Below are positions 1 to 64,000 of a stretch of 64,000 nt of DNA, piece by piece. Position numbers and translations under genes: made by a program. How positions within the stretch are numbered: the first letter of the stretch is position 1; every line of letters starts with the position of its first letter. The stretch is taken from positions 32,001 to 96,000 of the IMG/VR virus record IMGVR_UViG_3300040796_000034; one strand, written 5' to 3'. The notes below the pieces were generated by a model that was not told the DNA's origin, did no database searches, and saw only the letters and a list, made by a program, of their open reading frames with translations. The stretch is from a virus.

Positions 1-1296
1 CTTACTTTGATTTTCTAATTCTTTAAGGACTTTACTTATTTCATCTGTAGGAATTGTAGGGTTCTTTTCTGTAGGAGGTAAGCCTAGTAAATCTCTTATT
101 TTACTTTGGATAACCGGGTCATTCGGGTCAAAAATTTGCATACTAATAGCAGTATAGATATTTTGTAGTAAAACCATTTCTGAATTAGGTTCGCTTGCAT
201 AATCTAAATGAAACTTTCCGTAATTTTCTTTTTGACCGTAGTTTAAAATAATGAGAGGTTTACAAATTTTTTCAATAAACTCTTCTTGTATTTGTTTTAC
301 TACAGAGTGTACAGTTGAATCTAGTATATGATGATGTCTCTGAGATAACCCGGCCATCCCGAATGAACCAGAACCCTCTTCAAAGACCAAGGAAGGCACG
401 CCAAAGGCTCTTGTTATGTATTTATCTAAAAGAGGTAGAACACTTTGCCAAAAGCTATTTCCGTCAGGGATTTTAAGACCTTCGATACGAACACCGTTAT
501 CGACTACTAGAACCGAATTATTTTCGATATTCTGAAGTTGACGAAACACTCGTTCATCTTTACTCATTCTAAGAGGTTGACCATCTGAACCTGTAATAGT
601 ATTACCAAAAGAATCTTTTACTTCACTGTATGATGAAGATACACTAGGGTCAACGTAAGCTACTGTAATACCTGTTGCTAGATTTTTTCCAGCAACTACC
701 ATATCTCCAATAATTGCTTTTTTAGCTTGGTAATATGGGTAAGCCCTTTTACATTCAGGACTACCGTAAGGGTTGTTGAAGTTAGCGGTATATCCATTCA
801 CAATATGAATACATTTTCTGTAAGGTATATTCACCGTGCTTTTGTTTAAAGTTTTATAAAGAATCCATTGAAGATACCCTTTACGACCTTTAAACGAAAC
901 TTTACAAGGGTCTAATATATTTACTCGTTCAAGAACCCATTTACGATTAAAAGGTTTAAGACTTACTTCTGCAACAGAAAATCCAAGAGCCATCGCTGAA
1001 GCTAATTGACCAATAATACTACTCATACTTTCATTCATGTTTTCAAAATTACTTTGAATAAATTTCTGTATGATAGGGTCATCGTTTTGATAAGAACCAA
1101 ATACAATAGTAGCTCTTAGTGCTTTCAGTTCGCTACAAGACTTTGCAATAGGGTCTTTATTTAAAAATTGAATATATTCTGATAAAAGATTTTCATCATT
1201 GACTCTGTGTATCTCAGTTAACGTATCAGAAGATACTTGATTAATCTTAGGGGAGAACTGTGTTTGATAGTTTAATTGATTTAAGGTATAATCCAT
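1..1296 (-). CDS. Portal protein, DUF935/Mu gp29-like (runs off window start; absent from ORF track)
   Basis: Manual translation from ATG 1296: MDYTLNQLNYQ...DPIAKSCSELK...SAMALGFSVAEV...NPYGSPECKRAYPYY...ICKPLIILNYG...IRDLLGLP. The frame is open to base 1 and the motifs resemble DUF935 portals. Confidence 0.75.
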   Translation of the reverse strand, partial: MDYTLNQLNYQTQFSPKINQVSSDTLTEIHRVNDENLLSEYIQFLNKDPIAKSCSELKALRATIVFGSYQNDDPIIQKFIQSNFENMNESMSSIIGQLASAMALGFSVAEVSLKPFNRKWVLERVNILDPCKVSFKGRKGYLQWILYKTLNKSTVNIPYRKCIHIVNGYTANFNNPYGSPECKRAYPYYQAKKAIIGDMVVAGKNLATGITVAYVDPSVSSSYSEVKDSFGNTITGSDGQPLRMSKDERVFRQLQNIENNSVLVVDNGVRIEGLKIPDGNSFWQSVLPLLDKYITRAFGVPSLVFEEGSGSFGMAGLSQRHHHILDSTVHSVVKQIQEEFIEKICKPLIILNYGQKENYGKFHLDYASEPNSEMVLLQNIYTAISMQIFDPNDPVIQSKIRDLLGLPPTEKNPTIPTDEISKVLKELENQSK

Positions 1297-1330
1297 ATAT
1301 GATTAACATCGTTTATTACATAATAGCATT

Positions 1331-1636
1331 ATGACAAAAGAACAAATTCAGTTTTATTTAGTACAAATAAATAAGAAACAAATACCTGTAGAAGGTTTTA
1401 GAGATACAAAAGAATATAAAATACTGTACAACCAAGGTCTTGACATAGTTTTAGTTTTACAAGATTATCTATCTGTCAAAGACTTTTTACCAAAACAGTA
1501 TATTCTAATCCTTTTAGAAGACATCTTACAAGAAAAACCAGAGATACAAGAAAATTCTAATTTAGATAGTCAAGTAAACTCTTGGATAAAGTTTTTACAG
1601 CAAGCAAATACACAACAAAATAATGAAGAGGAGTGA
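1331..1636 (+). CDS. Hypothetical protein
   Basis: 101-aa ORF, first gene of a tightly packed plus-strand run. Confidence 0.6.
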   Translation: MTKEQIQFYLVQINKKQIPVEGFRDTKEYKILYNQGLDIVLVLQDYLSVKDFLPKQYILILLEDILQEKPEIQENSNLDSQVNSWIKFLQQANTQQNNEEE

Positions 1637-1637
1637 C

Positions 1638-1781
1638 ATGAAAAAATCTACAATAACTTACACACTTTTGTTTCTACTGTTCTTTACACTGACATTAATT
1701 AAACCCGCTCTAAATGAAGAGATGCCTCCCACCCCTGGAGATGGCAGACAGGATAGTAAAAACGAATATGCAGTTAACTAA
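1638..1781 (+). CDS. 47-aa signal-peptide-bearing peptide with PatX-like layout
   Basis: MKKSTITYTLLFLLFFTLTLIKPALNEEMPPTPGDGRQDSKNEYAVN*. GAGGAG lies just upstream and the ORF fills the gap between its neighbours exactly. Confidence 0.6.
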   Translation: MKKSTITYTLLFLLFFTLTLIKPALNEEMPPTPGDGRQDSKNEYAVN

Positions 1782-1787
1782 AAAACT

Positions 1788-2279
1788 ATGATTCTCCCAG
1801 GTTTAGACGGAATTAATCATATCAATATTTACTCTAAGGGTCAGACAGAGTTAGGTAGATGGTTATCTAATTTTACTTTTCATCCTATCAAAATAGATGA
1901 CATTGTTTTTAAAAGTATTGAAACATACTGGTACTATCTTTTAACTAATGATAGTAAAATATTAAATACTTTTGGTTATAAATCAAAAGAGTTAGGTAAA
2001 CAAATTATGAAAGATAAAAATTTACCTAGCTATTTTGATTTTAATTCAGTGAAAAAAGAAGAGTTTGAGCTAAAGATTAAAAATGCTTTAGATACTAAGC
2101 TTAAGTCAAATAAAGATCGCTTGATAAGTTTTGGTAGAGAAACTTTACCTTTTGCTCACTACTATGTCTATGGAGGTAGAAAATTTAATGCTGGACATGA
2201 TTGGATAATTCAACATTTAGAGAAAAGACGACAATTTTTAAGAGAAACAAACTATGCTAGATGTACAGAGTTACCTTAG
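1788..2279 (+). CDS. NADAR/YbiA-like phage protein
   Basis: HINIYSKGQTELGRWLSNF...FKSIETYWYYL resembles the LSNF / F.SVEHYYQ core of NADAR proteins. Confidence 0.5.
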   Translation: MILPGLDGINHINIYSKGQTELGRWLSNFTFHPIKIDDIVFKSIETYWYYLLTNDSKILNTFGYKSKELGKQIMKDKNLPSYFDFNSVKKEEFELKIKNALDTKLKSNKDRLISFGRETLPFAHYYVYGGRKFNAGHDWIIQHLEKRRQFLRETNYARCTELP

Positions 2280-3474
2280 AGACCTTTCCTGTGTCTTTCC
2301 GTTAGAGACTGTTTTAGAAGACTTAAAAAATAACTACGGTATATCTTCAAAACAATCCAAGATATATCCAGAACTTTATCTATTCAAATACAGTCAAACA
2401 CAAAGTCCTTTTAGAGAAAAAATTGTTAGAGAGTGTCGCGGTCTAATTCTTAATAGTCAAGATAATTGGAGTATTGTCTGTTACCCTTTTGACAAATTTT
2501 TTAATTTAGGTGAACAGCCGCAACTTCAGAAAGACTTTAACTGGAATAACTATCGTGTGTACAATAAACTCGATGGTAGTTTAGTTTGTTTTTGGTACTA
2601 CAAAAATAAGTGGAACATAAGTACAAGTGGAGACCCTGACTCTTTAGGTGAAATAAACAATAGTGGACGTAGTTTTAAAGATGCTGTAGAACCACATCTT
2701 AACTACAAATTGTGGATAGATAATTACGTTAGTCGAGTTTTACCAGAGTTTTCTTTATCTCATCTTTTTTTAAATACTAAAAATACTTATATGTATGAGT
2801 TTATTAGTGTTGACAATAAAAATGTAGTTGATTATTACAGATATAACCATGATTATGTAGGAATTAACTTAATAGGTATTCGTGACAACAACACTCTATT
2901 AGAAGAAAATCTTGCGAATAGTGTCTCTGTATTTCCTAGTCGAAGATATATGGATTTAGCAAAACGAGACCGAGATACGATGTTTTATTGGCAAGTAGTT
3001 GATAGCTCTAACAATGATGTATGGAAACAAGTTGATGAATTAAACCCTATTTATGGAGGTGAAGGTTATGTATTAGTAGATGACTCGTTTAACAGAATAA
3101 AAGTTAAGTCTAAGAGTTATGTTGCTTTACATCACCTAAAACATAGCTGGTCCTTACCTAGTGCAATTCAAGTAGTTTTAAATGGTGAAGTTGACGAAGT
3201 AGCTAATTATTTTCCTGAATATCGAGAGCAACTTTATCAGATAGAGTCCTGGCTTAGAACTTCTATTGACAGGATTGAAAAAATTGATATAGAGCTAGCT
3301 AATTTAAGCCGTAAAGAGCTTGCATTGAAGATTGACGAACTAAGAGATGTAATTCCTTTTACAAGCGCCTTATTTGCTAAAAGAGATGGCGTTGTAATTA
3401 AGGATTATATCTATTCACTTTCTACTAAAAAGATTAAAGAATTTTACGAAAATACTAATGACTTTAGTTTATAA
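2254..3474 (+). CDS. RNA ligase, T4 Rnl1-like
   Basis: RECRGLI, PFDKFFNLGE, motif I KLDGSL, YEFIS, motif IV EGYVL, motif V KVKS. Confidence 0.85.
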   Translation: MLDVQSYLRDLSCVFPLETVLEDLKNNYGISSKQSKIYPELYLFKYSQTQSPFREKIVRECRGLILNSQDNWSIVCYPFDKFFNLGEQPQLQKDFNWNNYRVYNKLDGSLVCFWYYKNKWNISTSGDPDSLGEINNSGRSFKDAVEPHLNYKLWIDNYVSRVLPEFSLSHLFLNTKNTYMYEFISVDNKNVVDYYRYNHDYVGINLIGIRDNNTLLEENLANSVSVFPSRRYMDLAKRDRDTMFYWQVVDSSNNDVWKQVDELNPIYGGEGYVLVDDSFNRIKVKSKSYVALHHLKHSWSLPSAIQVVLNGEVDEVANYFPEYREQLYQIESWLRTSIDRIEKIDIELANLSRKELALKIDELRDVIPFTSALFAKRDGVVIKDYIYSLSTKKIKEFYENTNDFSL

Positions 3475-3493
3475 TGCTGTATTGTAAAAAAGT

Positions 3494-3727
3494 ATGAAAA
3501 AACTAACAATTATAATAGATGATGAAAGTTCAGAAGAAATAGTTGAATTGGGTACAGATGTAGATAGCGAGTGTACAGAAGATAGTAAAATAGAAAGAGA
3601 GAGTTCTATAAAAATATTTATTGTCTCTATTTTAATATTTTCCCTAATATTTAGTTTTGCCGCAGCTATGTCAAGTAGTTTTATACAACCAACTTTTGTA
3701 CAACATGAAGATTTGCCAGAAATGTAA
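3494..3727 (+). CDS. Small membrane protein
   Basis: Acidic N-terminus followed by hydrophobic IFIVSILIFSLIFSFAAAM. Confidence 0.6.
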   Translation: MKKLTIIIDDESSEEIVELGTDVDSECTEDSKIERESSIKIFIVSILIFSLIFSFAAAMSSSFIQPTFVQHEDLPEM

Positions 3728-4115
3728 TTACCTTAACGTAGAATACTGTACAACAAACGACTTACCTGTACAAATGTGTATGTATCATCAATGTAACGGG
3801 TATGATAAAGACATCTATTTTTATTTCACTTTCACTAAACAAAATCACTGTAAAGGGTTTACTAACATGACTGACAATAAAAATACTACAGAGTTAATGA
3901 TACAAGAGCTTTCCGATGTAGCTAGTCAAATTAAAATGCAAGAAAATATTATGTCTTCAGAATCTTTTGACTCAGAAGCACTTTACATAGACAACATCAA
4001 CTTACATAACGAGGTCATGTCTTTACGAGAAGAGATGGCTGATATGGATTGGTATGTTAATATATTAGAAAACAAGATTAAGAGACACGAGTTCATGTAT
4101 TCAAATATTCAATAA
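3705..4115 (+). CDS. Hypothetical protein (Cys-rich N-terminus, coiled-coil C-terminus)
   Basis: ORF track gives 3657..4115; ATG 3705 (MKICQKC) is the more plausible start, with another internal ATG at 3867. Confidence 0.5.
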   Translation: MKICQKCNYLNVEYCTTNDLPVQMCMYHQCNGYDKDIYFYFTFTKQNHCKGFTNMTDNKNTTELMIQELSDVASQIKMQENIMSSESFDSEALYIDNINLHNEVMSLREEMADMDWYVNILENKIKRHEFMYSNIQ

Positions 4116-4157
4116 TAAGGAATAACTAACCCAGTGCCTATAAACACTGGGTTATCT

Positions 4158-4230
4158 CGGGATATAGCTCAGTTGGTAGAGCGCCACTTTTGGGAAGTAG
4201 ATGTCGGAGGTTCAAATCCTTCTGTCCCGA
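4158..4230 (+). tRNA. trnP: tRNA-Pro(UGG)
   Basis: CGGGATA/TGTCCCG acceptor stem, GCTC/GAGC D-arm, anticodon loop TTTGGGA, T-loop TTCAAAT; CCA not encoded. Confidence 0.9.
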
Positions 4231-4233
4231 TAA

Positions 4234-4305
4234 AGCGGGGGAGTGAAATGGTGTCACACGAGTCTCATAAGCTCGTAATAGCAGGTTCGATTCCTGTTCC
4301 CGCTA
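4234..4305 (+). tRNA. trnM: tRNA with CAU anticodon (Met; initiator vs elongator unresolved)
   Basis: AGCGGGG/TCCCGCT acceptor, CGAGT-CTCATAA-GCTCG anticodon arm, GCAGG-TTCGATT-CCTGT T-arm. Confidence 0.85.
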
Positions 4306-4309
4306 TTAA

Positions 4310-4382
4310 GCTCTTTTGGCCGATTAGGGAGGCAGCGAACTCATAATTCGCCTTAAGGCTGGTTCGATTCCAGCAGAGAGCA
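4310..4382 (+). tRNA. tRNA with CAU anticodon (Ile2 or elongator Met)
   Basis: GCTCTTT/AGAGAGC acceptor, GCGAA-CTCATAA-TTCGC anticodon arm, GCTGG-TTCGATT-CCAGC T-arm. Confidence 0.85.
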
Positions 4383-4490
4383 TCTTTAGTTAACATCGTA
4401 GTATGAAATTTGTAATTTTTCTGCTAATCTAATAAAAGAAAATATAGACACTATTATCGTGAATAGTTTAGTAATTTAAAAATAATTAAT

Positions 4491-4742
4491 ATGTCATATC
4501 CTACAGACAAAGAGTACGTTATTGTTGAAAGTTTTATTCTTCTAGCTCGTAAAAAATATGGAGAGAGTGCTTTAACGGTTTTAGTTAAAACAGTAGAGTG
4601 GTTACAAGAACTTGAATGGACAGAAAAAGAAATAAGTTACTGGATTAGTAAATTTGATGAGTTTGAAGTAGCTAAGAAATTTTTACAAGATGCAATGAAT
4701 ACGAGTGAGGAAACACAAAATCAATTAGAAGATAAAATGTAA
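4491..4742 (+). CDS. Hypothetical protein
   Basis: 83-aa ORF between tRNAs. Confidence 0.6.
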   Translation: MSYPTDKEYVIVESFILLARKKYGESALTVLVKTVEWLQELEWTEKEISYWISKFDEFEVAKKFLQDAMNTSEETQNQLEDKM

Positions 4743-4755
4743 AAATAAGATATTC

Positions 4756-4842
4756 GGGTAGGTATCCAAATTGGTGAAGGAGTTTGACTGTAAATCAAAT
4801 GCTCGTGTGCTGAACATGGGGGTTCGAGTCCCTCCCTGCCCA
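4756..4842 (+). tRNA. trnY: tRNA-Tyr(GUA)
   Basis: GGGTAGG/CCTGCCC acceptor, TTTGA-CTGTAAA-TCAAA anticodon arm, long variable arm, TTCGAGT T-loop. Confidence 0.9.
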
Positions 4843-4865
4843 TCAAAAATCTATAGAAAACGAAA

Positions 4866-5654
4866 ATGAATAAAATTAGATTAATCAATGGTGACTGTCT
4901 TATTGGATTAGATAAGTTATTTAGTGAAAAGATTAAAGTAGATGCTGTTATAGCAGATATTCCTTATGGAGTTACCGCTGCTAAGTGGGATTCTGTCATA
5001 CCTTTTGACCTTATGTGGAATTTTATAGACAAGGTTAGTAAAGAAAATGCTGCAACAGTTTTATTCGGAGTAGAACCTTTTAGTAGTAAGCTTAGGTTAA
5101 GTAATTTACAAAATTTTAAATACGACTGGATTTGGCACAAAAATACTACAAGTGGTTTTGCTTTAGCTAAGAAACAACCTTTGAGAAACCATGAAATCAT
5201 ATCTGTTTTCTATGAGAAACAGTGTACATACAACTATATTAAAGAACCTAGAGATTTATCAGAGTCTTCTCAAAAAAGATTTCAATATGCTTTTAATACT
5301 GAGAAAGGGTTAAACGTTTTACAAAAAGGTTTAAAAAAAATTAAATATATACCAGAAGATAAAAATCTTTCTTATCCTAAGACTGTTAAATATTTCAAAA
5401 CATTAGGTAACAACTCTAAAGATAAAATACACCCTACTCAAAAACCGTTAGATTTAATAGAATACTTAGTAAAGACATATACAGACAAAGACCAAACTGT
5501 ACTAGATTTCACAGCAGGGTCTTTTACGACGGCAATTGCTTGTATTAACACTCAAAGGTCTTTTATAGGTATTGAGTTAGATAAAACTTATTTCGATAAA
5601 GGTCTTTCTCGTGTACAGAATAGTCTTTTAGATAGTTTTGTGTTAGAGTATTAG
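4866..5654 (+). CDS. N6-adenine/N4-cytosine DNA methyltransferase (beta class)
   Basis: Motif IV variant DIPY near the N-terminus, HPTQKP, VLDFTAGS.TT, FIGIELD. Confidence 0.9.
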   Translation: MNKIRLINGDCLIGLDKLFSEKIKVDAVIADIPYGVTAAKWDSVIPFDLMWNFIDKVSKENAATVLFGVEPFSSKLRLSNLQNFKYDWIWHKNTTSGFALAKKQPLRNHEIISVFYEKQCTYNYIKEPRDLSESSQKRFQYAFNTEKGLNVLQKGLKKIKYIPEDKNLSYPKTVKYFKTLGNNSKDKIHPTQKPLDLIEYLVKTYTDKDQTVLDFTAGSFTTAIACINTQRSFIGIELDKTYFDKGLSRVQNSLLDSFVLEY

Positions 5655-5662
5655 AAAAAATG

Positions 5663-5734
5663 GCGGGTGTCGTCTAATGGTTAAGATTGTAGGCTTCCAC
5701 CCTATCGATAAGAGTTCGAGTCTCTTCACCCGCT
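5663..5734 (+). tRNA. trnG: tRNA-Gly(UCC)
   Basis: GCGGGTG/CACCCGC acceptor, anticodon loop CTTCCAC, AAGAG-TTCGAGT-CTCTT T-arm. Confidence 0.9.
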
Positions 5735-5745
5735 TTTCTCAGTAT

Positions 5746-5819
5746 GCAAAAGTAACTCAGATGGATAGAGTAGCGACCTTCTAAGTCGTTTGTCGTAGGT
5801 TCGAGTCCTACCTTTTGCG
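5746..5819 (+). tRNA. trnR: tRNA-Arg(UCU)
   Basis: GCAAAAG/CTTTTGC acceptor, GCGAC-CTTCTAA-GTCGT anticodon arm, GTAGG-TTCGAGT-CCTAC T-arm. Confidence 0.9.
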
Positions 5820-5822
5820 TAT

Positions 5823-5894
5823 GCTGATGTAGCTCAACGGTAGAGCGGTTCACTTGTAATGAACGGGTTAAGAGTTCAAATCTCTTCTTCAGCT
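5823..5894 (+). tRNA. trnT: tRNA-Thr(UGU)
   Basis: GCTGATG/CTTCAGC acceptor (one T:T mismatch), GTTCA-CTTGTAA-TGAAC anticodon arm; 3' end overlaps the stop of the convergent methyltransferase. Confidence 0.88.
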
Positions 5895-6671
5895 TATCTC
5901 TAGTTTATATTTTTCACTACAAATTTTTTCAGTAAGCCTCTCTACGGCTGTATTAAAATAAAATTTATCTAATTCGATACCAATAAACTGTCTATCAGTA
6001 TTCATACAAGCTAACCCTGTATTACCACAACCCATCGTAAAATCTAATACAACATCGTTTTCATTGGAATAAGTCTTTACAAGGTATTCCATAAGGTCTA
6101 AGGGTTTTTCTGTAGGATGCATAAACGTCTTTTTAGTAACTTGATTACCTCGTTTACAATTATCGAATTTTTGAACAGACCTTGGATATCGTTTACCTGA
6201 TGTATTTTCAGTAGAATAAGACGCTTTAAACTTTGCAAAGTTTGTACTAGGTCTTTCACCTGAACGTTGCTTGTAAGGCTTTCCTTGAGTAAACTGAGGG
6301 TTATATTTAGGTTTCCTTATCTTACTGAATACCATAATACATTCATGTACTTTAAAAGGTCTATACTTAACTTGTAGAAAATTAGCTCCATTAGGTTTCT
6401 CCCATATCCAGTCATAAAGAAAGTCTTTTCTATTACTTAAACGTACTGTACTTGCAAAAGGTTCTGTTCCAAACAAGACTATATTAGTGTCTTTTTTAAT
6501 AACCTTGTATAAGCTTTTCCACATATTGTCTAAAGGAATTGGAGTATCCCATTTGTTAGCTGTAATCCCATAAGGGATATCTGTTATAACAGCATCTACT
6601 TTAACACCTTCTTCAGTTAGAGTATCTAGTATTTTAAAACAGTCACCTTCGACTAATCTTATTTTGTTCAT
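5889..6671 (-). CDS. N6-adenine/N4-cytosine DNA methyltransferase, paralogue of 4866..5654
   Basis: DIPYG, HPTEKP, VLDFTMGCG, FIGIELD; same MNKIRL start as 4866..5654. Confidence 0.9.
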   Translation of the reverse strand: MNKIRLVEGDCFKILDTLTEEGVKVDAVITDIPYGITANKWDTPIPLDNMWKSLYKVIKKDTNIVLFGTEPFASTVRLSNRKDFLYDWIWEKPNGANFLQVKYRPFKVHECIMVFSKIRKPKYNPQFTQGKPYKQRSGERPSTNFAKFKASYSTENTSGKRYPRSVQKFDNCKRGNQVTKKTFMHPTEKPLDLMEYLVKTYSNENDVVLDFTMGCGNTGLACMNTDRQFIGIELDKFYFNTAVERLTEKICSEKYKLEIS

Positions 6672-6672
6672 T

Positions 6673-7512
6673 TTATTTTATGTTCTTTAACAAATGTTTA
6701 ATAACATCTACAGTCCAAGCATTTCCAATCATTTTATACCTTTGAGTCTTTGATGTGTTTACTACGTTTGTGTAGTTATCAGGTAAGGTTTGTAGTCTTT
6801 CACATTCTAAAGGAGTGAAATACCTAAGCCAGTCTTCATACTCTAAATACCCTACACCATCCCTACTACAGTAATGAGTAGTAACTGTATTACTTTTAAG
6901 TCTATTTGTACAATTAAGATATTGTTTCTTAGGGTCATTAAAAAGTTTACATAAGAATGGAAGTTTATTAGCTTTATATTGCCCTAAAACGTTATTATCT
7001 GTTTCTAAGATATCCTGAAGTAAAATACCTTTATCTTTAGGTTGTCTTACGTTCGGTATATTTGTCCAATAATATCTTTTACGGTTCTGTGCCGATACAA
7101 GATTACTATTTATTTCAATTGGTTGTACTTCTAAAAACTTTGATATGATGTCTTTTACAGTGTTTTTAACTTTCACATTTTCATATAAAAAGTATTTAGG
7201 TTTACTCTCTTTTAAAGCTCGTACATATTCAAAAAACAGTTTACTACGAGGGTCTTCAAAGTTGTAACATTTTCCTGAGTTAGAAAACCCTTGACAAGGC
7301 GAACCACCTAATAACAAATCTATCTTAGGTAGAGATGTGAAAGTAATATCTAATACATTCCCTAGCTGTATTGTATTCGGATAATAATGTTGAGTAACTT
7401 TTATAGCAAACTTATCAATCTCAGATGCAAAGTAATTATCATAAGATATGTTGGCGCGATTTAAAGCTATTTGAGCGGCGCTAAGACCGTCGAAAAGGCT
7501 TAGTATGTTCAT
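6673..7512 (-). CDS. C5-cytosine DNA methyltransferase
   Basis: MNILSLFDG (start 7512), GGSPCQGFS catalytic motif, ENV, QNRKR, ECERLQT, GNAW. Confidence 0.92.
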   Translation of the reverse strand: MNILSLFDGLSAAQIALNRANISYDNYFASEIDKFAIKVTQHYYPNTIQLGNVLDITFTSLPKIDLLLGGSPCQGFSNSGKCYNFEDPRSKLFFEYVRALKESKPKYFLYENVKVKNTVKDIISKFLEVQPIEINSNLVSAQNRKRYYWTNIPNVRQPKDKGILLQDILETDNNVLGQYKANKLPFLCKLFNDPKKQYLNCTNRLKSNTVTTHYCSRDGVGYLEYEDWLRYFTPLECERLQTLPDNYTNVVNTSKTQRYKMIGNAWTVDVIKHLLKNIK

Positions 7513-7516
7513 TTGT

Positions 7517-9670
7517 TTATCCCCCAAATACAATAGCGTACTCTAGTGACGTATTCTCAATTGCAGTCATTACTTCATTAGTTATCCGATTGTTTACAGT
7601 AGCTATTTCCGCAGTTATTTCATCTCGGATATTTTGATTAAAGGTATAAGTTTTTATAACCCAAAGACCCCCTTCTCCAGATGCTAGATTACTAGGTTTC
7701 CAAGTAGTTGTATTATTACCAGAGCTTGTATTATAAGCATCATAGACTATTTCTTCTTTACTATTGTCACTGTAAATAATTTTAGACTCTGTACCGTCAT
7801 ACAACGTCGTAGAAGGTATTGAAGTTAAAATACTCTCGTGTATAGGTGCAATAAAGTAAGCCATGTTATCAAGTGATTCTATTAAGGAATACTTAAGTTC
7901 ATAGCAAATATTATCTTCAAAAGTTTTCAAATATTCTGGTAAATGCCGAATACTTGTAATAGTATCTCCTTCATAAAGAAAACTGTAATAAACAGAATGT
8001 GTACCTGTTGTAAAATTAGTACCTCCTGATACAGAGCTTACCGTAGTAATATTCTTAACCTCATACAAGTTAAAGTAAACATCTGTATTTGTAGGTAGTG
8101 AAGTAATAACAGTACCTATGTTGTAATCAGTAATCTCAAATACTTCAGAAGACAGTGTATTATTAATTGGCAAAGTGTATCTTCGTATTTCACTATCAGA
8201 ATTTCTAACGATATAGATGTTAATACTCTTTACAGCAAAGGTACATAAAGAGTTAGCAATAACATCCGGGTAATCTGTCCTAACCTTTGTCGGGTAATTT
8301 ATCGTGATTTGCAGTTTATTAAGGCTTGAAGCTACGTTAACGTTCTTAGAGGTAGAAAGACTCGATTCTCCGGGTAAAGTACCTACAACGGCTCGTAAAG
8401 CGCTGCTAGGTGACAGTGAATCAACCGTAGTTGCATAAGCGGTTCCATCTCTATTAATGGCAATCTTATTTAAACTACTATCTTCAAGTCCGTAGAGGGT
8501 CTGTTCACCTTGTAAAGGAAATGAGTATGACTGTATTAAACCACTACCTGACTGTACAATACATGAATATCCTTGTGAAGGTAATACTCTCATGTAATCC
8601 CCTGTACTTAACATGATGTTTCCTAGTATTTCTCCTGATTCATTAAAGACTCCATTCTCTTCACTAAAATAAAGTAAAATGCTTATTAAACTTTCACTAG
8701 GAATATATCTAAGTATTTCATAACTATTAAAACTTAATCGTACTACAACATAGTAGGCTTTATTTACATCTAAGTCATCTTCTAAATATAGTTCAGTTTC
8801 TTCAGAGTTGTACATAACCTCTGTATCTAAATAGTTAAAGATAAAAGAATCATCATTAAGCGTTGTTTGTAATTCACCTGTATCTAGGTGTACATAACCT
8901 TTAAAAGTTAAATAGAGCTTACCAGAAAAAAGAGAAGACTTGTTAATAGCATCTACAAAGACACTTGCTGATATACGAGTACCTTTAATAATTAAGTCAC
9001 TACCACTTAACCACAAATGAATCTCTTCAGAGTTACTACCGTCGCCTGAGTAAGTAGAGTAGTAACTTGAATCTACTGTATTACTAGAGATGTCGTATCT
9101 ACAACCATCTACAGCATAAACATCTGAAAGGTATATAGACCAACCTCCTCGTATTTTCCATCTATAACCATTATCAGAGAGTAAGACATTAAAACCATCA
9201 ACTAGGGTAGTAGTATCTAGTTCATCATATTCATAAATAAAACCTGTACTTGCAAAACCTCTTAACATACCGTGGGTGTACAAGGTTACATTAGCTGGAG
9301 CATCAAGTATTGCCTCAGTAGTTAGTAATATGTCATCATTAATGATTACCTCTAATGGATATACACCTGTATTAGGTATTCGACATATCTGATTAAAAGA
9401 TTCTAAAGCTGTTGTATTTGAAATACCTATGACATAGCTAGTCCAGTATTCTCCTGTATTCTCTGCTGTACTGTTAATAGTAAAAGTAATGCTGTCACCA
9501 TCTAAGATAGAGATAGGTGAAGATATAATATTGTAATTTCTACCAATACGGTTGTATGCACATATTGAGAAGTAGTAAATACCTGATGATAGATTACCTC
9601 CTGTATTAGTAGTTATAGTCCAATCTGCATTATCTAGCCTTACTCGGCCATTTGCGTACATAAGTGTCAT
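7517..9670 (-). CDS. Tail tip / fibre-like structural protein
   Basis: 717 aa, Ser/Thr/Tyr-rich and beta-prone, at the distal end of the tail module; ends YAIVFGG, as many fibre proteins do. Confidence 0.55.
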   Translation of the reverse strand: MTLMYANGRVRLDNADWTITTNTGGNLSSGIYYFSICAYNRIGRNYNIISSPISILDGDSITFTINSTAENTGEYWTSYVIGISNTTALESFNQICRIPNTGVYPLEVIINDDILLTTEAILDAPANVTLYTHGMLRGFASTGFIYEYDELDTTTLVDGFNVLLSDNGYRWKIRGGWSIYLSDVYAVDGCRYDISSNTVDSSYYSTYSGDGSNSEEIHLWLSGSDLIIKGTRISASVFVDAINKSSLFSGKLYLTFKGYVHLDTGELQTTLNDDSFIFNYLDTEVMYNSEETELYLEDDLDVNKAYYVVVRLSFNSYEILRYIPSESLISILLYFSEENGVFNESGEILGNIMLSTGDYMRVLPSQGYSCIVQSGSGLIQSYSFPLQGEQTLYGLEDSSLNKIAINRDGTAYATTVDSLSPSSALRAVVGTLPGESSLSTSKNVNVASSLNKLQITINYPTKVRTDYPDVIANSLCTFAVKSINIYIVRNSDSEIRRYTLPINNTLSSEVFEITDYNIGTVITSLPTNTDVYFNLYEVKNITTVSSVSGGTNFTTGTHSVYYSFLYEGDTITSIRHLPEYLKTFEDNICYELKYSLIESLDNMAYFIAPIHESILTSIPSTTLYDGTESKIIYSDNSKEEIVYDAYNTSSGNNTTTWKPSNLASGEGGLWVIKTYTFNQNIRDEITAEIATVNNRITNEVMTAIENTSLEYAIVFGG

Positions 9671-9840
9671 CGAATGTTAACCTTGTTTGTAATGTTTTTA
9701 TTTGATTTGTCAAGCCTATAGATTACTTCACCTTTAACTAAGATTTCTGTAAATCTAGCTTGTGTATTAACAGTAGGTCTATAGACTTGCATAAACTCTT
9801 GTAGTTTATTATATAGCTCTTGATTAGTTATGTCCGACAT
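9667..9840 (-). CDS. 57-aa hypothetical protein (tail module)
   Basis: MSDITNQELYNKLQEFMQVYRP...KVNIR*; ATGA overlap with the downstream gene. Confidence 0.6.
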   Translation of the reverse strand: MSDITNQELYNKLQEFMQVYRPTVNTQARFTEILVKGEVIYRLDKSNKNITNKVNIR

Positions 9841-9842
9841 GA

Positions 9843-12329
9843 TTAAAATTTATACCTAGATTTGTCAATATTAAAGGGAGTTGCTTGTAAAATTTTATCA
9901 TTATATTTGACATTAACTAATTGAAAAATATTATTAGGTTTTGGTATTTTTCTCTCTTTAATCTTTAAATTAACAAAAGATTCTACGCCTAAAGTTAGTT
10001 GTGTATTAGCTACGCTCTCTATGTTTTTAAAATCCAAGTTATAACCTAGTATCGAGATGTTGTGATTGATGTTAAGGATTCTACACTTGTAAGTAATGTC
10101 GTTGTATTTAACTATAAGTCTGTCACCAATCTCATAATCCAAACTAAAAAAAGTAGTTAAGTTTAAACTCTCTTCCTGTAAAGTACGTTTAATTCGTAAG
10201 TCTGTTTCAGCAGCAGCGAAAGCTTTCTGTTTTGTATCTACATCAAAGCTTATAACTCCTTTCACGGGGTCTTTATCTGTAAAAGAATCTGTGTAAATTA
10301 AATACTCTATATCGTCTTTTTTTCTTGTACGATTGCCAGAAGTATGTTGACTACTGTCTTTACTTATTTCATCTTTATTGTAAAAATACAAGGGTTTAGC
10401 TTTATGTTGACCGGGTTCACCTGATGAAATCTCTGTCTGTGTATTTTCTGAACTATTTCTAAAACCATCATCTTGTGCTGAGTATTCTGTCGTGAAAGTA
10501 GTATAGCTGTATTCTTTTATATCAGGTTTAATAGATAAATCTGTTTGAACCCTACCTTCTCCATTGGTTACATCGTCAAACTGATATAGTACAGAGTTAT
10601 CTCCAGAAACTTGAACCCTACGACGTATTTGTGTGTCTTTTCCAACGGTTAGCGGAGGCAGTAAAGTTATTGGGTCTGCATCGGGGTCGTTAGCTGCCGC
10701 TTGTTCCTCTATCTCTCTTCTAAGGGCTATATTCTCAGGGTTTTCTATTTTATCAAAACAACTGTATATCGTCTCTTCAGCTAGCATAAACATTGGTTCA
10801 ATATAGTTAGGGTCTCGTACAGAACCTAACTGAAGATTTCCTTGAGAATCACAGTAGTAGAAAGTTATGTAAGGTAGTAGATGTCGATATGAGTTAAAGT
10901 AGTCTCTAAGTTGACCTAGTTTGTATCTAGTATATCCTCTAACAGAGACAGTCCTATACAGGTATGTATTTAAAAATGCTTGTATCTCTGCGGCATCTTC
11001 ATCTTCAGGCTCTAGTTCAGCTAGCTCTTGCTGATACACCCAAGTTTCTAAAGCATTAGTCTCAGCCTTAAAACGACATCTCTTCCACCCAGTTATATTA
11101 TTGCCTAAGTAGTATCCAGTAAACTTGTCATAGATATATTCAGTTTGTTGATATTCAATCTGTCTCCAAACACTTCCAGGGCCATTTATCTCAAATTTAG
11201 CTTCATCACCATTCACTACAATATGGTCTTTACTAACGTATTCAAAACCGTAAGTAGATATTTCCTCAAACAATATATTTTTTTCACCTTTAAAACCTAT
11301 CTCATAAGTAGTCTTAATCCGTTGTTTACGAGGGCCTGAGTTATCAAAGGTTAAATCTAGAGTCTTAATAACTCCTTCAATACTAGGAGGGCTATTATAG
11401 GTCTCATCTCCACTATATTCTGTTTTTGTTTTAGGATTCTTTTTTACAAATCTAGGTATCCCTTTTGTGTCTGTAAAGTCTTCTTCACTATTACTCCAAG
11501 TAAGTAAGTAAGGGTCATATTTAATCTGTACACCTTGTTTAGAATAACTAACACCTGTATCTTCAATAACAGTAGTGTCATCTAATTTATGCTTAGAAAC
11601 TCTATCCCAATCTCTTAGCTCAACAGATTTGCCAATATAGACAAAGGATTTGTTTTTTCGACTCTCTGCCTGTAAAAGATTGTTAAAGGTACTTGATGCC
11701 TTTGTATTTTGCTTATCTACTTCGATTTTATGATTAAGTCCTTTGTACTTTACATCAGCTTTACGAGCTAATTTAGAAAGACTGACTTCGTATTTATCCT
11801 TATCTTTTTTACTTTCACTAAAATTAACAACTTCAACATTATTGTAACTGCAAGTTTTATCATTCTTATTAAGTAAGTATATCTGAGTATTAAGACCTTT
11901 TGTCCAATAAGAATCTAGTGAAATATTAAATACAAATCTGCCTTTAGGGTTTATAACTCTTGGGTTACTTTGATAATTTATGTAGCTTACTCTATATGGA
12001 ATATTAAAAAGAGTAATCTTTCTATCTTCTTTCGTAAAATACTTGTACACATCATCATAAGCCCCCCTATCACATTCTAGTGTCATACTAACTCTAGGAC
12101 TATTTTCAAAGGACATACTAATACTGACATTTCCCCAAAGCTTTAAGTCAGTAAAAAGTTTAGGTGTGTCAATCTTATTGGTGTACAGCTTTTCAGTAAG
12201 GCTTACATAGCGTATATAGTTAACATCACTGTAGTTATGTAAATCTAAATACAATTCGTTTAAAGATGTGTCAACTTTATAACTTGGTTGCACGAGTCCT
12301 AGTAAAGGCTGTATGTTAGTTAATTTCAT
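9843..12329 (-). CDS. Tail/baseplate hub-like protein
   Basis: 828 aa; C-terminal 'YEIGDRLIVKY...RILNINHNI' resembles hub/late-control-D ends; position in tail module. Confidence 0.5.
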   Translation of the reverse strand: MKLTNIQPLLGLVQPSYKVDTSLNELYLDLHNYSDVNYIRYVSLTEKLYTNKIDTPKLFTDLKLWGNVSISMSFENSPRVSMTLECDRGAYDDVYKYFTKEDRKITLFNIPYRVSYINYQSNPRVINPKGRFVFNISLDSYWTKGLNTQIYLLNKNDKTCSYNNVEVVNFSESKKDKDKYEVSLSKLARKADVKYKGLNHKIEVDKQNTKASSTFNNLLQAESRKNKSFVYIGKSVELRDWDRVSKHKLDDTTVIEDTGVSYSKQGVQIKYDPYLLTWSNSEEDFTDTKGIPRFVKKNPKTKTEYSGDETYNSPPSIEGVIKTLDLTFDNSGPRKQRIKTTYEIGFKGEKNILFEEISTYGFEYVSKDHIVVNGDEAKFEINGPGSVWRQIEYQQTEYIYDKFTGYYLGNNITGWKRCRFKAETNALETWVYQQELAELEPEDEDAAEIQAFLNTYLYRTVSVRGYTRYKLGQLRDYFNSYRHLLPYITFYYCDSQGNLQLGSVRDPNYIEPMFMLAEETIYSCFDKIENPENIALRREIEEQAAANDPDADPITLLPPLTVGKDTQIRRRVQVSGDNSVLYQFDDVTNGEGRVQTDLSIKPDIKEYSYTTFTTEYSAQDDGFRNSSENTQTEISSGEPGQHKAKPLYFYNKDEISKDSSQHTSGNRTRKKDDIEYLIYTDSFTDKDPVKGVISFDVDTKQKAFAAAETDLRIKRTLQEESLNLTTFFSLDYEIGDRLIVKYNDITYKCRILNINHNISILGYNLDFKNIESVANTQLTLGVESFVNLKIKERKIPKPNNIFQLVNVKYNDKILQATPFNIDKSRYKF

Positions 12330-12564
12330 TTATCAACACTCCATTAACATATATTGATTGAATAACCTCTCGGTCTTGTAGTGAAAAGAATACACGATAA
12401 CCTCCTGATGAAATACCATAGTCATTAAGTCGAGTAAACTCTGTTTTAAACGTACCTTTTTCAATTAGTCGATATAAGGTATTATTAACAGTTGTATTGG
12501 TTAGCTTAAATAAAGGAGATGGGTGTATATTTGTATTGTCTGTATTAGGTTTATAAAGAAACAT
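12316..12564 (-). CDS. Hypothetical protein, coupled to upstream PatS-like ORF
   Basis: 82-aa ORF whose ATG overlaps the TAA of 12564..12590 (TAATG). Confidence 0.65.
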   Translation of the reverse strand: MFLYKPNTDNTNIHPSPLFKLTNTTVNNTLYRLIEKGTFKTEFTRLNDYGISSGGYRVFFSLQDREVIQSIYVNGVLINEIN

Positions 12565-12590
12565 TATCTACCAGAACCTCTTTCAGTCAT
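12564..12590 (-). CDS. patS: PatS-like heterocyst-inhibitory micropeptide MTERGSGR
   Basis: Reverse complement reads ATG ACT GAA AGA GGT TCT GGT AGA TAA. The C-terminal ERGSGR is identical to the PatS/HetN HetR-binding motif; promoter upstream and stop/start overlap downstream. Confidence 0.75.
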   Translation of the reverse strand: MTERGSGR

Positions 12591-12620
12591 ATTTCTGTCG
12601 TAATTAATTACAATAAAATA

Positions 12621-12629
12621 ATTGTAACA
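12621..12629 (-). promoter_or_regulatory. Extended -10 promoter for the patS-like ORF
   Basis: Minus strand TG-T-TACAAT, about 30 nt upstream of ATG 12590. Confidence 0.5.
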
Positions 12630-12696
12630 CTAATACCTTCACTAAAAGCCCTGTAACGTCTATTAGATATCTTTAGGTAAAAAATTACAGGAAAAA

Positions 12697-12725
12697 TTGA
12701 ATAGATGCCTTTACAAGGCTATTAG
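12697..12725 (+). promoter_or_regulatory. Possible sigma70-type promoter for the plus-strand island
   Basis: TTGAAT-17 bp-TATTAG, followed by hairpin TCTTCCC/GGGAAGA (12765-12785) and AAGGAG RBS before 12863. Confidence 0.35.
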
Positions 12726-12862
12726 CAACAGGTACGTTAAGATATGAAACTTAAGAGACATGAATCTTCCCGTAAGCAGGGAAGAAACGATAAAGGCAGA
12801 AATTCATCTGCTAGATTGAGACAACTGAAAAAACAAAGACAAATATTAAGGAGCAAACTTAA

Positions 12863-13324
12863 ATGACAAATACAACAGATTATAAAATATTATTCACAGA
12901 ATTTACAAACAATGAGATGTTCACTCTTTATTGTGATGATGGGTTTTTACGAAAAGGTGTAGTTAACAAAGGTATCTATCTAACAACATTACCTGAATGG
13001 GGTGGTTTTTTACATTCTGGAATGATGGTACAATCTGATAAAAATGAGTTAGTTAACTCTGCTAGTAAGTTAGACTATGGTATTTACTTGTATTGGATGA
13101 TATGGTTGTACAAAAGTCCAGAGTTATTTAATGAACTATTTGTTAAATCAGATAATGTATCAGAAGATATAGATTACAAGAAAGAATTTGATGACCTTTA
13201 TGAAGAGTTTAAAATACTCGAAGATAACTATGATATGTTAAAAGAGTCTTATGATTATTTACGAAAGATTCAACACAAAGAAAACCAGATGATAGAACAA
13301 GATTTAGGAACTGAATATGATTAA
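12863..13324 (+). CDS. Hypothetical protein
   Basis: 153-aa ORF with AAGGAG RBS and coiled-coil C-terminus. Confidence 0.7.
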   Translation: MTNTTDYKILFTEFTNNEMFTLYCDDGFLRKGVVNKGIYLTTLPEWGGFLHSGMMVQSDKNELVNSASKLDYGIYLYWMIWLYKSPELFNELFVKSDNVSEDIDYKKEFDDLYEEFKILEDNYDMLKESYDYLRKIQHKENQMIEQDLGTEYD

Positions 13325-13679
13325 TAATTTTAAAATTACAAGCATTGTACCCATTGAAGCTGATTATGAAATTGAAATAGATATCTGTACACTAGAATCT
13401 TTTGTTAGTAGTACACCTGCGATTAACTTAGCTTACGACGAAGCTGAGATACAAGCTGTTTTTGACAAACTAAAAGAGGATGACGAGTTGTGTATTGACA
13501 ATTTAAGTTTAGATGAAAAGGAAATTCTTCAGATAACTCTTGAAAATTATATAGAATATCAACAGAGAAGTTTTTCCACTGTTTTTGACCTTAAGAATCT
13601 TACAAACATAGAGTTTACTTCCTGTGACATTGTAGATACTACTCACCTAGATTGTTCAGAGTATGAAAAAGTTAAATGA
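13317..13679 (+). CDS. Hypothetical acidic protein
   Basis: 120 aa, overlaps both neighbours. Confidence 0.65.
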   Translation: MINNFKITSIVPIEADYEIEIDICTLESFVSSTPAINLAYDEAEIQAVFDKLKEDDELCIDNLSLDEKEILQITLENYIEYQQRSFSTVFDLKNLTNIEFTSCDIVDTTHLDCSEYEKVK

Positions 13680-14005
13680 AAACTAAACTACAATTACCGA
13701 CTGTTCAATTTAAAGAAATAGAGATAGATTTAGATGAACTAGAAAATTTTTGTGAAACTCAAAGTATCTCTTCTCTTAAGAAAGACTTCTGGTATCGTTT
13801 AAGTGGTGAAATACATAGATACAAAGCAGGTAAGTCTTATCGTAATTACTTAGAAGAGTTTTTAGAAGGTGTTTATTTTTTTTTAAAATCTGTTTATCCA
13901 GATGTGTATGAAGAATACTTTGACCCGTATTTTGAATATGAAGAAGGTCATATCGATACACAGCTTTGTAAAATAATACAAGATATGAAAGATTTAAACG
14001 AGTAG
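13676..14005 (+). CDS. Hypothetical protein
   Basis: 109 aa, ATGA overlap with the previous gene. Confidence 0.65.
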   Translation: MKTKLQLPTVQFKEIEIDLDELENFCETQSISSLKKDFWYRLSGEIHRYKAGKSYRNYLEEFLEGVYFFLKSVYPDVYEEYFDPYFEYEEGHIDTQLCKIIQDMKDLNE

Positions 14006-14032
14006 GAGGCTTGTTAGCCCTAGTTATTATAT

Positions 14033-14112
14033 AGGGATTCTTTAAAGAATCCCTGAATGCCTTTCTACATAAGAGTTACAGCAAATGACTAAATCCCGAA
14101 AACCTGGGATTT
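14033..14112. repeat. Perfect 22-bp palindrome plus a second inverted repeat with the same half-site
   Basis: AGGGATTCTTTAAAGAATCCCT (14033-14054) and AAATCCC-N8-GGGATTT (14091-14112). Confidence 0.85.
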
Positions 14113-14139
14113 TCTTTTCACTAAACAAACGAAAAAAAA

Positions 14140-14574
14140 ATGAATAAATTAGAAAGTGAATACCTGACAAAAAACAGTATTAGCTTAAATGATTGGTTAG
14201 ACATACTGACTTTAGTAGGTAGCTCTACTTATCTTAAAATTAATCAAGATTGTAGCGAAGCTAAACTTACTCGAACTAAATACTACAAAATTCTTAAAAA
14301 ATTTAAAGACGCTGACTTAGTTAAACAGGTTAAAGGTGAATACCGCTTAAATCCTTATTTCTACTTGCGTAATGACTGTAGTAAGGCTCTTGCTACCAAA
14401 TTACAGAACGAGTGGGATAATGAGCCTGAGAAGGGTAAATCAGAGCATCTACCGAAGACTATAACAGACCCGGTTACAGGAGAACTTTATCTTTATGACG
14501 ATAGTGAAGTAAGACCAATGGATAAAACACTAGGTTGGTACAGACCTGCAACTGTTGAGGATTATGAAAACTAG
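14140..14574 (+). CDS. RepL-like winged-helix DNA-binding protein
   Basis: LTRTKYYKILKKFKDADLVKQVKGEYRLNPYF resembles the HTH + 'G.Y.INP' wing of RepL-family proteins. Confidence 0.5.
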   Translation: MNKLESEYLTKNSISLNDWLDILTLVGSSTYLKINQDCSEAKLTRTKYYKILKKFKDADLVKQVKGEYRLNPYFYLRNDCSKALATKLQNEWDNEPEKGKSEHLPKTITDPVTGELYLYDDSEVRPMDKTLGWYRPATVEDYEN

Positions 14575-14977
14575 ACCACAGACAACGGCTTGCTTAGGTG
14601 TTAAGAAACATCTCCCGGTAAACCTTAACAAATCTCAAACGACGCTTACTGCTGCTTTCTTTAGGGAAGTTTATGGGGTTGATGTTAACTCTCATTACCG
14701 TTCTTGGATTTTAAGCATACTTCTTAAGTACCCAAACATTTACTTTAGTCGTGAAAATATTCAAGAAATCGTTGACAATGAATATCATAATGTAAAAATG
14801 CGTTATAAACTATCTGATGAAGATTACTTTAGTACAATTGATTATATTAGTGACTTTGTAGAGATAGTAACAGCATTAGGTAATTATGTTCATCTTGTAA
14901 AAATAAAAGAGAATGTTCATACAGCTTATACAGCTTTTATTAAAGGAGTATATGCTGAGATTAGTTTAGATAGTTAA
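14555..14977 (+). CDS. Hypothetical protein
   Basis: About 137-140 aa; probable start at MKTRPQ. Confidence 0.6.
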   Translation: MRIMKTRPQTTACLGVKKHLPVNLNKSQTTLTAAFFREVYGVDVNSHYRSWILSILLKYPNIYFSRENIQEIVDNEYHNVKMRYKLSDEDYFSTIDYISDFVEIVTALGNYVHLVKIKENVHTAYTAFIKGVYAEISLDS

Positions 14978-15063
14978 CTGTACAAGTGAAAAATAAATAT
15001 TGAAGCAGATATATTACCCACTGATATCGAAAAAAGTTTTGATTACATTATTCAAGATTAATT

Positions 15064-17076
15064 ATGTTTGACCAATTTAAAGAAGCCTATCTTGACTATT
15101 ACAACACTCATTTACGACTACAGCAGTTTTTTAAGGTAGATGTAGATACAGATTTGTTATGGGATACCTATTTAGACTGTTTTCCTATAGAAGAAAAGCA
15201 GCATCATAACTGTTCAGCTTGTAAATACTTTATTAGAAATTACAGTAATCTTGTAACTATTGACAAAGACTGTGTTGTACGCAGTATTTGGGATGTACAA
15301 CCGTTGGTAGAGATACACCCAATCTTTAGTAAAGTATTACAAAGACTAGCTGTTGAAATATATAAGCATCCGATTAAAGATGTTTTTGTGACAGATACAA
15401 CTAAGCTTGGTGTTGACCATAACTACCAATTACTAGAGGACAAAACTTCTATACGGTGGGAACATCTATTTATTACGATTCCCAAAGAAAGTATTCAACT
15501 GGTTAAGCACTATGAAGAGATAAATCCTAAACAAGCGGCGTATAGAGACCTTCAGAGTGTCTTTAAAAGAGGTTTAGATGAGATTAGCCTGGAAACAGTT
15601 AACACTGTCTTAGATTTGATTTATGACAACAATCTGTATCGTGGTGAAGAGTTTAAATCTACTCTTGAGTCTTGGAAAAAATTAAAGACCGAGTATGAAG
15701 TAGTACATGAAGATAATAAAGTTAACTTTACTTGGTCAAAGATTTTACACACTCCTGCTACAGTATTACGATTAAGGAATAGTAGTATAGGAACTCTTTT
15801 AGTTGATATAGAGAAGTCAGAAAACATGGATGCGGCTGTAAGTAAGTTTGAGGCGTTAATGGCTCCTACGAATTATAAAAGACCTAAAGCATTAATTACT
15901 CCTCAGATGATTAAATCTGCTAAGGAACGTTTAACTGAGTTAGGTATCTTAGATTCATTACAACGGACTTTAGTAACTTCAAAAGATGTACCTGTTAAAG
16001 ATTTAATTTATCTGAATAGAGATAAGCCTAGTGATAACATTTTCGATATACTGGATAACGATGTACAACATAACCCATCTAAGCTAAAAACAAAAAAGAT
16101 TGGCTTATCAGACTTCTTAACAAAAGTTTTACCCAAATCAAGTAAAGTAGAAGTCTTATTTGAAAGGAAACACATTAGCAACTTAGTGTCTCTTGTAGGC
16201 CCTTCAGTAGAAGATTCACCTAATATCTTTAAATGGGATAACCCTTACAGTTGGACGTATCACAACGGTCTAAGCGATTCAATAAAAGAAAAAGTAAAAC
16301 AGGCTGGTGGGGAGACTGATGGCTATTTAAGGGTTTCATTAGGTTGGTCAAATTACGATGACTTAGACCTTCATATACTTGAACCAGGTCGCATTAAAAT
16401 CTATTACAGGAATAAGACATCTTGTAAAACAGGTGGTAAGCTTGATGTAGATATGAATGCAGGGGGAGGATATACTCGTACACCTGTAGAAAATATAATT
16501 TACCCTTCACAAAAAAAGATGACTGAAGGGGCTTATCTTGTAAGCGTTCACCAATTTTGTAAAAGAGAGACTAAAGACACTGGCTTCACTGTAGAAATTG
16601 AAGTAGGAAATCAATTTTATTCTTTTTCACAAAAAGACTCTCCTAAAGATTTAGCTTATGTAGATGTTGCTAAAATTTACTATTGTAGTAAAAGTGGTGA
16701 AATAACAATAAAGCCTCTTATTGATTCAGAAAGTAATATCTGTACAAGCAATGAGTGGGGTATAGACACTTACAAGTTTCACAAAGTTAATGAAATATGT
16801 TACTCACCTAATTACTGGGACAATGAAATAGGTAATAAACACATCTTCTTTTTCCTGGAAGGTTGTACAAATCAAGATGTATCAATAAGACCTTTCTTTA
16901 ATGAGTATCTTAAAAATGAGTATATGAATGATAAACGAGTCTTTGAAGTATTAGCTAATAGATTAGATGTACAACGAGTAAATAAAGAACTCTCTGGTCT
17001 AGGCTTTTCACTTACTCAAGATAATAATTTAATAGTCCGAGTAGATAGTAAACTGTACACAATTAACATCAAGTAA
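15064..17076 (+). CDS. Conserved phage protein with YfaP/DUF2135-like domain
   Basis: HHNCSAC metal-site motif; LRVSLGW..DDLDLH..EP...GGKLDVDMN...PVENI is YfaP-like. Confidence 0.6.
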   Translation: MFDQFKEAYLDYYNTHLRLQQFFKVDVDTDLLWDTYLDCFPIEEKQHHNCSACKYFIRNYSNLVTIDKDCVVRSIWDVQPLVEIHPIFSKVLQRLAVEIYKHPIKDVFVTDTTKLGVDHNYQLLEDKTSIRWEHLFITIPKESIQLVKHYEEINPKQAAYRDLQSVFKRGLDEISLETVNTVLDLIYDNNLYRGEEFKSTLESWKKLKTEYEVVHEDNKVNFTWSKILHTPATVLRLRNSSIGTLLVDIEKSENMDAAVSKFEALMAPTNYKRPKALITPQMIKSAKERLTELGILDSLQRTLVTSKDVPVKDLIYLNRDKPSDNIFDILDNDVQHNPSKLKTKKIGLSDFLTKVLPKSSKVEVLFERKHISNLVSLVGPSVEDSPNIFKWDNPYSWTYHNGLSDSIKEKVKQAGGETDGYLRVSLGWSNYDDLDLHILEPGRIKIYYRNKTSCKTGGKLDVDMNAGGGYTRTPVENIIYPSQKKMTEGAYLVSVHQFCKRETKDTGFTVEIEVGNQFYSFSQKDSPKDLAYVDVAKIYYCSKSGEITIKPLIDSESNICTSNEWGIDTYKFHKVNEICYSPNYWDNEIGNKHIFFFLEGCTNQDVSIRPFFNEYLKNEYMNDKRVFEVLANRLDVQRVNKELSGLGFSLTQDNNLIVRVDSKLYTINIK

Positions 17077-17077
17077 T

Positions 17078-17461
17078 ATGACTGACAATATCTTTTTCCT
17101 AGCTTGTTTAAATGAGTTTCGATATAATTGGAATACAGCTTCTTTTGATACAGAAGACTTGTTTAAAATTCCTCTAAAAACCTTAGATGCAGTAGCCGTT
17201 TCTCTGTATGAGGAGCTAAATAAAAGCAATGTATCCTTCATTAAGGACGTAAGCTCTGAGAATGAGTTACTTGCTCTAAAGCTTGACGTCGTGAAACAAG
17301 TAATTAAGTATCGACTTCAGTTAAAGGAAGAGGCTGAAACTGCAAAAGTGAATGCAAACAAACGTCAAGAAATCTTGGCGGTATTACACGATATGCAGAA
17401 AAATAAGCTACATTCTAAAACAGAAGAAGAGTTACTTGAGATGCTTAAGACTCTTGATTAG
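17078..17461 (+). CDS. Hypothetical coiled-coil protein, probable partner of the 670-aa protein
   Basis: 127 aa, starts 1 nt after the previous stop. Confidence 0.65.
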   Translation: MTDNIFFLACLNEFRYNWNTASFDTEDLFKIPLKTLDAVAVSLYEELNKSNVSFIKDVSSENELLALKLDVVKQVIKYRLQLKEEAETAKVNANKRQEILAVLHDMQKNKLHSKTEEELLEMLKTLD

Positions 17462-17994
17462 TTAATCCTTCTACCATATTCTATAAACGTTAATGTAAAC
17501 GACATAATGTAGAACGGTATTTCTAAACCAACTTGAGGATTCATTGAACCGGAATACTGAACAGGGAATAAGATAATACCTTCCCTGTTTGTGTACCCGG
17601 TTTGTAAATCCAAAGGTTCTGGTTTTACATAATCCTTAATTAATATAGTTTCACGATTTTTAATACAGTCTTGACCAATAAGTGATACAATCTCTGCTAA
17701 TTCAAAATAAGGGTATTCTAGTAAAACATTAAAACCTCGTCTAACTGTACTGTATGTAAGATATGAACCATTACCCGTACTGTTTAACGTAGAAGCTGAC
17801 CCTTGGTTCGCATCATTATATTTTTCAGGGTCAACGTAAAAACAAATATAGTCTTCACCTTCTATTGTTTCAAGTAATTCATCTTTAAAACCTTCAGGGT
17901 CTTGTACCACAGCTTCATTAAATACACTATTTCTTAAGTATTGAGCTTTATCTTGTATTTTAATTTTACGATAGGGTGAACAATTAGTTGGCAT
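17458..17994 (-). CDS. Probable tail protein (distal-tail position)
   Basis: Same strand and just downstream of the tape measure; ends FTLTFIE. Confidence 0.45.
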   Translation of the reverse strand: MPTNCSPYRKIKIQDKAQYLRNSVFNEAVVQDPEGFKDELLETIEGEDYICFYVDPEKYNDANQGSASTLNSTGNGSYLTYSTVRRGFNVLLEYPYFELAEIVSLIGQDCIKNRETILIKDYVKPEPLDLQTGYTNREGIILFPVQYSGSMNPQVGLEIPFYIMSFTLTFIEYGRRIN

Positions 17995-18787
17995 CTGTTA
18001 TCTCACTAATTTTTAATTTATTATTTAATATTTGTTCAGTCTTTTCATCTAAAACATCTGTAAATTCTAGGTCACAAAATAGACTACAATCAGGTATGTC
18101 AATCTTAGGTAAACGACCTGTACCAGGTTTTAAATCTTTAAGAAACACACCTTTAATACAAGAGTGTCCTTTACTTTTCTCTAATTCAGACATCTTATCA
18201 AAAGTTTCTGGAAACAACTCTCTTATTAAATTCCAGTACCCCATACCACCTTTAACACAACCTACACAGTTATTGTTGTTAAAACCTAGTTGATACATCT
18301 TAGGTATTTCAATACCCTCTTTTAGTAAAATTTTAAGACAACTTTTTTTAGTTAACTTCTCCTCAATTAATGGAAATAAAGGTCTAGTATTAGGGTGCTG
18401 TTCGACAAAACGTATAGCTCTATTTATTTCACTTTTTGAGTATTCAAACCCAAAGACTTGATTAGTGAACTCATTTTCTTTTTCAAAATGTACTCTAACA
18501 TCTTTTTTTAAATAAGTTGTACAAGGCGCACCTCTAGGCCCGTTTACATACGACCTAGTACCTCTTTTGATTGCGTCAAACTGGTCAGTGTATTTTAAAC
18601 TTTTAATCGTTTCAATTTTTTTACCGTACCAGTCTTCACAATCTTTTTTAAACCTTTCATTATCAGGATGTGCAGTGTCAATATGAATATATACTGCGCG
18701 AACGTTATCTATGGAATATTTATCAAAAGCAAGTTTACAAGCAACAGCACTTGTAACACCTGCTGACCACCAAGCTATTATTTTCAT
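17984..18787 (-). CDS. PAPS-reductase-like adenine nucleotide alpha-hydrolase
   Basis: WWSAGVTSAVA PP-loop variant, HPDNERF, APCT..LK, NNNCVGCVKGG.GYW, C-terminal CSLFC. Confidence 0.75.
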   Translation of the reverse strand: MKIIAWWSAGVTSAVACKLAFDKYSIDNVRAVYIHIDTAHPDNERFKKDCEDWYGKKIETIKSLKYTDQFDAIKRGTRSYVNGPRGAPCTTYLKKDVRVHFEKENEFTNQVFGFEYSKSEINRAIRFVEQHPNTRPLFPLIEEKLTKKSCLKILLKEGIEIPKMYQLGFNNNNCVGCVKGGMGYWNLIRELFPETFDKMSELEKSKGHSCIKGVFLKDLKPGTGRLPKIDIPDCSLFCDLEFTDVLDEKTEQILNNKLKISEITDAN

Positions 18788-21700
18788 TTACAATCTTTTT
18801 TGAACTTCCTCAATTACATTATAGAACTGATTGTTAAAGTTAGGTATATTCTTAGCTTCTTCAGTCATTGTAATTGGTGAGTTAATCGTAATGTTATTTT
18901 CTTTCTTGTCTTTAAGTAAGTCTCGAATCTCCTCTAATGTATGTGTCTGTCTAGCTATTACCTTTTCACTGTCTTTTCTAGTTTCATTAGACATCGTAGA
19001 TTTAGATTCTTTATTAATTAAAGAACGCATTTCATCAATATCTGGGATATTTGTTTTTAAAAGATTATAAGAACGGTTGTCATATTTTTTTTGGTCTTCT
19101 GCATAAGAAGAAGGCATATCATCTAAAAGACCTCGCTCCTTAGCTAATTTAGCATCGTCTTGTACTTTTTTTGCTATTTCATCTTTAGTCCAAACTTTTT
19201 TGATTTGGTCTTTTCTATTAAAACCACCGAGACGATGCCAAACATCTAAAGACTCTAACTCTAGTTTAGTCTGCCTCATATCATAAAAAGACCTCTCTAC
19301 CTCAGATAATTGGTCTGGGTTAAAATTAAGACTAGCCATAGCCTTATCAATTTTTTCATATATCTGCTTAGTAATATTATCAACAAATTGTGAATTATTC
19401 TCTTTAACTACAGTAGCCTGTCTTTCAATTATTGCGGTTTGATTTTCAATATTTTTAACTAACTTTCGTTCACCCTCTGTCATGTTTTCGGGAGAGAACC
19501 GATTTATGGCAGATGTCTGATTTTCAATATTTTCAGTAACCTTCTCTGGTATTAATTTACTTAGAATCTCTGTCTGATTTTTAAGTATTGGTGTCTGGCT
19601 CTGAATAGCTGTTACGATTTCTTTAGTAACTATCTCAGCATTTGATTCAGATAAACTCTTAGAGTAAACTTCTAAATCTTTTTTAAGACTTTCTGTTATG
19701 TCTTTTCTTTCTGGTAGTTTTAAACTAAAATCTGATAACTCTCTAAGCTGTTTAAGAAGTCTGTCTTCGGATTTATCTCTAAGTTTATTAGCCTCTCTAC
19801 GAACTCTTGCATCATCTTTACTTGACTTAGTAAATTTAGCTTTCTCACCTTCAAGCTGTAACCTCTCTTGGTCTTGCTGAAAATCTAACTGACCTACTCT
19901 TTGTCGGTCTAAATTAGCTTCTAATGCCTGTTGTTTTTGGATAACGTCATAGAGTTCCTTTTGACTATTTAAAGTCTGTACAGCAGCTTCTACAGTGAGT
20001 CTAGCAGCTTCCTTATCCTCTTCAGAAGAGTTTCTGTTTGCTTGAATCTTTTTCTCTTCAATAATTGCTAATCTTACAGCGGCTTCAGACCGTATTAACT
20101 CTGTCTCTTTTTCAATAAGCTGTCTTTGTCTAGCAAGCTCGTTTCTCTTTAACTCAAACTTAAGTTGTTTATCTTGAATTTCTTGAACTATATCTAGTCG
20201 TTTAAGCTCACCATCAAGTCTTTGCCTTTCAAGAGTACGACTACGCACTTCTGTTTTTACTAAAGACTTTTCTAAATTAAATAGGTTAGCAATACCTGAA
20301 GTAAGAATATCAATACTATTTTGTTGAGACGCAATTAGCTTATCTTGTAAACCTAAAGTAGCATCTAATACCTGATTCATGTCAGTGTATTTTTGAAGTG
20401 AAATAGAAATACTTTGTTGTCTAAGTTTTTCTAAAGATATCTGCTTATCTAACCTAGCAATAACCTCCCGGTTTTTAGCAATCTCAAGGTCTAGTAAACC
20501 ACGTTCACCTACAAGTTCCCTTCTCTGTTGGATAATTAATTGTTCATTTTTAATCTGCCTTTCTTGTAAGATTAGTTGCTCATTCTTTATTTCACTTTCT
20601 TTATCTAATAGAGATAAGTTTTGCTCAATTTGTTTTAATTGAACTTCTAATAATTCAATATCTTCTTTAGATTTATTAAATATTTCAGCTTTTTTAATCT
20701 CAAGCTCTATACTAATTTTTTGAGAATTAAGCTGTAACTCTTGTAACTGCTGTTCAGCTATAATAGATTTTTTCTGTAACTCAAGACTTTGTTTTTGATT
20801 TTCTAATTTACGGTCTTCTATATCTAAAGACTTAAGTTGTATCTCATTTTGTCTTTGTACAAGCTGTGTATTTATTTCAGCTTTCTTAACCCGGTCAGTT
20901 TCTCTATCTATGACAAGTTGAAGTCTTTCTCGCTCTAGTGAAAGTAAACTTTGTTCATACTCAAAACCAATTTCTTTCTCTTGTTGTAATAATCTAATTT
21001 GTTTAATTTCTAATTTAAGTAGTTGAATCTTATACTCTTGGGTAACTTTAAACTTTTCAAAAGCAAGCTGCTCTTGTTTAATTTGTTTCTCAAGTGCCTG
21101 GATTTTAACATCTTGAACTATCTTTGCAAATTCAGTTTCTAATCTTTCTTTTTCTTGTAAAAGTTTGGTATGTTCTACATTACCTTTTTTAAATGTCTTT
21201 GAAAGTTTTTCATTAGCCGCTAATTCTTCTTTAATCTTTGACTGCTTTAGTGCTGAAATTTTATTCAAATAGTTCTCATAAGAGATAGTGTCTTGAATAT
21301 AAGCTTTCTCCACTTCTGCTATTTCTAAATTGATTAACTGAACTCGTTCATCTTTAGCAGCTTCAAGTGTTTGCCTTTTTTGCTCTAAATGATTTTTTAA
21401 TAATTCCGTTTCTAAAATATTAATTTCTTTCTGTGTCTTAAGATACTCTTCACTACCTTTAATAGTTAGCTTAAGTTTAGCTTTTAGATACTGTATCTGT
21501 ATTTTAATCTTCTCATTGGCTAAGTTTTGCTCCTCTGCTAAGAGTTCTAAATTACTTCCTTTAGTTCTTTTTAAGGATAATGCAGCTTCTTCAATCTCTA
21601 CCTTATAAATTTTTTTACGATACTCTCTATCAAGTGTCTGGATTTTAACATCTTGAATTGTTTTTGCGGACTTAGTTTCTAATTCCTCTCTTTCTTGTAA

Positions 21701-24700
21701 AAGTTTAATATGTTCTACACTATTCTTTTTAAATGTCTCTGAAAGTTCTTTATTAGCCGCTAATTCTTCTTTAATTTTTGACCGTCTTAATGCTGAGATT
21801 TTGTTTAGATAGTTTTCATAAGAAATAATGCCTTTAACATAAGCTTTCTCCACTTCTGCTATTTCAAGATTAATTAGTTGAACTCGTTCATTTTTAGCGG
21901 CTTCAGTCATTCGTCTTTTTTGTTCTAAATGACCTTTTAATAACTTTGTCTCTAAAAAATTAATCTCTTTCTGTGTATTAAAATACTCTTCACTATCTTT
22001 TACCGCTAAGTTAAGTTTGGCTTTTAGATACTGTATCTGTATTTTAATTTTTTCATTAGCTAAGTTTTGTTCTTCTGCTAAAAGTTTTAGATTATTTCCT
22101 TTAGCTCTCTCTAAGGCTAGTTCAGCTTCTTTAATCTCTATCTTATTAGTTTTTTGACGATACTCTCTATCAAGTTTTTCCTGTTCAAACCGTTTATCAC
22201 TATTTAGTAACTGAGATTCTTTTTCTGCAATCTCTTTTAGTAAATTAAGACGTTCTATACTACCTTTTTTAAGAGTCTTTAGTCTAATCTTTTGATACTC
22301 AATATCGTTTTCTAAAATAGTATTTTGTAATTCTTTACTTTTTTGTAAATAAATATTTTCAGAAAGATTTTCTTTTAAGTATTTTTTTTCTAACTCAGCT
22401 TGTTCTAAATTAAAGTTTGCAACTCTTTTCTGCATATAAAACTTAGAAAGTTCAAGACTTTCCTTTTCAGCTAATTCAGCTAAATCTAATCTAGTTTTAT
22501 GTAATTGAGCATCTAGTTCAAGATATTCGTCGGAACCCTCTTGTAGCGCAACAAGTCTCTTTTCTAACGTATCTTTATCAATCTCTAAAGACCTTCTGTT
22601 TTGTTCAAATCTTTGTTTAAAAAGTTCCTCAGTAGTACCATTGTTTATTTCAATTTCTAATTCAGACTGCTCTTTTCGTAGTTCAATAATACGTTTAGTT
22701 TTATCCCGTTCAATATTTTGAATCTGTTTATCTCTATACAGCTTTTGTTTCTCAAAAGTATTCTCAAGTAACTCTAGTTGAATCTCTTTTCGTTTATCTG
22801 CATTATTTCTATATAAACCAAGTTCTTTAAGTAAACCTTGACGAGCTATCTCCAGTTTCTTTTCTTGCAATTTAAACTCTTTATCTAATTCACTACTGTC
22901 AGAGCCGTCTAACATAGCTTGCTGACTTTGAATAAGCTGTTTTTGAAGTGCTGAATTTTTTAACCGTACTTGTTCTTCAATTCTCTTTTTATTTAGTTCC
23001 AATATAGTACGATTTTTCTCAATTTCTAAATCTTTTATTGCTTGAACAATTGCAGCATACTTTTCTTTATATAACTCATCTTCTTTATCTAAAGATGCAA
23101 GAGTTTCTTTTTTCTCTCTAATTAAGTTGACATAGTATTTAGTCTCTAATCGTGAAATATTATCTAAGTAAGTCTGTCTAGTTACTATACCTGACTCAAG
23201 ATTGTCTTGTAAATCTTTCTTCTCTCGGTCTATTAAAATTTGTCGAAGTTTAGTTACTCTATCTTGTTCCTGTATCTGTAGTTTAAGTCTGAGATTGATA
23301 AGTTCTTGTTCAGCTTTTTGTACATAAACACTCTCTTCTGAATAAGATTTTTTAAGAGTTTCTATTTCAGCTTCTTTTACTTCAATAAATTTTTTAGTAA
23401 CTAACTCTTGTAAATCAAATGTTTGTTTTGCATAGGTCTGTTCTAGTAAAAGTTTCTGATTAAATAAGCTTTCATACTTCTCAATACGCAACTTGTTTAA
23501 CAGGGTTTCCTCTTGACCAATATTTTTCTGAATATTTAATACCTGTTCTTGTAAAGCTTTATAGACTTCAGGTTCAATATACTGTTTAATTTCTTCAGTG
23601 AAAATAGATAGTCTTTGTACAGCTTCTTTAGATGTAATTTCCCCGGCAGCGTTAAGTTCTCTGATGTTATTTAAGTAACTATTAATCTGAGAGTTAAACT
23701 TTTGAGGGTCAATCTCTTCAAAAGAAAATGTTTTAACTAATTCAACTCCAATATCCTTAAGATTACTAATTAGCTCTTCTTTATTTTCACCGTTAATACT
23801 TTCATAGATTTTGTCAAGTTTTTCTGTAGGAATATCTGAAATAGCTATACCTAACTGTTTAAACTCTTGAGCTAATGATTCTCTAGTGACCTTTATTCGC
23901 CCGTTTAATAAGCCGTCAACTAAGTTTTTAACTTCTGTATCAACGTAAGATGTTTGACCCTCTATAACAGCACTAATCTTTGACAAGGTATTATCTAATT
24001 GAGCTTCCAACTTATCACTTTCAGTATTTAGTGAAGTAATAAAAGAAGTTACGCCTAAGTTATCTTCATTAGTATTTAAGAATTTTCTACGAGTTTCTTT
24101 ATACCTGTCTTCCATAACCTGTACAGAAGTAATGATTGACTTAAATGTGTCTGTATTAATATTTTTAAGTACATTACTATTTTTTAGATATAGCTCTTCT
24201 AAATTCGCTGCAATCCTCTCAACATCCTCTTGATTCTTAGCTCCTAAACTATTTAATAGAGGTTTGTATTCATCAATAGATGCTAATAATTCAGCTATTT
24301 TAATTTTTTGACCGTCAATCTGTTCGCCCGACAAAGCTTTAGTCAATGTATTAAACGCCTCTTGATTTATTTTAAGAGTTTCTTGACCTTCTTCATTAAC
24401 AGATACAAGGTCTGTTTTTAAATCAGTTAATGTTTGTTTAAGTACAATAGAACCGTCATTAACACTTTTAATAAAATCTGTACTATTATTAACGATTTTA
24501 TTTTGATACAAGCTAAAACTAGACTGTATTTCGTTATTTAGTTCATAGTTAAGGTTTTGTAAACTATTTTTTGTATTGTCTAATTCATTTACAGAGATAA
24601 CTTCGTTTTGAGTGTCTTTAAGTGTATCTAAATATTGGTTTCTTACTTTTAGGTATTTTTCTTGCTCTTTATATGTTTCAATACTTACTCTTTTCAACTC

Positions 24701-27700
24701 TTCAAGTGTTTGAATTTTTGCACGAGTCATATCTAACTCAGCCTTTTCTAAATCAGTCATTTTCTTACCTTTGTCTTCTAAAATCTGAACTCGTTGCTCT
24801 TGTACAGCTATAGAATTTTCTACAAACTTAATCCTTTGTTTATGTATCTTCTCTTCACGGTTAAAATCCTCAGCAGTTAATAAGATTTTTTCTTTAATTT
24901 TTTCATTAGTTATTTCTGATAAAGGTACACCTTCTCTCATTAACTTATTCTGTTTAATTATTTGAAGATTGCCTCTATGTAAAGAATCTTCTAAATCAGC
25001 AAATACTTCAGCCCTTTTACTATAGCCAGACAACCTAGCTTGCCAGTCTTTAATACCTAACATTTTTGTTAAGCTATTACCGACATCACCGTAAGTTACC
25101 ACCTCTTTATTAAAATTTTTTAACTTCTTATCAGCATCTACTAATCTATCTGAGAGTTTAAGTAAAGTCTTTTCGCTACGATTGTAAGCAAGACCGAGGT
25201 TATCCATATTACTTACATGGTCTTTTACATCTTTACTTAGTTCTTTATAAGTCTCTTTAAGCTCGTTATTCTTACTTATAAGAGAACCTATTTTCATAAT
25301 AAGCCCCATTACGACCGTTAGAACTGCCATAGAAGCAATTGTTGACATAAGACCTGCAACAGCTAATCCAGCACCCTTAATAGCTCCAGAAAGCCCTCCA
25401 AACTTAATCTTTAAAAAATCAACTGCTTTAGCTATAAAAGGAAATTTTGTAAGAATACTTTTAGTGAATAGGCTAATCTTTGTTTGTGCCGTCTGTGCTT
25501 TAGTTGATAGAAATGTAAAACCTTTACCAACTTTAAGTAACCAAGGAAACTTTTTAATCAAAGACGCTGTAGTGGCATCTATTTGATTTTTCACAAAGCC
25601 CATTATTTTAGCATTAGTTTTATGTATGATATTATTTCTTACAATTACTTCATTGCCAAAAACCATGATTTTAGTTAACTTACCTTGAGCTAACCCTTCC
25701 TCCTGTATAGCTATTTTTTTAGCTCGTGAAAGATTAAGAGAAGTTTGTTTAACTACATTTTGTTGAGCTTCAAGTTCCGTGTTTACTTGTGTTAATTGAT
25801 TTGTTAACCTCTGTATATTCCACTCATTTTTATTAACTTCGAGTTTTGCTTTATCAAGTTGTATAGACAAAGCTTTTTGAGTGTTTTGTAAACGAATTAA
25901 TTGAGCTTGTTCAAAATCCTGTTTAATTTGTGCAGCGCTTAAGTTTAAATATACTTGTTTAATATTATTTACTTGCGTATCGACTTTAGCAGACACACCT
26001 TTTTTAATAGCTCCTAGTTCTTTAAGCTGTTTAATTTCTATATCTCTTTGTATTCTCAACATTTCTCGAAGTTTTCTCTCTTTCTCTAATTGAATTTGAG
26101 TAAGATTTTGTTGAGAACGCATCTCTTTTCTTTGAGCGCTAGTTAAATTCGCGTCGTTAGCTAGTTGGTCTTTTGAACGAGCTAATCTTTCATTTAGGTC
26201 AGCACTTCTGTTACTACTAGCCCCTATATCTTTTGCAACTGCTATAACACGACCCTTCTGTTTATTGTATTTCTCCGTAGCTTTTGTCATACCAGTTCTT
26301 TGAAGTATCTGTGTATGAGTAAACGTACCTTTAACAGCGGCATCTAATTCTTTTTGAGCATCTTTAGATAGTTTAGCTGTCTGTACAATGCCTAAGTTAA
26401 TATCAGTGACAATACCTTTTTGCTTTAATAAAGTTTGGTTAACACTTGTTAAAACTCTTCTATGCTCTTGATTAACTCCTACAAGATGTCCTAATACTTT
26501 TAACCAACCATGTTTTTCTTTTATTAAGCTTTTAATTAATTTTGTCTGGTCTAATATACCTGCATTGGTTGTACCGAAAAATTTATTTGAAATACTATTA
26601 AAGACAACTGTGAAAGCTTTAAAAGATAAAATAGTAGTGAAGGTACTAAACAGTGCTTTTCCTATAGCTACAATTGTACCCGTAACTTTACCAATCTTTT
26701 CTACAACTATTGCTAAGTTCTTTGCTAATTCAATTACTAAATCTTTATTCTCTAAGATAATATTTCTAATAGAAAAAGCACTTTCTTCATAACGTTCAAG
26801 ATATTTATTTTGCTGTTCCGAAAAAGCTTTACCAAAAGAAATCAATAGCTCGTTATATGAGTTTTGAATTGCTTGAAATTTTTTCTCTGTTGATTGAGCG
26901 ATATTCTCAAAAGCTTCATCTAACGTACCTGTTGTAGTAGCATTTATCTGTTCAAGGTTATCTACGAAACTGTTTGCTTCATCATTTGTTAAAGCAATAG
27001 CAGCTTTAAAAGCATTCATTTCTGGGAATAACTCTCTTAGCTTTTCAATATTCCCACCAAGAGCTTTACTTAACTGTTGTAGCTTAGGTCCAAAGTTAGA
27101 TAGGTCATCAAAAGTTACTCCAAGCTCTCTTAATATTTTTTTCTGTTCCGGTCCCATAGAGAGGACTGAGTTAATAAAGCTGTTTAAAGCGGTTACAGAG
27201 GGCGCTGTAGGCATACCAGAGGTTGTTAACGTATCAACCGATGCAAGTACGTCCTCAAACTCTAACCCGGCGGCTTTAGCTGAGGTAAATGCCTGGGGTA
27301 AAATATCTTGAGCTTCTTTAACAGAAGTTAAACGCAACTGTTCCATCTTCAGTAATTTAGCTGCGACATCTCCCGCCTCTTCACCACCTTTGTCAAAACT
27401 TCTAAGACTTTTAATAATAAGACCACCTACCCCAAACTTATCCGGGGAGCTTGCACCGACGGATAGTTTCTCAATAGATTCTAAAATGCTTAAGTTTTCC
27501 TTCATATCACTAAATTCACCAGAAGCAACTTGATAAGAGATAGCTAGTGAATCAATAGAGGATGTTAGGTTTTTTAAAGGGCCATCAACAGTTTTTTGTA
27601 ACTCATTACCGTATTCTTTTAAGACTGATTTAGATGCACCAAAGATTGTATTAAATTGATTTAAACTTGCTTCAAATTGGTCAAATGCAACTAAGGATTT

Positions 27701-28249
27701 ATTTGTAAACTCTTCTACAATAGCAGGGTTGAGAGTGAAAAAACCAAGCATCTCATCCTTAAGTCTGGCAATAGATACGTCATATCCACTATTTGCCATA
27801 CGATTTAATACTTTATCTGTCCTACTCCATACGTTTGTTATATCTTCTGCAAACGTTTTAGCAATTTTAGTAAATTCTGCCATGAAGATAGAGACATTAG
27901 AGTACGCATTAAAACCACCCCAAAGTATCTTACCAAGATTTATCTTTCCTGAGAGTTTTGATAGGTTACTCAACTCTTTAGTTACATTTTTTACAGATTT
28001 CTCATAAGCTTTTAATTGTTTACTCGATATTTCTACTGATTTATTAACAGCTTTTATCTGTTTATTTTGTTTAGTAAAACTTTCAGAATAACTTTTAAAT
28101 GTTTTCTGTAAAGGTGTTAATATTTTCTCTGATAAATCTTTAAGCTTCTTCTTACTTTCGTCAAAAAACTTTAATAGTTCATCACTATCCTCAATACCAA
28201 AGGCTATTTTCTTTTCTGTAGAGTTTGTGTTTTGTCCTGCCGCTACCAT
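18788..28249 (-). CDS. Tape measure protein (3153 aa)
   Basis: TP901-type minor-tail core near the N-terminus, hydrophobic stretches and long coiled coils; follows the tail tube and chaperone genes. Confidence 0.9.
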   Translation of the reverse strand: MVAAGQNTNSTEKKIAFGIEDSDELLKFFDESKKKLKDLSEKILTPLQKTFKSYSESFTKQNKQIKAVNKSVEISSKQLKAYEKSVKNVTKELSNLSKLSGKINLGKILWGGFNAYSNVSIFMAEFTKIAKTFAEDITNVWSRTDKVLNRMANSGYDVSIARLKDEMLGFFTLNPAIVEEFTNKSLVAFDQFEASLNQFNTIFGASKSVLKEYGNELQKTVDGPLKNLTSSIDSLAISYQVASGEFSDMKENLSILESIEKLSVGASSPDKFGVGGLIIKSLRSFDKGGEEAGDVAAKLLKMEQLRLTSVKEAQDILPQAFTSAKAAGLEFEDVLASVDTLTTSGMPTAPSVTALNSFINSVLSMGPEQKKILRELGVTFDDLSNFGPKLQQLSKALGGNIEKLRELFPEMNAFKAAIALTNDEANSFVDNLEQINATTTGTLDEAFENIAQSTEKKFQAIQNSYNELLISFGKAFSEQQNKYLERYEESAFSIRNIILENKDLVIELAKNLAIVVEKIGKVTGTIVAIGKALFSTFTTILSFKAFTVVFNSISNKFFGTTNAGILDQTKLIKSLIKEKHGWLKVLGHLVGVNQEHRRVLTSVNQTLLKQKGIVTDINLGIVQTAKLSKDAQKELDAAVKGTFTHTQILQRTGMTKATEKYNKQKGRVIAVAKDIGASSNRSADLNERLARSKDQLANDANLTSAQRKEMRSQQNLTQIQLEKERKLREMLRIQRDIEIKQLKELGAIKKGVSAKVDTQVNNIKQVYLNLSAAQIKQDFEQAQLIRLQNTQKALSIQLDKAKLEVNKNEWNIQRLTNQLTQVNTELEAQQNVVKQTSLNLSRAKKIAIQEEGLAQGKLTKIMVFGNEVIVRNNIIHKTNAKIMGFVKNQIDATTASLIKKFPWLLKVGKGFTFLSTKAQTAQTKISLFTKSILTKFPFIAKAVDFLKIKFGGLSGAIKGAGLAVAGLMSTIASMAVLTVVMGLIMKIGSLISKNNELKETYKELSKDVKDHVSNMDNLGLAYNRSEKTLLKLSDRLVDADKKLKNFNKEVVTYGDVGNSLTKMLGIKDWQARLSGYSKRAEVFADLEDSLHRGNLQIIKQNKLMREGVPLSEITNEKIKEKILLTAEDFNREEKIHKQRIKFVENSIAVQEQRVQILEDKGKKMTDLEKAELDMTRAKIQTLEELKRVSIETYKEQEKYLKVRNQYLDTLKDTQNEVISVNELDNTKNSLQNLNYELNNEIQSSFSLYQNKIVNNSTDFIKSVNDGSIVLKQTLTDLKTDLVSVNEEGQETLKINQEAFNTLTKALSGEQIDGQKIKIAELLASIDEYKPLLNSLGAKNQEDVERIAANLEELYLKNSNVLKNINTDTFKSIITSVQVMEDRYKETRRKFLNTNEDNLGVTSFITSLNTESDKLEAQLDNTLSKISAVIEGQTSYVDTEVKNLVDGLLNGRIKVTRESLAQEFKQLGIAISDIPTEKLDKIYESINGENKEELISNLKDIGVELVKTFSFEEIDPQKFNSQINSYLNNIRELNAAGEITSKEAVQRLSIFTEEIKQYIEPEVYKALQEQVLNIQKNIGQEETLLNKLRIEKYESLFNQKLLLEQTYAKQTFDLQELVTKKFIEVKEAEIETLKKSYSEESVYVQKAEQELINLRLKLQIQEQDRVTKLRQILIDREKKDLQDNLESGIVTRQTYLDNISRLETKYYVNLIREKKETLASLDKEDELYKEKYAAIVQAIKDLEIEKNRTILELNKKRIEEQVRLKNSALQKQLIQSQQAMLDGSDSSELDKEFKLQEKKLEIARQGLLKELGLYRNNADKRKEIQLELLENTFEKQKLYRDKQIQNIERDKTKRIIELRKEQSELEIEINNGTTEELFKQRFEQNRRSLEIDKDTLEKRLVALQEGSDEYLELDAQLHKTRLDLAELAEKESLELSKFYMQKRVANFNLEQAELEKKYLKENLSENIYLQKSKELQNTILENDIEYQKIRLKTLKKGSIERLNLLKEIAEKESQLLNSDKRFEQEKLDREYRQKTNKIEIKEAELALERAKGNNLKLLAEEQNLANEKIKIQIQYLKAKLNLAVKDSEEYFNTQKEINFLETKLLKGHLEQKRRMTEAAKNERVQLINLEIAEVEKAYVKGIISYENYLNKISALRRSKIKEELAANKELSETFKKNSVEHIKLLQEREELETKSAKTIQDVKIQTLDREYRKKIYKVEIEEAALSLKRTKGSNLELLAEEQNLANEKIKIQIQYLKAKLKLTIKGSEEYLKTQKEINILETELLKNHLEQKRQTLEAAKDERVQLINLEIAEVEKAYIQDTISYENYLNKISALKQSKIKEELAANEKLSKTFKKGNVEHTKLLQEKERLETEFAKIVQDVKIQALEKQIKQEQLAFEKFKVTQEYKIQLLKLEIKQIRLLQQEKEIGFEYEQSLLSLERERLQLVIDRETDRVKKAEINTQLVQRQNEIQLKSLDIEDRKLENQKQSLELQKKSIIAEQQLQELQLNSQKISIELEIKKAEIFNKSKEDIELLEVQLKQIEQNLSLLDKESEIKNEQLILQERQIKNEQLIIQQRRELVGERGLLDLEIAKNREVIARLDKQISLEKLRQQSISISLQKYTDMNQVLDATLGLQDKLIASQQNSIDILTSGIANLFNLEKSLVKTEVRSRTLERQRLDGELKRLDIVQEIQDKQLKFELKRNELARQRQLIEKETELIRSEAAVRLAIIEEKKIQANRNSSEEDKEAARLTVEAAVQTLNSQKELYDVIQKQQALEANLDRQRVGQLDFQQDQERLQLEGEKAKFTKSSKDDARVRREANKLRDKSEDRLLKQLRELSDFSLKLPERKDITESLKKDLEVYSKSLSESNAEIVTKEIVTAIQSQTPILKNQTEILSKLIPEKVTENIENQTSAINRFSPENMTEGERKLVKNIENQTAIIERQATVVKENNSQFVDNITKQIYEKIDKAMASLNFNPDQLSEVERSFYDMRQTKLELESLDVWHRLGGFNRKDQIKKVWTKDEIAKKVQDDAKLAKERGLLDDMPSSYAEDQKKYDNRSYNLLKTNIPDIDEMRSLINKESKSTMSNETRKDSEKVIARQTHTLEEIRDLLKDKKENNITINSPITMTEEAKNIPNFNNQFYNVIEEVQKRL
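21095..22174. repeat. 540-bp tandem duplication inside the tape measure gene
   Basis: DREYR...LLAEEQNLANEKIKIQIQYLKAKL...QDVKIQ.L occurs twice with a period of 540 nt (180 aa). Confidence 0.9.
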
Positions 28250-28283
28250 AATTAAATCCTGTTAATAAAAAAAAGAACTTTAA

Positions 28284-28613
28284 CTAATTAAAATTAAAGT
28301 TCAAAAAATCTTTGCTAGATATGTTTTTGCCACCTATATTAATAGTATGGTTGTCTTTACCCTGTTCTCGTATTTTATCCATACTCTCTTTTACACTTTC
28401 AGCTTTTTTCTCTTCTTCGGGTTTTCTTAAATAAACAGTTTCTTTAATAAGATTTCTGATAAAGATGTGGTCAAAAGTTTGCCAGAGTTCGATAGGGTTT
28501 AAATTAGATTCTTTATATATTTCAATAAGGAAAGCTAACTCTTCAGCGTCATAGTCATCTACTCGTCGTTTTGTATTTGAGACATTCTGTGAGTTAGACG
28601 TTTCTCTATCCGC
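28284..28613 (-). CDS. Tail assembly chaperone -1 frameshift extension (gpGT-like)
   Basis: The -1 frame is open for 109 codons from the slippery site (ADRETSN...DDYDAEELAFLIEIYKESNLNPIELWQ...) to TAG 28284. Confidence 0.8.
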   Translation of the reverse strand, partial: ADRETSNSQNVSNTKRRVDDYDAEELAFLIEIYKESNLNPIELWQTFDHIFIRNLIKETVYLRKPEEEKKAESVKESMDKIREQGKDNHTINIGGKNISSKDFLNFNFN

Positions 28614-29038
28614 TTTCCCATTTCTGCAATAGGTAAGAGTAAATCAAGATAATGTAATTGAGATATCAAAGAAGGGTTCTCTGCTACATCATCGGGGGTT
28701 ACTCGAAGATTATCCTCTTGAATCGCTGAAGTAAAAAAGATTGAACCTAATTGTGTCAAGTCATCTTCTATTTCACTTAAATTAAAACCTGCCTTAGCTT
28801 TACCTACGACAGGTAACATTTTTGCTAAAGTACACATTTTATCCCAAGTTGTATCGTCTTTGATAGTAGTTCCAATACTTAAGTTGTTTACAAAAAACTC
28901 TTCTAGTATTTCTAGTTGTAACTGTTCAACCTCCCTATATTTAATACGGGGGACTCTTTTTACAATATACTCTTTAACTACTATCTCATTATTATCTTGT
29001 TCGTTGTATTCTTTAATCTGTACTTTAAAATGTTTCAT
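28559..29038 (-). CDS. Tail assembly chaperone (gpG-like)
   Basis: Lies between tail tube and tape measure genes; contains the slippery site. Confidence 0.75.
   Translation of the reverse strand: MKHFKVQIKEYNEQDNNEIVVKEYIVKRVPRIKYREVEQLQLEILEEFFVNNLSIGTTIKDDTTWDKMCTLAKMLPVVGKAKAGFNLSEIEDDLTQLGSIFFTSAIQEDNLRVTPDDVAENPSLISQLHYLDLLLPIAEMGKRIEKRLTHRMSQIQNDE
28613..28619 (-). other. Programmed -1 ribosomal frameshift site G GGA AAG
   Basis: ATG GGA AAG in frame; same heptamer as lambda G/T. Confidence 0.85.
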
Positions 29039-29040
29039 TA

Positions 29041-29781
29041 TTATTCACACACTAGAAGTTCATCAGTCCAGGTATATTCAATCGGTTTACAAGCACCTAA
29101 TGGGGTATAAGCTTTGAGTGTAAGTCCGATTGTCTCACCGTTAAAGTCAATACCAGAGTCCGTAAACGAGAGTTGTACTTTAGGTGCATACACATAACCT
29201 AGTCGATTACTAGATGATAACACGACACCCGCTAAGGAGTGTAGTTGTAAAGGTGTATTACTTAAAGAGAACCCAGTTGTACTCTTCTTATATCGAACAC
29301 TGACAGTCTCTAAAGCATCTACTAAAGCTGCATCAAAAGTAACTACATCAGCTAACACCGTATATTCTGTATCTAGTGTTAATAGAACAGACTCATGTAA
29401 ATCATTTTTGTAAGAAATTTCTAATTCAGTGAAACCAGTAGGTAAAGTAATACTGTCTCCAATTTTTCCACCAAGCTCATAAGCCTCAGTAACATAGACA
29501 TCTGTTGTTTCACTAATACCTTCATAACCCAGTTTAAGGTACTGAAGTTCGGGGCTGTTAATTGGATACTCTAAGCTGATTATTGGAGTTTCTCCTGTTA
29601 AGTAGGATGCAACTTCTCTTATTAAGCCACCTTGTCTTCCCATAATCTGTCTTTCATTACGACCGGGGTCGTAAGTGAAATTAGAAGGGACGGGTAAGTG
29701 GTAAACAACTCCATCAGATAATCTTTTTAAATGTAATTCGACTACACCTCTAGGAGTTTCATAGTATTTTTGTTGTGTCAT
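29041..29781 (-). CDS. Major tail tube protein
   Basis: 246 aa, beta-rich, in the canonical position upstream of chaperone and tape measure. Confidence 0.65.
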   Translation of the reverse strand: MTQQKYYETPRGVVELHLKRLSDGVVYHLPVPSNFTYDPGRNERQIMGRQGGLIREVASYLTGETPIISLEYPINSPELQYLKLGYEGISETTDVYVTEAYELGGKIGDSITLPTGFTELEISYKNDLHESVLLTLDTEYTVLADVVTFDAALVDALETVSVRYKKSTTGFSLSNTPLQLHSLAGVVLSSSNRLGYVYAPKVQLSFTDSGIDFNGETIGLTLKAYTPLGACKPIEYTWTDELLVCE

Positions 29782-29808
29782 TTTTGTATCTTATTTTTTA
29801 AAGGTTAA

Positions 29809-30330
29809 TTACTCTACTACAGTAATATTTGTAGTAAGGTAGGAATAGACTGCCTGATTTAATTCACTCATCAAGGTTCTATACTGAAACGTCAGACCTC
29901 GTTGTATCATTAAAGGGCAGGTCGGACTTAAAAGAGCGTTGTTAATTGCTTTAGATATACCGTGAAGTAATGGTTGAAGTTTTTCTTGTTCTGGTAATAC
30001 AAGGCTGTAGTGAATGTTAATAGTGTTGGTATTATTTAAAGACCTATTACTAAAACTACTACTAACTCTAAAGACTTTTAATAAAGGAAAATCTGAATTA
30101 GATAGACTGTAAGCATCGTAAAATTTAACAGTTCGTACAATTTTATCTCCTAAAGAGTATCCATGTTTTTTAGCTGAGGTAAGGTACATCCGATTAAGGG
30201 TGTCATACAGATATAGACCAAGACTTTCTACTGTATTGTCTTTATGAAAGACTGTATCAGACTCAAGAAAACCTCGACCATCTGTACTATCTTTCACTAT
30301 TAACTGATTAAGTCTGTCGTTTGGTATCAT
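29809..30330 (-). CDS. Tail terminator/completion-like protein
   Basis: Position; 'DFPLLKV' segment typical of tail terminators. Confidence 0.45.
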   Translation of the reverse strand: MIPNDRLNQLIVKDSTDGRGFLESDTVFHKDNTVESLGLYLYDTLNRMYLTSAKKHGYSLGDKIVRTVKFYDAYSLSNSDFPLLKVFRVSSSFSNRSLNNTNTINIHYSLVLPEQEKLQPLLHGISKAINNALLSPTCPLMIQRGLTFQYRTLMSELNQAVYSYLTTNITVVE

Positions 30331-30910
30331 TCTTTTTAGTCTTTTTCTTCTTACCTTTATCTTTTTCAGCTTTCTCGTCTTCTAATATCTGCATCTCTAC
30401 TTCAGGAACATACTCAGTTTCCATGTATTCTCTGCCTTTCATAAAGTAAGTCATTAAATACAACGCTACCTTTTCTGATAATTCATCGTGTATAAACATA
30501 AATCTACGTCTTGGTACACCTCTACCAGGTTCACCATACTGATGACTGTCAGCATAAGGGACAAGTGTTACATACTCAAAAGAATCGTTCTGTATCCTAA
30601 AATAAGATTCCTGGTTATCTACGAGTAAAGACCTGTACAATCTACCAGTATCTTTTAGAATCTGTTTACCTTGTCTTCTAGGATTCCTTTGTAAAGTTAC
30701 TTCAGAAAGGGGTTCCCAGTATTCTCCACCATAGACTATACCTCCACTTTCTACTGAAGGCGCTGTCCTAAACCTTATTTCAAAATCTTCTTTAACTATG
30801 TTTTTTAAACCAATCTCTACTTCATAAAGGTTAGCTCTACGATTACCTACAGCTTCTACAAACTCATTGTAGCCTAAATATGCGGTTAAATCTATTTCAA
30901 GTTTAGCCAT
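30308..30910 (-). CDS. Virion morphogenesis protein (Mu gpG / P2 gpS-like)
   Basis: WEPLSEVT, ILKDTGRLYRSL, VPYADSHQYG, VPRRRFM. Confidence 0.8.
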   Translation of the reverse strand: MAKLEIDLTAYLGYNEFVEAVGNRRANLYEVEIGLKNIVKEDFEIRFRTAPSVESGGIVYGGEYWEPLSEVTLQRNPRRQGKQILKDTGRLYRSLLVDNQESYFRIQNDSFEYVTLVPYADSHQYGEPGRGVPRRRFMFIHDELSEKVALYLMTYFMKGREYMETEYVPEVEMQILEDEKAEKDKGKKKKTKKNDTKRQT

Positions 30911-30911
30911 A

Positions 30912-31778
30912 TTAACAAGGGCTTATTGTAATTTGTCCACATTCAATTACATATTGTTCATCTAAGGAATTATCTACAATTAATTCGTAGTTAAATTTCC
31001 TATCAATAGATGATTGTGGGAAAAGACTCATATCAGAAGTCCTTAATTGAATTTGATAAATCAACTCTTTCTTATTATCTTCAAGTAGAGTTTCACTACG
31101 AAGAATAATTGAATTATCTCGATATCTTGTAGATTTATCTATTACTAAGTTGTTTCCATCAAATACTTTGAAAAGAATAGCTGTACCGATTTGAGATATC
31201 TGTTTCCCATATAAATAAAAGTCAATAGCATAGTTGTTAAGTCTTTTAAGTTTTTGATTCTTAAAAGCTTTGTCGCCTAACATTAAGTCACCGCTTGGGG
31301 GTGTAGTCATCATGTATCGTTGTACAGGATTTACTACAAAATGAGACTCATCAATCCCTATTTCACTACCTATATTTCTTATGTAATTTGTCTTTGCAAA
31401 GGTATTACATGAATCAATATAGGCAGACATTTCTAAACTTCTTTCTTTATTTGGGCTAACATCTATATCAAAGGTTTCTAAATATGTTGAAGCTTTCATA
31501 GACCTTTCATAATACACTTTTGAAAGCATATTACTTATATCTGTTTTAGCTGAAACATATAAAGCACTTGATTTATTTGGAACTACTGAAACACTAAAAC
31601 TATCAAGATAACTTTTTGCCGTCGCACTACGCTCAAAGAATACATCAGACATTACTGTATTAGCAGAATCCAATACAGCTTTATTAGATAAACTCCTTTC
31701 AAAAAAGAGAAGAGCATTGTCTAGTTGAATGTTTGAAGTATCTAAATAGGTCGTACATTGTAAGTTATATGTAGTCAT
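30912..31778 (-). CDS. Structural protein with degenerate ~21-aa 'ERS' repeats and beta-rich C-terminal domain
   Basis: Repeated FFERS/YYERS/KERS units. Confidence 0.5.
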   Translation of the reverse strand: MTTYNLQCTTYLDTSNIQLDNALLFFERSLSNKAVLDSANTVMSDVFFERSATAKSYLDSFSVSVVPNKSSALYVSAKTDISNMLSKVYYERSMKASTYLETFDIDVSPNKERSLEMSAYIDSCNTFAKTNYIRNIGSEIGIDESHFVVNPVQRYMMTTPPSGDLMLGDKAFKNQKLKRLNNYAIDFYLYGKQISQIGTAILFKVFDGNNLVIDKSTRYRDNSIILRSETLLEDNKKELIYQIQLRTSDMSLFPQSSIDRKFNYELIVDNSLDEQYVIECGQITISPC

Positions 31779-31779
31779 G

Positions 31780-32631
31780 TTATTCAGAAATAGTTATAGA
31801 ATTAATACCGATTTTAAGTTTGTCATCTTCAAATAAGACTACACTTTTACTACTATCAAAATTATTTGCATAGAGTAAAGAAGTCATACCTGTTGCGGTT
31901 TTATAAATCGCGTAAGACTTTGCTTGTGGCCAATCAGCGGTAGCTTTTTCAAAAATAAGCACCAGTAAGTTCACTGCATTACGACCTGTAACTGACCAAT
32001 TTGAGCCATCACAAGGGATTGGTAAACGTAAGTAACCGGGTGCTGTAGTAACGTCAAATTCTTTAATGTCTCCAGTTGTCGGAGTATTTGTATTAACTAA
32101 ATCACTACCTAATGCTAAAAATACTTGAGAAGGTGTTTCAAAAATCTCAGAACGTAATAGTTTTAACTGAGAGTTTGCTAAATAATCACTTTTTTTACTC
32201 AGAGTATTGTCTGATTTAGTTTCAGAAATAACTAACTTACCGGGTGGGATATTAAAGTTATCACCAACTCCAATAGAGCGAGCTAAATCAATGTGACCAT
32301 AGTAAAGAATATTACCTGCTGTAGAAGCATCAAAAATACCAAAAGCTACAACACTTGGATAAATTTCTAAAGCATCGTTGAAGGTTATATCTTGCTGATT
32401 ATGGATTTGCCTATTACTAGGTTCACTCCAATATGCTGTACCCAATGGATACGCTACTCTAGCATATCCTGTAGTACCAGGAATTTCTGTAAAATTACTT
32501 CCATCTGTTGCGGGTAAAGTGCTAGATAAGGCTATGAAAACATTACCAGCGGTGTTAGGTAAGGATACTACGTCTCCAGTTAAGAAGCTAAGTAAGTTAC
32601 CTGCTAAAATTGTTGATTTACGGTCTGCCAT
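31780..32631 (-). CDS. Structural protein with tandem duplicated domain
   Basis: Two copies of 'VF.AL...E.....GY.R....WS...N....F..A....P.....I' motif common in phage structural proteins. Confidence 0.6.
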   Translation of the reverse strand: MADRKSTILAGNLLSFLTGDVVSLPNTAGNVFIALSSTLPATDGSNFTEIPGTTGYARVAYPLGTAYWSEPSNRQIHNQQDITFNDALEIYPSVVAFGIFDASTAGNILYYGHIDLARSIGVGDNFNIPPGKLVISETKSDNTLSKKSDYLANSQLKLLRSEIFETPSQVFLALGSDLVNTNTPTTGDIKEFDVTTAPGYLRLPIPCDGSNWSVTGRNAVNLLVLIFEKATADWPQAKSYAIYKTATGMTSLLYANNFDSSKSVVLFEDDKLKIGINSITISE

Positions 32632-32634
32632 ATT

Positions 32635-33126
32635 TTATATGTATCTTTTGTATTTGTTATAAATCTGTGTGTATCCAGGTGACATATCTGTTTTATGTTG
32701 AATTTTCTGCCCCTCTTTAAGTAACTCTACTTCTTTTTCTTGAATATCATAAAACATTAAGTCTTGATTACTTGTAAACTCTGTAGGTATGTCAACTAAT
32801 GAAATAGATTGATAGTAGTCAAACAGACCTTCTCTATGTTCATTATAGCAATTAATCCAAATACATCTATCTTTAGGTATCTTGTATTGAGATAGAACTT
32901 TAGTGATTAATAAATACCTTCCATTAGTTATATCAGAACCTTTATGGTCGTCTAAATCTTTTACCGTTACAAGCCAGTAGTGATATGGTATCCATCTGAA
33001 ATAGTAATCTTTAAGGTCTTCATCTCTTACGGGGCTGTAGATGTTTAAAATACATTTACTATCATCGTTTGACCATTCAAATACATGGTCTTTGGGTTGG
33101 TTATAAAGCTTTAGAATCGGTTCCAT
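32635..33126 (-). CDS. Hypothetical protein
   Basis: 163-aa ORF in operon. Confidence 0.6.
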   Translation of the reverse strand: MEPILKLYNQPKDHVFEWSNDDSKCILNIYSPVRDEDLKDYYFRWIPYHYWLVTVKDLDDHKGSDITNGRYLLITKVLSQYKIPKDRCIWINCYNEHREGLFDYYQSISLVDIPTEFTSNQDLMFYDIQEKEVELLKEGQKIQHKTDMSPGYTQIYNKYKRYI

Positions 33127-33131
33127 AATTG

Positions 33132-33440
33132 TTAATCTTTCAAATATTTACCAATACGAGCTTTGTAAACTTCTTTTTCTCTACCTAATTCTGTATGACT
33201 GTTAGGTGTTACTTCTGGCGCTAAATCACTTCTATCAAAACCTTTTTGACTTCTATCAAACGGGCTTACAGGTCTAGTTATCGGACCTAGCGTATTACTA
33301 GGAGATAAGTTATTAGCCTCTCTAGCCATTTTATATTTCATAGTCTCTAAACTACGTTCTTTCTCTTTACGTTCTCTAATCTCTTCGCTGAAGGGGTTTA
33401 GTCTTAAACTTTGTCTTACGGGAAATCTTGGTTGCATCAT
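33132..33440 (-). CDS. Basic hypothetical protein
   Basis: 102 aa, Arg/Pro-rich. Confidence 0.55.
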   Translation of the reverse strand: MMQPRFPVRQSLRLNPFSEEIRERKEKERSLETMKYKMAREANNLSPSNTLGPITRPVSPFDRSQKGFDRSDLAPEVTPNSHTELGREKEVYKARIGKYLKD

Positions 33441-33624
33441 ATTTATTTCTCTTCCTATTTTTGTAAGCAGTATAACCTGCCATACTTAAACCGCCTAATG
33501 TAGCAATACCGAGTCCAACCCTGTAGTCAAATTTCCTACGACCTTTTATACCGTCATAAGCATAAGGGATTGTTCTTGCATCGCCCGCTACATCTATGTA
33601 TTTAGCCATTACTAATCTCGGCAT
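33376..33624 (-). CDS. Small basic protein with Gly-rich hydrophobic segment
   Basis: VGLGIATLGGLSMAGYTAY followed by KNRKRNK. Confidence 0.6.
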   Translation of the reverse strand: MPRLVMAKYIDVAGDARTIPYAYDGIKGRRKFDYRVGLGIATLGGLSMAGYTAYKNRKRNKYDATKISRKTKFKTKPLQRRD

Positions 33625-34234
33625 TCATTGGTCTATTTCTTCCACCTCGTTTAGGCTCATCTTCAAAGTTGATACCTAATTTATCGAGAGTGTCTTTACC
33701 CATTCTACCAATCATTACAGTTGAAGGAGTTAATAAATCTCGTCTTCTGTTTCTCATAGGAGTGTGAATAAGTATTAATGGATGAGCTTCTGTAGAACCT
33801 TCTTCTCTATTATAAGAGACTCCAGGGATATAGATGTTTGTGCCTACGAAATAAGCCTTAAGCTCTTCTCTAGCCCGCTGTAACATCGTTCCACCGTATC
33901 CACTGTCTCCACCTAGTGAAGGTACAAGAGAGGTATCATACAGGGATATTGCTAACTCAGCTAATACAAACTTTTCTACAATATCTTTAAGTACAACCTT
34001 ATCTCTCTCATCTACAGGTAATACATAAAGAGTCCCAAAGTAAACGTCAATCTTATGTTCAACTTGATGAACAATATCTTCAACTAACTCAGGGTCTATA
34101 GTTTGACTTATAACTCCCGTCTCGTCTAAAGGTATTAATGCAGATTGAAATACGTTAGCTCTCCTACCTATTTTACGATTAAGAGATGTGAAGGATGTGT
34201 ACCTAAATTCTTTATCCATAACTCTATTTAGCAA
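33602..34234 (-). CDS. Head-tail adaptor (Mu gp36/DUF1320-like)
   Basis: IDVYFGTLYVLPV resembles the 'ID.YL..RY.LP' motif; downstream of the capsid gene. Confidence 0.55.
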   Translation of the reverse strand: MLNRVMDKEFRYTSFTSLNRKIGRRANVFQSALIPLDETGVISQTIDPELVEDIVHQVEHKIDVYFGTLYVLPVDERDKVVLKDIVEKFVLAELAISLYDTSLVPSLGGDSGYGGTMLQRAREELKAYFVGTNIYIPGVSYNREEGSTEAHPLILIHTPMRNRRRDLLTPSTVMIGRMGKDTLDKLGINFEDEPKRGGRNRPMNAEISNG

Positions 34235-34478
34235 ATTTGCGTAATGTACTAATCCATCCTCTAATCTCTCTTGATGTAGAAGCTCCTGTAGATACGGTAT
34301 CTTTAGCCAGTCTAGCTCTGTGATAGCTTCCTACATTTTCAATATCGTCTTTATTGCTTGGTTTACTGGGGCCAGAAGGACCGGGCTTAACTCGTTCTTT
34401 TGTATTCTTCCGTCTTAGACCGTGAAAGCCTTTGTCTTTTTGTTCTTTGGCAAAGTTTACAAATCTTCTAGGCATCAA
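34224..34478 (-). CDS. Small basic protein
   Basis: 84 aa, Lys/Arg-rich, N-terminal RFVNF. Confidence 0.55.
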   Translation of the reverse strand: MMPRRFVNFAKEQKDKGFHGLRRKNTKERVKPGPSGPSKPSNKDDIENVGSYHRARLAKDTVSTGASTSREIRGWISTLRKFAK

Positions 34479-34815
34479 AATTAGTCCTCCCTGGTAAACC
34501 GGATGGCGTACTTAAAAGTTTCTTTTCTTTTTTCAGTTTATCTTTAATCTCATCTTTATTCATTGCCATATTCATTAAGTTAAGGTACTCATCGTTAATT
34601 TTAAAGCGCTCTCTAAGTATTTCTAATACACCTAAGCCTGTACCTCCAATAATGGCAAAAAGAGCTTGAAAAGATTCTTGAGTAACTACACCATCATCTA
34701 AATAGTCGTAATAAATATTTAAACAAGGTGTAGAAACTGAAATAAGAAAAGTAAGACTTACTACATAGAATAAAGGTGTTGTAAAAAAATTCTTTGTATC
34801 TTTATTTTTGCTCAT
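34468..34815 (-). CDS. Two-TM membrane protein (holin-like)
   Basis: Two hydrophobic segments and a charged C-terminus. Confidence 0.45.
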   Translation of the reverse strand: MSKNKDTKNFFTTPLFYVVSLTFLISVSTPCLNIYYDYLDDGVVTQESFQALFAIIGGTGLGVLEILRERFKINDEYLNLMNMAMNKDEIKDKLKKEKKLLSTPSGLPGRTNFDA

Positions 34816-35179
34816 ACCTAATAACTCCTCGTTCTACAGTTAGCAAAGCAGTGTCAGGGAATGTTACTAATATTTCATAATCTATTTTAAGATTATAACT
34901 ATCAGGTATTCCCGTAATTTCTAAAGTGTCGATTAATGTTTCAAACTGAATTTTATTAGTATCAGAGTATATTTCAATTAACGGTTTTGTTAAAGAAAAT
35001 ACTGGTGTACTGTAATTATGTGAAAGAATGATTTGACAAGTGCTTCCCAGTAGAGTAGAGCTATCTAATACATTCTCTCTTTCCAAGATGACACCTACAG
35101 GTAAATCATCTCCTTCATACAAGACACTGCCTTTAAATTTGTTCTCTAACCACCTTTTATAGACATTAACTTTTAGCAT
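34802..35179 (-). CDS. Hypothetical structural protein
   Basis: 125 aa, beta-rich, YEILVTF...TVERGVI. Confidence 0.55.
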   Translation of the reverse strand: MLKVNVYKRWLENKFKGSVLYEGDDLPVGVILERENVLDSSTLLGSTCQIILSHNYSTPVFSLTKPLIEIYSDTNKIQFETLIDTLEITGIPDSYNLKIDYEILVTFPDTALLTVERGVIRYEQK

Positions 35180-35592
35180 ATAAAATCCTCTTGTATCGTT
35201 TTACTGTAATTAATTCTTTTAGAAATATCTTTAAAATCTAAGACTAAATTAATTTGATAACTACGTTCAGTTCGATACGTTAAAAGCTTGTCTATAAAAG
35301 CTGTCTCTACATTTATCTGAGGTATGTAAATCTGAAACTCTACAACAGCATACATCCTTTTAAAAAAGAATATGACTGAAGTATCTATTTCAGAATCTAG
35401 TTCAAATAAGGTAATCCCACTAAGTTTATCAATAATCGTACCATTAAAAGTAAGACTAGAGAAATCAAAACTGTTGTTATTATCTTCTATCTTAAATTTT
35501 AAAGATATATTGTCTTCAAAGTTGAGTTTTTTATACTCGATATCTAATGCTAAAGGATTAGTTAGACTTAGTTGATTCTGTTTCATTCTCAA
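35173..35592 (-). CDS. Hypothetical structural protein
   Basis: 139 aa in operon. Confidence 0.55.
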   Translation of the reverse strand: MRMKQNQLSLTNPLALDIEYKKLNFEDNISLKFKIEDNNNSFDFSSLTFNGTIIDKLSGITLFELDSEIDTSVIFFFKRMYAVVEFQIYIPQINVETAFIDKLLTYRTERSYQINLVLDFKDISKRINYSKTIQEDFIC

Positions 35593-36034
35593 TCACATAA
35601 CCTAGTTTAGTGTAGTCTTTCTCAGGTTTTACAAGACTATTAAAAGACTTCCAATCTTTAAAAGGTCTCTTTTCTAAAATAATATTAATCTTTTTAAGAG
35701 TAAAATCTTGAGAATCTAACATTTCCTTTTTTTCTAAAGTGTTTAAATTCTTCTTATTAACAATAGTTACTTTAGAAGTATCAAAAACCTCTTGGTTAAT
35801 AGGGAGACGACCTTTAGTCTCTTCACCTATTTGCGTATCAATTAATCTTTCACGGTCTAAACTATTATCAATCTTTTCATAAACAGGTGTTTGATTATCG
35901 TTTAATTTAATAATATCAGCACTGTGTTTATCTAAAAGTTCTTGTGATAGTTCCCCTTCTTTATAAGGAGTCTGTGAAGGGTAGTAAATGTTTCCAAATC
36001 TATCCCATATTGTCTTTTTTAGTAAATATTGCAT
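35558..36034 (-). CDS. Post-capsid protein with degenerate HhH-like C-terminus
   Basis: NLNTLEKKEM...IILEKRPFKDWKSF resembles ComEA-type helix-hairpin-helix. Confidence 0.4.
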   Translation of the reverse strand: MQYLLKKTIWDRFGNIYYPSQTPYKEGELSQELLDKHSADIIKLNDNQTPVYEKIDNSLDRERLIDTQIGEETKGRLPINQEVFDTSKVTIVNKKNLNTLEKKEMLDSQDFTLKKINIILEKRPFKDWKSFNSLVKPEKDYTKLGYVIENETESTKSN

Positions 36035-36040
36035 ACTAAT

Positions 36041-37219
36041 CTAGTTAACCTGGTGTGTAAAGAAATACTTAGGATTTAATGCAATTGGTAAGAATGTACT
36101 AATTACGGATACTAAATCCATTGGAGGACTTTGTTTCTTTTCTTCAATGTGTACATAAAAACCCGTCTTAGGTTCTGGGATTCTATCTCCACCAGTTACA
36201 ACAACCTTACTAGATTCAAGTACGGGGCCGATAGCAGATAAGCCCATACCTTTTCTTGCAAAAGAGTATTTGTTATTAGGATAGAAACGAGTTGGTATTT
36301 CTTCACCCTTCTCATTTTCTTCATAATACTTATAATCTATTGTTTGGATTGGTGGAATACCTCTAATCTGAAGCATCTTATCTAACACTTCTGGAGATAC
36401 TGTACCGACTTGAGCAACTGTTAAACTCGATGCCGCATCCTTGGTACTCTTTTGTTGTAAAAGTTTTAAATACAAGTCTCTACTCATAATCACAGCATCA
36501 GGAGGGAATCCGTTAGTGTCAATGTAAGTGTTTACATCTTCAAACAAATTCTGAAGTCCGTTAGCGTTTTCTGTATCATCCCACTTATTTAGTGTAGGAG
36601 TGACTGTATTACCTGTAGCTACTAAAGCAGCCGGATAGTGATTATAGATTACGCCTGGTTTTTTCCAATCAATAGAAAGACGAGATTCTGTACGGTTATC
36701 TACATAATCTACTTGACATTTCTCTAATACTTGAAACTTAAGACTGTCTTGACGTACAATAACACCTTTAATTAGAGAGTCAACTGTACCGTAGATATAG
36801 GATGCTAGCTCATCCCTAGAACCTTTACGAATAATACTACCATCAGCAGCATAATCGTGAGTTACCGATAAACCTTTCCACTGTGCATCGTACATAGCAT
36901 CTCTCATTTCCCACTGTCTCTCTTCATCAAAGATAGTCCCTAGACCTATCTTGATTAATTGAGACCTAACTCGGTCAAGCTTACCGCTCATCGTTAATGG
37001 GATTTCAGCACCGTAAGCTACGATAGATGCAGCTTTGATAATACGTTCAGTAAGTAACTGTTGGAAATTCCTAGATTCAAAAGTCTTATTAGTGAAGTAA
37101 TCATCGATAATATTATCTCTTCGGTCTCGGTTTAAATACCAGACTAAAGTATCATCAGTGAGAACATCAACTGTACGAGACTCTTTTCTTGTTTCTAAGA
37201 AACTTTTAATAAAAGCCAT
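36041..37219 (-). CDS. Major capsid protein (lambda gpE-like, HK97 fold)
   Basis: 392 aa; ASIVAYGAEIP, KWDD, GFPPDAVIMSR, FYPNNKY, FLP; follows protease, scaffold and cement genes. Confidence 0.8.
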   Translation of the reverse strand: MAFIKSFLETRKESRTVDVLTDDTLVWYLNRDRRDNIIDDYFTNKTFESRNFQQLLTERIIKAASIVAYGAEIPLTMSGKLDRVRSQLIKIGLGTIFDEERQWEMRDAMYDAQWKGLSVTHDYAADGSIIRKGSRDELASYIYGTVDSLIKGVIVRQDSLKFQVLEKCQVDYVDNRTESRLSIDWKKPGVIYNHYPAALVATGNTVTPTLNKWDDTENANGLQNLFEDVNTYIDTNGFPPDAVIMSRDLYLKLLQQKSTKDAASSLTVAQVGTVSPEVLDKMLQIRGIPPIQTIDYKYYEENEKGEEIPTRFYPNNKYSFARKGMGLSAIGPVLESSKVVVTGGDRIPEPKTGFYVHIEEKKQSPPMDLVSVISTFLPIALNPKYFFTHQVN

Positions 37220-37257
37220 AGTTTGTTATTTTCTTATATTCTGTGAATTAATGAGAT

Positions 37258-38088
37258 TTAACCCCATTTAGTTTTTATTTCAATTAGGGGTAGATGCTTT
37301 TTAATAGTTGCATCATAGTGAGGTAGATGTCCTTTATAGACTTTACCTTGGTTACATCCTGCAAGATTAAGTGTAGGTTGATTTGTTAAGTCATAACTAT
37401 GAAAAGTTAAGCAAAAAATATTATCTACTTCAACTCCAATAGGCATTCCTATAGGAGCAGCTTCCGTAATAGTACCTGTCATTACAATTTCTTCAGTGTC
37501 TAAATCAATGTAGGATACTGTACCAATAGTTGCTGGCGCATTAATCGTAGCATTTCCCGCACCAAGACTACCTGTTAAGGTCATAGTCTCTTGGGTTACA
37601 CCATCTGTACTGTAAAAATAGATGTCATCTTCATAAGCAAAGAATGTGTACACCTCTGTTAAAGACGTATAGCGATTCAACTCATTAGCAAACATTACAG
37701 CGGCTTCCTGTACGGTACTTGCACCAGTAGGAGTATAACTGTAGGTAATACCTTTAACAGCTACAGAACCAATTGCAACGGAGCTTACAGTAATTACACC
37801 ATAAGGAGCTATGTGTTTAATAACATCTCCGTTAGTGAATACAAAAGGGTTTTCCACTTTAATGCGTACACCACTAGGAGCTACCGTTACAGTACCTCTT
37901 GGTAGGAATCTATTTTCTTCACCAATTTTCGCTACGAATGTACCTGCTGGCACTGTTCGTTTACCTTGTTTGTTTAAAGAAATCTTTTCGTTGGTGATGT
38001 GAAAAGAATAAGGTGTAGAAATATAATCAGGAAAGGCAAAAATAGCTTTATCCTGAGAATATGTAGGGTCTCTTAATACAAAACTCAT
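37258..38088 (-). CDS. Head decoration/cement protein
   Basis: GKRTVPAGTFVA...VYKGHLP motifs; directly upstream of the major capsid gene. Confidence 0.65.
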   Translation of the reverse strand: MSFVLRDPTYSQDKAIFAFPDYISTPYSFHITNEKISLNKQGKRTVPAGTFVAKIGEENRFLPRGTVTVAPSGVRIKVENPFVFTNGDVIKHIAPYGVITVSSVAIGSVAVKGITYSYTPTGASTVQEAAVMFANELNRYTSLTEVYTFFAYEDDIYFYSTDGVTQETMTLTGSLGAGNATINAPATIGTVSYIDLDTEEIVMTGTITEAAPIGMPIGVEVDNIFCLTFHSYDLTNQPTLNLAGCNQGKVYKGHLPHYDATIKKHLPLIEIKTKWG

Positions 38089-38101
38089 ATTTTATTTTTG
38101 T

Positions 38102-38989
38102 TTAGAATTGGTTGTTACGATATGCAGCAGCTTGATTACGGGCTTGCTCAATTTCACTCATTTCAAATTCAGCCGCAGCGTAAATGTCTTCACCGACTAC
38201 AGCACCGAAGTCCACTCCACCAGCCTCGTGAAAATTAGCAAGAGTAAATCTCATTGCAAATAGTTGAGTCTCAATACTTACACCGTTATGTTCACACATA
38301 GCAGCAAACTCAGCAGCCATTGTATCAATATCTTCTGCATTAAAACTTAGACATTGATTGTAAATATTAGCTGGTAAGAAACCTGCTTCAAATAATTCAT
38401 CAGCATAATCTACGATTTCAGCAAGTTCATCTTTAACTTGTTCGTTAATAGAGAACTCTGTAATATAACCACTGATGTCATCTATACGACTTTCAACTTC
38501 TGGAAGATAGCTATAAGCTAATTCTTCAGCTAAAGGTTCCCCTTCATCTTCTACATAGAGGTAATCCTCGTCATCATATTCGTCTATATAGTCGTCATCG
38601 TAATAATCGTAGTAATCGTCTTCATCAAAATCATCATCGTATTCGTCGTAATACTCATCATCGTATTCGTCTTCATAATCTTCATCATCGTAATACGCAT
38701 CTTCTTCTAATTCATCGTAAATATCGAAAAAATCTTCTTCATCGTATTCACCTCTATCTGTTGCCGCACCTAGCTGTACAAAATCATAGACATCTTGTAC
38801 ATCTGCATTTTCAAAAGCATCAAGCATACCATCTACAACATCTTCATCTGGTACAAGTTGACCAGAAATAATTGCATCTAGTGTTTCTGCATCGATACCT
38901 GTCGTATCCATCATATCTTCAAGAGCATCCGTATAATCGTAATACTCTTCGTTAATTAAATCTTGAAATAGTTCGGAAGTTATTGTCAT
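38102..38989 (-). CDS. Very acidic putative scaffolding protein
   Basis: Long D/E/Y tract; lies between protease and cement genes. Confidence 0.55.
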   Translation of the reverse strand: MTITSELFQDLINEEYYDYTDALEDMMDTTGIDAETLDAIISGQLVPDEDVVDGMLDAFENADVQDVYDFVQLGAATDRGEYDEEDFFDIYDELEEDAYYDDEDYEDEYDDEYYDEYDDDFDEDDYYDYYDDDYIDEYDDEDYLYVEDEGEPLAEELAYSYLPEVESRIDDISGYITEFSINEQVKDELAEIVDYADELFEAGFLPANIYNQCLSFNAEDIDTMAAEFAAMCEHNGVSIETQLFAMRFTLANFHEAGGVDFGAVVGEDIYAAAEFEMSEIEQARNQAAAYRNNQF

Positions 38990-38991
38990 TG

Positions 38992-39291
38992 TTATTTAGC
39001 TTTTCTGAATATACCTGCCATTGTCCCTATACCTAAACCTGCTATTGCAGCGGCTCTATCAGCGGGTAAACCTTTACGTTTAGTGGAAGAGCTAGAAGAT
39101 TTTTTTTGAGTACGAGATTTTTTTCTCTTTCTTCTCTCTCTCTTCTCTCTGGTTTCACTACTCTTCTTTTTTCTTTCCCAAGTAGGTAAGGGATTAGTTC
39201 CACCAACAGCATAACCAATACCCCAACCAGCACCCGCACCAGTTCCCGCATCTAACAGGATTTGTTTAGTTTTTCTACCAGCATAGTTCAT
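38992..39291 (-). CDS. Basic protein with two Gly-rich hydrophobic segments
   Basis: AGTGAGAGWGIGYAVGG, poly-K/R linker, AAAIAGLGIGTMAGIF. Confidence 0.65.
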   Translation of the reverse strand: MNYAGRKTKQILLDAGTGAGAGWGIGYAVGGTNPLPTWERKKKSSETREKRERRKRKKSRTQKKSSSSSTKRKGLPADRAAAIAGLGIGTMAGIFRKAK

Positions 39292-39300
39292 GGTAGTTCC

Positions 39301-39489
39301 TTATCGATAGTTTATAGGTATCCCTGGAAGACCTACAGTAGCTTGACCGTAAGAAGCTCCTGGTTTTACTTTTTTACCGAGAGTCTTAATCCATCCAGCC
39401 GTATAAGTGTCTCGTAGATTACATTTACGAGCTTTATCTAACGTAGGGGTTGTAGTCGTATGCGACCTTGTATTATGTTTATTTTTCAC
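39301..39489 (-). CDS. Small basic protein
   Basis: GTG start with AGAGGT upstream. Confidence 0.5.
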   Translation of the reverse strand: MKNKHNTRSHTTTTPTLDKARKCNLRDTYTAGWIKTLGKKVKPGASYGQATVGLPGIPINYR

Positions 39490-39533
39490 TGTTATATACC
39501 TCTTTTACGTTGTTTGTTTGTAAGAAGTATTAT

Positions 39534-40790
39534 TTATCTTTTTTTCTTACGACGACTTAAAGCATAAGCTCCCCCAGCACCAGCGGCTCCCGCACCTACC
39601 CCAATACTATACTTACCAGCATTACTTTTAAGATGACGAGCGCCTTTACCAACAAAAGATTTAGAGAGTTTTCTCTTACCCCTACTTATTAAACCTTCTT
39701 TCCCTACTACTTTTGTTGTTGGATTTCCATAAACAAAAGGGCCTGATTTTACAATACTTTCATCAAGTAATTTACCTCGGACGGCTCTGATTGGTGTAGT
39801 TAAGAAACGACCTACTTTTGCAACGGTGTCTTTACCATATTTATATTCAGTTACATCCTCATCTTCATCATAACCGACTACAGGTACACCGTTTAAATAG
39901 TAAAATTGCATATTTGAATTTCCTTGATTTTTTTTAGATAATTGATTTGAGTATTCTACAAAGTCTTGTAAATTGTTAAACTTCGGACTTTGATTTTGTT
40001 GAGAAGTTTGTTTCTGTAAGGTTTGATTACTTTGGTTTTCATTTTGAACCTGTTCATCTTTACTTACTTTGTACATTTCTAAGACTTTATCTTGAAATTG
40101 TGAAAGATTCTGTTGAATTAATACCTCCTTTTGCATATTACCTTCTACTTCATCTTGAGAAGATACGTTTTTCACATTATCAAGTACATCTAATAGTGTA
40201 TCAAATATTTTTTGAGCTTGCTGTCTCAATTTCCCGGATTCATCTTTATCTTTCAATGCTTCATCTAATAGTAGCGCATTAAAATTTACTATGTTACCCA
40301 TATCATCGTGAAATAATACTGTATTGGGTATTGCGGGAATACCTACTAAAGAAACTTCCCTTATATGGAAATTTTTTAAGTCGATGCCTGCACTTAAAGT
40401 TTTTGATAAACCTCTATTAATCTTATCGATTAAATCATCGTCCATTATTTTAACACTATCAGAAAAAACTCCCCATCTTCCTAGTAAATGTTCCCACTTA
40501 GGATTACTGTTAATATCATCTTCTGTAATTTGTCTTACATCTAACGGTTCATCTATTTCACCTACTTGATTATTTACATCCTTATTATGTTCAGTAAATA
40601 TAGGAATACCAGAACTGTATGAAAGATAGTTATTAGTATTCTCTACAAGCTTTTTAATGTCGCTATCTGTAAAGAAAAATTCACGACCTTTAGAATCCTT
40701 ATGTGGTTTACCCTCTTCTGTTGAGTAGAAGATAAGACCTTTTTTAATAAGTTCTTTAGGTACGCTTTGCTTAAATTCAGTAATTCTCAT
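39534..40790 (-). CDS. Prohead protease (Mu gpI-like) with basic Gly-rich C-terminal tail
   Basis: IPIFTEH, VGEI, LSAGI, EVSLVGIPAI; ends YSIGVGAGAAGAGGAYALSRRKKKR. Confidence 0.75.
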   Translation of the reverse strand: MRITEFKQSVPKELIKKGLIFYSTEEGKPHKDSKGREFFFTDSDIKKLVENTNNYLSYSSGIPIFTEHNKDVNNQVGEIDEPLDVRQITEDDINSNPKWEHLLGRWGVFSDSVKIMDDDLIDKINRGLSKTLSAGIDLKNFHIREVSLVGIPAIPNTVLFHDDMGNIVNFNALLLDEALKDKDESGKLRQQAQKIFDTLLDVLDNVKNVSSQDEVEGNMQKEVLIQQNLSQFQDKVLEMYKVSKDEQVQNENQSNQTLQKQTSQQNQSPKFNNLQDFVEYSNQLSKKNQGNSNMQFYYLNGVPVVGYDEDEDVTEYKYGKDTVAKVGRFLTTPIRAVRGKLLDESIVKSGPFVYGNPTTKVVGKEGLISRGKRKLSKSFVGKGARHLKSNAGKYSIGVGAGAAGAGGAYALSRRKKKR

Positions 40791-40811
40791 ATTATAGTAT
40801 ATTAATTTCTT

Positions 40812-41087
40812 CTATCTCTCTTCCCAAAGTGTCTTACCATCTTTTTTTATCTTGCTTTTCTTTCCATCACTTGTGATTACAGTAGGGTTTTTTAAAGTTT
40901 TTGTTCCAGTAACTTTTTGTAAAAGAGAGGGTTCTTGTTTCCATAATACCTTATCTTTACTCTTAACACTATATCCTTTCTCTTTAATATCTTTTTTCAC
41001 ACTCGGACTATTAAGAAATTTACTAACTTCTCTAGCTTCTTTATTACCTTTCTTTTTTTTCTTATTTCTTAGATTGTCTAGCCACAT
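40812..41087 (-). CDS. Lys-rich small protein
   Basis: 91 aa, strongly basic. Confidence 0.6.
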   Translation of the reverse strand: MWLDNLRNKKKKKGNKEAREVSKFLNSPSVKKDIKEKGYSVKSKDKVLWKQEPSLLQKVTGTKTLKNPTVITSDGKKSKIKKDGKTLWEER

Positions 41088-41092
41088 ATTTA

Positions 41093-42103
41093 TTATAAAC
41101 CAAAAAATTGTTTTATGTTATCTATTACATTATCATATACTGGATTGTCAGCATACCGTCCATTAGCTTGCTTAAGTCTTTTAATAAAATATGAAGGGTA
41201 TAGATGTAAATCGTAGTGATATTCAAACCCTTTTTCTTTTTGTAAAGGAGCTACTAAATCAATTTCTTTAATTGCTTTGTTTTTAATAGGAAAAGGAGTT
41301 ATTTTATTAAAAAACTCTTCTTTAATAATAACATTCCTTGTAGGATTCTTTGATGGTACTATATCTAAATAAGGTGTACCAACAGTTAAATTTCTTAAAT
41401 CAGATTTATTAATACCAGTTTGGTGAAGTATATATGCCACGTCTTTACTTGTAAGTCCTCCACCACTATGTCCTATTAAATTTATTTTAGCATCTGGGTT
41501 TTTCTGTTTCCAATCATAGATATATTTAGCAATCTTTTCTGAGTCAGTATTCTTACCTTTAACAAGATTACCACCTGCTACAGATATAACTGCTTTAGGT
41601 TTACCTCGATTAGTCATCTCTTGAGTAACTCCTATTAAGTTAGTTTTATTTAAAAAACCCTCATCTCTAAAACTCTTTCGTATAGCGCTATAAGCTTCTT
41701 TTACCTGAGCATGGTTATTTGATAGCCCGGCAAAGAAAAAAGTTAGTTGAGGTTTTCCTGTTTTCTTAGGTTTAGGAGTTAGTCCGGTCACTCTCATCTT
41801 AGGTATGTCTTTACCTTCTTTAATATTCTTACCAGATTTTTTAAGATTATCTTCATACCGAGCTTTAAGAATAAGATAATTAGTAATAGGTCGTCCTAAC
41901 ATAGCTGCTGTTACAACAGTATTCCTAAATATTTTGTTCTTACGAGTTAACCCAAACCCAGTAGCTCCTAGTAAAGCTGTATTACTTACAATAAGGTCTC
42001 TTGTATAGTTTCTTTCAGACTTTTTCTTATATACCCTACTATGAGACTTTACAAGCTTACCATCTCGTATATAAGACTTGACTTGACTTTTTTCTGTTTT
42101 CAT
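41093..42103 (-). CDS. Alpha/beta-hydrolase (lipase-like) with basic N-terminal motif
   Basis: INLIGHSGGG nucleophile elbow (GxSxG), TVGTPY, C-terminal His; N-terminus VKSYIRDGKLVKSHSR. Confidence 0.7.
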   Translation of the reverse strand: MKTEKSQVKSYIRDGKLVKSHSRVYKKKSERNYTRDLIVSNTALLGATGFGLTRKNKIFRNTVVTAAMLGRPITNYLILKARYEDNLKKSGKNIKEGKDIPKMRVTGLTPKPKKTGKPQLTFFFAGLSNNHAQVKEAYSAIRKSFRDEGFLNKTNLIGVTQEMTNRGKPKAVISVAGGNLVKGKNTDSEKIAKYIYDWKQKNPDAKINLIGHSGGGLTSKDVAYILHQTGINKSDLRNLTVGTPYLDIVPSKNPTRNVIIKEEFFNKITPFPIKNKAIKEIDLVAPLQKEKGFEYHYDLHLYPSYFIKRLKQANGRYADNPVYDNVIDNIKQFFGL

Positions 42104-42108
42104 TCAAA

Positions 42109-42531
42109 CTATTGTAACCGTCTTCCTCTTTTTCTACGATTTAAAGCCCCCATAGTTATTGCAGTAGCTCCTGCACCTAGCCCAGCCAAACCAACCCCAA
42201 TAGCACCTCTTCTAGCCCATTTACCTGTTAAAGCTTTTCTTAATGGACGAAATTTATTAGCTTTACGATAGGCTTGACTTCTAGCACTCTTATCTAAATT
42301 TTGTTGAGCAGTTCTTTGTAAGTTTATCTTTGACCCTTTTTGTGGCTGAGAAGGTTGAGGTGCTTTTTTTAAATTAAACTTATCATTTGCTTCCCTAGCT
42401 TGCGCCCTTAATATCTCATCTTGATTTGGTTTATTTAATCTACTCTCTCTTTGACGCTTAAACTTATCATTTGCTTCCCTAGCTTGTGCCCTTAATATCT
42501 CATCTTGATTTGAAAAATTAATGTAATTCAT
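42109..42531 (-). CDS. Basic protein with internal repeat and C-terminal Gly-rich hydrophobic segment
   Basis: NQDEILRAQAREANDKF twice (53-bp repeat at 42376-42428 and 42460-42512); GAIGVGLAGLGAGATAITMGAL then NRRKRGRR. Confidence 0.7.
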   Translation of the reverse strand: MNYINFSNQDEILRAQAREANDKFKRQRESRLNKPNQDEILRAQAREANDKFNLKKAPQPSQPQKGSKINLQRTAQQNLDKSARSQAYRKANKFRPLRKALTGKWARRGAIGVGLAGLGAGATAITMGALNRRKRGRRLQ

Positions 42532-42561
42532 AATTTTTTTTATATTTGATTTTTTATTTGT

Positions 42562-42912
42562 TTAGAATTTCCATACATGATTCGGGTCGTCTAATTTCCG
42601 ACGTATCTCTTCAGTAGTATTATCTTTACGAGCTTTTCTCATAGCTTCTCTATAAGTCTTCTGCGTATCTCTAACCGCCGCATCTGAGGCAGCTTTCTTT
42701 TGAGCTTTTGACACACCCCCCATAGTCGATACATTCTTTCTAACATTAGAAGCTTTACGAACTCTTGGAAACTTACCTCTAGTTGCTAATAAAGAAGCAC
42801 CTCCCGCTAAACCAGTAACACCTACCCCTGCAATTGTACCAGCAATAAGAGCTTGTGTACCTCTATGCTGTTCTTTAAATCTTTGTACAAGACTTTTTTT
42901 TATTTTTTTAAT
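42562..42912 (-). CDS. Basic Gly-rich membrane-segment protein lacking an ATG start
   Basis: Open frame ATT AAA AAA ATA...ALIAGTIAGVGVTGLAGGASLLATRGK...HVWKF*; in frame with the upstream TAA. Confidence 0.55.
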   Translation of the reverse strand: MKKIKKSLVQRFKEQHRGTQALIAGTIAGVGVTGLAGGASLLATRGKFPRVRKASNVRKNVSTMGGVSKAQKKAASDAAVRDTQKTYREAMRKARKDNTTEEIRRKLDDPNHVWKF

Positions 42913-42915
42913 AAA

Positions 42916-43722
42916 TTATCTTACTACTCTTCTATAAGCTTTATTTAGTATATCTAATGACCTTAAACCTTTTTGTTTAACCCATTTTTTAGCTTGCTGA
43001 TAACCTTGGTTAGTTCCTTTAGTTACATTACTTGCAACATTAGAGATTCCTTGCTGTAATCTAGGGTTTCTCCTTTGTCCCCAAGAATCAATACGGTAGG
43101 TAGGTGAGCTTCTATTGCCTGTTAAGTCAATTCTTCTATATGCAGTCTTCCCCCTAGAAACAAATCGACCTCCCGGATTCTTAATATATCCACCGTTATT
43201 CTGTTGACCTAATGTAGTAATATTACTTTGTTGAGGTGTTTCTACCTTTGGGAAGATATTTCTATTATTCTCTAACGGGTGTACTTTAGGAAATATATTT
43301 CTGTTGTTTTGTAAACTGTTAGGTACTCCAGGTACACTAGGTATTCTCTGTTGAGTATTTTGATTACCTCGTACTGCTAAAGCACCTCCAGGAGTTTTCT
43401 TTCTAGGCCCTACAGCCTGGTCAAGAGTTAAAGACCTAGCAGGGGGTAAAGCTCTTGTAGGTTGTTTAGGGACTCTTGCTTTAGGTACAGTTGCTAAGGC
43501 TCCCGCAGCTTGTGGTGAATAATTTCTAGGTTGATTAGCTTGTGTAGGGACTCTGCTTGGTGGTAAAGCAGCTTGTGGAGATTTAGGCTGTTTAGGAACT
43601 TTTCTACTACGTCTTTTCCTTCTAACGGCATTAGGGTCAGCACTACGCATCTGACCATTACCACGATTATCATAAACTACTTCTGGTATTACATTTCTGA
43701 AATAAATATACCTTGGTCTCAT
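42916..43722 (-). CDS. Basic, Pro/Gln/Arg-rich disordered protein
   Basis: 268 aa; ALPP, GALA and NNRNIFPKV repeats. Confidence 0.7.
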   Translation of the reverse strand: MRPRYIYFRNVIPEVVYDNRGNGQMRSADPNAVRRKRRSRKVPKQPKSPQAALPPSRVPTQANQPRNYSPQAAGALATVPKARVPKQPTRALPPARSLTLDQAVGPRKKTPGGALAVRGNQNTQQRIPSVPGVPNSLQNNRNIFPKVHPLENNRNIFPKVETPQQSNITTLGQQNNGGYIKNPGGRFVSRGKTAYRRIDLTGNRSSPTYRIDSWGQRRNPRLQQGISNVASNVTKGTNQGYQQAKKWVKQKGLRSLDILNKAYRRVVR

Positions 43723-43723
43723 T

Positions 43724-46576
43724 TTAGAATTTTTTGTAAGTTTCTAATCTATTGTACAATATTCCCATCTTATACTCAATATTATAAATCTTATCTCTTA
43801 AAGTCTTTAATCTTTTAAACCTTTCACTACCTAATTCATCAACCATATCTCGTGTAAATCTACGTCTATCAAAAATCTTTAGATACTCTAAAATAACATC
43901 TCTATCACCTGATAAGTTAAACTCTTGACCAATAGTGTCATATAGCTCCTCTAACTGTCTTCTTTGATTACGGTATGTATTCTTAGCTCTCTTATAGATT
44001 CTTTGACTACTTTTAAAAGTTTCTTTATAACCTAAATCTTTAGCTCTTCTACTATATAGAGGCTTAAACTTAATATTCTCAAATCGATTAATGTAATTTA
44101 ACCACTCAGCGTTATTTACACTCTCTTTTAGTAGGTATTTACCGTTGTCTAGTTTAGTGAAAATACCGTCTAATTCTCCCTGTCTAATAAATAGTTCGGT
44201 TACATTATTCTGTACATTCTTAAGATTAATTTCATTGTTTCTAAAATTGTTAATATCTCGAATCTGTACATTAATTTTAAACCCTTTTCTATACCGTTGA
44301 ATAGGTGTGTTTAAACTTTTAGAGGTTCTATAAACTAAATCATCTAAGTTATTATAAGAAGATAGTTCGCGAGTAGCTGCTTCAAGACTGTCTGTTAGTA
44401 AATCTAATGTCTCAGGTATTTTTTTACCTTTAATCTTTGAGATAATAGCATTGTTAGTATTCCTTAGCTGTCCTTTATTAAATGGAAGTACGTTACGCTT
44501 TATTAGGGCACTCTCAACACTTGTAATTGATTCTATGTAGTCTTTATTAATAAGACCTCTATCATCTTTAAAAGCATCTCTAGTACGCTTAAAATCGTTA
44601 ACAAGTTTTAAAGTATCAGTTTCTTCAACAACCTGTTTTTTTACATCTAAGGGTAGATGACCTGCAACTCTTTCTGTTTTCTCCCTGATAGTACGCTCCA
44701 TTTCATTAATCGATATACCGAAAGTATCCATACTACGGTTTATGTCACTAACTTCATTAACAAGATTTCGAGTAGCTTCTTTATACTCACCTAATTTCAG
44801 TTGAATAGTGGTAACATCTATCTCTGGTAAAGTTAATAAACTATCTATTTCATTTCTTAACTGTGAAGCCTTTCTTGATTTAATTATATATCCTTCTGCT
44901 AATTCTTTATAGTTAATAGCTTGTTCAAGATTATTTACTCTAATACCTGTCTTAAAAGCTTTCGACTCTTTCTCTGTTTCTTGATTTACTTGTTCAGTTA
45001 ACTCTTTAACATTAGGGACTTCTGTAAGAGTTTGTACAACAGGAGTTTCTGATTCTGTAGTTTTAGGTTCAATATCTTTGTTAACACCAGATTCTACACC
45101 TTCATTAACCTGTTCATAGACTTTTTGTACTTCAGAATAAGCTGATTTAATAGTCTCTTGATTTGATTTACCAAATTCTTGTACAGTATTAAGTACATCC
45201 GTAGAAATGCTTCGTAGTGAAGGTCTAAAAGCTCGATAAGCAGCGTATAAAAGAACTGTACTAGCTATTCCACCAAAAAGTGCCGCTCCAAACTTCTTAG
45301 AGTCAATATCAGGTTGTTTATCAATACTTACAGCGCCCGTAGTACCACCTTTTACGTCGTCTGAAATAGGTATCCAGAAACATCCACAATAGGGGTGTGC
45401 AGGTATCATAGGTATCTTATTACCTATCTGAGAAAGAAGACCTTGAGACATCTTTCCTTCTACCGGAGTAGGGAAAGACTTACCTGTAAAAGCAAATTTA
45501 GGACTCATTAAATCTAAAATGTTAAAAATCTTACCGTCCATACCAATACAGAAATGACAAGTCTTATCGGACAAAACACCTGTACGAAGACCTTTAGGTG
45601 TAGTAGTTTTATGTTTTTGAATATCTTCAACCTTTAGTTTTACCGGAGTCTTTACACGACCATATTCTAAATAACCCGCTGTCCACCTTACTCGGGTATA
45701 ACCTCTTCTTAAGTATTCATCTAATATACCTAAGTTGTACATAGCATTTGTTTCTGTAATTACAATTTTACGGATACGTCTAATAAACCGACCTCGTATG
45801 TCAATATCTCTTTTACTAGGAACACCTTTAGATAGAGTTTGGAAAGCCGTGTCTCTTTTTAAGTCAGCACTATTATAAAGGTCATTAATAACTTCCTCCA
45901 CAGCATTACCGTAGTTACCTTTAGCTTTATAACGATTATTGAAAGAAGAGATAGACTTTTTAGTAGATTCAGTTAAATCCCTATTCCAGACTTCAGCTAA
46001 AAAATGTTGACGTTTATCTAAATAGGTTTTACCGAATTTAGTGTAATTAATATCTACATTAGATTTAAAAGTCGTATAAGGGGCTTTACCTTCTTTAAGC
46101 TCTAACTCTTTAAAAGTTTCTAATACATTAAGCTTGTGGTTAATATCTCTCTTTATTATTTCACTACTACTTCTATAGTAATCAGGAGATGTACCGAACT
46201 TACCTACTCTTTTAGGTGGAGGGACTATTCTGGAATTAGTCCTTAACCTTCTTTGTTCATCTTCATTTCTTATAAACTCAGCAAATGTAGATGTATCTGT
46301 ATTTAGTAAAAAAGAAATAGGAGATTTATTCTTTTCAATATTCCTAATACCTTGTTCTTTCCCAAAAAGAAACGATGCAAAATGTAAAGTCTTAAGTTTT
46401 TTAACCAATATATGTTTAACTCTTACTGGTATATTCTTAATCTCTCTACCTTTACCTTGTTTAGATAATTCAAATTTAATGTAAGTCTGAGTATCCCTGC
46501 TAATTACTTCAGTGAAATAATCAGTAATAGTATCGGTAACAGCTTGAGTGACCCGTCTTTGATTAGCTATTGACAT
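43724..46576 (-). CDS. MuF/SPP1 gp7-family head protein with TM segment and long C-terminal extension
   Basis: IVITETNAMYNLG, WTA, DKTCHFCIGMDGKIF, PAHPYCGC; then FGAALFGGIASTVLLYAAY. Confidence 0.8.
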   Translation of the reverse strand: MSIANQRRVTQAVTDTITDYFTEVISRDTQTYIKFELSKQGKGREIKNIPVRVKHILVKKLKTLHFASFLFGKEQGIRNIEKNKSPISFLLNTDTSTFAEFIRNEDEQRRLRTNSRIVPPPKRVGKFGTSPDYYRSSSEIIKRDINHKLNVLETFKELELKEGKAPYTTFKSNVDINYTKFGKTYLDKRQHFLAEVWNRDLTESTKKSISSFNNRYKAKGNYGNAVEEVINDLYNSADLKRDTAFQTLSKGVPSKRDIDIRGRFIRRIRKIVITETNAMYNLGILDEYLRRGYTRVRWTAGYLEYGRVKTPVKLKVEDIQKHKTTTPKGLRTGVLSDKTCHFCIGMDGKIFNILDLMSPKFAFTGKSFPTPVEGKMSQGLLSQIGNKIPMIPAHPYCGCFWIPISDDVKGGTTGAVSIDKQPDIDSKKFGAALFGGIASTVLLYAAYRAFRPSLRSISTDVLNTVQEFGKSNQETIKSAYSEVQKVYEQVNEGVESGVNKDIEPKTTESETPVVQTLTEVPNVKELTEQVNQETEKESKAFKTGIRVNNLEQAINYKELAEGYIIKSRKASQLRNEIDSLLTLPEIDVTTIQLKLGEYKEATRNLVNEVSDINRSMDTFGISINEMERTIREKTERVAGHLPLDVKKQVVEETDTLKLVNDFKRTRDAFKDDRGLINKDYIESITSVESALIKRNVLPFNKGQLRNTNNAIISKIKGKKIPETLDLLTDSLEAATRELSSYNNLDDLVYRTSKSLNTPIQRYRKGFKINVQIRDINNFRNNEINLKNVQNNVTELFIRQGELDGIFTKLDNGKYLLKESVNNAEWLNYINRFENIKFKPLYSRRAKDLGYKETFKSSQRIYKRAKNTYRNQRRQLEELYDTIGQEFNLSGDRDVILEYLKIFDRRRFTRDMVDELGSERFKRLKTLRDKIYNIEYKMGILYNRLETYKKF

Positions 46577-46591
46577 ATTTTATTCATGTTA

Positions 46592-48298
46592 TTAATTAAA
46601 AATATTTCTCCTACTTTTTATGACTTTTTCCGTTCGGTAAATATCTGTAAGAGATGTATTGTTAGGTAAGAAGTTAAAATCACTTCCTACTAAACTTCTA
46701 GTAATTTGTTTAGGGTATATTGATGTTGCATTTACATATTGACCTCCGGTTAAAGTAGGTACAAGGTTTTCTTCACCATATAAAACAGTGTAAATAAAAG
46801 CATCCATCAAATCATCATTTTTACAAAAAGGAAATGTAAGTAGTTGATTCTTTAGTTTTTTCACTAACGGTACAATCTTTTCATTAGGAAAAAATACTCT
46901 AAAATCTTGAAACACAGGTATAGTTGCTTGTAATCTTACTAATTTACTCTTACCGTATTTCCTAGATTTAATAGGTACAATACCTGGTACTTTATCTCGT
47001 AAAGCTGCAATAGTAGCAGGGCCTATAATCTCTTCTTCAATACACTTGGCTGACAAAGAATATTTCTTATCAAACATCTTAATAATATCTACAACTTCTT
47101 CAAACTCTAATCTTTCTTCAATCATATCCAATATCGTGTAACAGTATTTATCAATGTGTTTTCTAATACCTGTAACAACCATACCAGTGTAGTCATTGTT
47201 ATCTTCAGTTATATAAGACAAATCAGCACCCAGTATTATGTGGTCATATTCACTTGAAAGGGATAAAGCTGTTTGAAAGTATTGTACATTAACCACATTA
47301 CCTTTCTTCTTACCAGGGTTTTGTTGATACTGCTGTTCAAAAGTGATTGGTAGCTTATCGTTAGCTAGTTGGTTCTGTAAGGTCTGTAATTCTTTTTTTG
47401 TGTACAAGTCATCTACAAGAGGTTCCCCTATCGTTGTACGCCAATCTTTGAAATGTAAACTTGTTCTTGATTTACTTTCACCTGTATAAAGAAAAGGTAA
47501 ATTAAGATGTTCCCATTCACCTGTCTCTACAAGAAAACCAGCAGGGTCGTCTTCAGCTAGTCTTTGCATGATAAGGATTATGACCTTATCAGGACTATCG
47601 TGGTTAATACGAGTGAATACAGTGCTAATAAGGTCGTCAATAACACGCTTTTTAGTTTTCGTACTGTTAGCATGGGCGGCTTTTAACGGGTCATCTATGA
47701 TAATAAAGTCAGCACCAAAGCCTGTAATAGTTGCACCTAGACCAGCGCTGTATCTATACCCTTCATAGTTGTTAAGGTAAAAATCTTCAGTAGATTTCTT
47801 AATGACAACTTTCTCTTTTCTCTTCTTTCTTACTCCCGCAATATCATCTAACTCTTTATACTCTTCTGATTCGATAAGCATCTTAGTCTTTAAACTAGCA
47901 TTCTTAGCAATCATATCTGAGTAAGAAACTGAAATGATTTTCTTTTCCGGGTTATGTAAGTGAATATAAGCAGGTAAATAGATTGAGGTATATAAAGTCT
48001 TACCTAATCGCGGCATAATATTAATGACCAGTCGTTTGATACCTCCGTCTATCGTTGCTTGTAAATGTTCAACCAGGACTTCTATAGCTTTTCTCTCTAC
48101 AAAACTATTCTCTCCATAACGACTGTTAAACATATAACGACTGAAGCTATAAAGATTTTCTAATGCAGATAACTTAGATTCAATTGCTAATAGTTGTTTT
48201 AGTCTTTTATCTCTGTACAACAACTGTTTCTTTTTATCTTCAATCTCTTTATATTTATCAGTCTTTATTATTCGACTTTCCAGAGTCTTCCCTTTCAT
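46592..48298 (-). CDS. terL: Terminase large subunit
   Basis: Walker A MPRLGKT, Walker B FIIIDDP, IMQRL, QYQQNP, nuclease GADLS and NDDLMDA. Confidence 0.93.
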   Translation of the reverse strand: MKGKTLESRIIKTDKYKEIEDKKKQLLYRDKRLKQLLAIESKLSALENLYSFSRYMFNSRYGENSFVERKAIEVLVEHLQATIDGGIKRLVINIMPRLGKTLYTSIYLPAYIHLHNPEKKIISVSYSDMIAKNASLKTKMLIESEEYKELDDIAGVRKKRKEKVVIKKSTEDFYLNNYEGYRYSAGLGATITGFGADFIIIDDPLKAAHANSTKTKKRVIDDLISTVFTRINHDSPDKVIILIMQRLAEDDPAGFLVETGEWEHLNLPFLYTGESKSRTSLHFKDWRTTIGEPLVDDLYTKKELQTLQNQLANDKLPITFEQQYQQNPGKKKGNVVNVQYFQTALSLSSEYDHIILGADLSYITEDNNDYTGMVVTGIRKHIDKYCYTILDMIEERLEFEEVVDIIKMFDKKYSLSAKCIEEEIIGPATIAALRDKVPGIVPIKSRKYGKSKLVRLQATIPVFQDFRVFFPNEKIVPLVKKLKNQLLTFPFCKNDDLMDAFIYTVLYGEENLVPTLTGGQYVNATSIYPKQITRSLVGSDFNFLPNNTSLTDIYRTEKVIKSRRNIFN

Positions 48299-48596
48299 GT
48301 TTATAGCTCGGTAGTTTGTACAAGAGTTCTAAGTATTTTCTAGTGTCTTTTAACGAAAAGTTACTCTGTTTAAGGTATTGACATATATCAACAATATCCC
48401 AAGTAAGACCTTTCTTTTCCCAACAATCTAAATAACCTATTAGTACAGGTGATTTTAATACAGATAAAGAGTTGATATAGATGTTTATTCTACGCAACTC
48501 TCTATCGTATTCAATGTAACTATTCTTCAGTAGGCTGTGTAGCTTCTGTTTCTTTTTTGTTCTGGATATATGTTTGAGTAATGGATTTATATACAT
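48258..48596 (-). CDS. Hypothetical protein
   Basis: 112 aa, overlaps both neighbours. Confidence 0.5.
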   Translation of the reverse strand: MYINPLLKHISRTKKKQKLHSLLKNSYIEYDRELRRINIYINSLSVLKSPVLIGYLDCWEKKGLTWDIVDICQYLKQSNFSLKDTRKYLELLYKLPSYKHEREDSGKSNNKD

Positions 48597-49275
48597 TATT
48601 AAAATCGGACAATCTTTGCTTGTCTCTTACCATTTTTTCTCGGTAGTTTGGATTATAAACATCTTTAGTAGTCTCTACAAACCCTTTATGGTATTCAAAA
48701 ACAAACTTAGCAGGATGGTATTTGTAAACGTTGCTTATAAGATAAACACCTCGGTCAACCTCTTCATTACTTTCAAAGCCACCAAAAGTTGCAGTTTTGT
48801 TTTCTGTATCGATGTCAATAATTTTTGCATTTGGAATTTCCTCTTGTACATCTTCTAACTTCTGCTGAATCTTTAGTATGAATCTCTTCTTATGTAATTC
48901 ACGAGCAAACTCTTCATACTCTTTTTTCTCAATTAACTTCCACCTATCGGGGTCTCTAGGAGTGTAAATAATATCTACCTCTTTTCTTTCATAGTCAGGT
49001 TCACCTCGATACACCTGTAAAGCACACCATTTAGTCCTTGCATCTTTCATTTTGTATGTACCGAATTTAGGGATATGATAATAGTTATATCCTTCATTAG
49101 TAAAACAATCAATTAGTACGTTCTTATAGGCAGATAATATTTTTCGTATCTCAGCAAGACTGAATTTAATACCCTGTCCATATAATATTGTCTGTATCTT
49201 TTTAATTAAATCCTCTTGAGTTAATTGTTTTTTCTCTATCTCAATTACTGTGGATTCTCTAGGTTCTTTTAGCAT
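48520..49275 (-). CDS. HU/IHF-like DNA-binding protein with large arm insertion
   Basis: LTQEDLIKKI...SLAEIRKILSAYKNVLIDCF...HIPKFGTYKMK, and much later PAKFVFEYHKGF. Confidence 0.5.
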   Translation of the reverse strand: MLKEPRESTVIEIEKKQLTQEDLIKKIQTILYGQGIKFSLAEIRKILSAYKNVLIDCFTNEGYNYYHIPKFGTYKMKDARTKWCALQVYRGEPDYERKEVDIIYTPRDPDRWKLIEKKEYEEFARELHKKRFILKIQQKLEDVQEEIPNAKIIDIDTENKTATFGGFESNEEVDRGVYLISNVYKYHPAKFVFEYHKGFVETTKDVYNPNYREKMVRDKQRLSDFNNVYKSITQTYIQNKKETEATQPTEE

Positions 49276-49276
49276 T

Positions 49277-52200
49277 TTAAATTAATATTTGGTTGTGTAA
49301 CTCGTTGAGTGTATTAATTATCTTGTCTTCAATATCAACTAACTCATAGTAAGAGCCTTTATTAGGTGCTGTGACCTCGTTAGTTAAGTAGGATTTAAAA
49401 CCAATTAAATGACTTATCTCTGCTAAGAGTCTGTTCGGTGAAGGTCTTCCTTTAGGCCATCTACTTTTATTTGGTTCAATATCTATAAGAGCTTCTTCTA
49501 TTCCACCTTGAGGTATATTAGTCGGTATATCATAGCCATATTTAGTTTTTAAAGTTTCTTTTAATTCTAAATATCTTGTATGGATTTTAGTTTTAGATGC
49601 TCTAACATTCTCTAACTCTTTACTATTCTTTACATAATTTTTATAAGTAGATAATTTTTTCCCAAGAATTAATCTATCAACATCATCTCCTTTAATTTCA
49701 TGGTAGTTTTTTAACCACATAATTAAATCCATGTTAGGTATATTGTATTTTTTAGAAATCTTATCTATCTCATAAAAATTAACATTTAAGTCTCTATTTA
49801 CGGTTTTTATATTTTTTACACCGGGAAATAATTTTTTTAATTCTCGTATATCATCATCTGTATGAATGACTTTATTTTTGTAAGAAATATGTTTACCAAT
49901 AAACTCTTCATAAGCTTCGAGACTTTGTGGATATTTTGTTCGATTTTTTAAACCTTTGACAGTTTTTAAATAGGATTCAGTGAAAGATGTAATATCCTCT
50001 AGTTTTTGTGTATCTAATATAGCCTTCTTACTTTGTACAATCTCTTTAACTTTATCTAACGTTACAACGTCTTGGATAAGCTCGCTATTAGTTTCAATGT
50101 TTTTACCAAAACTCCTACCGAGTTCATGTCTTACATTATAAAGCTTTTTGTATGCTTTGATATCCTTACTAAGCTCCTTGTACTCTTTATCTAAACTTAA
50201 TACAGCATCATCGACTTTACCTTGTATCTTAGTTAAGTTAGTCTGTAACTCTTTAGAAGAAATTAAATCGTCATACCCGGCAAGCTTATTTTTATACCAC
50301 TGTAGATTAGCTTTTAGCGTTGACAACTCTTCGATATGAGTCTTTATCTTATTTCTACTGTTTACAAGCTTTTGGCGCGGTATATCGTCGGTATATTCTA
50401 ATATTTCACCTAAGACTCCTTTAACAGATGAACCTCCTTCATAAGGAACATACGTCTCGCTAATACTATCTTTAACTTTATTAAAAATCTTACTTCGTAC
50501 CCTGAAATAATTACGACCTACTTCCCCTGATTTTTTAGCACCTTCACCAGTAAAAGAGCCTAAAGCATTCATTTTTCTTAGTGAAGTAATGTAGGGGTTT
50601 GATTGCATATTAAATTGTGTAGTGGCTATATTTTCTAATACCTCAGTATCTCGTAAATGATTGACAAGGAATACATCTCCTACACCATCTTTCAATCTCA
50701 TATTTTTAAGAAAACTCTCTCTTTTCAAATATGTTGCAAATAATTTATTCAAAGCTTTTTCTGTATTAGCCTCTTCTTTAGCAATTTCTATAGCTAAGTC
50801 TTTACTTATATAGGAAAGTGTTTTATCTATCTCTTTCTCTATTTGAGGTATTCTTTTCTTAGCAAAGTCTTTAATCTCTTTATCTAGTTCAAGAAATTCG
50901 TTAAATCTTTGTGTTCTTTGTCTAATTAATATATCATCAGCTTGTATTCTAGCTTTTATATCTTTATCAACGGACTTAACTTTTTCATATTTACCTTGTA
51001 AATCTTTGTTAATAATCCTATTCTTAGGTAATCTATCAAGCCGTTCTTTAGTTTTCTCTAGTTCAAGAATCTTTTTCTCTAACTTATTTACATAGATATC
51101 TGATTGAACTAAGCCTTTAGAGCGTTCCTTAAGCCTTGTAACACGCTGAAAGACATCTAACCGACTCTTATCACCTAAACGACTTAACTCTTTCTCTAAA
51201 TCGCTTAAAATGGCTCTCTGGTGATTGCCTAGAATAGCTGTGTTCTCTTCTTTAAGCGTCAGTAAAGTTGAATCAATAACAGACTCTATTTTGTTTCCTT
51301 TATATTTCTTATTTAATAAGGACTCAATATCGTTAAGATTTTTCTCAAGATTCTTTCGATTGATACTCTTTACTTTTTCACGTTCTTTCTTTAATAATGT
51401 CAGTGAATCGTTGACTAGCTTTTGCTCATCTTTAATAAGTTGAGTAATTTCTTTACGTCTAAAACCGGAAGACGTGAAATAAGTATGGCTATATAAATCT
51501 TCAGAACTCTCTGCAAGCTTCTCAAAATAGTTTATATTAGTAGTTTCTTTTATTTCACCTAAAGAACTTCTCTTATTAAGGTTAATGTAATCGTCAATAG
51601 TATTTTCAATACTGTTAAGTCTTTTATCTACACGCTTACCACGATGGAGTAAATTCTTAAGTCTTAACGATTCATCTTGTATTTCTTTTGCCGCCGAAGA
51701 TAACCCCATTGTAAGTTTACCTTCTATACGACTAAATACATCAAGCCTTTGTTGAGCTACTGTTATTCTACGAGCGTTACTAAAAACAGGCTTTGTCTGT
51801 AGTATTCCAAAATTTTTAAAACTATTCTGGTCAATACTTTTCTGTACAGTACCAGAGACAATAAGATTGTTTTCAATAAGTTCTTTTGTAGAAACTATTT
51901 TAAGATTTTTTTTTTGAGAAATAGGTAAAAGTTTTGTATTGTCTATATTATTCTCAACCCAGTCTTTAAGTATCTGTTTTTGATACTGACTTTTTTGAGC
52001 TTCAATACTTTCTTCTGAAAGAACAATACCCTTATTTACTAATTCACTTTGTATTTTTCTGTAGTTAGCAGCTTTCCTGCTTAAGTCATTATATCTTTCA
52101 AGTAGTGAAATATCAATAGAAGGTTTTAACACTCTATTTTTTAATTTAGACTCGTAAGCTTGACTACCATACTTAAGGAGTTCATCATATATCTTAGGGT

Positions 52201-53713
52201 TTTGTTTGTACATCCTAAGACCTAAAAGATTTATTTCAGATTCTATTCTAGGTATGTTTTTTTCTAAAACAGTTTTCATACCAGTCTTTGCTTGTACAAG
52301 ATTTGAGTTATGTAATGAAGTAGCTTGACTTTGAATATAGTTCTTATTATTTAATAAAGTCATATAAGCTTCTATCTGTTTTTCTACTTTCACCTGTACG
52401 TTATCTAAGCTATTGTCAATACGAGTAATAGCTTCTACAGTGTTATCCGTTTGAGCAAAGTTTGTAGGTAAACCCTTAGTCTTAAAAGCTTGTTTAATAT
52501 CTAAATTATTCTGTATCTCTGGAATGTATTCATAAGTTTTTTTATCTGTATCAATTGCTCTTAAATTCTTTTTAATCTTTTCTAATACAGGGTCATCAAC
52601 ATCTTTTACTCGTATAATGACCTTACCAGAATTTCCAGATGCTACAGAATAACCGCTAATTTTATTCAGTAGAGTTTTAGTGAAAGTAGTATTCTTACTA
52701 TTTAAGTTAGTTAAGTTAGATATCTCAATAACACCTGTCTCAGGATTTAGTCCCGCATTAAAGAATCCTTCTAATTTTTCACCTGTACCTTTAGCTGAAG
52801 ATATAAAACCAACTTTTTTTGTGGTTAGTGAAGATGTAAAGGAGTTAAACTTTTCTATATCGGCGGCATCTGTACTCTTAAATAAAGATGCCAGTATATC
52901 GTCTTCAATAAATTTACCTCGAACCTTTCCTAGTTGTATAGATTCTGTCGGTAAAATATCGTCTAAAACTCTAGTGTTTAAACTCTTTAACTGTTTCTGT
53001 AAACGATTTCTTACTGACTCGCTCTTTGTAATGTCATCTGTAACAGCCTTTAATGCGCCTTCAACGTCAACTAAGACACCTTTGCCACCATCTTTAAGAT
53101 AACTCCCTTCAGTAAGTCTTATATTGACCTCTGAAAGGTCATCTGTGATTTGTTTAACTCGTGTAGTAACCTCTTGGTTACGACGGTTAGCTGCATTTAA
53201 GTTATTAAGTAAGTCTGCATTACTTTTAGATAATTCTTTAGCAGTAATCTCTTGCTTTTTTACCTGGTCAACTAATTTGTTATGTTGACTGAAGATATCG
53301 TCATACTGTCTAATTACTGTATCCTTTTCACTTTTAAGCTTTACAACATCATCTTGGAGAGACTTTACTTGAGAAGAGAGTATGTCTTTACTTTCCTTAG
53401 TAGCTTTACTTTTAGAAACCTTAGTTGATGTTTCCTTGACGACGTTATCTAGCTGGTCAATCTTTTTAGGTACATTACTTTTAAAGGTATTAGCCTTCAC
53501 TAGACCCTTAGACAAGGCAACACCTAAGACTGTAGTAGCTAAGACAACACTACCAATGGCAACTCCGGTAGCTAACTTAGATTTCTTTTTCTCTTCTTCA
53601 ATCTGTCGTCTATAAGAACCTACTTTACTTGCATTGACGTTTTGTATCTTACCTTTCACTAACCTGGTGTAGGCTTTTCTTTTATGAGCTTTAACCTTTT
53701 TGTCTCGTTTCAT
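49277..53713 (-). CDS. 1478-aa coiled-coil protein with basic N-terminus and TM segment (possible internal/ejected virion protein)
   Basis: VKAHKRKAYTR...VGSYRR, then LATGVAIGSVVLATTVLGVAL; first gene of the head operon. Confidence 0.7.
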   Translation of the reverse strand: MKRDKKVKAHKRKAYTRLVKGKIQNVNASKVGSYRRQIEEEKKKSKLATGVAIGSVVLATTVLGVALSKGLVKANTFKSNVPKKIDQLDNVVKETSTKVSKSKATKESKDILSSQVKSLQDDVVKLKSEKDTVIRQYDDIFSQHNKLVDQVKKQEITAKELSKSNADLLNNLNAANRRNQEVTTRVKQITDDLSEVNIRLTEGSYLKDGGKGVLVDVEGALKAVTDDITKSESVRNRLQKQLKSLNTRVLDDILPTESIQLGKVRGKFIEDDILASLFKSTDAADIEKFNSFTSSLTTKKVGFISSAKGTGEKLEGFFNAGLNPETGVIEISNLTNLNSKNTTFTKTLLNKISGYSVASGNSGKVIIRVKDVDDPVLEKIKKNLRAIDTDKKTYEYIPEIQNNLDIKQAFKTKGLPTNFAQTDNTVEAITRIDNSLDNVQVKVEKQIEAYMTLLNNKNYIQSQATSLHNSNLVQAKTGMKTVLEKNIPRIESEINLLGLRMYKQNPKIYDELLKYGSQAYESKLKNRVLKPSIDISLLERYNDLSRKAANYRKIQSELVNKGIVLSEESIEAQKSQYQKQILKDWVENNIDNTKLLPISQKKNLKIVSTKELIENNLIVSGTVQKSIDQNSFKNFGILQTKPVFSNARRITVAQQRLDVFSRIEGKLTMGLSSAAKEIQDESLRLKNLLHRGKRVDKRLNSIENTIDDYINLNKRSSLGEIKETTNINYFEKLAESSEDLYSHTYFTSSGFRRKEITQLIKDEQKLVNDSLTLLKKEREKVKSINRKNLEKNLNDIESLLNKKYKGNKIESVIDSTLLTLKEENTAILGNHQRAILSDLEKELSRLGDKSRLDVFQRVTRLKERSKGLVQSDIYVNKLEKKILELEKTKERLDRLPKNRIINKDLQGKYEKVKSVDKDIKARIQADDILIRQRTQRFNEFLELDKEIKDFAKKRIPQIEKEIDKTLSYISKDLAIEIAKEEANTEKALNKLFATYLKRESFLKNMRLKDGVGDVFLVNHLRDTEVLENIATTQFNMQSNPYITSLRKMNALGSFTGEGAKKSGEVGRNYFRVRSKIFNKVKDSISETYVPYEGGSSVKGVLGEILEYTDDIPRQKLVNSRNKIKTHIEELSTLKANLQWYKNKLAGYDDLISSKELQTNLTKIQGKVDDAVLSLDKEYKELSKDIKAYKKLYNVRHELGRSFGKNIETNSELIQDVVTLDKVKEIVQSKKAILDTQKLEDITSFTESYLKTVKGLKNRTKYPQSLEAYEEFIGKHISYKNKVIHTDDDIRELKKLFPGVKNIKTVNRDLNVNFYEIDKISKKYNIPNMDLIMWLKNYHEIKGDDVDRLILGKKLSTYKNYVKNSKELENVRASKTKIHTRYLELKETLKTKYGYDIPTNIPQGGIEEALIDIEPNKSRWPKGRPSPNRLLAEISHLIGFKSYLTNEVTAPNKGSYYELVDIEDKIINTLNELHNQILI

Positions 53714-53739
53714 ATTTACCTGTACGTTAAACTTCTAGT

Positions 53740-54114
53740 ATGATTAATAAAACTCAATTAATTAAATCAACTGTTAACTGTCCATATTATACACCGGACA
53801 AACATCTCTTAGCTGATATAGAGTATTCAGTAAGACTACCTGGATGTAATTACAAGTGTACACTCTTTATAGATTTAGATGTACAGAGTCTTGTAATCTC
53901 TGCTAAATATTATTTCACAGGAGACTTTATTCTTAAATATCTTCTACACACTTTTTGTAAAAAACTTTACAACAGGAGTATTAATGAAATACCTGATATT
54001 TATAAAGAGATATTGACTAATATACCCGAGTACCTAGATACAGAAACGTTTACTTACATTCAAGATAAACGTGGATACAAGACTTTTAGTTTATTAAATA
54101 AGCAGTTAACATGA
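53740..54114 (+). CDS. Hypothetical protein
   Basis: 124-aa ORF. Confidence 0.6.
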   Translation: MINKTQLIKSTVNCPYYTPDKHLLADIEYSVRLPGCNYKCTLFIDLDVQSLVISAKYYFTGDFILKYLLHTFCKKLYNRSINEIPDIYKEILTNIPEYLDTETFTYIQDKRGYKTFSLLNKQLT

Positions 54115-54554
54115 TTCAAGTAAAAGTTTTTGTACAAAAGACAATCGGAATAAGTAACCAAATTAAATTTATAGCACCTAAAGAAAATTTTGAAGTGATA
54201 GATAATAAAACAAAAGAGTCTTATTCTTTAAATTTTTATGATATTTTTCCTAATGAAGGAATTAGTAAATTATTAATTAGAAAGTATTTTACTTTTACAA
54301 AAATCCTATATAAGTTTAACAACAAGGAAATTAAAATTAACAATTGTGATTATGAGTTTGATAACGACAATTGGTTTGTTACAGATTTTGATGAAATGAA
54401 ACTTCTATTAGATTATTTTGGACAGTTTTTGTTTAAAGATATTGTTAAAGAAGTTAAAGAATTAGAGTTAAACGATTTTTATAAGGATATTGAAATAGAG
54501 TATGTTGGATTAACGATAAATAACTCTTACACATCAGTAAAAAAATATGATTAA
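54111..54554 (+). CDS. Hypothetical protein, paralogue family A
   Basis: Shares IKFIA.KE.FEVID and YKDIEIEYVGL with 54902..55372. Confidence 0.7.
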   Translation: MIQVKVFVQKTIGISNQIKFIAPKENFEVIDNKTKESYSLNFYDIFPNEGISKLLIRKYFTFTKILYKFNNKEIKINNCDYEFDNDNWFVTDFDEMKLLLDYFGQFLFKDIVKEVKELELNDFYKDIEIEYVGLTINNSYTSVKKYD

Positions 54555-54951
54555 ATCAGCTAAAAACCCAACTATTAAATATTTCGATACAATTCTTTAT
54601 GATGTACTAAAATACAACAGTCTAATCCTATTTCCAACAGAAGAGTCTGGTATCTGGGAGCCTATTACACTAAAAGAGTTAATGCCCGACGAATCTACTA
54701 TTTTTGAAGAGTTATTAGATAATTTTTCTCAGACAATTAATGACTTTGTTACAGATTACATGGAAATGGTAAAATCAAATAATGATTTTAAAAATTTTCC
54801 ACAAGCTACTTTAATAGACAATTATGCTAAATATCTTTTTAGTGATTTATATAGATATTTACGAGTACAACCAGGTTTTAAAAATGTGAAGGTAGAGTAT
54901 CGTGGATTTGATAAAAAATATTGTTATGAAAAAACTAGAGAGGTTAAATAA
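54547..54951 (+). CDS. Hypothetical protein, divergent member of family A
   Basis: C-terminal FKNVKVEYRGF. Confidence 0.65.
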   Translation: MIKSAKNPTIKYFDTILYDVLKYNSLILFPTEESGIWEPITLKELMPDESTIFEELLDNFSQTINDFVTDYMEMVKSNNDFKNFPQATLIDNYAKYLFSDLYRYLRVQPGFKNVKVEYRGFDKKYCYEKTREVK

Positions 54952-55372
54952 TATGATTAAAATACAAATAACAAAAACATTTGAAATAGATAACTTGATA
55001 AAGTTTATTGCGGCAAAAGAGTGTTTTGAAGTGATTGATTCAGTTACTAAGATATTTTACAATGTAAGTTTTAACGATATCTTTTCACAGGGTAGTGTAA
55101 GTCAATCATTAGTTTTAAAATATGAGACTTTCTTAAAAACGTTGAATAGGTTTAATGAAGGAATAATCTGTGTTGAGGAGGATAACGGTCCTGATGAAGA
55201 TAATTATTTAGGAGACCATTTTTTGTATTTACAAGATGATGAAGATTTAAAATACTTTATAGATGATTATGGAAATCTTTTGTTTAACGAGATTCAGAAA
55301 GATATAAGAGTTAAAGATGATTATAAAGATATTGAGATAGAGTATGTTGGTTTATCTGAAAGCTATAAATAA
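54902..55372 (+). CDS. Hypothetical protein, paralogue family A
   Basis: Probable start MIKIQI; ends YKDIEIEYVGL. Confidence 0.7.
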   Translation: MDLIKNIVMKKLERLNNMIKIQITKTFEIDNLIKFIAAKECFEVIDSVTKIFYNVSFNDIFSQGSVSQSLVLKYETFLKTLNRFNEGIICVEEDNGPDEDNYLGDHFLYLQDDEDLKYFIDDYGNLLFNEIQKDIRVKDDYKDIEIEYVGLSESYK

Positions 55373-56022
55373 TGAAAAAATATAAATTTAGTAAAGGTTC
55401 TTTTAATTTTCACTTATCCAGTTTAAGTGTTAATATACCAAGTGGTTTAGCAGCCAAGTTGCGGCAAAAGAAAGCAGATTATGTACAAACTGTTGATACA
55501 GTGTTATCTTCTTTCACAGATGTTTATAAAGAGTCTTACGATGAAAGTAACGAAACTCAGGTTAGTAAAAACAAAGATGTACTGTATCTAGTTGAACTAT
55601 ATAACAAAGATTCAGAAGAATTAATACAAGAGGTCCAATCTTTATGTGAAATTGTAATTAAACATAAACGTCTTAAGGTACATCTTATTGGCAACAATAT
55701 TTCTATTGGGGATATCCTTCAAACATACGCTGAAGCTGTTGAAGTCGTAACCAGCGATACTTTAGATTGGTATAAGAAAAGTTTTCAGATAGATGAAGCT
55801 ATGACAGACTATCTTGATAAGCTTTCATATAAAGTCCTTATGTCTTTCCAAAAAGAATTTGGAGAGTTAACTAAACAAGGCTTTTTAACTAGAGAGTTTA
55901 TACGAAAAACAATTTCTTCTATAAGTGAAAGCAGTGAGTTATCAGAAAAAGAGTTTGCTTACTTAACTAATAAAGTTACTGAAGACTGGTGGTCTTACGT
56001 TAGACATTCTCTCGATAAGTAA
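55372..56022 (+). CDS. Hypothetical protein
   Basis: 216-aa ORF, TAATG overlap with the previous gene. Confidence 0.7.
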   Translation: MKKYKFSKGSFNFHLSSLSVNIPSGLAAKLRQKKADYVQTVDTVLSSFTDVYKESYDESNETQVSKNKDVLYLVELYNKDSEELIQEVQSLCEIVIKHKRLKVHLIGNNISIGDILQTYAEAVEVVTSDTLDWYKKSFQIDEAMTDYLDKLSYKVLMSFQKEFGELTKQGFLTREFIRKTISSISESSELSEKEFAYLTNKVTEDWWSYVRHSLDK

Positions 56023-56061
56023 AATATCCGCCGCCAGAATGCCCGTTAAGGCTATGTAAAC

Positions 56062-56514
56062 TTGTTTGATGATAATTATTTCACGATAGTTCTTTTAAAG
56101 GTTTTAAATATGGAAATGACAACTGAATATATTTTAGAATTTAATAGTAAGTGTGGTTTAAGTATATCTAGGAAATATTTGAATGTAGATGTAGATGAAT
56201 TAGAAATACCTGACGAATTAAAAAAAGATATTGATTGTTGGTTGACAGGTGTTAGATGTCTTCGTGATTTTGAGTATGCTGTCAATAACGAAAACTTAAC
56301 TAGACTTGCAGATTTACAAGGAAAATATTTAGCAAAAGAACTATTTTGGAACTTAATTTGTTCACAAAATATTAAAAAAGAGAATTGTGGAAATGAATAT
56401 CGTTCAAAGTATTATTATAGAAATATTTTTAATAATGAGTTAGTTTGGGTATTAGATTGGGAGGATGATGAGGAGATAAATACGTTTTCTGGAAGATGTT
56501 CTTTATTATATTAA
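56062..56514 (+). CDS. Hypothetical protein
   Basis: ORF; probable start at MEMTTEY. Confidence 0.55.
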   Translation: MFDDNYFTIVLLKVLNMEMTTEYILEFNSKCGLSISRKYLNVDVDELEIPDELKKDIDCWLTGVRCLRDFEYAVNNENLTRLADLQGKYLAKELFWNLICSQNIKKENCGNEYRSKYYYRNIFNNELVWVLDWEDDEEINTFSGRCSLLY

Positions 56515-56515
56515 T

Positions 56516-56758
56516 ATGATTAAATTTATTTATTTTAATAATACACGAGTACAAGTTGTAGCTAACCCTTATTTATTTCTTTTATCTTTATGGGATAGTA
56601 AAAAAGATGAATTGGGGATGTATCCAAGAATGTTTCAGATAATACTTACTAGAAGTTTTCCTAAAATTAAAATAGTTTATCTTGATATATCGGTAAAGAA
56701 TGGACATTATCTTAATTTTCAATTGTTTAACTTAGTCATTACAACATGGAGTCATTAA
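56516..56758 (+). CDS. Small aromatic beta-rich protein, family B
   Basis: FPKIKI...HYLNFQLF...TTWSH. Confidence 0.55.
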   Translation: MIKFIYFNNTRVQVVANPYLFLLSLWDSKKDELGMYPRMFQIILTRSFPKIKIVYLDISVKNGHYLNFQLFNLVITTWSH

Positions 56759-56762
56759 AGTT

Positions 56763-57206
56763 GTGTACAAGATTTATAAAAATAATGTATTGATAGCAAC
56801 TCTTGAGTTAGTAAAATATAATACAGATAACAAACCTAATAGATTTACTTATTTAGAGTTAGTAACTGAACCGTTTGATGAAGATTATCTAGTGTCAAAT
56901 AATTTCAATCTTTTTATGAACGACCTTGCTGCTAATTGTTTTCACTACCTAGAGTTCGACCAAAAATTTTGGAAGGATATAAACCTTAAATGTTTAAGAG
57001 GTTTCATAAACTATTGGCCTAAAAGATTTTATAAAACTCCTGATTATAATACTTCACCAAAGTTTTTAAAAAGGTATGGAATTAAGTACAGTTTTTCAGA
57101 CTATATGCCTTACAGTTTGATTGAGGATAATTTAAAAAGTTTAGTTGTGGCTTTGTTAGAAGAAGATGAACTATTGAAAAAATACAACATAGACATACAG
57201 TATTAA
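56763..57206 (+). CDS. Hypothetical protein
   Basis: 147 aa, GTG start. Confidence 0.6.
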   Translation: MYKIYKNNVLIATLELVKYNTDNKPNRFTYLELVTEPFDEDYLVSNNFNLFMNDLAANCFHYLEFDQKFWKDINLKCLRGFINYWPKRFYKTPDYNTSPKFLKRYGIKYSFSDYMPYSLIEDNLKSLVVALLEEDELLKKYNIDIQY

Positions 57207-57209
57207 TTT

Positions 57210-59024
57210 ATGAAACAATCAGTTAAGATTACAATACCTGAAGGAGTCTTATATCTTTCAGAAGTTATGAAAGAGTTACCTAATGGGATTCTTAATAAAA
57301 TGGCTACCGGAGTAGGTGGTTCCTATATTGCTTTAACTAATTCACAAGATTATATTATTGCAGTTCCTACAATAGAACTAATCCATAACAAGAGTTACCA
57401 ACACCCAGATGTTTTAGGGGTCTATAACGTAGCTAAATCTAAAGTTACTTACAATGTCTGTAAAGATTATTTAGATAAGGTTAGGCGTGAAGAGAAGCCT
57501 CTTAAAATACTGGTAACGTATGATGGTTTACCTAAAGTAATTTCTTGGTTAAGTAAGTATGGGATTAATCCTTATAAGGATGTAAGACTTTTAGTAGATG
57601 AGTACCATAAATTATTAAGTGATTATAGTTATAGAAATGAAGCTATAAATAAATTACTTAAAGAGTCCGTACAATTTTTAAATTGTACTTACTTATCAGC
57701 TACTCCAATACAACCAAAATATATTCCAAACATATTAAAAGATGTTGATATATATGAGCTTTATTGGGAAGGTTGTACAAAAGTTCAACCAATAAGAAAG
57801 AAGACTAATAAACCTTTTCTTTGTGTATCAAACATAATTAAGAGACATAAAGCTGCGGGTTATAGTGAATATTTTACGGTAGATGGTAAAAAATATGAAT
57901 GTAAAGAACTCTATTTCTTTATTAATTCTGTAAAAGCAATATCAGATATACTGTCTCAAGTTAAACTTACAGCTAAAGAAGTGAAAGTAATATGTGCAGA
58001 TACCGAAGAGAATATAGAGGAATTATCCTTCCCTATTTCTCAAATATCAGACCCTAATAAACCTTACACTTTTATAACTTCTAAATCGTTTCTTGGTGTT
58101 GACATTTACAGTGATACAGGTATTGCCTTTGTTGTATCTAATGTTGCTAAGAAAAATACATTACTAGATGTTGCAACAGATATTTTTCAGATTGCAGGTC
58201 GTATAAGAAATACGAATAACCCTTTTAAGAATAAACTAATTCACATCTATAATACGAGTACACTTGATGCAACTCCTGATGAACTAGAAGAACTCTTTAA
58301 TACAAAAATAGAAGACACTCATATTATGATACAGACATTTAATCGTATGTCTGATAAAGAAAAGAAGGCAGTGTTAAAACGTTTCGCTCTTGATTTAGAA
58401 GACGATTATTCTATTTATAATAAAGAGACTAATCAATTAGAGTTTAATGACCTTAAGTTAAAAAATGAACGGTTTGTTAGGTCAATACTTACAGACATTT
58501 ACATTAACGGTATGACTTTGCGCAAAGCTTATTTGAATGCCGGATTTAATGTAAAGGAGTCTCAACAGTGGGTTAGGTGTGAAGAAGAGTTTATAGAAGA
58601 CATTACTAGATATTCGTTTAAAGATATTTTACGAAAATATTGTATTGCAAGAGATGCAGGAGATACAGAACAGGTTAACTATTATGAGAAGTATGAACCC
58701 GATGTAAAATATTTGGTTGATGTACTGGGTACTAAAAAAATTAAGGCGCTTAAGTATGTTAAGAAACATTTGTACAAGTTGGTTTATACGGAGTCATCTG
58801 AAGTACAAGATGCTGTATCAGAGAATGTGTACAAGAAGTTTGTCTTAAATAAGTTCTACACTAAGAAGGATGTTAAGTTTATTTTTAAGGAAATTTATAA
58901 CTTGTTAAAGATTGATAAGACTCCTAAAGCTACAGAAATAGATAATTACTTCACGACTATTAAAACGTCTAAAATGGTTGATAGTAAACGACTTCAGGGT
59001 TTATTACTCAAATCCAAAGTTTAG
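57210..59024 (+). CDS. SF2 helicase-like / origin-binding replication protein
   Basis: Degenerate Walker A ATGVGGS, LVTYD, Walker B LLVDEYH, LSATP, FLGVDIY, QIAGRIR. Confidence 0.75.
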   Translation: MKQSVKITIPEGVLYLSEVMKELPNGILNKMATGVGGSYIALTNSQDYIIAVPTIELIHNKSYQHPDVLGVYNVAKSKVTYNVCKDYLDKVRREEKPLKILVTYDGLPKVISWLSKYGINPYKDVRLLVDEYHKLLSDYSYRNEAINKLLKESVQFLNCTYLSATPIQPKYIPNILKDVDIYELYWEGCTKVQPIRKKTNKPFLCVSNIIKRHKAAGYSEYFTVDGKKYECKELYFFINSVKAISDILSQVKLTAKEVKVICADTEENIEELSFPISQISDPNKPYTFITSKSFLGVDIYSDTGIAFVVSNVAKKNTLLDVATDIFQIAGRIRNTNNPFKNKLIHIYNTSTLDATPDELEELFNTKIEDTHIMIQTFNRMSDKEKKAVLKRFALDLEDDYSIYNKETNQLEFNDLKLKNERFVRSILTDIYINGMTLRKAYLNAGFNVKESQQWVRCEEEFIEDITRYSFKDILRKYCIARDAGDTEQVNYYEKYEPDVKYLVDVLGTKKIKALKYVKKHLYKLVYTESSEVQDAVSENVYKKFVLNKFYTKKDVKFIFKEIYNLLKIDKTPKATEIDNYFTTIKTSKMVDSKRLQGLLLKSKV

Positions 59025-59236
59025 TAAAATACTCTTTTTTCTGATTTAAAAAATTTAGCTAGTTTTTGACGATAACGAAAATAGCTAAAACCCTTGATAC
59101 ATAAAGGTTGTAGTGTAGTAGGTGATTTGTTAATCTACTACGTTTTCTTGGAATAAATAGCTATATACAGAACAGAAAATGAAAAAAAAAGTAGTAGTTG
59201 TCATAAGTTAGTCAGGATTACTAAAATTTCTAAAGA

Positions 59237-59995
59237 ATGTTAACAATCGAAAACTCAAATTTAATACCTAAACGTTTTAAAGGTATTTATTTATTTTATA
59301 ACTCTGATAAGGAATTATTATATATCGGTAAGACTTCTCGGATACAATCAAGGTTTTTACAACATAGTAATACTGCTAATACTTTTGAAGATGATTGGAG
59401 AAATAAAATATCTTATGCTGAGGTGTTTGAACTAAAGTCATCCTGTGATAGAGAGATTTACGAAACATATTTAATTAATAAACTAAGACCTAAACACAAT
59501 GTTGACAAAGTTTATAAAGATTTAACTTCGATAGAACTACCTGAATTAAAGAAAACATTCACTGTACTTTTTAGTTATTCTGATATTTGTTTACTTAGGA
59601 GTAGTTTTGAAAATAGTATTTTACAGCTTAAAGATTTATACCCTTCACATAATCAAGTTTTATCAAAAGAACAAGAAAAATTTATAGAAGGAGTATTTTA
59701 CAAATATCCTTATTTAAAAGTTGTAATAGACAGATTAGGTTATGACTATATTGAAAGTCAAAATTACAAAACAGATAAAGTTAAAAGAAAGTCTCGTCAG
59801 TTAATACCTCTGTCTGTAGATGAGTTAATTATGGAAGAGTTACGAGATAATTTTTTTATTCAGTTTAGAGGTACGATGAGTAATAATGAGCTAGTTTGTC
59901 TCTTAGATGATATTTATAAGAGTCTTGATATTTGTCTAAAGGCTAAGGCTAATCATATTGAAAAGTATTATCATGCTAAGAAGACTACCTACTAG
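59237..59995 (+). CDS. GIY-YIG endonuclease with C-terminal domain shared with the helicase (probably truncated; frame continues to 60073)
   Basis: GIYLFY...LLYIGKT...RFLQH...ETYLINKLRPKHN. Confidence 0.8.
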   Translation: MLTIENSNLIPKRFKGIYLFYNSDKELLYIGKTSRIQSRFLQHSNTANTFEDDWRNKISYAEVFELKSSCDREIYETYLINKLRPKHNVDKVYKDLTSIELPELKKTFTVLFSYSDICLLRSSFENSILQLKDLYPSHNQVLSKEQEKFIEGVFYKYPYLKVVIDRLGYDYIESQNYKTDKVKRKSRQLIPLSVDELIMEELRDNFFIQFRGTMSNNELVCLLDDIYKSLDICLKAKANHIEKYYHAKKTTY

Positions 59996-60077
59996 GACAA
60001 GTCTCTTAAAAAGAGAGTCAATGGATACAATCTTATAAAACCCAGAGATATTAAAATTTTAAGTAAAGATTAATAAA

Positions 60078-60356
60078 ATGAAAGTAATAGATTTTCAATA
60101 TAAACTTGGTAAAGATGTTGTAACTTTAGAGAGTTACTCAAACCATCGTTATGTTGTATTAGGGGTTAGTTTATTTACTTATGAAGGTGTGGTGGGTATA
60201 GAACCTAAGAGTTTATTGATGTTTAACTTTTGGAGACGACCTTATTGGGAAATGAAACCACGCATCTATATCAATATACAACAGAAGGGTCATAAAAATC
60301 TAAGATACTATTTAGATGTACAGTGGTTAGGGTTACATTTAAAAACTTTTATTTAG
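60078..60356 (+). CDS. Small aromatic beta-rich protein, family B
   Basis: KPRIYINI...YYLDVQWLGLHLKTFI. Confidence 0.55.
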   Translation: MKVIDFQYKLGKDVVTLESYSNHRYVVLGVSLFTYEGVVGIEPKSLLMFNFWRRPYWEMKPRIYINIQQKGHKNLRYYLDVQWLGLHLKTFI

Positions 60357-60364
60357 GAAACATA

Positions 60365-60592
60365 ATGAGAAATTATATTTTTACTCTATTGAAAGATAAA
60401 GAATGTTTATTAGAGATAGCAGCGTCAGTAGATTACGAACGTTTGTACAACTTAGGAGACCCTGATAGTACAAAGGTTGTTGTAACATCTTACACAAAGC
60501 GTCCTACAGACCTGTATTATATCTAATCAGATTTCTTTTACAATATCCTCAACGAGATAGAGTTAATTAAGTGTGTATATGATTCCTGCTAA
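60365..60592 (+). pseudogene. Hypothetical gene with possible premature TAA (60524-60526)
   Basis: The frame stays open after the TAA (SDFFYNILNEIELIKCVYDSC*) up to an overlap with the next start. Confidence 0.35.
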
Positions 60593-60791
60593 GGTTACAG
60601 AAGAGATATGTTGAGTTCGTATTAAAACGCTTGTAGATATTGTCTCAGAGTCTTCTGGTAGGATTATACCTAAAGGGACTTATGGGACTATTATAGAGTC
60701 TTACAGTGACCCTGGTATGTATCCTGATATGTATGCTGTTGTTTTAAAGACTGACGATTGTTATTATCACGAGACGCTTGTAAAACATTAA
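60579..60791 (+). pseudogene. DUF4926-like gene interrupted by TGA (60612-60614)
   Basis: MIPAKVTEEIC*VRIKTLVDIVSESSGRIIPKGTYGTIIESYSDP...YAV. Confidence 0.5.
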
Positions 60792-60802
60792 TTTAAAGTA
60801 TT

Positions 60803-61123
60803 ATGAAAAAAGTTAAAATTAAATGTGACTACTCTAAGGATTTACCTGATATAAATATTTCTGTAAGTGATGGAAGAGCTTTAATTAGCGAACATATCGA
60901 GAAACATTTAAAGAACTTGAATTATATAGCTTACAAAGTAAATGAAGATTTAGGAACTTTAAAATATCAAGAAACTCCAGATGTCGATGGATGTCTATAT
61001 CAACATTTAGATACTATTAATGACTATCAGGAATTGCTTGAACAGATAATAACGTACTTAATTAATGACCCTTATGTTGAACTTTGTAAAATAGTATCCG
61101 AAGCAGATGGAGTAGATATTTAA
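60803..61123 (+). CDS. Hypothetical protein
   Basis: 106-aa ORF. Confidence 0.6.
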   Translation: MKKVKIKCDYSKDLPDINISVSDGRALISEHIEKHLKNLNYIAYKVNEDLGTLKYQETPDVDGCLYQHLDTINDYQELLEQIITYLINDPYVELCKIVSEADGVDI

Positions 61124-61166
61124 ACAGTTTGAGATAAATTTTCTACAACACTATTTAAGGAAGCAA

Positions 61167-61400
61167 ATGGAAAAGAAATTACAGTTTAAACAGTTTGATA
61201 TACATCTTTACTTAGATAAAAAACGATTTGACATAACGATAATAGACTTTTATGGAGCTACAGGTTTTAGTATGCTTTTTTATGATAAAGGTTGGTACAA
61301 ACAAATTTTACCCAAAGTTGAAATAAATGTTAAAGATGATTATGGTTACTCCCTATTATTTGATTGGTTAATTTTTAGGTATTTCACTTCGATTCATTGA
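61167..61400 (+). CDS. Small aromatic beta-rich protein, family B
   Basis: LPKVEINV...YSLLFDWL...TSIH; AAGGA RBS. Confidence 0.6.
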   Translation: MEKKLQFKQFDIHLYLDKKRFDITIIDFYGATGFSMLFYDKGWYKQILPKVEINVKDDYGYSLLFDWLIFRYFTSIH

Positions 61401-61422
61401 TTAGATATTTAGATATAAGGTA

Positions 61423-61454
61423 GGATGGGTATTGTTTTTAGACAATACCCATCC
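61423..61454. terminator. Hairpin between convergent genes (probable bidirectional terminator)
   Basis: 13-bp perfect stem GGATGGGTATTGT / ACAATACCCATCC. Confidence 0.7.
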
Positions 61455-61467
61455 GTACAGATTAAAG

Positions 61468-62127
61468 TTATTCGTCAAATGAAGATATAATGGATTTTTC
61501 GTAACTGTTTATATCTTCTTCTGTTTCATTTATAAGTTTTTCTAACATTCCTCTTTCTTGAGTAAGAGTTTGTATTTCATTTCTAATATCTTCAGTAGAT
61601 TTGTTATAACTGATTTTACGTTTGTTGTATTCTTCTCCAAGAGCTTTATCTTTTTCATTGTTTGAAATAATTTCTTTACTAATGTTGTGTAGTTCTTTAA
61701 TACAATCTACAGCGGTCTTAAGTCCTTTAATATCAATCTCTTCAGCATATTCGTTTTGTTGGATGTATTGAGTTAGTAGTACGTCTATCTGAGTTATTTT
61801 ACATAAAGTTTTTCTGTCTATGTTTGTTGACTCTTTTAGTAAATCACCTAATGTTGTGTCATCTGCTAATGCTAATTTTCTTTGAACTAACTGTCGTTGT
61901 ATTCTCCATTGTTCTTTTCTTGCAGTGTAAAGAAGTTTATTATATTGTTTAGTGGTTAAATTGTATTTATTGGAAAGCTCTTTTAATGTGTAATTTCTAT
62001 GTGTGTATCCTGAATCGGAATCCTTTGAGTTAAATCCAGACAAATACTCTCTTTTTATGAGTTCTAATAGCTTTAGACTTAGTTCTGTAGGGGTTTTCTT
62101 ATCTTGCTTGTCTTTATTATTATTCAT
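61468..62127 (-). CDS. Terminase small subunit-like HTH protein
   Basis: IKREYLSG...YTLKELSNKYNL...ARKEQWRIQR HTH followed by coiled-coil helices. Confidence 0.55.
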   Translation of the reverse strand: MNNNKDKQDKKTPTELSLKLLELIKREYLSGFNSKDSDSGYTHRNYTLKELSNKYNLTTKQYNKLLYTARKEQWRIQRQLVQRKLALADDTTLGDLLKESTNIDRKTLCKITQIDVLLTQYIQQNEYAEEIDIKGLKTAVDCIKELHNISKEIISNNEKDKALGEEYNKRKISYNKSTEDIRNEIQTLTQERGMLEKLINETEEDINSYEKSIISSFDE

Positions 62128-62169
62128 TATGATTTGATTTTTTACGATTTTTTCTGATGGAATTGATTC

Positions 62170-62505
62170 GGTATTTTTGTAAGTTGAGTGAGGTTAGGTA
62201 AGGTTTAATGATGGATAGTTTGTTATTAGTGAATATGTTAGCATATTTGGAGAAAAGATATGTGTGTATGTGAATGTATGTAGATGTGGGAAGAATATGG
62301 TAGAAATGGTTATTGGATTTATGCCAACACCCACCCCCACACAATCCCTATCCTTTTTCACATAATCCTATCAACATCACACCCAAACCATATCCCACAC
62401 ATTCCATCAAACATTACCAATAACTAACATTTTATCTATTTCACCTACTATTAATAAATATCAATATCTACATTTCACATATTATTAAATAAAATATCAC
62501 ATTAT
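62170..62505. other. Abrupt G-rich to C-rich strand-composition switch
   Basis: 62170-62323 contains one C; 62324-62505 contains no G. Confidence 0.9.
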
Positions 62506-62516
62506 GGGCCTTTCCT

Positions 62517-62619
62517 ACGAGCGATGGCCCGGCAAACGAGCGATGACCCGGCCGACGAGCGATGGCCTGGCGATGGCGTACATTAGGCGATGGCCCGGCA
62601 AACGAGCGATGGCGGGGCC
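62517..62619 (+). repeat. Iteron-like 19-bp repeats (ACGAGCGATGGCCCGGCAA)
   Basis: Core GCGATGRC at 62521, 62540, 62559, 62570, 62587 and 62606. Confidence 0.85.
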
Positions 62620-62711
62620 TTCAAAATTATTTTTAAAAATGTATCGTAGAATACAGAAATAAGAATTGAATAGATTTATGGTTAAATAGTTCAATTAAGT
62701 TAGGTTCAAAA

Positions 62712-62972
62712 ATGAATACAACAGTTAAAGAAGTTATAACGCCGAACGAGTTAATCTCATTAGCTATGGGACAATTTGAGAAAGATTACCCCAACTCATT
62801 AATTGACGTAGTGAGTGTTAATCATAAACTTAGTTGGAATGAACGTCACCCCCGAGTGGCTGTGTGTTCACTAATTTTAATCGAGTTAACTTGCAAGCGT
62901 TTTTTAGTTTACAAGTTTGCTGCAAAATACTCTGAGGCGTATCTATTCGAGCGCTATTTTGAAATAGACTAA
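62712..62972 (+). CDS. Hypothetical protein
   Basis: 86-aa ORF. Confidence 0.55.
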   Translation: MNTTVKEVITPNELISLAMGQFEKDYPNSLIDVVSVNHKLSWNERHPRVAVCSLILIELTCKRFLVYKFAAKYSEAYLFERYFEID

Positions 62973-63452
62973 ACCCGTCGCCGCTAAACTTTTTTAGGCT
63001 CTATTAATTTAGGGCCTTTTTAAGAGCCATCCGGTATAACAATTATTACTCTTTCCGGTATAACCGCTCTAGTGGATTTTAAGCTAGGATAAGACTGCTT
63101 TAGGGTATTCCTACCATTAGAGCATTTAACAGCTATTAACGAGCTGAATAGTCGCCGCTATTTGATTAATTAGATTATTGCCGGCCCCCCGTTATCTTTA
63201 TTATTTTCACTCCTATTAATAGAAGATAATCCGGCCCACCTATTCCTACTACATTAAAGGCCCACCCTTACCCGCTATGGCCAAGGCCCAACTTATTCCA
63301 GTAACAGAATACGGTGGCCCAAAGATGGCCAGAAAATGTCCAAAATGATTTTTTAATCAACATTTTACCCCTAATTTGATTTTTTAGTCAACAGTGAAAC
63401 CTATATGCAGCAACGGTTACAAGACTTTTTTAAAAAAACTTTCTAAAAAGGG

Positions 63453-63481
63453 TTGACAACTAAAGAATTACTAGCTACTAT
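63453..63481 (+). promoter_or_regulatory. Near-consensus sigma70-type promoter
   Basis: TTGACA-17 bp-TACTAT with an A/T-rich upstream tract. Confidence 0.75.
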
Positions 63482-63617
63482 GAAGTTGGTTAAGAGAAAG
63501 ACAAAAAAAACAAACCGCCGATAACTCTTGCTGAGTGACACAAATCACAAGGCCAGGGATAAGGTCCAAAGTTTAACTTTCTCTTAATGATGTACCTTAA
63601 CAATTGAATAAAAAATA

Positions 63618-64000
63618 ATGTCGAACTACAAGTTTAACTGGTCCGCAATAAGTATGGGTGAGGACGTGAACGACTCTAAGCACTGTGCTTTATACTGGTA
63701 TTGTAAAGAATACCATCAGGGACAAAGTGACTGGCGCTATGAGGTATTGAGTAAATCACCTTATACACCCGGGCCGTGTCAGAGTGACATCTTAGACTCA
63801 GAAGACTTCGCAGCTATCCAGTATTATCAGCATTTACTGAGGTTATTTGAACCCAATATTTGCGATATAGACTTAGTGAGCTATGAAGTCGGGTCAAAAG
63901 GGATTATCGACTTTTGGTCCCATACCCATAGCATAACCATTTCTGTTAATGGTGACTGGTTTAGTGCTACCGATTTGGCGCGTGACGTGTACGAGCAAGT
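63618..64000 (+). CDS. Hypothetical early protein (runs off window end)
   Basis: MSNYKFNWSAISMG...ALYWYCKEYHQGQSDWRYEVLSKSPYTPGP...; frame open to 64000. Confidence 0.65.
   Translation, partial: MSNYKFNWSAISMGEDVNDSKHCALYWYCKEYHQGQSDWRYEVLSKSPYTPGPCQSDILDSEDFAAIQYYQHLLRLFEPNICDIDLVSYEVGSKGIIDFWSHTHSITISVNGDWFSATDLARDVYEQ

Follow-up and report, generated by a model that had tools for sequence, protein, structure and literature searches.

A cyanophage micro-ORF ending in the PatS hexapeptide ERGSGR: a candidate natural 'patS minigene'

Heterocyst spacing in filamentous cyanobacteria is among the simplest systems of developmental patterning, with RGSGR peptides as its textbook diffusible inhibitor, and PatS of Anabaena/Nostoc PCC 7120 is encoded by a 17-codon gene with the C-terminal sequence ...CDERGSGR. 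The locus described here raises the question of whether a virus can carry such a signal reduced to little more than its active end. In the window, by which we mean the whole stretch of 64,000 nucleotides that was analysed, the first-pass annotation had pointed to a minus-strand micro-ORF encoding MTERGSGR* whose stop codon overlaps the start of the next gene. Both points were confirmed by direct reading of the sequence: minus-strand positions 12590..12564 read ATG ACT GAA AGA GGT TCT GGT AGA TAA, with the ATG at 12590-12588 and the TAA at 12566-12564, and the final A of this TAA is also the first base of the ATG (12564-12562) of an 82-aa ORF, giving TAATG. What is seen here is the micro-ORF itself, how rare its sequence is, which codons it uses and the cyanophage in which it lies; taking this together with the activity reported in print for ERGSGR, PatS-8 and Met-PatS-8, we believe that this micro-ORF is probably (roughly 0.6) a real phage gene, a natural 'patS minigene' whose product would inhibit HetR. 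The features on which the argument depends are the following.

12621..12629, minus strand: TGTTACAAT (TG-n-TACAAT), an extended -10-like box and candidate operon promoter, recognised from sequence only
12564..12590, minus strand: the micro-ORF of 8 codons, whose C-terminal hexapeptide is identical to PatS-6
12316..12564, minus strand: an 82-aa ORF, whose ATG overlaps the micro-ORF stop
9843..12329, minus strand: an 828-aa protein of phrog_15468, a family without known function; the next operon gene
7517..9670, minus strand: a 717-aa protein of phrog_31840, a family without known function; same operon
12744..12866, plus strand: a very basic 40-aa ORF (P0007), divergently transcribed, homologue of a near-universal Cyanobacteriales small protein

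Is the micro-ORF placed where it could be expressed? The last base of TGTTACAAT lies 30 nt before its ATG, which would give a leader of about 24 nt if the promoter is active. The earlier description of a TG-n-TACAAT box about 30 nt upstream thus holds for sequence and spacing, whereas the promoter itself is a consensus match only and the box was not listed by a simple promoter scan, because that scan requires a -35 element; in the region, this -35/-10 scan found 5 promoter-like sites against 4.6 expected. The leader shows no significant structure (fold z = -0.31) and no attenuator-like structure, and a structured-RNA leader was rejected as a candidate on the same z-score and the absence of any Rfam match below E = 0.85. 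The first-pass annotation had also heard an echo of PatS MLVNFCD in the in-frame upstream codons (IVINYD), and this idea had to be dropped: we do not consider these codons to be coding, because they have no start codon (the frame opens at the TAG at 12632-12630), the first of them are the -10 box itself, and a related contig carries a 1-nt deletion at 12599 inside them.

The micro-ORF is written in the codons of the phage. Each of the sense codons after the ATG (7/7) is the phage's most-used synonymous codon, the stop TAA is its commonest stop (56/79 long genes), and by our own arithmetic the codon set is about 8 times likelier under phage coding usage than under base composition alone. The exclusive use of phage-preferred codons argues that the micro-ORF is not recent host DNA, and it speaks against the idea that the phage carries a decaying, non-functional remnant of the 3' end of an acquired host patS. 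Such phages do contain host-like genes, including the 40-aa gene next to this locus and the Scytonema-like gp103 of Aphanizomenon phage CL131, and the N-terminal part of PatS is indeed missing here; but the micro-ORF is complete from its own ATG to its own stop and stands first behind the promoter-like box, so that we consider a remnant very improbable.

Translation signals bear on a different alternative. The absence of a Shine-Dalgarno sequence at the micro-ORF is normal for this genome, because only 36/133 phage genes carry a Shine-Dalgarno 4-mer within 22 nt upstream and 97/133 are without one. Inside the micro-ORF itself, 12 nt before the ATG of the 82-aa gene, lies a GAGG that is a possible Shine-Dalgarno sequence for that gene. 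Along with the TAATG overlap and the fact that, going by ORF coordinates, start and stop codons often overlap in this phage genome, this GAGG favours an upstream ORF that is translated only to couple or regulate the 82-aa gene, with an irrelevant peptide whose identity to PatS-6 is a coincidence helped by the GAGG. Such an ORF would leave both the SGR-stop and the exact hexapeptide unexplained, however, and it would employ a 12-nt spacing that lies in the tail of the range (1/36 Shine-Dalgarno-bearing phage genes) in a genome where 97/133 genes manage without the signal, in front of a leader lacking attenuator-like structure. We therefore judge pure coupling to be improbable.

Downstream, the start of the 82-aa ORF is fixed at 12564 or later because a TAG stands two codons upstream in its frame, and the product has no family match. 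No Pfam match was found downstream of the micro-ORF, and neither the 828-aa nor the 717-aa protein has a PDB sequence match. For the 828-aa protein, phage tail proteins make up the closest ESM-Atlas clusters that bear a name (score 0.91), a weak lead by which it is possibly a tail protein; the same search gave no usable match for the 717-aa protein. The 'tail-tip genes' proposed earlier are therefore kept as this weak lead only, set against PHROG families without known function and the missing Pfam and PDB matches. The micro-ORF stands at the head of what is probably a structural operon. On its other side, the 40-aa gene begins 150 nt away, and its presence narrows the shared intergenic region to 12591..12743.

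How often would such an ORF arise by luck? The virus record (126,850 bp, read in all six frames) holds no RG[ST]GR other than that of the micro-ORF, and its 29-mer is found once. The record's own six-frame codon frequencies predict 0.058 occurrences of RGSGR, 0.0018 of ERGSGR and 1.3e-4 of ERGSGR-stop per record, and if an ATG must also stand in the open frame no more than 2 codons before the motif, the value is multiplied by 0.025. Two codon-restricted scans of IMG/VR for ERGSGR-TAA (Arg as AGR; Ser as TCN or AGY) returned 13 + 5 = 18 other stretches from about 8 lineages, none of which (0/18) has an ATG start in an open frame. Among the 13 stretches of the first scan, to which this breakdown is confined, 12 are explained by an intron or by longer frames: 9/13 belong to one family and lie just 3' of a group I intron, which was recognised from an alignment with compensatory changes and from an Rfam RF00028 match of 82.9 bits on one member (L029), and 3/13 sit inside longer frames. 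The first-scan stretch L027 has short overlapping antisense frames only, of 63 and 65 aa. The earlier statement that this combination is unlikely by chance thus stands, with one case present against 1.3e-4 expected per record and 0/18 IMG/VR stretches with an ATG. On the other hand, about 250,000 windows were scanned, and by our own arithmetic a handful of chance M-x-ERGSGR-stop ORFs is expected somewhere among them; our argument therefore leans on the cyanophage context.

The virus record belongs to a cyanophage, and such isolate relatives as can be detected are phages with filamentous cyanobacteria as hosts. Phages of filamentous cyanobacteria are the best or only isolate relatives of four of its proteins: all isolate relatives of the 828-aa protein (7/7 records) are Nodularia or Planktothrix phages, all isolate matches of the 717-aa protein (12/12) come from phages of Nodularia, Planktothrix or Aphanizomenon, Nodularia phages supply the best 9 of 24 isolate matches of PolA, and the best 2 of 4 for the major capsid protein are Pseudanabaena phages. 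In addition, the 40-aa gene has a homologue in 316/401 Cyanobacteriales genomes, at up to 80% identity, and in 0/151 genomes of another phylum and 0/5 other bacteria; its product belongs to no Pfam or NCBIfam family. Searches with the terminase and with a 670-aa protein matched phages of many hosts and are uninformative on this point. The filamentous cyanobacterial host assumed at the outset is supported by the four proteins and the 40-aa gene, while a CRISPR-spacer-type search gave no host. When the DNA of window positions 6001-26000 was compared with the 401 Cyanobacteriales genomes, short borderline matches were obtained besides those of the methylase and 40-aa genes.

The peptide would need a HetR in the host. 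HetR_C is absent from the phage record and was found in 32/61 sampled Cyanobacteriales genomes and in 5/5 chosen filamentous genomes, including those of the non-heterocystous mat formers Microcoleus and Coleofasciculus; HetR is also present in 4/5 genomes that best match the 40-aa protein, which is no meaningful difference from 32/61. The record comes from a microbial-mat metagenome, and with HetR present in mat formers without heterocysts too, the HetR target process may be wider than 'heterocyst' suggests. A HetR-type palindrome at record position 102,662 is kept as a lead and not counted as support: it reads GGGG-N5-CCCC and agrees with 14/17 positions of the printed hetP 17-mer, but 126/300 locally shuffled genomes reach at least 13/17, and four other GGGG..CCCC hairpins lie nearby.

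One close relative, an 86.6-kb contig (run X5), spans the micro-ORF and is about 11% diverged across 9800-14496 (472 differences). A piece (X3) from another sample in the same study has 0 differences in the micro-ORF region 12562-12742, which says nothing about conservation. No isolate phage matched 9800-14000 by megablast, and searches with the 828-aa protein found no close relatives in IMG/VR, JGI metagenomes or GTDB genomes; the IMG/VR records L008/G001 are distant relatives (22% identity), and the JGI metagenome contigs L006 and L007 (25-29% identity) end before the gene start. Protein P0002 is an 88% identical homologue from a 48.6-kb contig. RG[ST]GR is absent in any frame from PaV-LD, the Nodularia phages 2AV2, kac68v161 and kac65v151, Pseudanabaena phage PA-SR01 and the IMG/VR record G001, and because these six distant relatives lack it, the micro-ORF would at best be a lineage-specific gene. 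The whole-record scans for the motif covered 8 phage records in all. An annotated 15-aa CDS of Nodularia phage 2AV2 was inspected as a possible PatS counterpart and discarded, as it is not PatS-like.

The missing motif in these six relatives is in line with a chance origin, in which the 27 nt are the untranslated 5' leader of the 82-aa/828-aa operon and read MTERGSGR* by luck. Tiny ORFs are abundant in DNA of 32% G+C, ERGSGR-TAA does arise by luck in 18 stretches elsewhere in IMG/VR, and a few such ORFs are expected over all scanned windows. What weighs against luck is the low expectation per record, lowered again by the required ATG, the lack of that ATG in all 18 other stretches, the intron or longer frames that account for 12/13 of the first-scan ones, and the fact that every codon of the micro-ORF is phage-preferred. 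Moreover, the lone clean case falls in a cyanophage akin to phages of filamentous hosts, which make up a very small fraction of viral DNA, and PatS-type motifs are indeed present in such phages, as CL131 demonstrates. We regard chance as unlikely, although it deserves serious consideration.

If the micro-ORF is a patS minigene, its activity can be framed by published work. The inhibitor biology of (E)RGSGR invoked in the first-pass annotation is in print in three papers: PatS is a 17-residue peptide and PatS-8 its eight C-terminal residues (PMC4133259), ERGSGR is the sequence of PatS-6 and differentiation is inhibited by PatS-5 and PatS-6 given as synthetic peptides (PMC7761841), PatS-6 is the tightest HetR binder (PMC4192349), and Met+PatS-8 as the sole version of patS complements a patS deletion with a wild-type-like pattern (PMC4133259). 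Transcription, translation, a HetR in the host and a benefit to the phage are the inferred parts of the scheme that we propose. Transcription of the minus-strand operon would start a few bases downstream of TGTTACAAT, and after about 24 nt of AU-rich, unstructured leader the first AUG would open the 8-codon ORF. The product MTERGSGR would carry ERGSGR at a free C-terminus, as PatS does, and would probably become TERGSGR by removal of the Met, because Thr follows it. In a HetR-containing filamentous host, this peptide could occupy the PatS/PatX site and block HetR DNA binding and activity, which would bar the infected cell from HetR-driven differentiation, be it into heterocysts or, in non-heterocystous mat formers, through other HetR-controlled processes. 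Neighbouring cells might be affected too, by cell-to-cell transfer or by release on lysis. Ribosomes that finish at the UAA would start again at the AUG with which it overlaps, the start of the 82-aa gene.

A bolder version of this scheme is one that we put forward tentatively, as a possibility on the doubtful side: the phage would deploy a ready-made, export-independent morphogen of the PatS-6 type that freezes the infected cell and its neighbours and keeps the filament vegetative and permissive, and together with CL131 it would point to a recurrent, hitherto undescribed viral hijack of the HetR/RGSGR system. Given the hetP-like palindrome in the record, this hijack might even be tied to HetR-reading promoters of the phage. 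In a literature search, no description of a PatS or HetR inhibitor encoded by a phage came up, in agreement with the earlier remark that no phage patS was known. If the minigene reading is true, this virus, by encoding the minimal active peptide, would be manipulating the multicellular development of bacteria. Nitrogen fixation in blooms and mats would be touched as well, since no more N2-fixing cells would be formed in infected filaments. A test would be unusually simple, because ERGSGR and Met-PatS-8 are of established activity and the peptide, like the 27-nt ORF, is open to synthesis.

Finally, the micro-ORF can be compared with the known systems. PatS peptides are 13-17 residues long; their N-terminal part is hydrophobic, and Cys-Asp precedes ERGSGR. 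Like patS, the micro-ORF is a very short ORF in which RGSGR is directly followed by the stop, and it shares the Glu (GAA) before the pentapeptide, giving ERGSGR; unlike patS, it has 8 codons instead of 13-17, lacks the hydrophobic N-terminus and the Cys-Asp, and is viral, with a HetR- or NtcA-type promoter context not established. PatX is a longer small protein with a hydrophobic or export-like N-terminal segment and a His before the motif, and it is relevant to this phage, whose host may be a mat former that has HetR but no heterocysts. The RG[S/T]GR core of PatX is present in the micro-ORF, whereas the N-terminal segment is not, since just two residues precede ERGSGR. The Met+PatS-8 minigene offers a parallel in design, as both consist of Met, a few residues and (E)RGSGR-stop, and the micro-ORF amounts to Met-Thr-PatS-6, of the same length as PatS-8. 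In contrast to the laboratory construct, the phage ORF is natural rather than engineered and has Thr in place of Cys-Asp, and by analogy it is a candidate for the same activity.

The last comparison is with another phage. Aphanizomenon phage vB_AphaS-CL131 (MG209611.1) has two annotated proteins with in-frame RGSGR: gp103 (145 aa), annotated as similar to a Scytonema protein, contains ...VCDERGSGR..., of which we take CDERGSGR to be PatS-8, and gp091 (132 aa) contains HRGSGR at residues 6-11. Among isolate phages gp103 matches only itself, and its form of the motif recurs in two IMG/VR contigs. The words PatS, RGSGR, HetR and heterocyst are absent from the main text of the CL131 genome paper. 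In CL131 the motif is embedded and not a free C-terminus, and the genes are unrelated to the micro-ORF, lie in the early region and have no homology to it beyond the motif. What the two phages share is an in-frame, phage-encoded RGSGR, which in CL131 belongs to a virus of a HetR-bearing filamentous host, and at the level of this motif CL131 is an independent precedent that such phages carry PatS-type sequences.

The minus strand of the window at 12590..12564 reads ATG ACT GAA AGA GGT TCT GGT AGA TAA, a micro-ORF encoding MTERGSGR, and it stands at the head of a row of same-strand genes:

12629..12621, minus strand: extended -10-like box TGTTACAAT, by sequence consensus
12316..12564, minus strand: 82-aa ORF, its ATG overlapping the micro-ORF stop
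9843..12329, minus strand: 828-aa ORF, after the 82-aa ORF
minus strand, between the 828-aa and 717-aa ORFs in listed order: 57-aa ORF
7517..9670, minus strand: 717-aa ORF, a further member of the row
6673..7533, minus strand: C5 DNA methyltransferase
5889..6671, minus strand: N6/N4 DNA methyltransferase

An AU-rich leader of 30 nt separates the -10-like box from the micro-ORF ATG, and the micro-ORF TAA shares its final A with the ATG of the 82-aa gene, whose start cannot lie further upstream because an in-frame TAG stands two codons before it. The micro-ORF's own frame is open from the TAG at 12632-12630 onwards, beginning with the codons of the -10-like box itself; this leaves ATG 12590 as the sole usable start and MTERGSGR as the product. 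The peptide, the -10-like box and the TAATG overlap had all been read in this way in the first-pass annotation, and the minus-strand sequence bears this reading out. Its claim that the micro-ORF leads into tail-tip genes holds for the presence of downstream same-strand genes, whose identity as tail genes is a weak lead only.

We propose, with a probability of roughly 60%, that the micro-ORF acts as a HetR-inhibiting minigene of the PatS-6 type. The -10-like box is a consensus match that a -35/-10 promoter scan does not report, and the leader shows no more structure than shuffled controls (z = -0.31) and no Rfam match. Among the sequencing runs that contain the stretch no RNA run turned up, a blank that says nothing either way. 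The missing Shine-Dalgarno sequence is no argument against translation, because only 36 of 133 long ORFs carry GGAG, GAGG or AGGA within 22 nt upstream (compared with 10.6% of random windows). The micro-ORF might instead be an upstream ORF that couples translation to the 82-aa gene and whose peptide sequence is irrelevant, which we consider improbable; the related idea that the motif is the ribosome-binding site of the next gene is weak, because the micro-ORF's internal GAGG stands 12 nt upstream of the 82-aa ATG, a spacing seen once among the 36 Shine-Dalgarno-bearing genes. Each of the seven sense codons that follow the ATG is the synonym the phage uses most, and TAA is its commonest stop, a codon choice that by our own arithmetic is about 8-fold likelier under phage coding usage than under base composition. 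This usage also speaks against a recent capture of host DNA, and we regard a dead patS remnant as the least probable origin of the micro-ORF.

The micro-ORF holds the sole RG[ST]GR of the record when all six frames are read. With codon frequencies taken from these six frames, 0.058 RGSGR, 0.0018 ERGSGR and 1.3e-4 ERGSGR-stop are expected per record, with a probability of 0.025 for an open ATG within two codons, values which speak against a chance occurrence of MTERGSGR. However, about 250,000 windows were scanned, over which our own arithmetic predicts a handful of chance M-x-ERGSGR-stop ORFs somewhere, so that the weight rests on the location of the micro-ORF; we hold chance to be unlikely, yet the strongest of the competing explanations. 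As an empirical null, IMG/VR was scanned for ERGSGR-TAA with Arg as AGR and Ser as TCN or AGY, own record excluded. These scans, restricted to a subset of codon choices and to TAA as the stop, returned 13 and then 5 stretches; in none of the 18 does an ATG precede the motif in the open frame. Among the 13 first-scan stretches, nine form one family in which the motif adjoins a strongly conserved element showing compensatory base changes, a group I intron on contig L029 (RF00028, 82.9 bits); in these nine contigs ERGSGR-stop is a chance frame at the 3' side of the intron. The family (L022, L023, L024, L026 and L029-L033; e.g. L029:6668-6950, minus strand) consists of viral contigs of ~50% G+C, and the intron lies directly upstream of a conserved ORF. 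Two other first-scan stretches fall within a 140-aa frame, one is antisense within a 206-aa frame, and the one on L027 overlaps nothing but short antisense frames.

No close relative was found in the isolate phage collection, IMG/VR, JGI metagenomes or GTDB genomes. A homologue of the 828-aa protein, P0002, is 88% identical. An 86.6-kb contig from sequencing run X5, spanning 9800-14496, differs by 49 + 436 substitutions and 48 gap letters, and has a 1-nt deletion at 12599, in the leader. This deletion falls inside the codons for IVINYD, which had been thought to echo the PatS N-terminus and which have no preceding start, and we have dropped that suggestion. A piece covering 12562-12742 from run X3, a second sample of the source study, shows 0 differences and says nothing on selection. 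RG[ST]GR is absent in any frame from PaV-LD, the Nodularia phages 2AV2, kac68v161 and kac65v151, the Pseudanabaena phage PA-SR01 and the distant IMG/VR relative G001; the whole-record pattern used was looser than RG[ST]GR, and its 9 matches in these six records do not translate to the motif. With six more distant relatives lacking the motif, the micro-ORF is at best lineage-specific.

Regarding the kind of host, all seven isolate matches of the 828-aa protein are Planktothrix phage PaV-LD or Nodularia phages, and all 12 of the 717-aa protein are Nodularia, Planktothrix or Aphanizomenon phages. The best 9 of 24 isolate matches of the polymerase are Nodularia phages and the best 2 of 4 of the major head protein are Pseudanabaena phages; thus four unrelated proteins agree on phages of filamentous cyanobacteria. 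A DNA search against 401 genomes of Aliinostoc's order also brought up a match of 100 nt (12762-12863), only some 150 nt away from the micro-ORF and within the following gene:

12744..12866, plus strand: P0007, a 40-codon unannotated ORF for a very basic protein, with a DNA match to Cyanobacteriales genomes

P0007 homologues of 60-80% identity occur in 316 of the 401 Cyanobacteriales genomes, in 0/151 genomes of the phylum of one Bacteroidota genome and in 0/5 other bacteria, and P0007 has no match among Pfam and NCBIfam families. This small phage-borne gene is of host type and overlaps the start of a 153-aa ORF at 12863. Together, the four phage-protein matches and the P0007 distribution indicate that the record is a cyanophage, distant kin (22-31% protein identity) of siphoviruses of filamentous cyanobacteria. 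Microbial-mat metagenomes are the source of its DNA, and a lake-water metagenome contains a relative. The window covers bases 32001-96000 of this IMG/VR virus record (126,850 bp, CheckV completeness 41%; G+C ~29-36%). It carries a minus-strand head and packaging module (terminase, major head protein, protease) and one very long ORF:

18788-28249, minus strand: 3153-aa ORF, end of the structural module

Genes for a DnaB-like helicase, a family A polymerase and an RNA ligase lie elsewhere in the record, beyond the window. Seven tRNAs lie at 4157-5894 on the plus strand (Pro, Met, Met, Tyr, Gly, Arg-TCT, Thr); Arg-TCT reads AGA, which encodes both Arg residues of the micro-ORF and is the Arg codon that the phage uses most. 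Among the few widely shared genes of the phage is that for a 670-aa protein (15064-17076, plus strand) of phrog_1735 (function unknown; E = 9e-212); proteins ~40% identical to it occur in 557 phage records from many hosts (Salmonella Vi1-like, Caulobacter, Bacillus).

HetR_C (PF18460) was found in 5/5 chosen filamentous genomes, including the non-heterocystous Microcoleus vaginatus and Coleofasciculus, in 32/61 sampled Cyanobacteriales genomes, and in 4/5 genomes nearest P0007, a rate that does not discriminate against 32/61. Because HetR_C extends to non-heterocystous genomes and occurs in only 32/61 of those sampled from the order, "HetR inhibitor" is a safer label for the candidate peptide than "heterocyst inhibitor". 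GTDB species genomes contain 52 stretches with the exact 17-bp hetP HetR site (loci L043-L094), roughly thirty of them in filamentous cyanobacteria, including the non-heterocystous Microcoleus, Coleofasciculus, Microseira and Oscillatoriales. In the record, a palindrome GAGGGGTCAGACCCCCT (GGGG-N5-CCCC; 102,662-102,678, 6,662 nt past the window end; locus L004 about 7662) sits within a 0.9-kb intergenic block and matches the printed hetP site GAGGGGTCTAACCCCTC at 14/17 positions on one strand. By mismatch count it is not significant, at least 13/17 being reached in 126/300 shuffles, and four further GGGG..CCCC hairpins lie at 96-107 kb.

A precedent comes from Aphanizomenon phage CL131 (MG209611.1), in which the same whole-record pattern search gave three true RG[ST]GR matches, two of them in frame in annotated genes:

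CL131 87056-87493 (L041:6557-6994), minus strand: gp103, 145-aa hypothetical protein ending ...DLVCDERGSGRDKIPQFVAV
CL131 81116-81514 (L041:617-1015), minus strand: gp091, 132-aa hypothetical protein beginning MRTKSHRGSGRRK

VCDERGSGR lies 9 residues from the gp103 C-terminus, and its CDERGSGR we take to be the full PatS-8 octapeptide; HRGSGR forms residues 6-11 of gp091, and the third match is an RGTGR antisense to a DnaD-domain gene. With ordinary amino-acid frequencies, our own arithmetic gives ~0.02-0.03 in-frame RGSGR for a proteome of this size. Two IMG/VR contigs (L113, L116) hold gp103-like genes with the motif, which the search pattern itself required. In its main text, the paper on the CL131 genome mentions neither gp103 nor gp091, and the words PatS, RGSGR, HetR and heterocyst do not occur there. 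Judged by their sequences, phages of HetR-bearing cyanobacteria do carry PatS-type motifs, and the in-frame CL131 motifs raise the prior for the present micro-ORF.

If the micro-ORF is a PatS-6-type minigene, the operon mRNA would begin just downstream of the -10 box and its first AUG would yield (M)TERGSGR. Inside an infected cell this peptide would fill HetR's PatS site and switch off HetR-dependent transcription. The peptide may also reach neighbouring cells via the filament or at lysis, and ribosomes ending at the micro-ORF would start again at the AUG of the 82-aa gene, which overlaps the micro-ORF stop. The phage could plausibly gain from cells that are kept vegetative, photosynthetically active and accessible to it. 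Should the downstream genes be tail genes, the peptide would be made late, a timing more in keeping with release at lysis than with early takeover.

RGSGR-type inhibitors of HetR are well known. PatS and HetN carry RGSGR and PatX carries RG(S/T)GR, and PatX is reported in all HetR-containing cyanobacteria. Synthetic PatS-5 (RGSGR) or PatS-6 (ERGSGR) in the medium inhibits differentiation (PMC7761841), and the HetR dimer is a direct binding partner of PatS peptides, with PatS-6 the tightest binder (PMC4192349). Our literature searches found no description of a PatS or HetR inhibitor encoded by a phage, in agreement with the first-pass annotation, which knew of no described phage patS. Such an inhibitor would here be viral and reduced to its active core, and the peptide chemistry is already validated. 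The micro-ORF shares the motif features of PatS and lacks its length and N-terminal features, for which reason we do not file it as PatS. It matches PatS-8 in product length and, as Met-Thr-PatS-6, has the same design as the laboratory minigenes, in which Met followed by the last eight residues of PatS complemented a deletion of patS and, as the sole version of PatS, gave a wild-type-like pattern (PMC4133259). By this comparison, the micro-ORF is a candidate that should work like a PatS-6 minigene.
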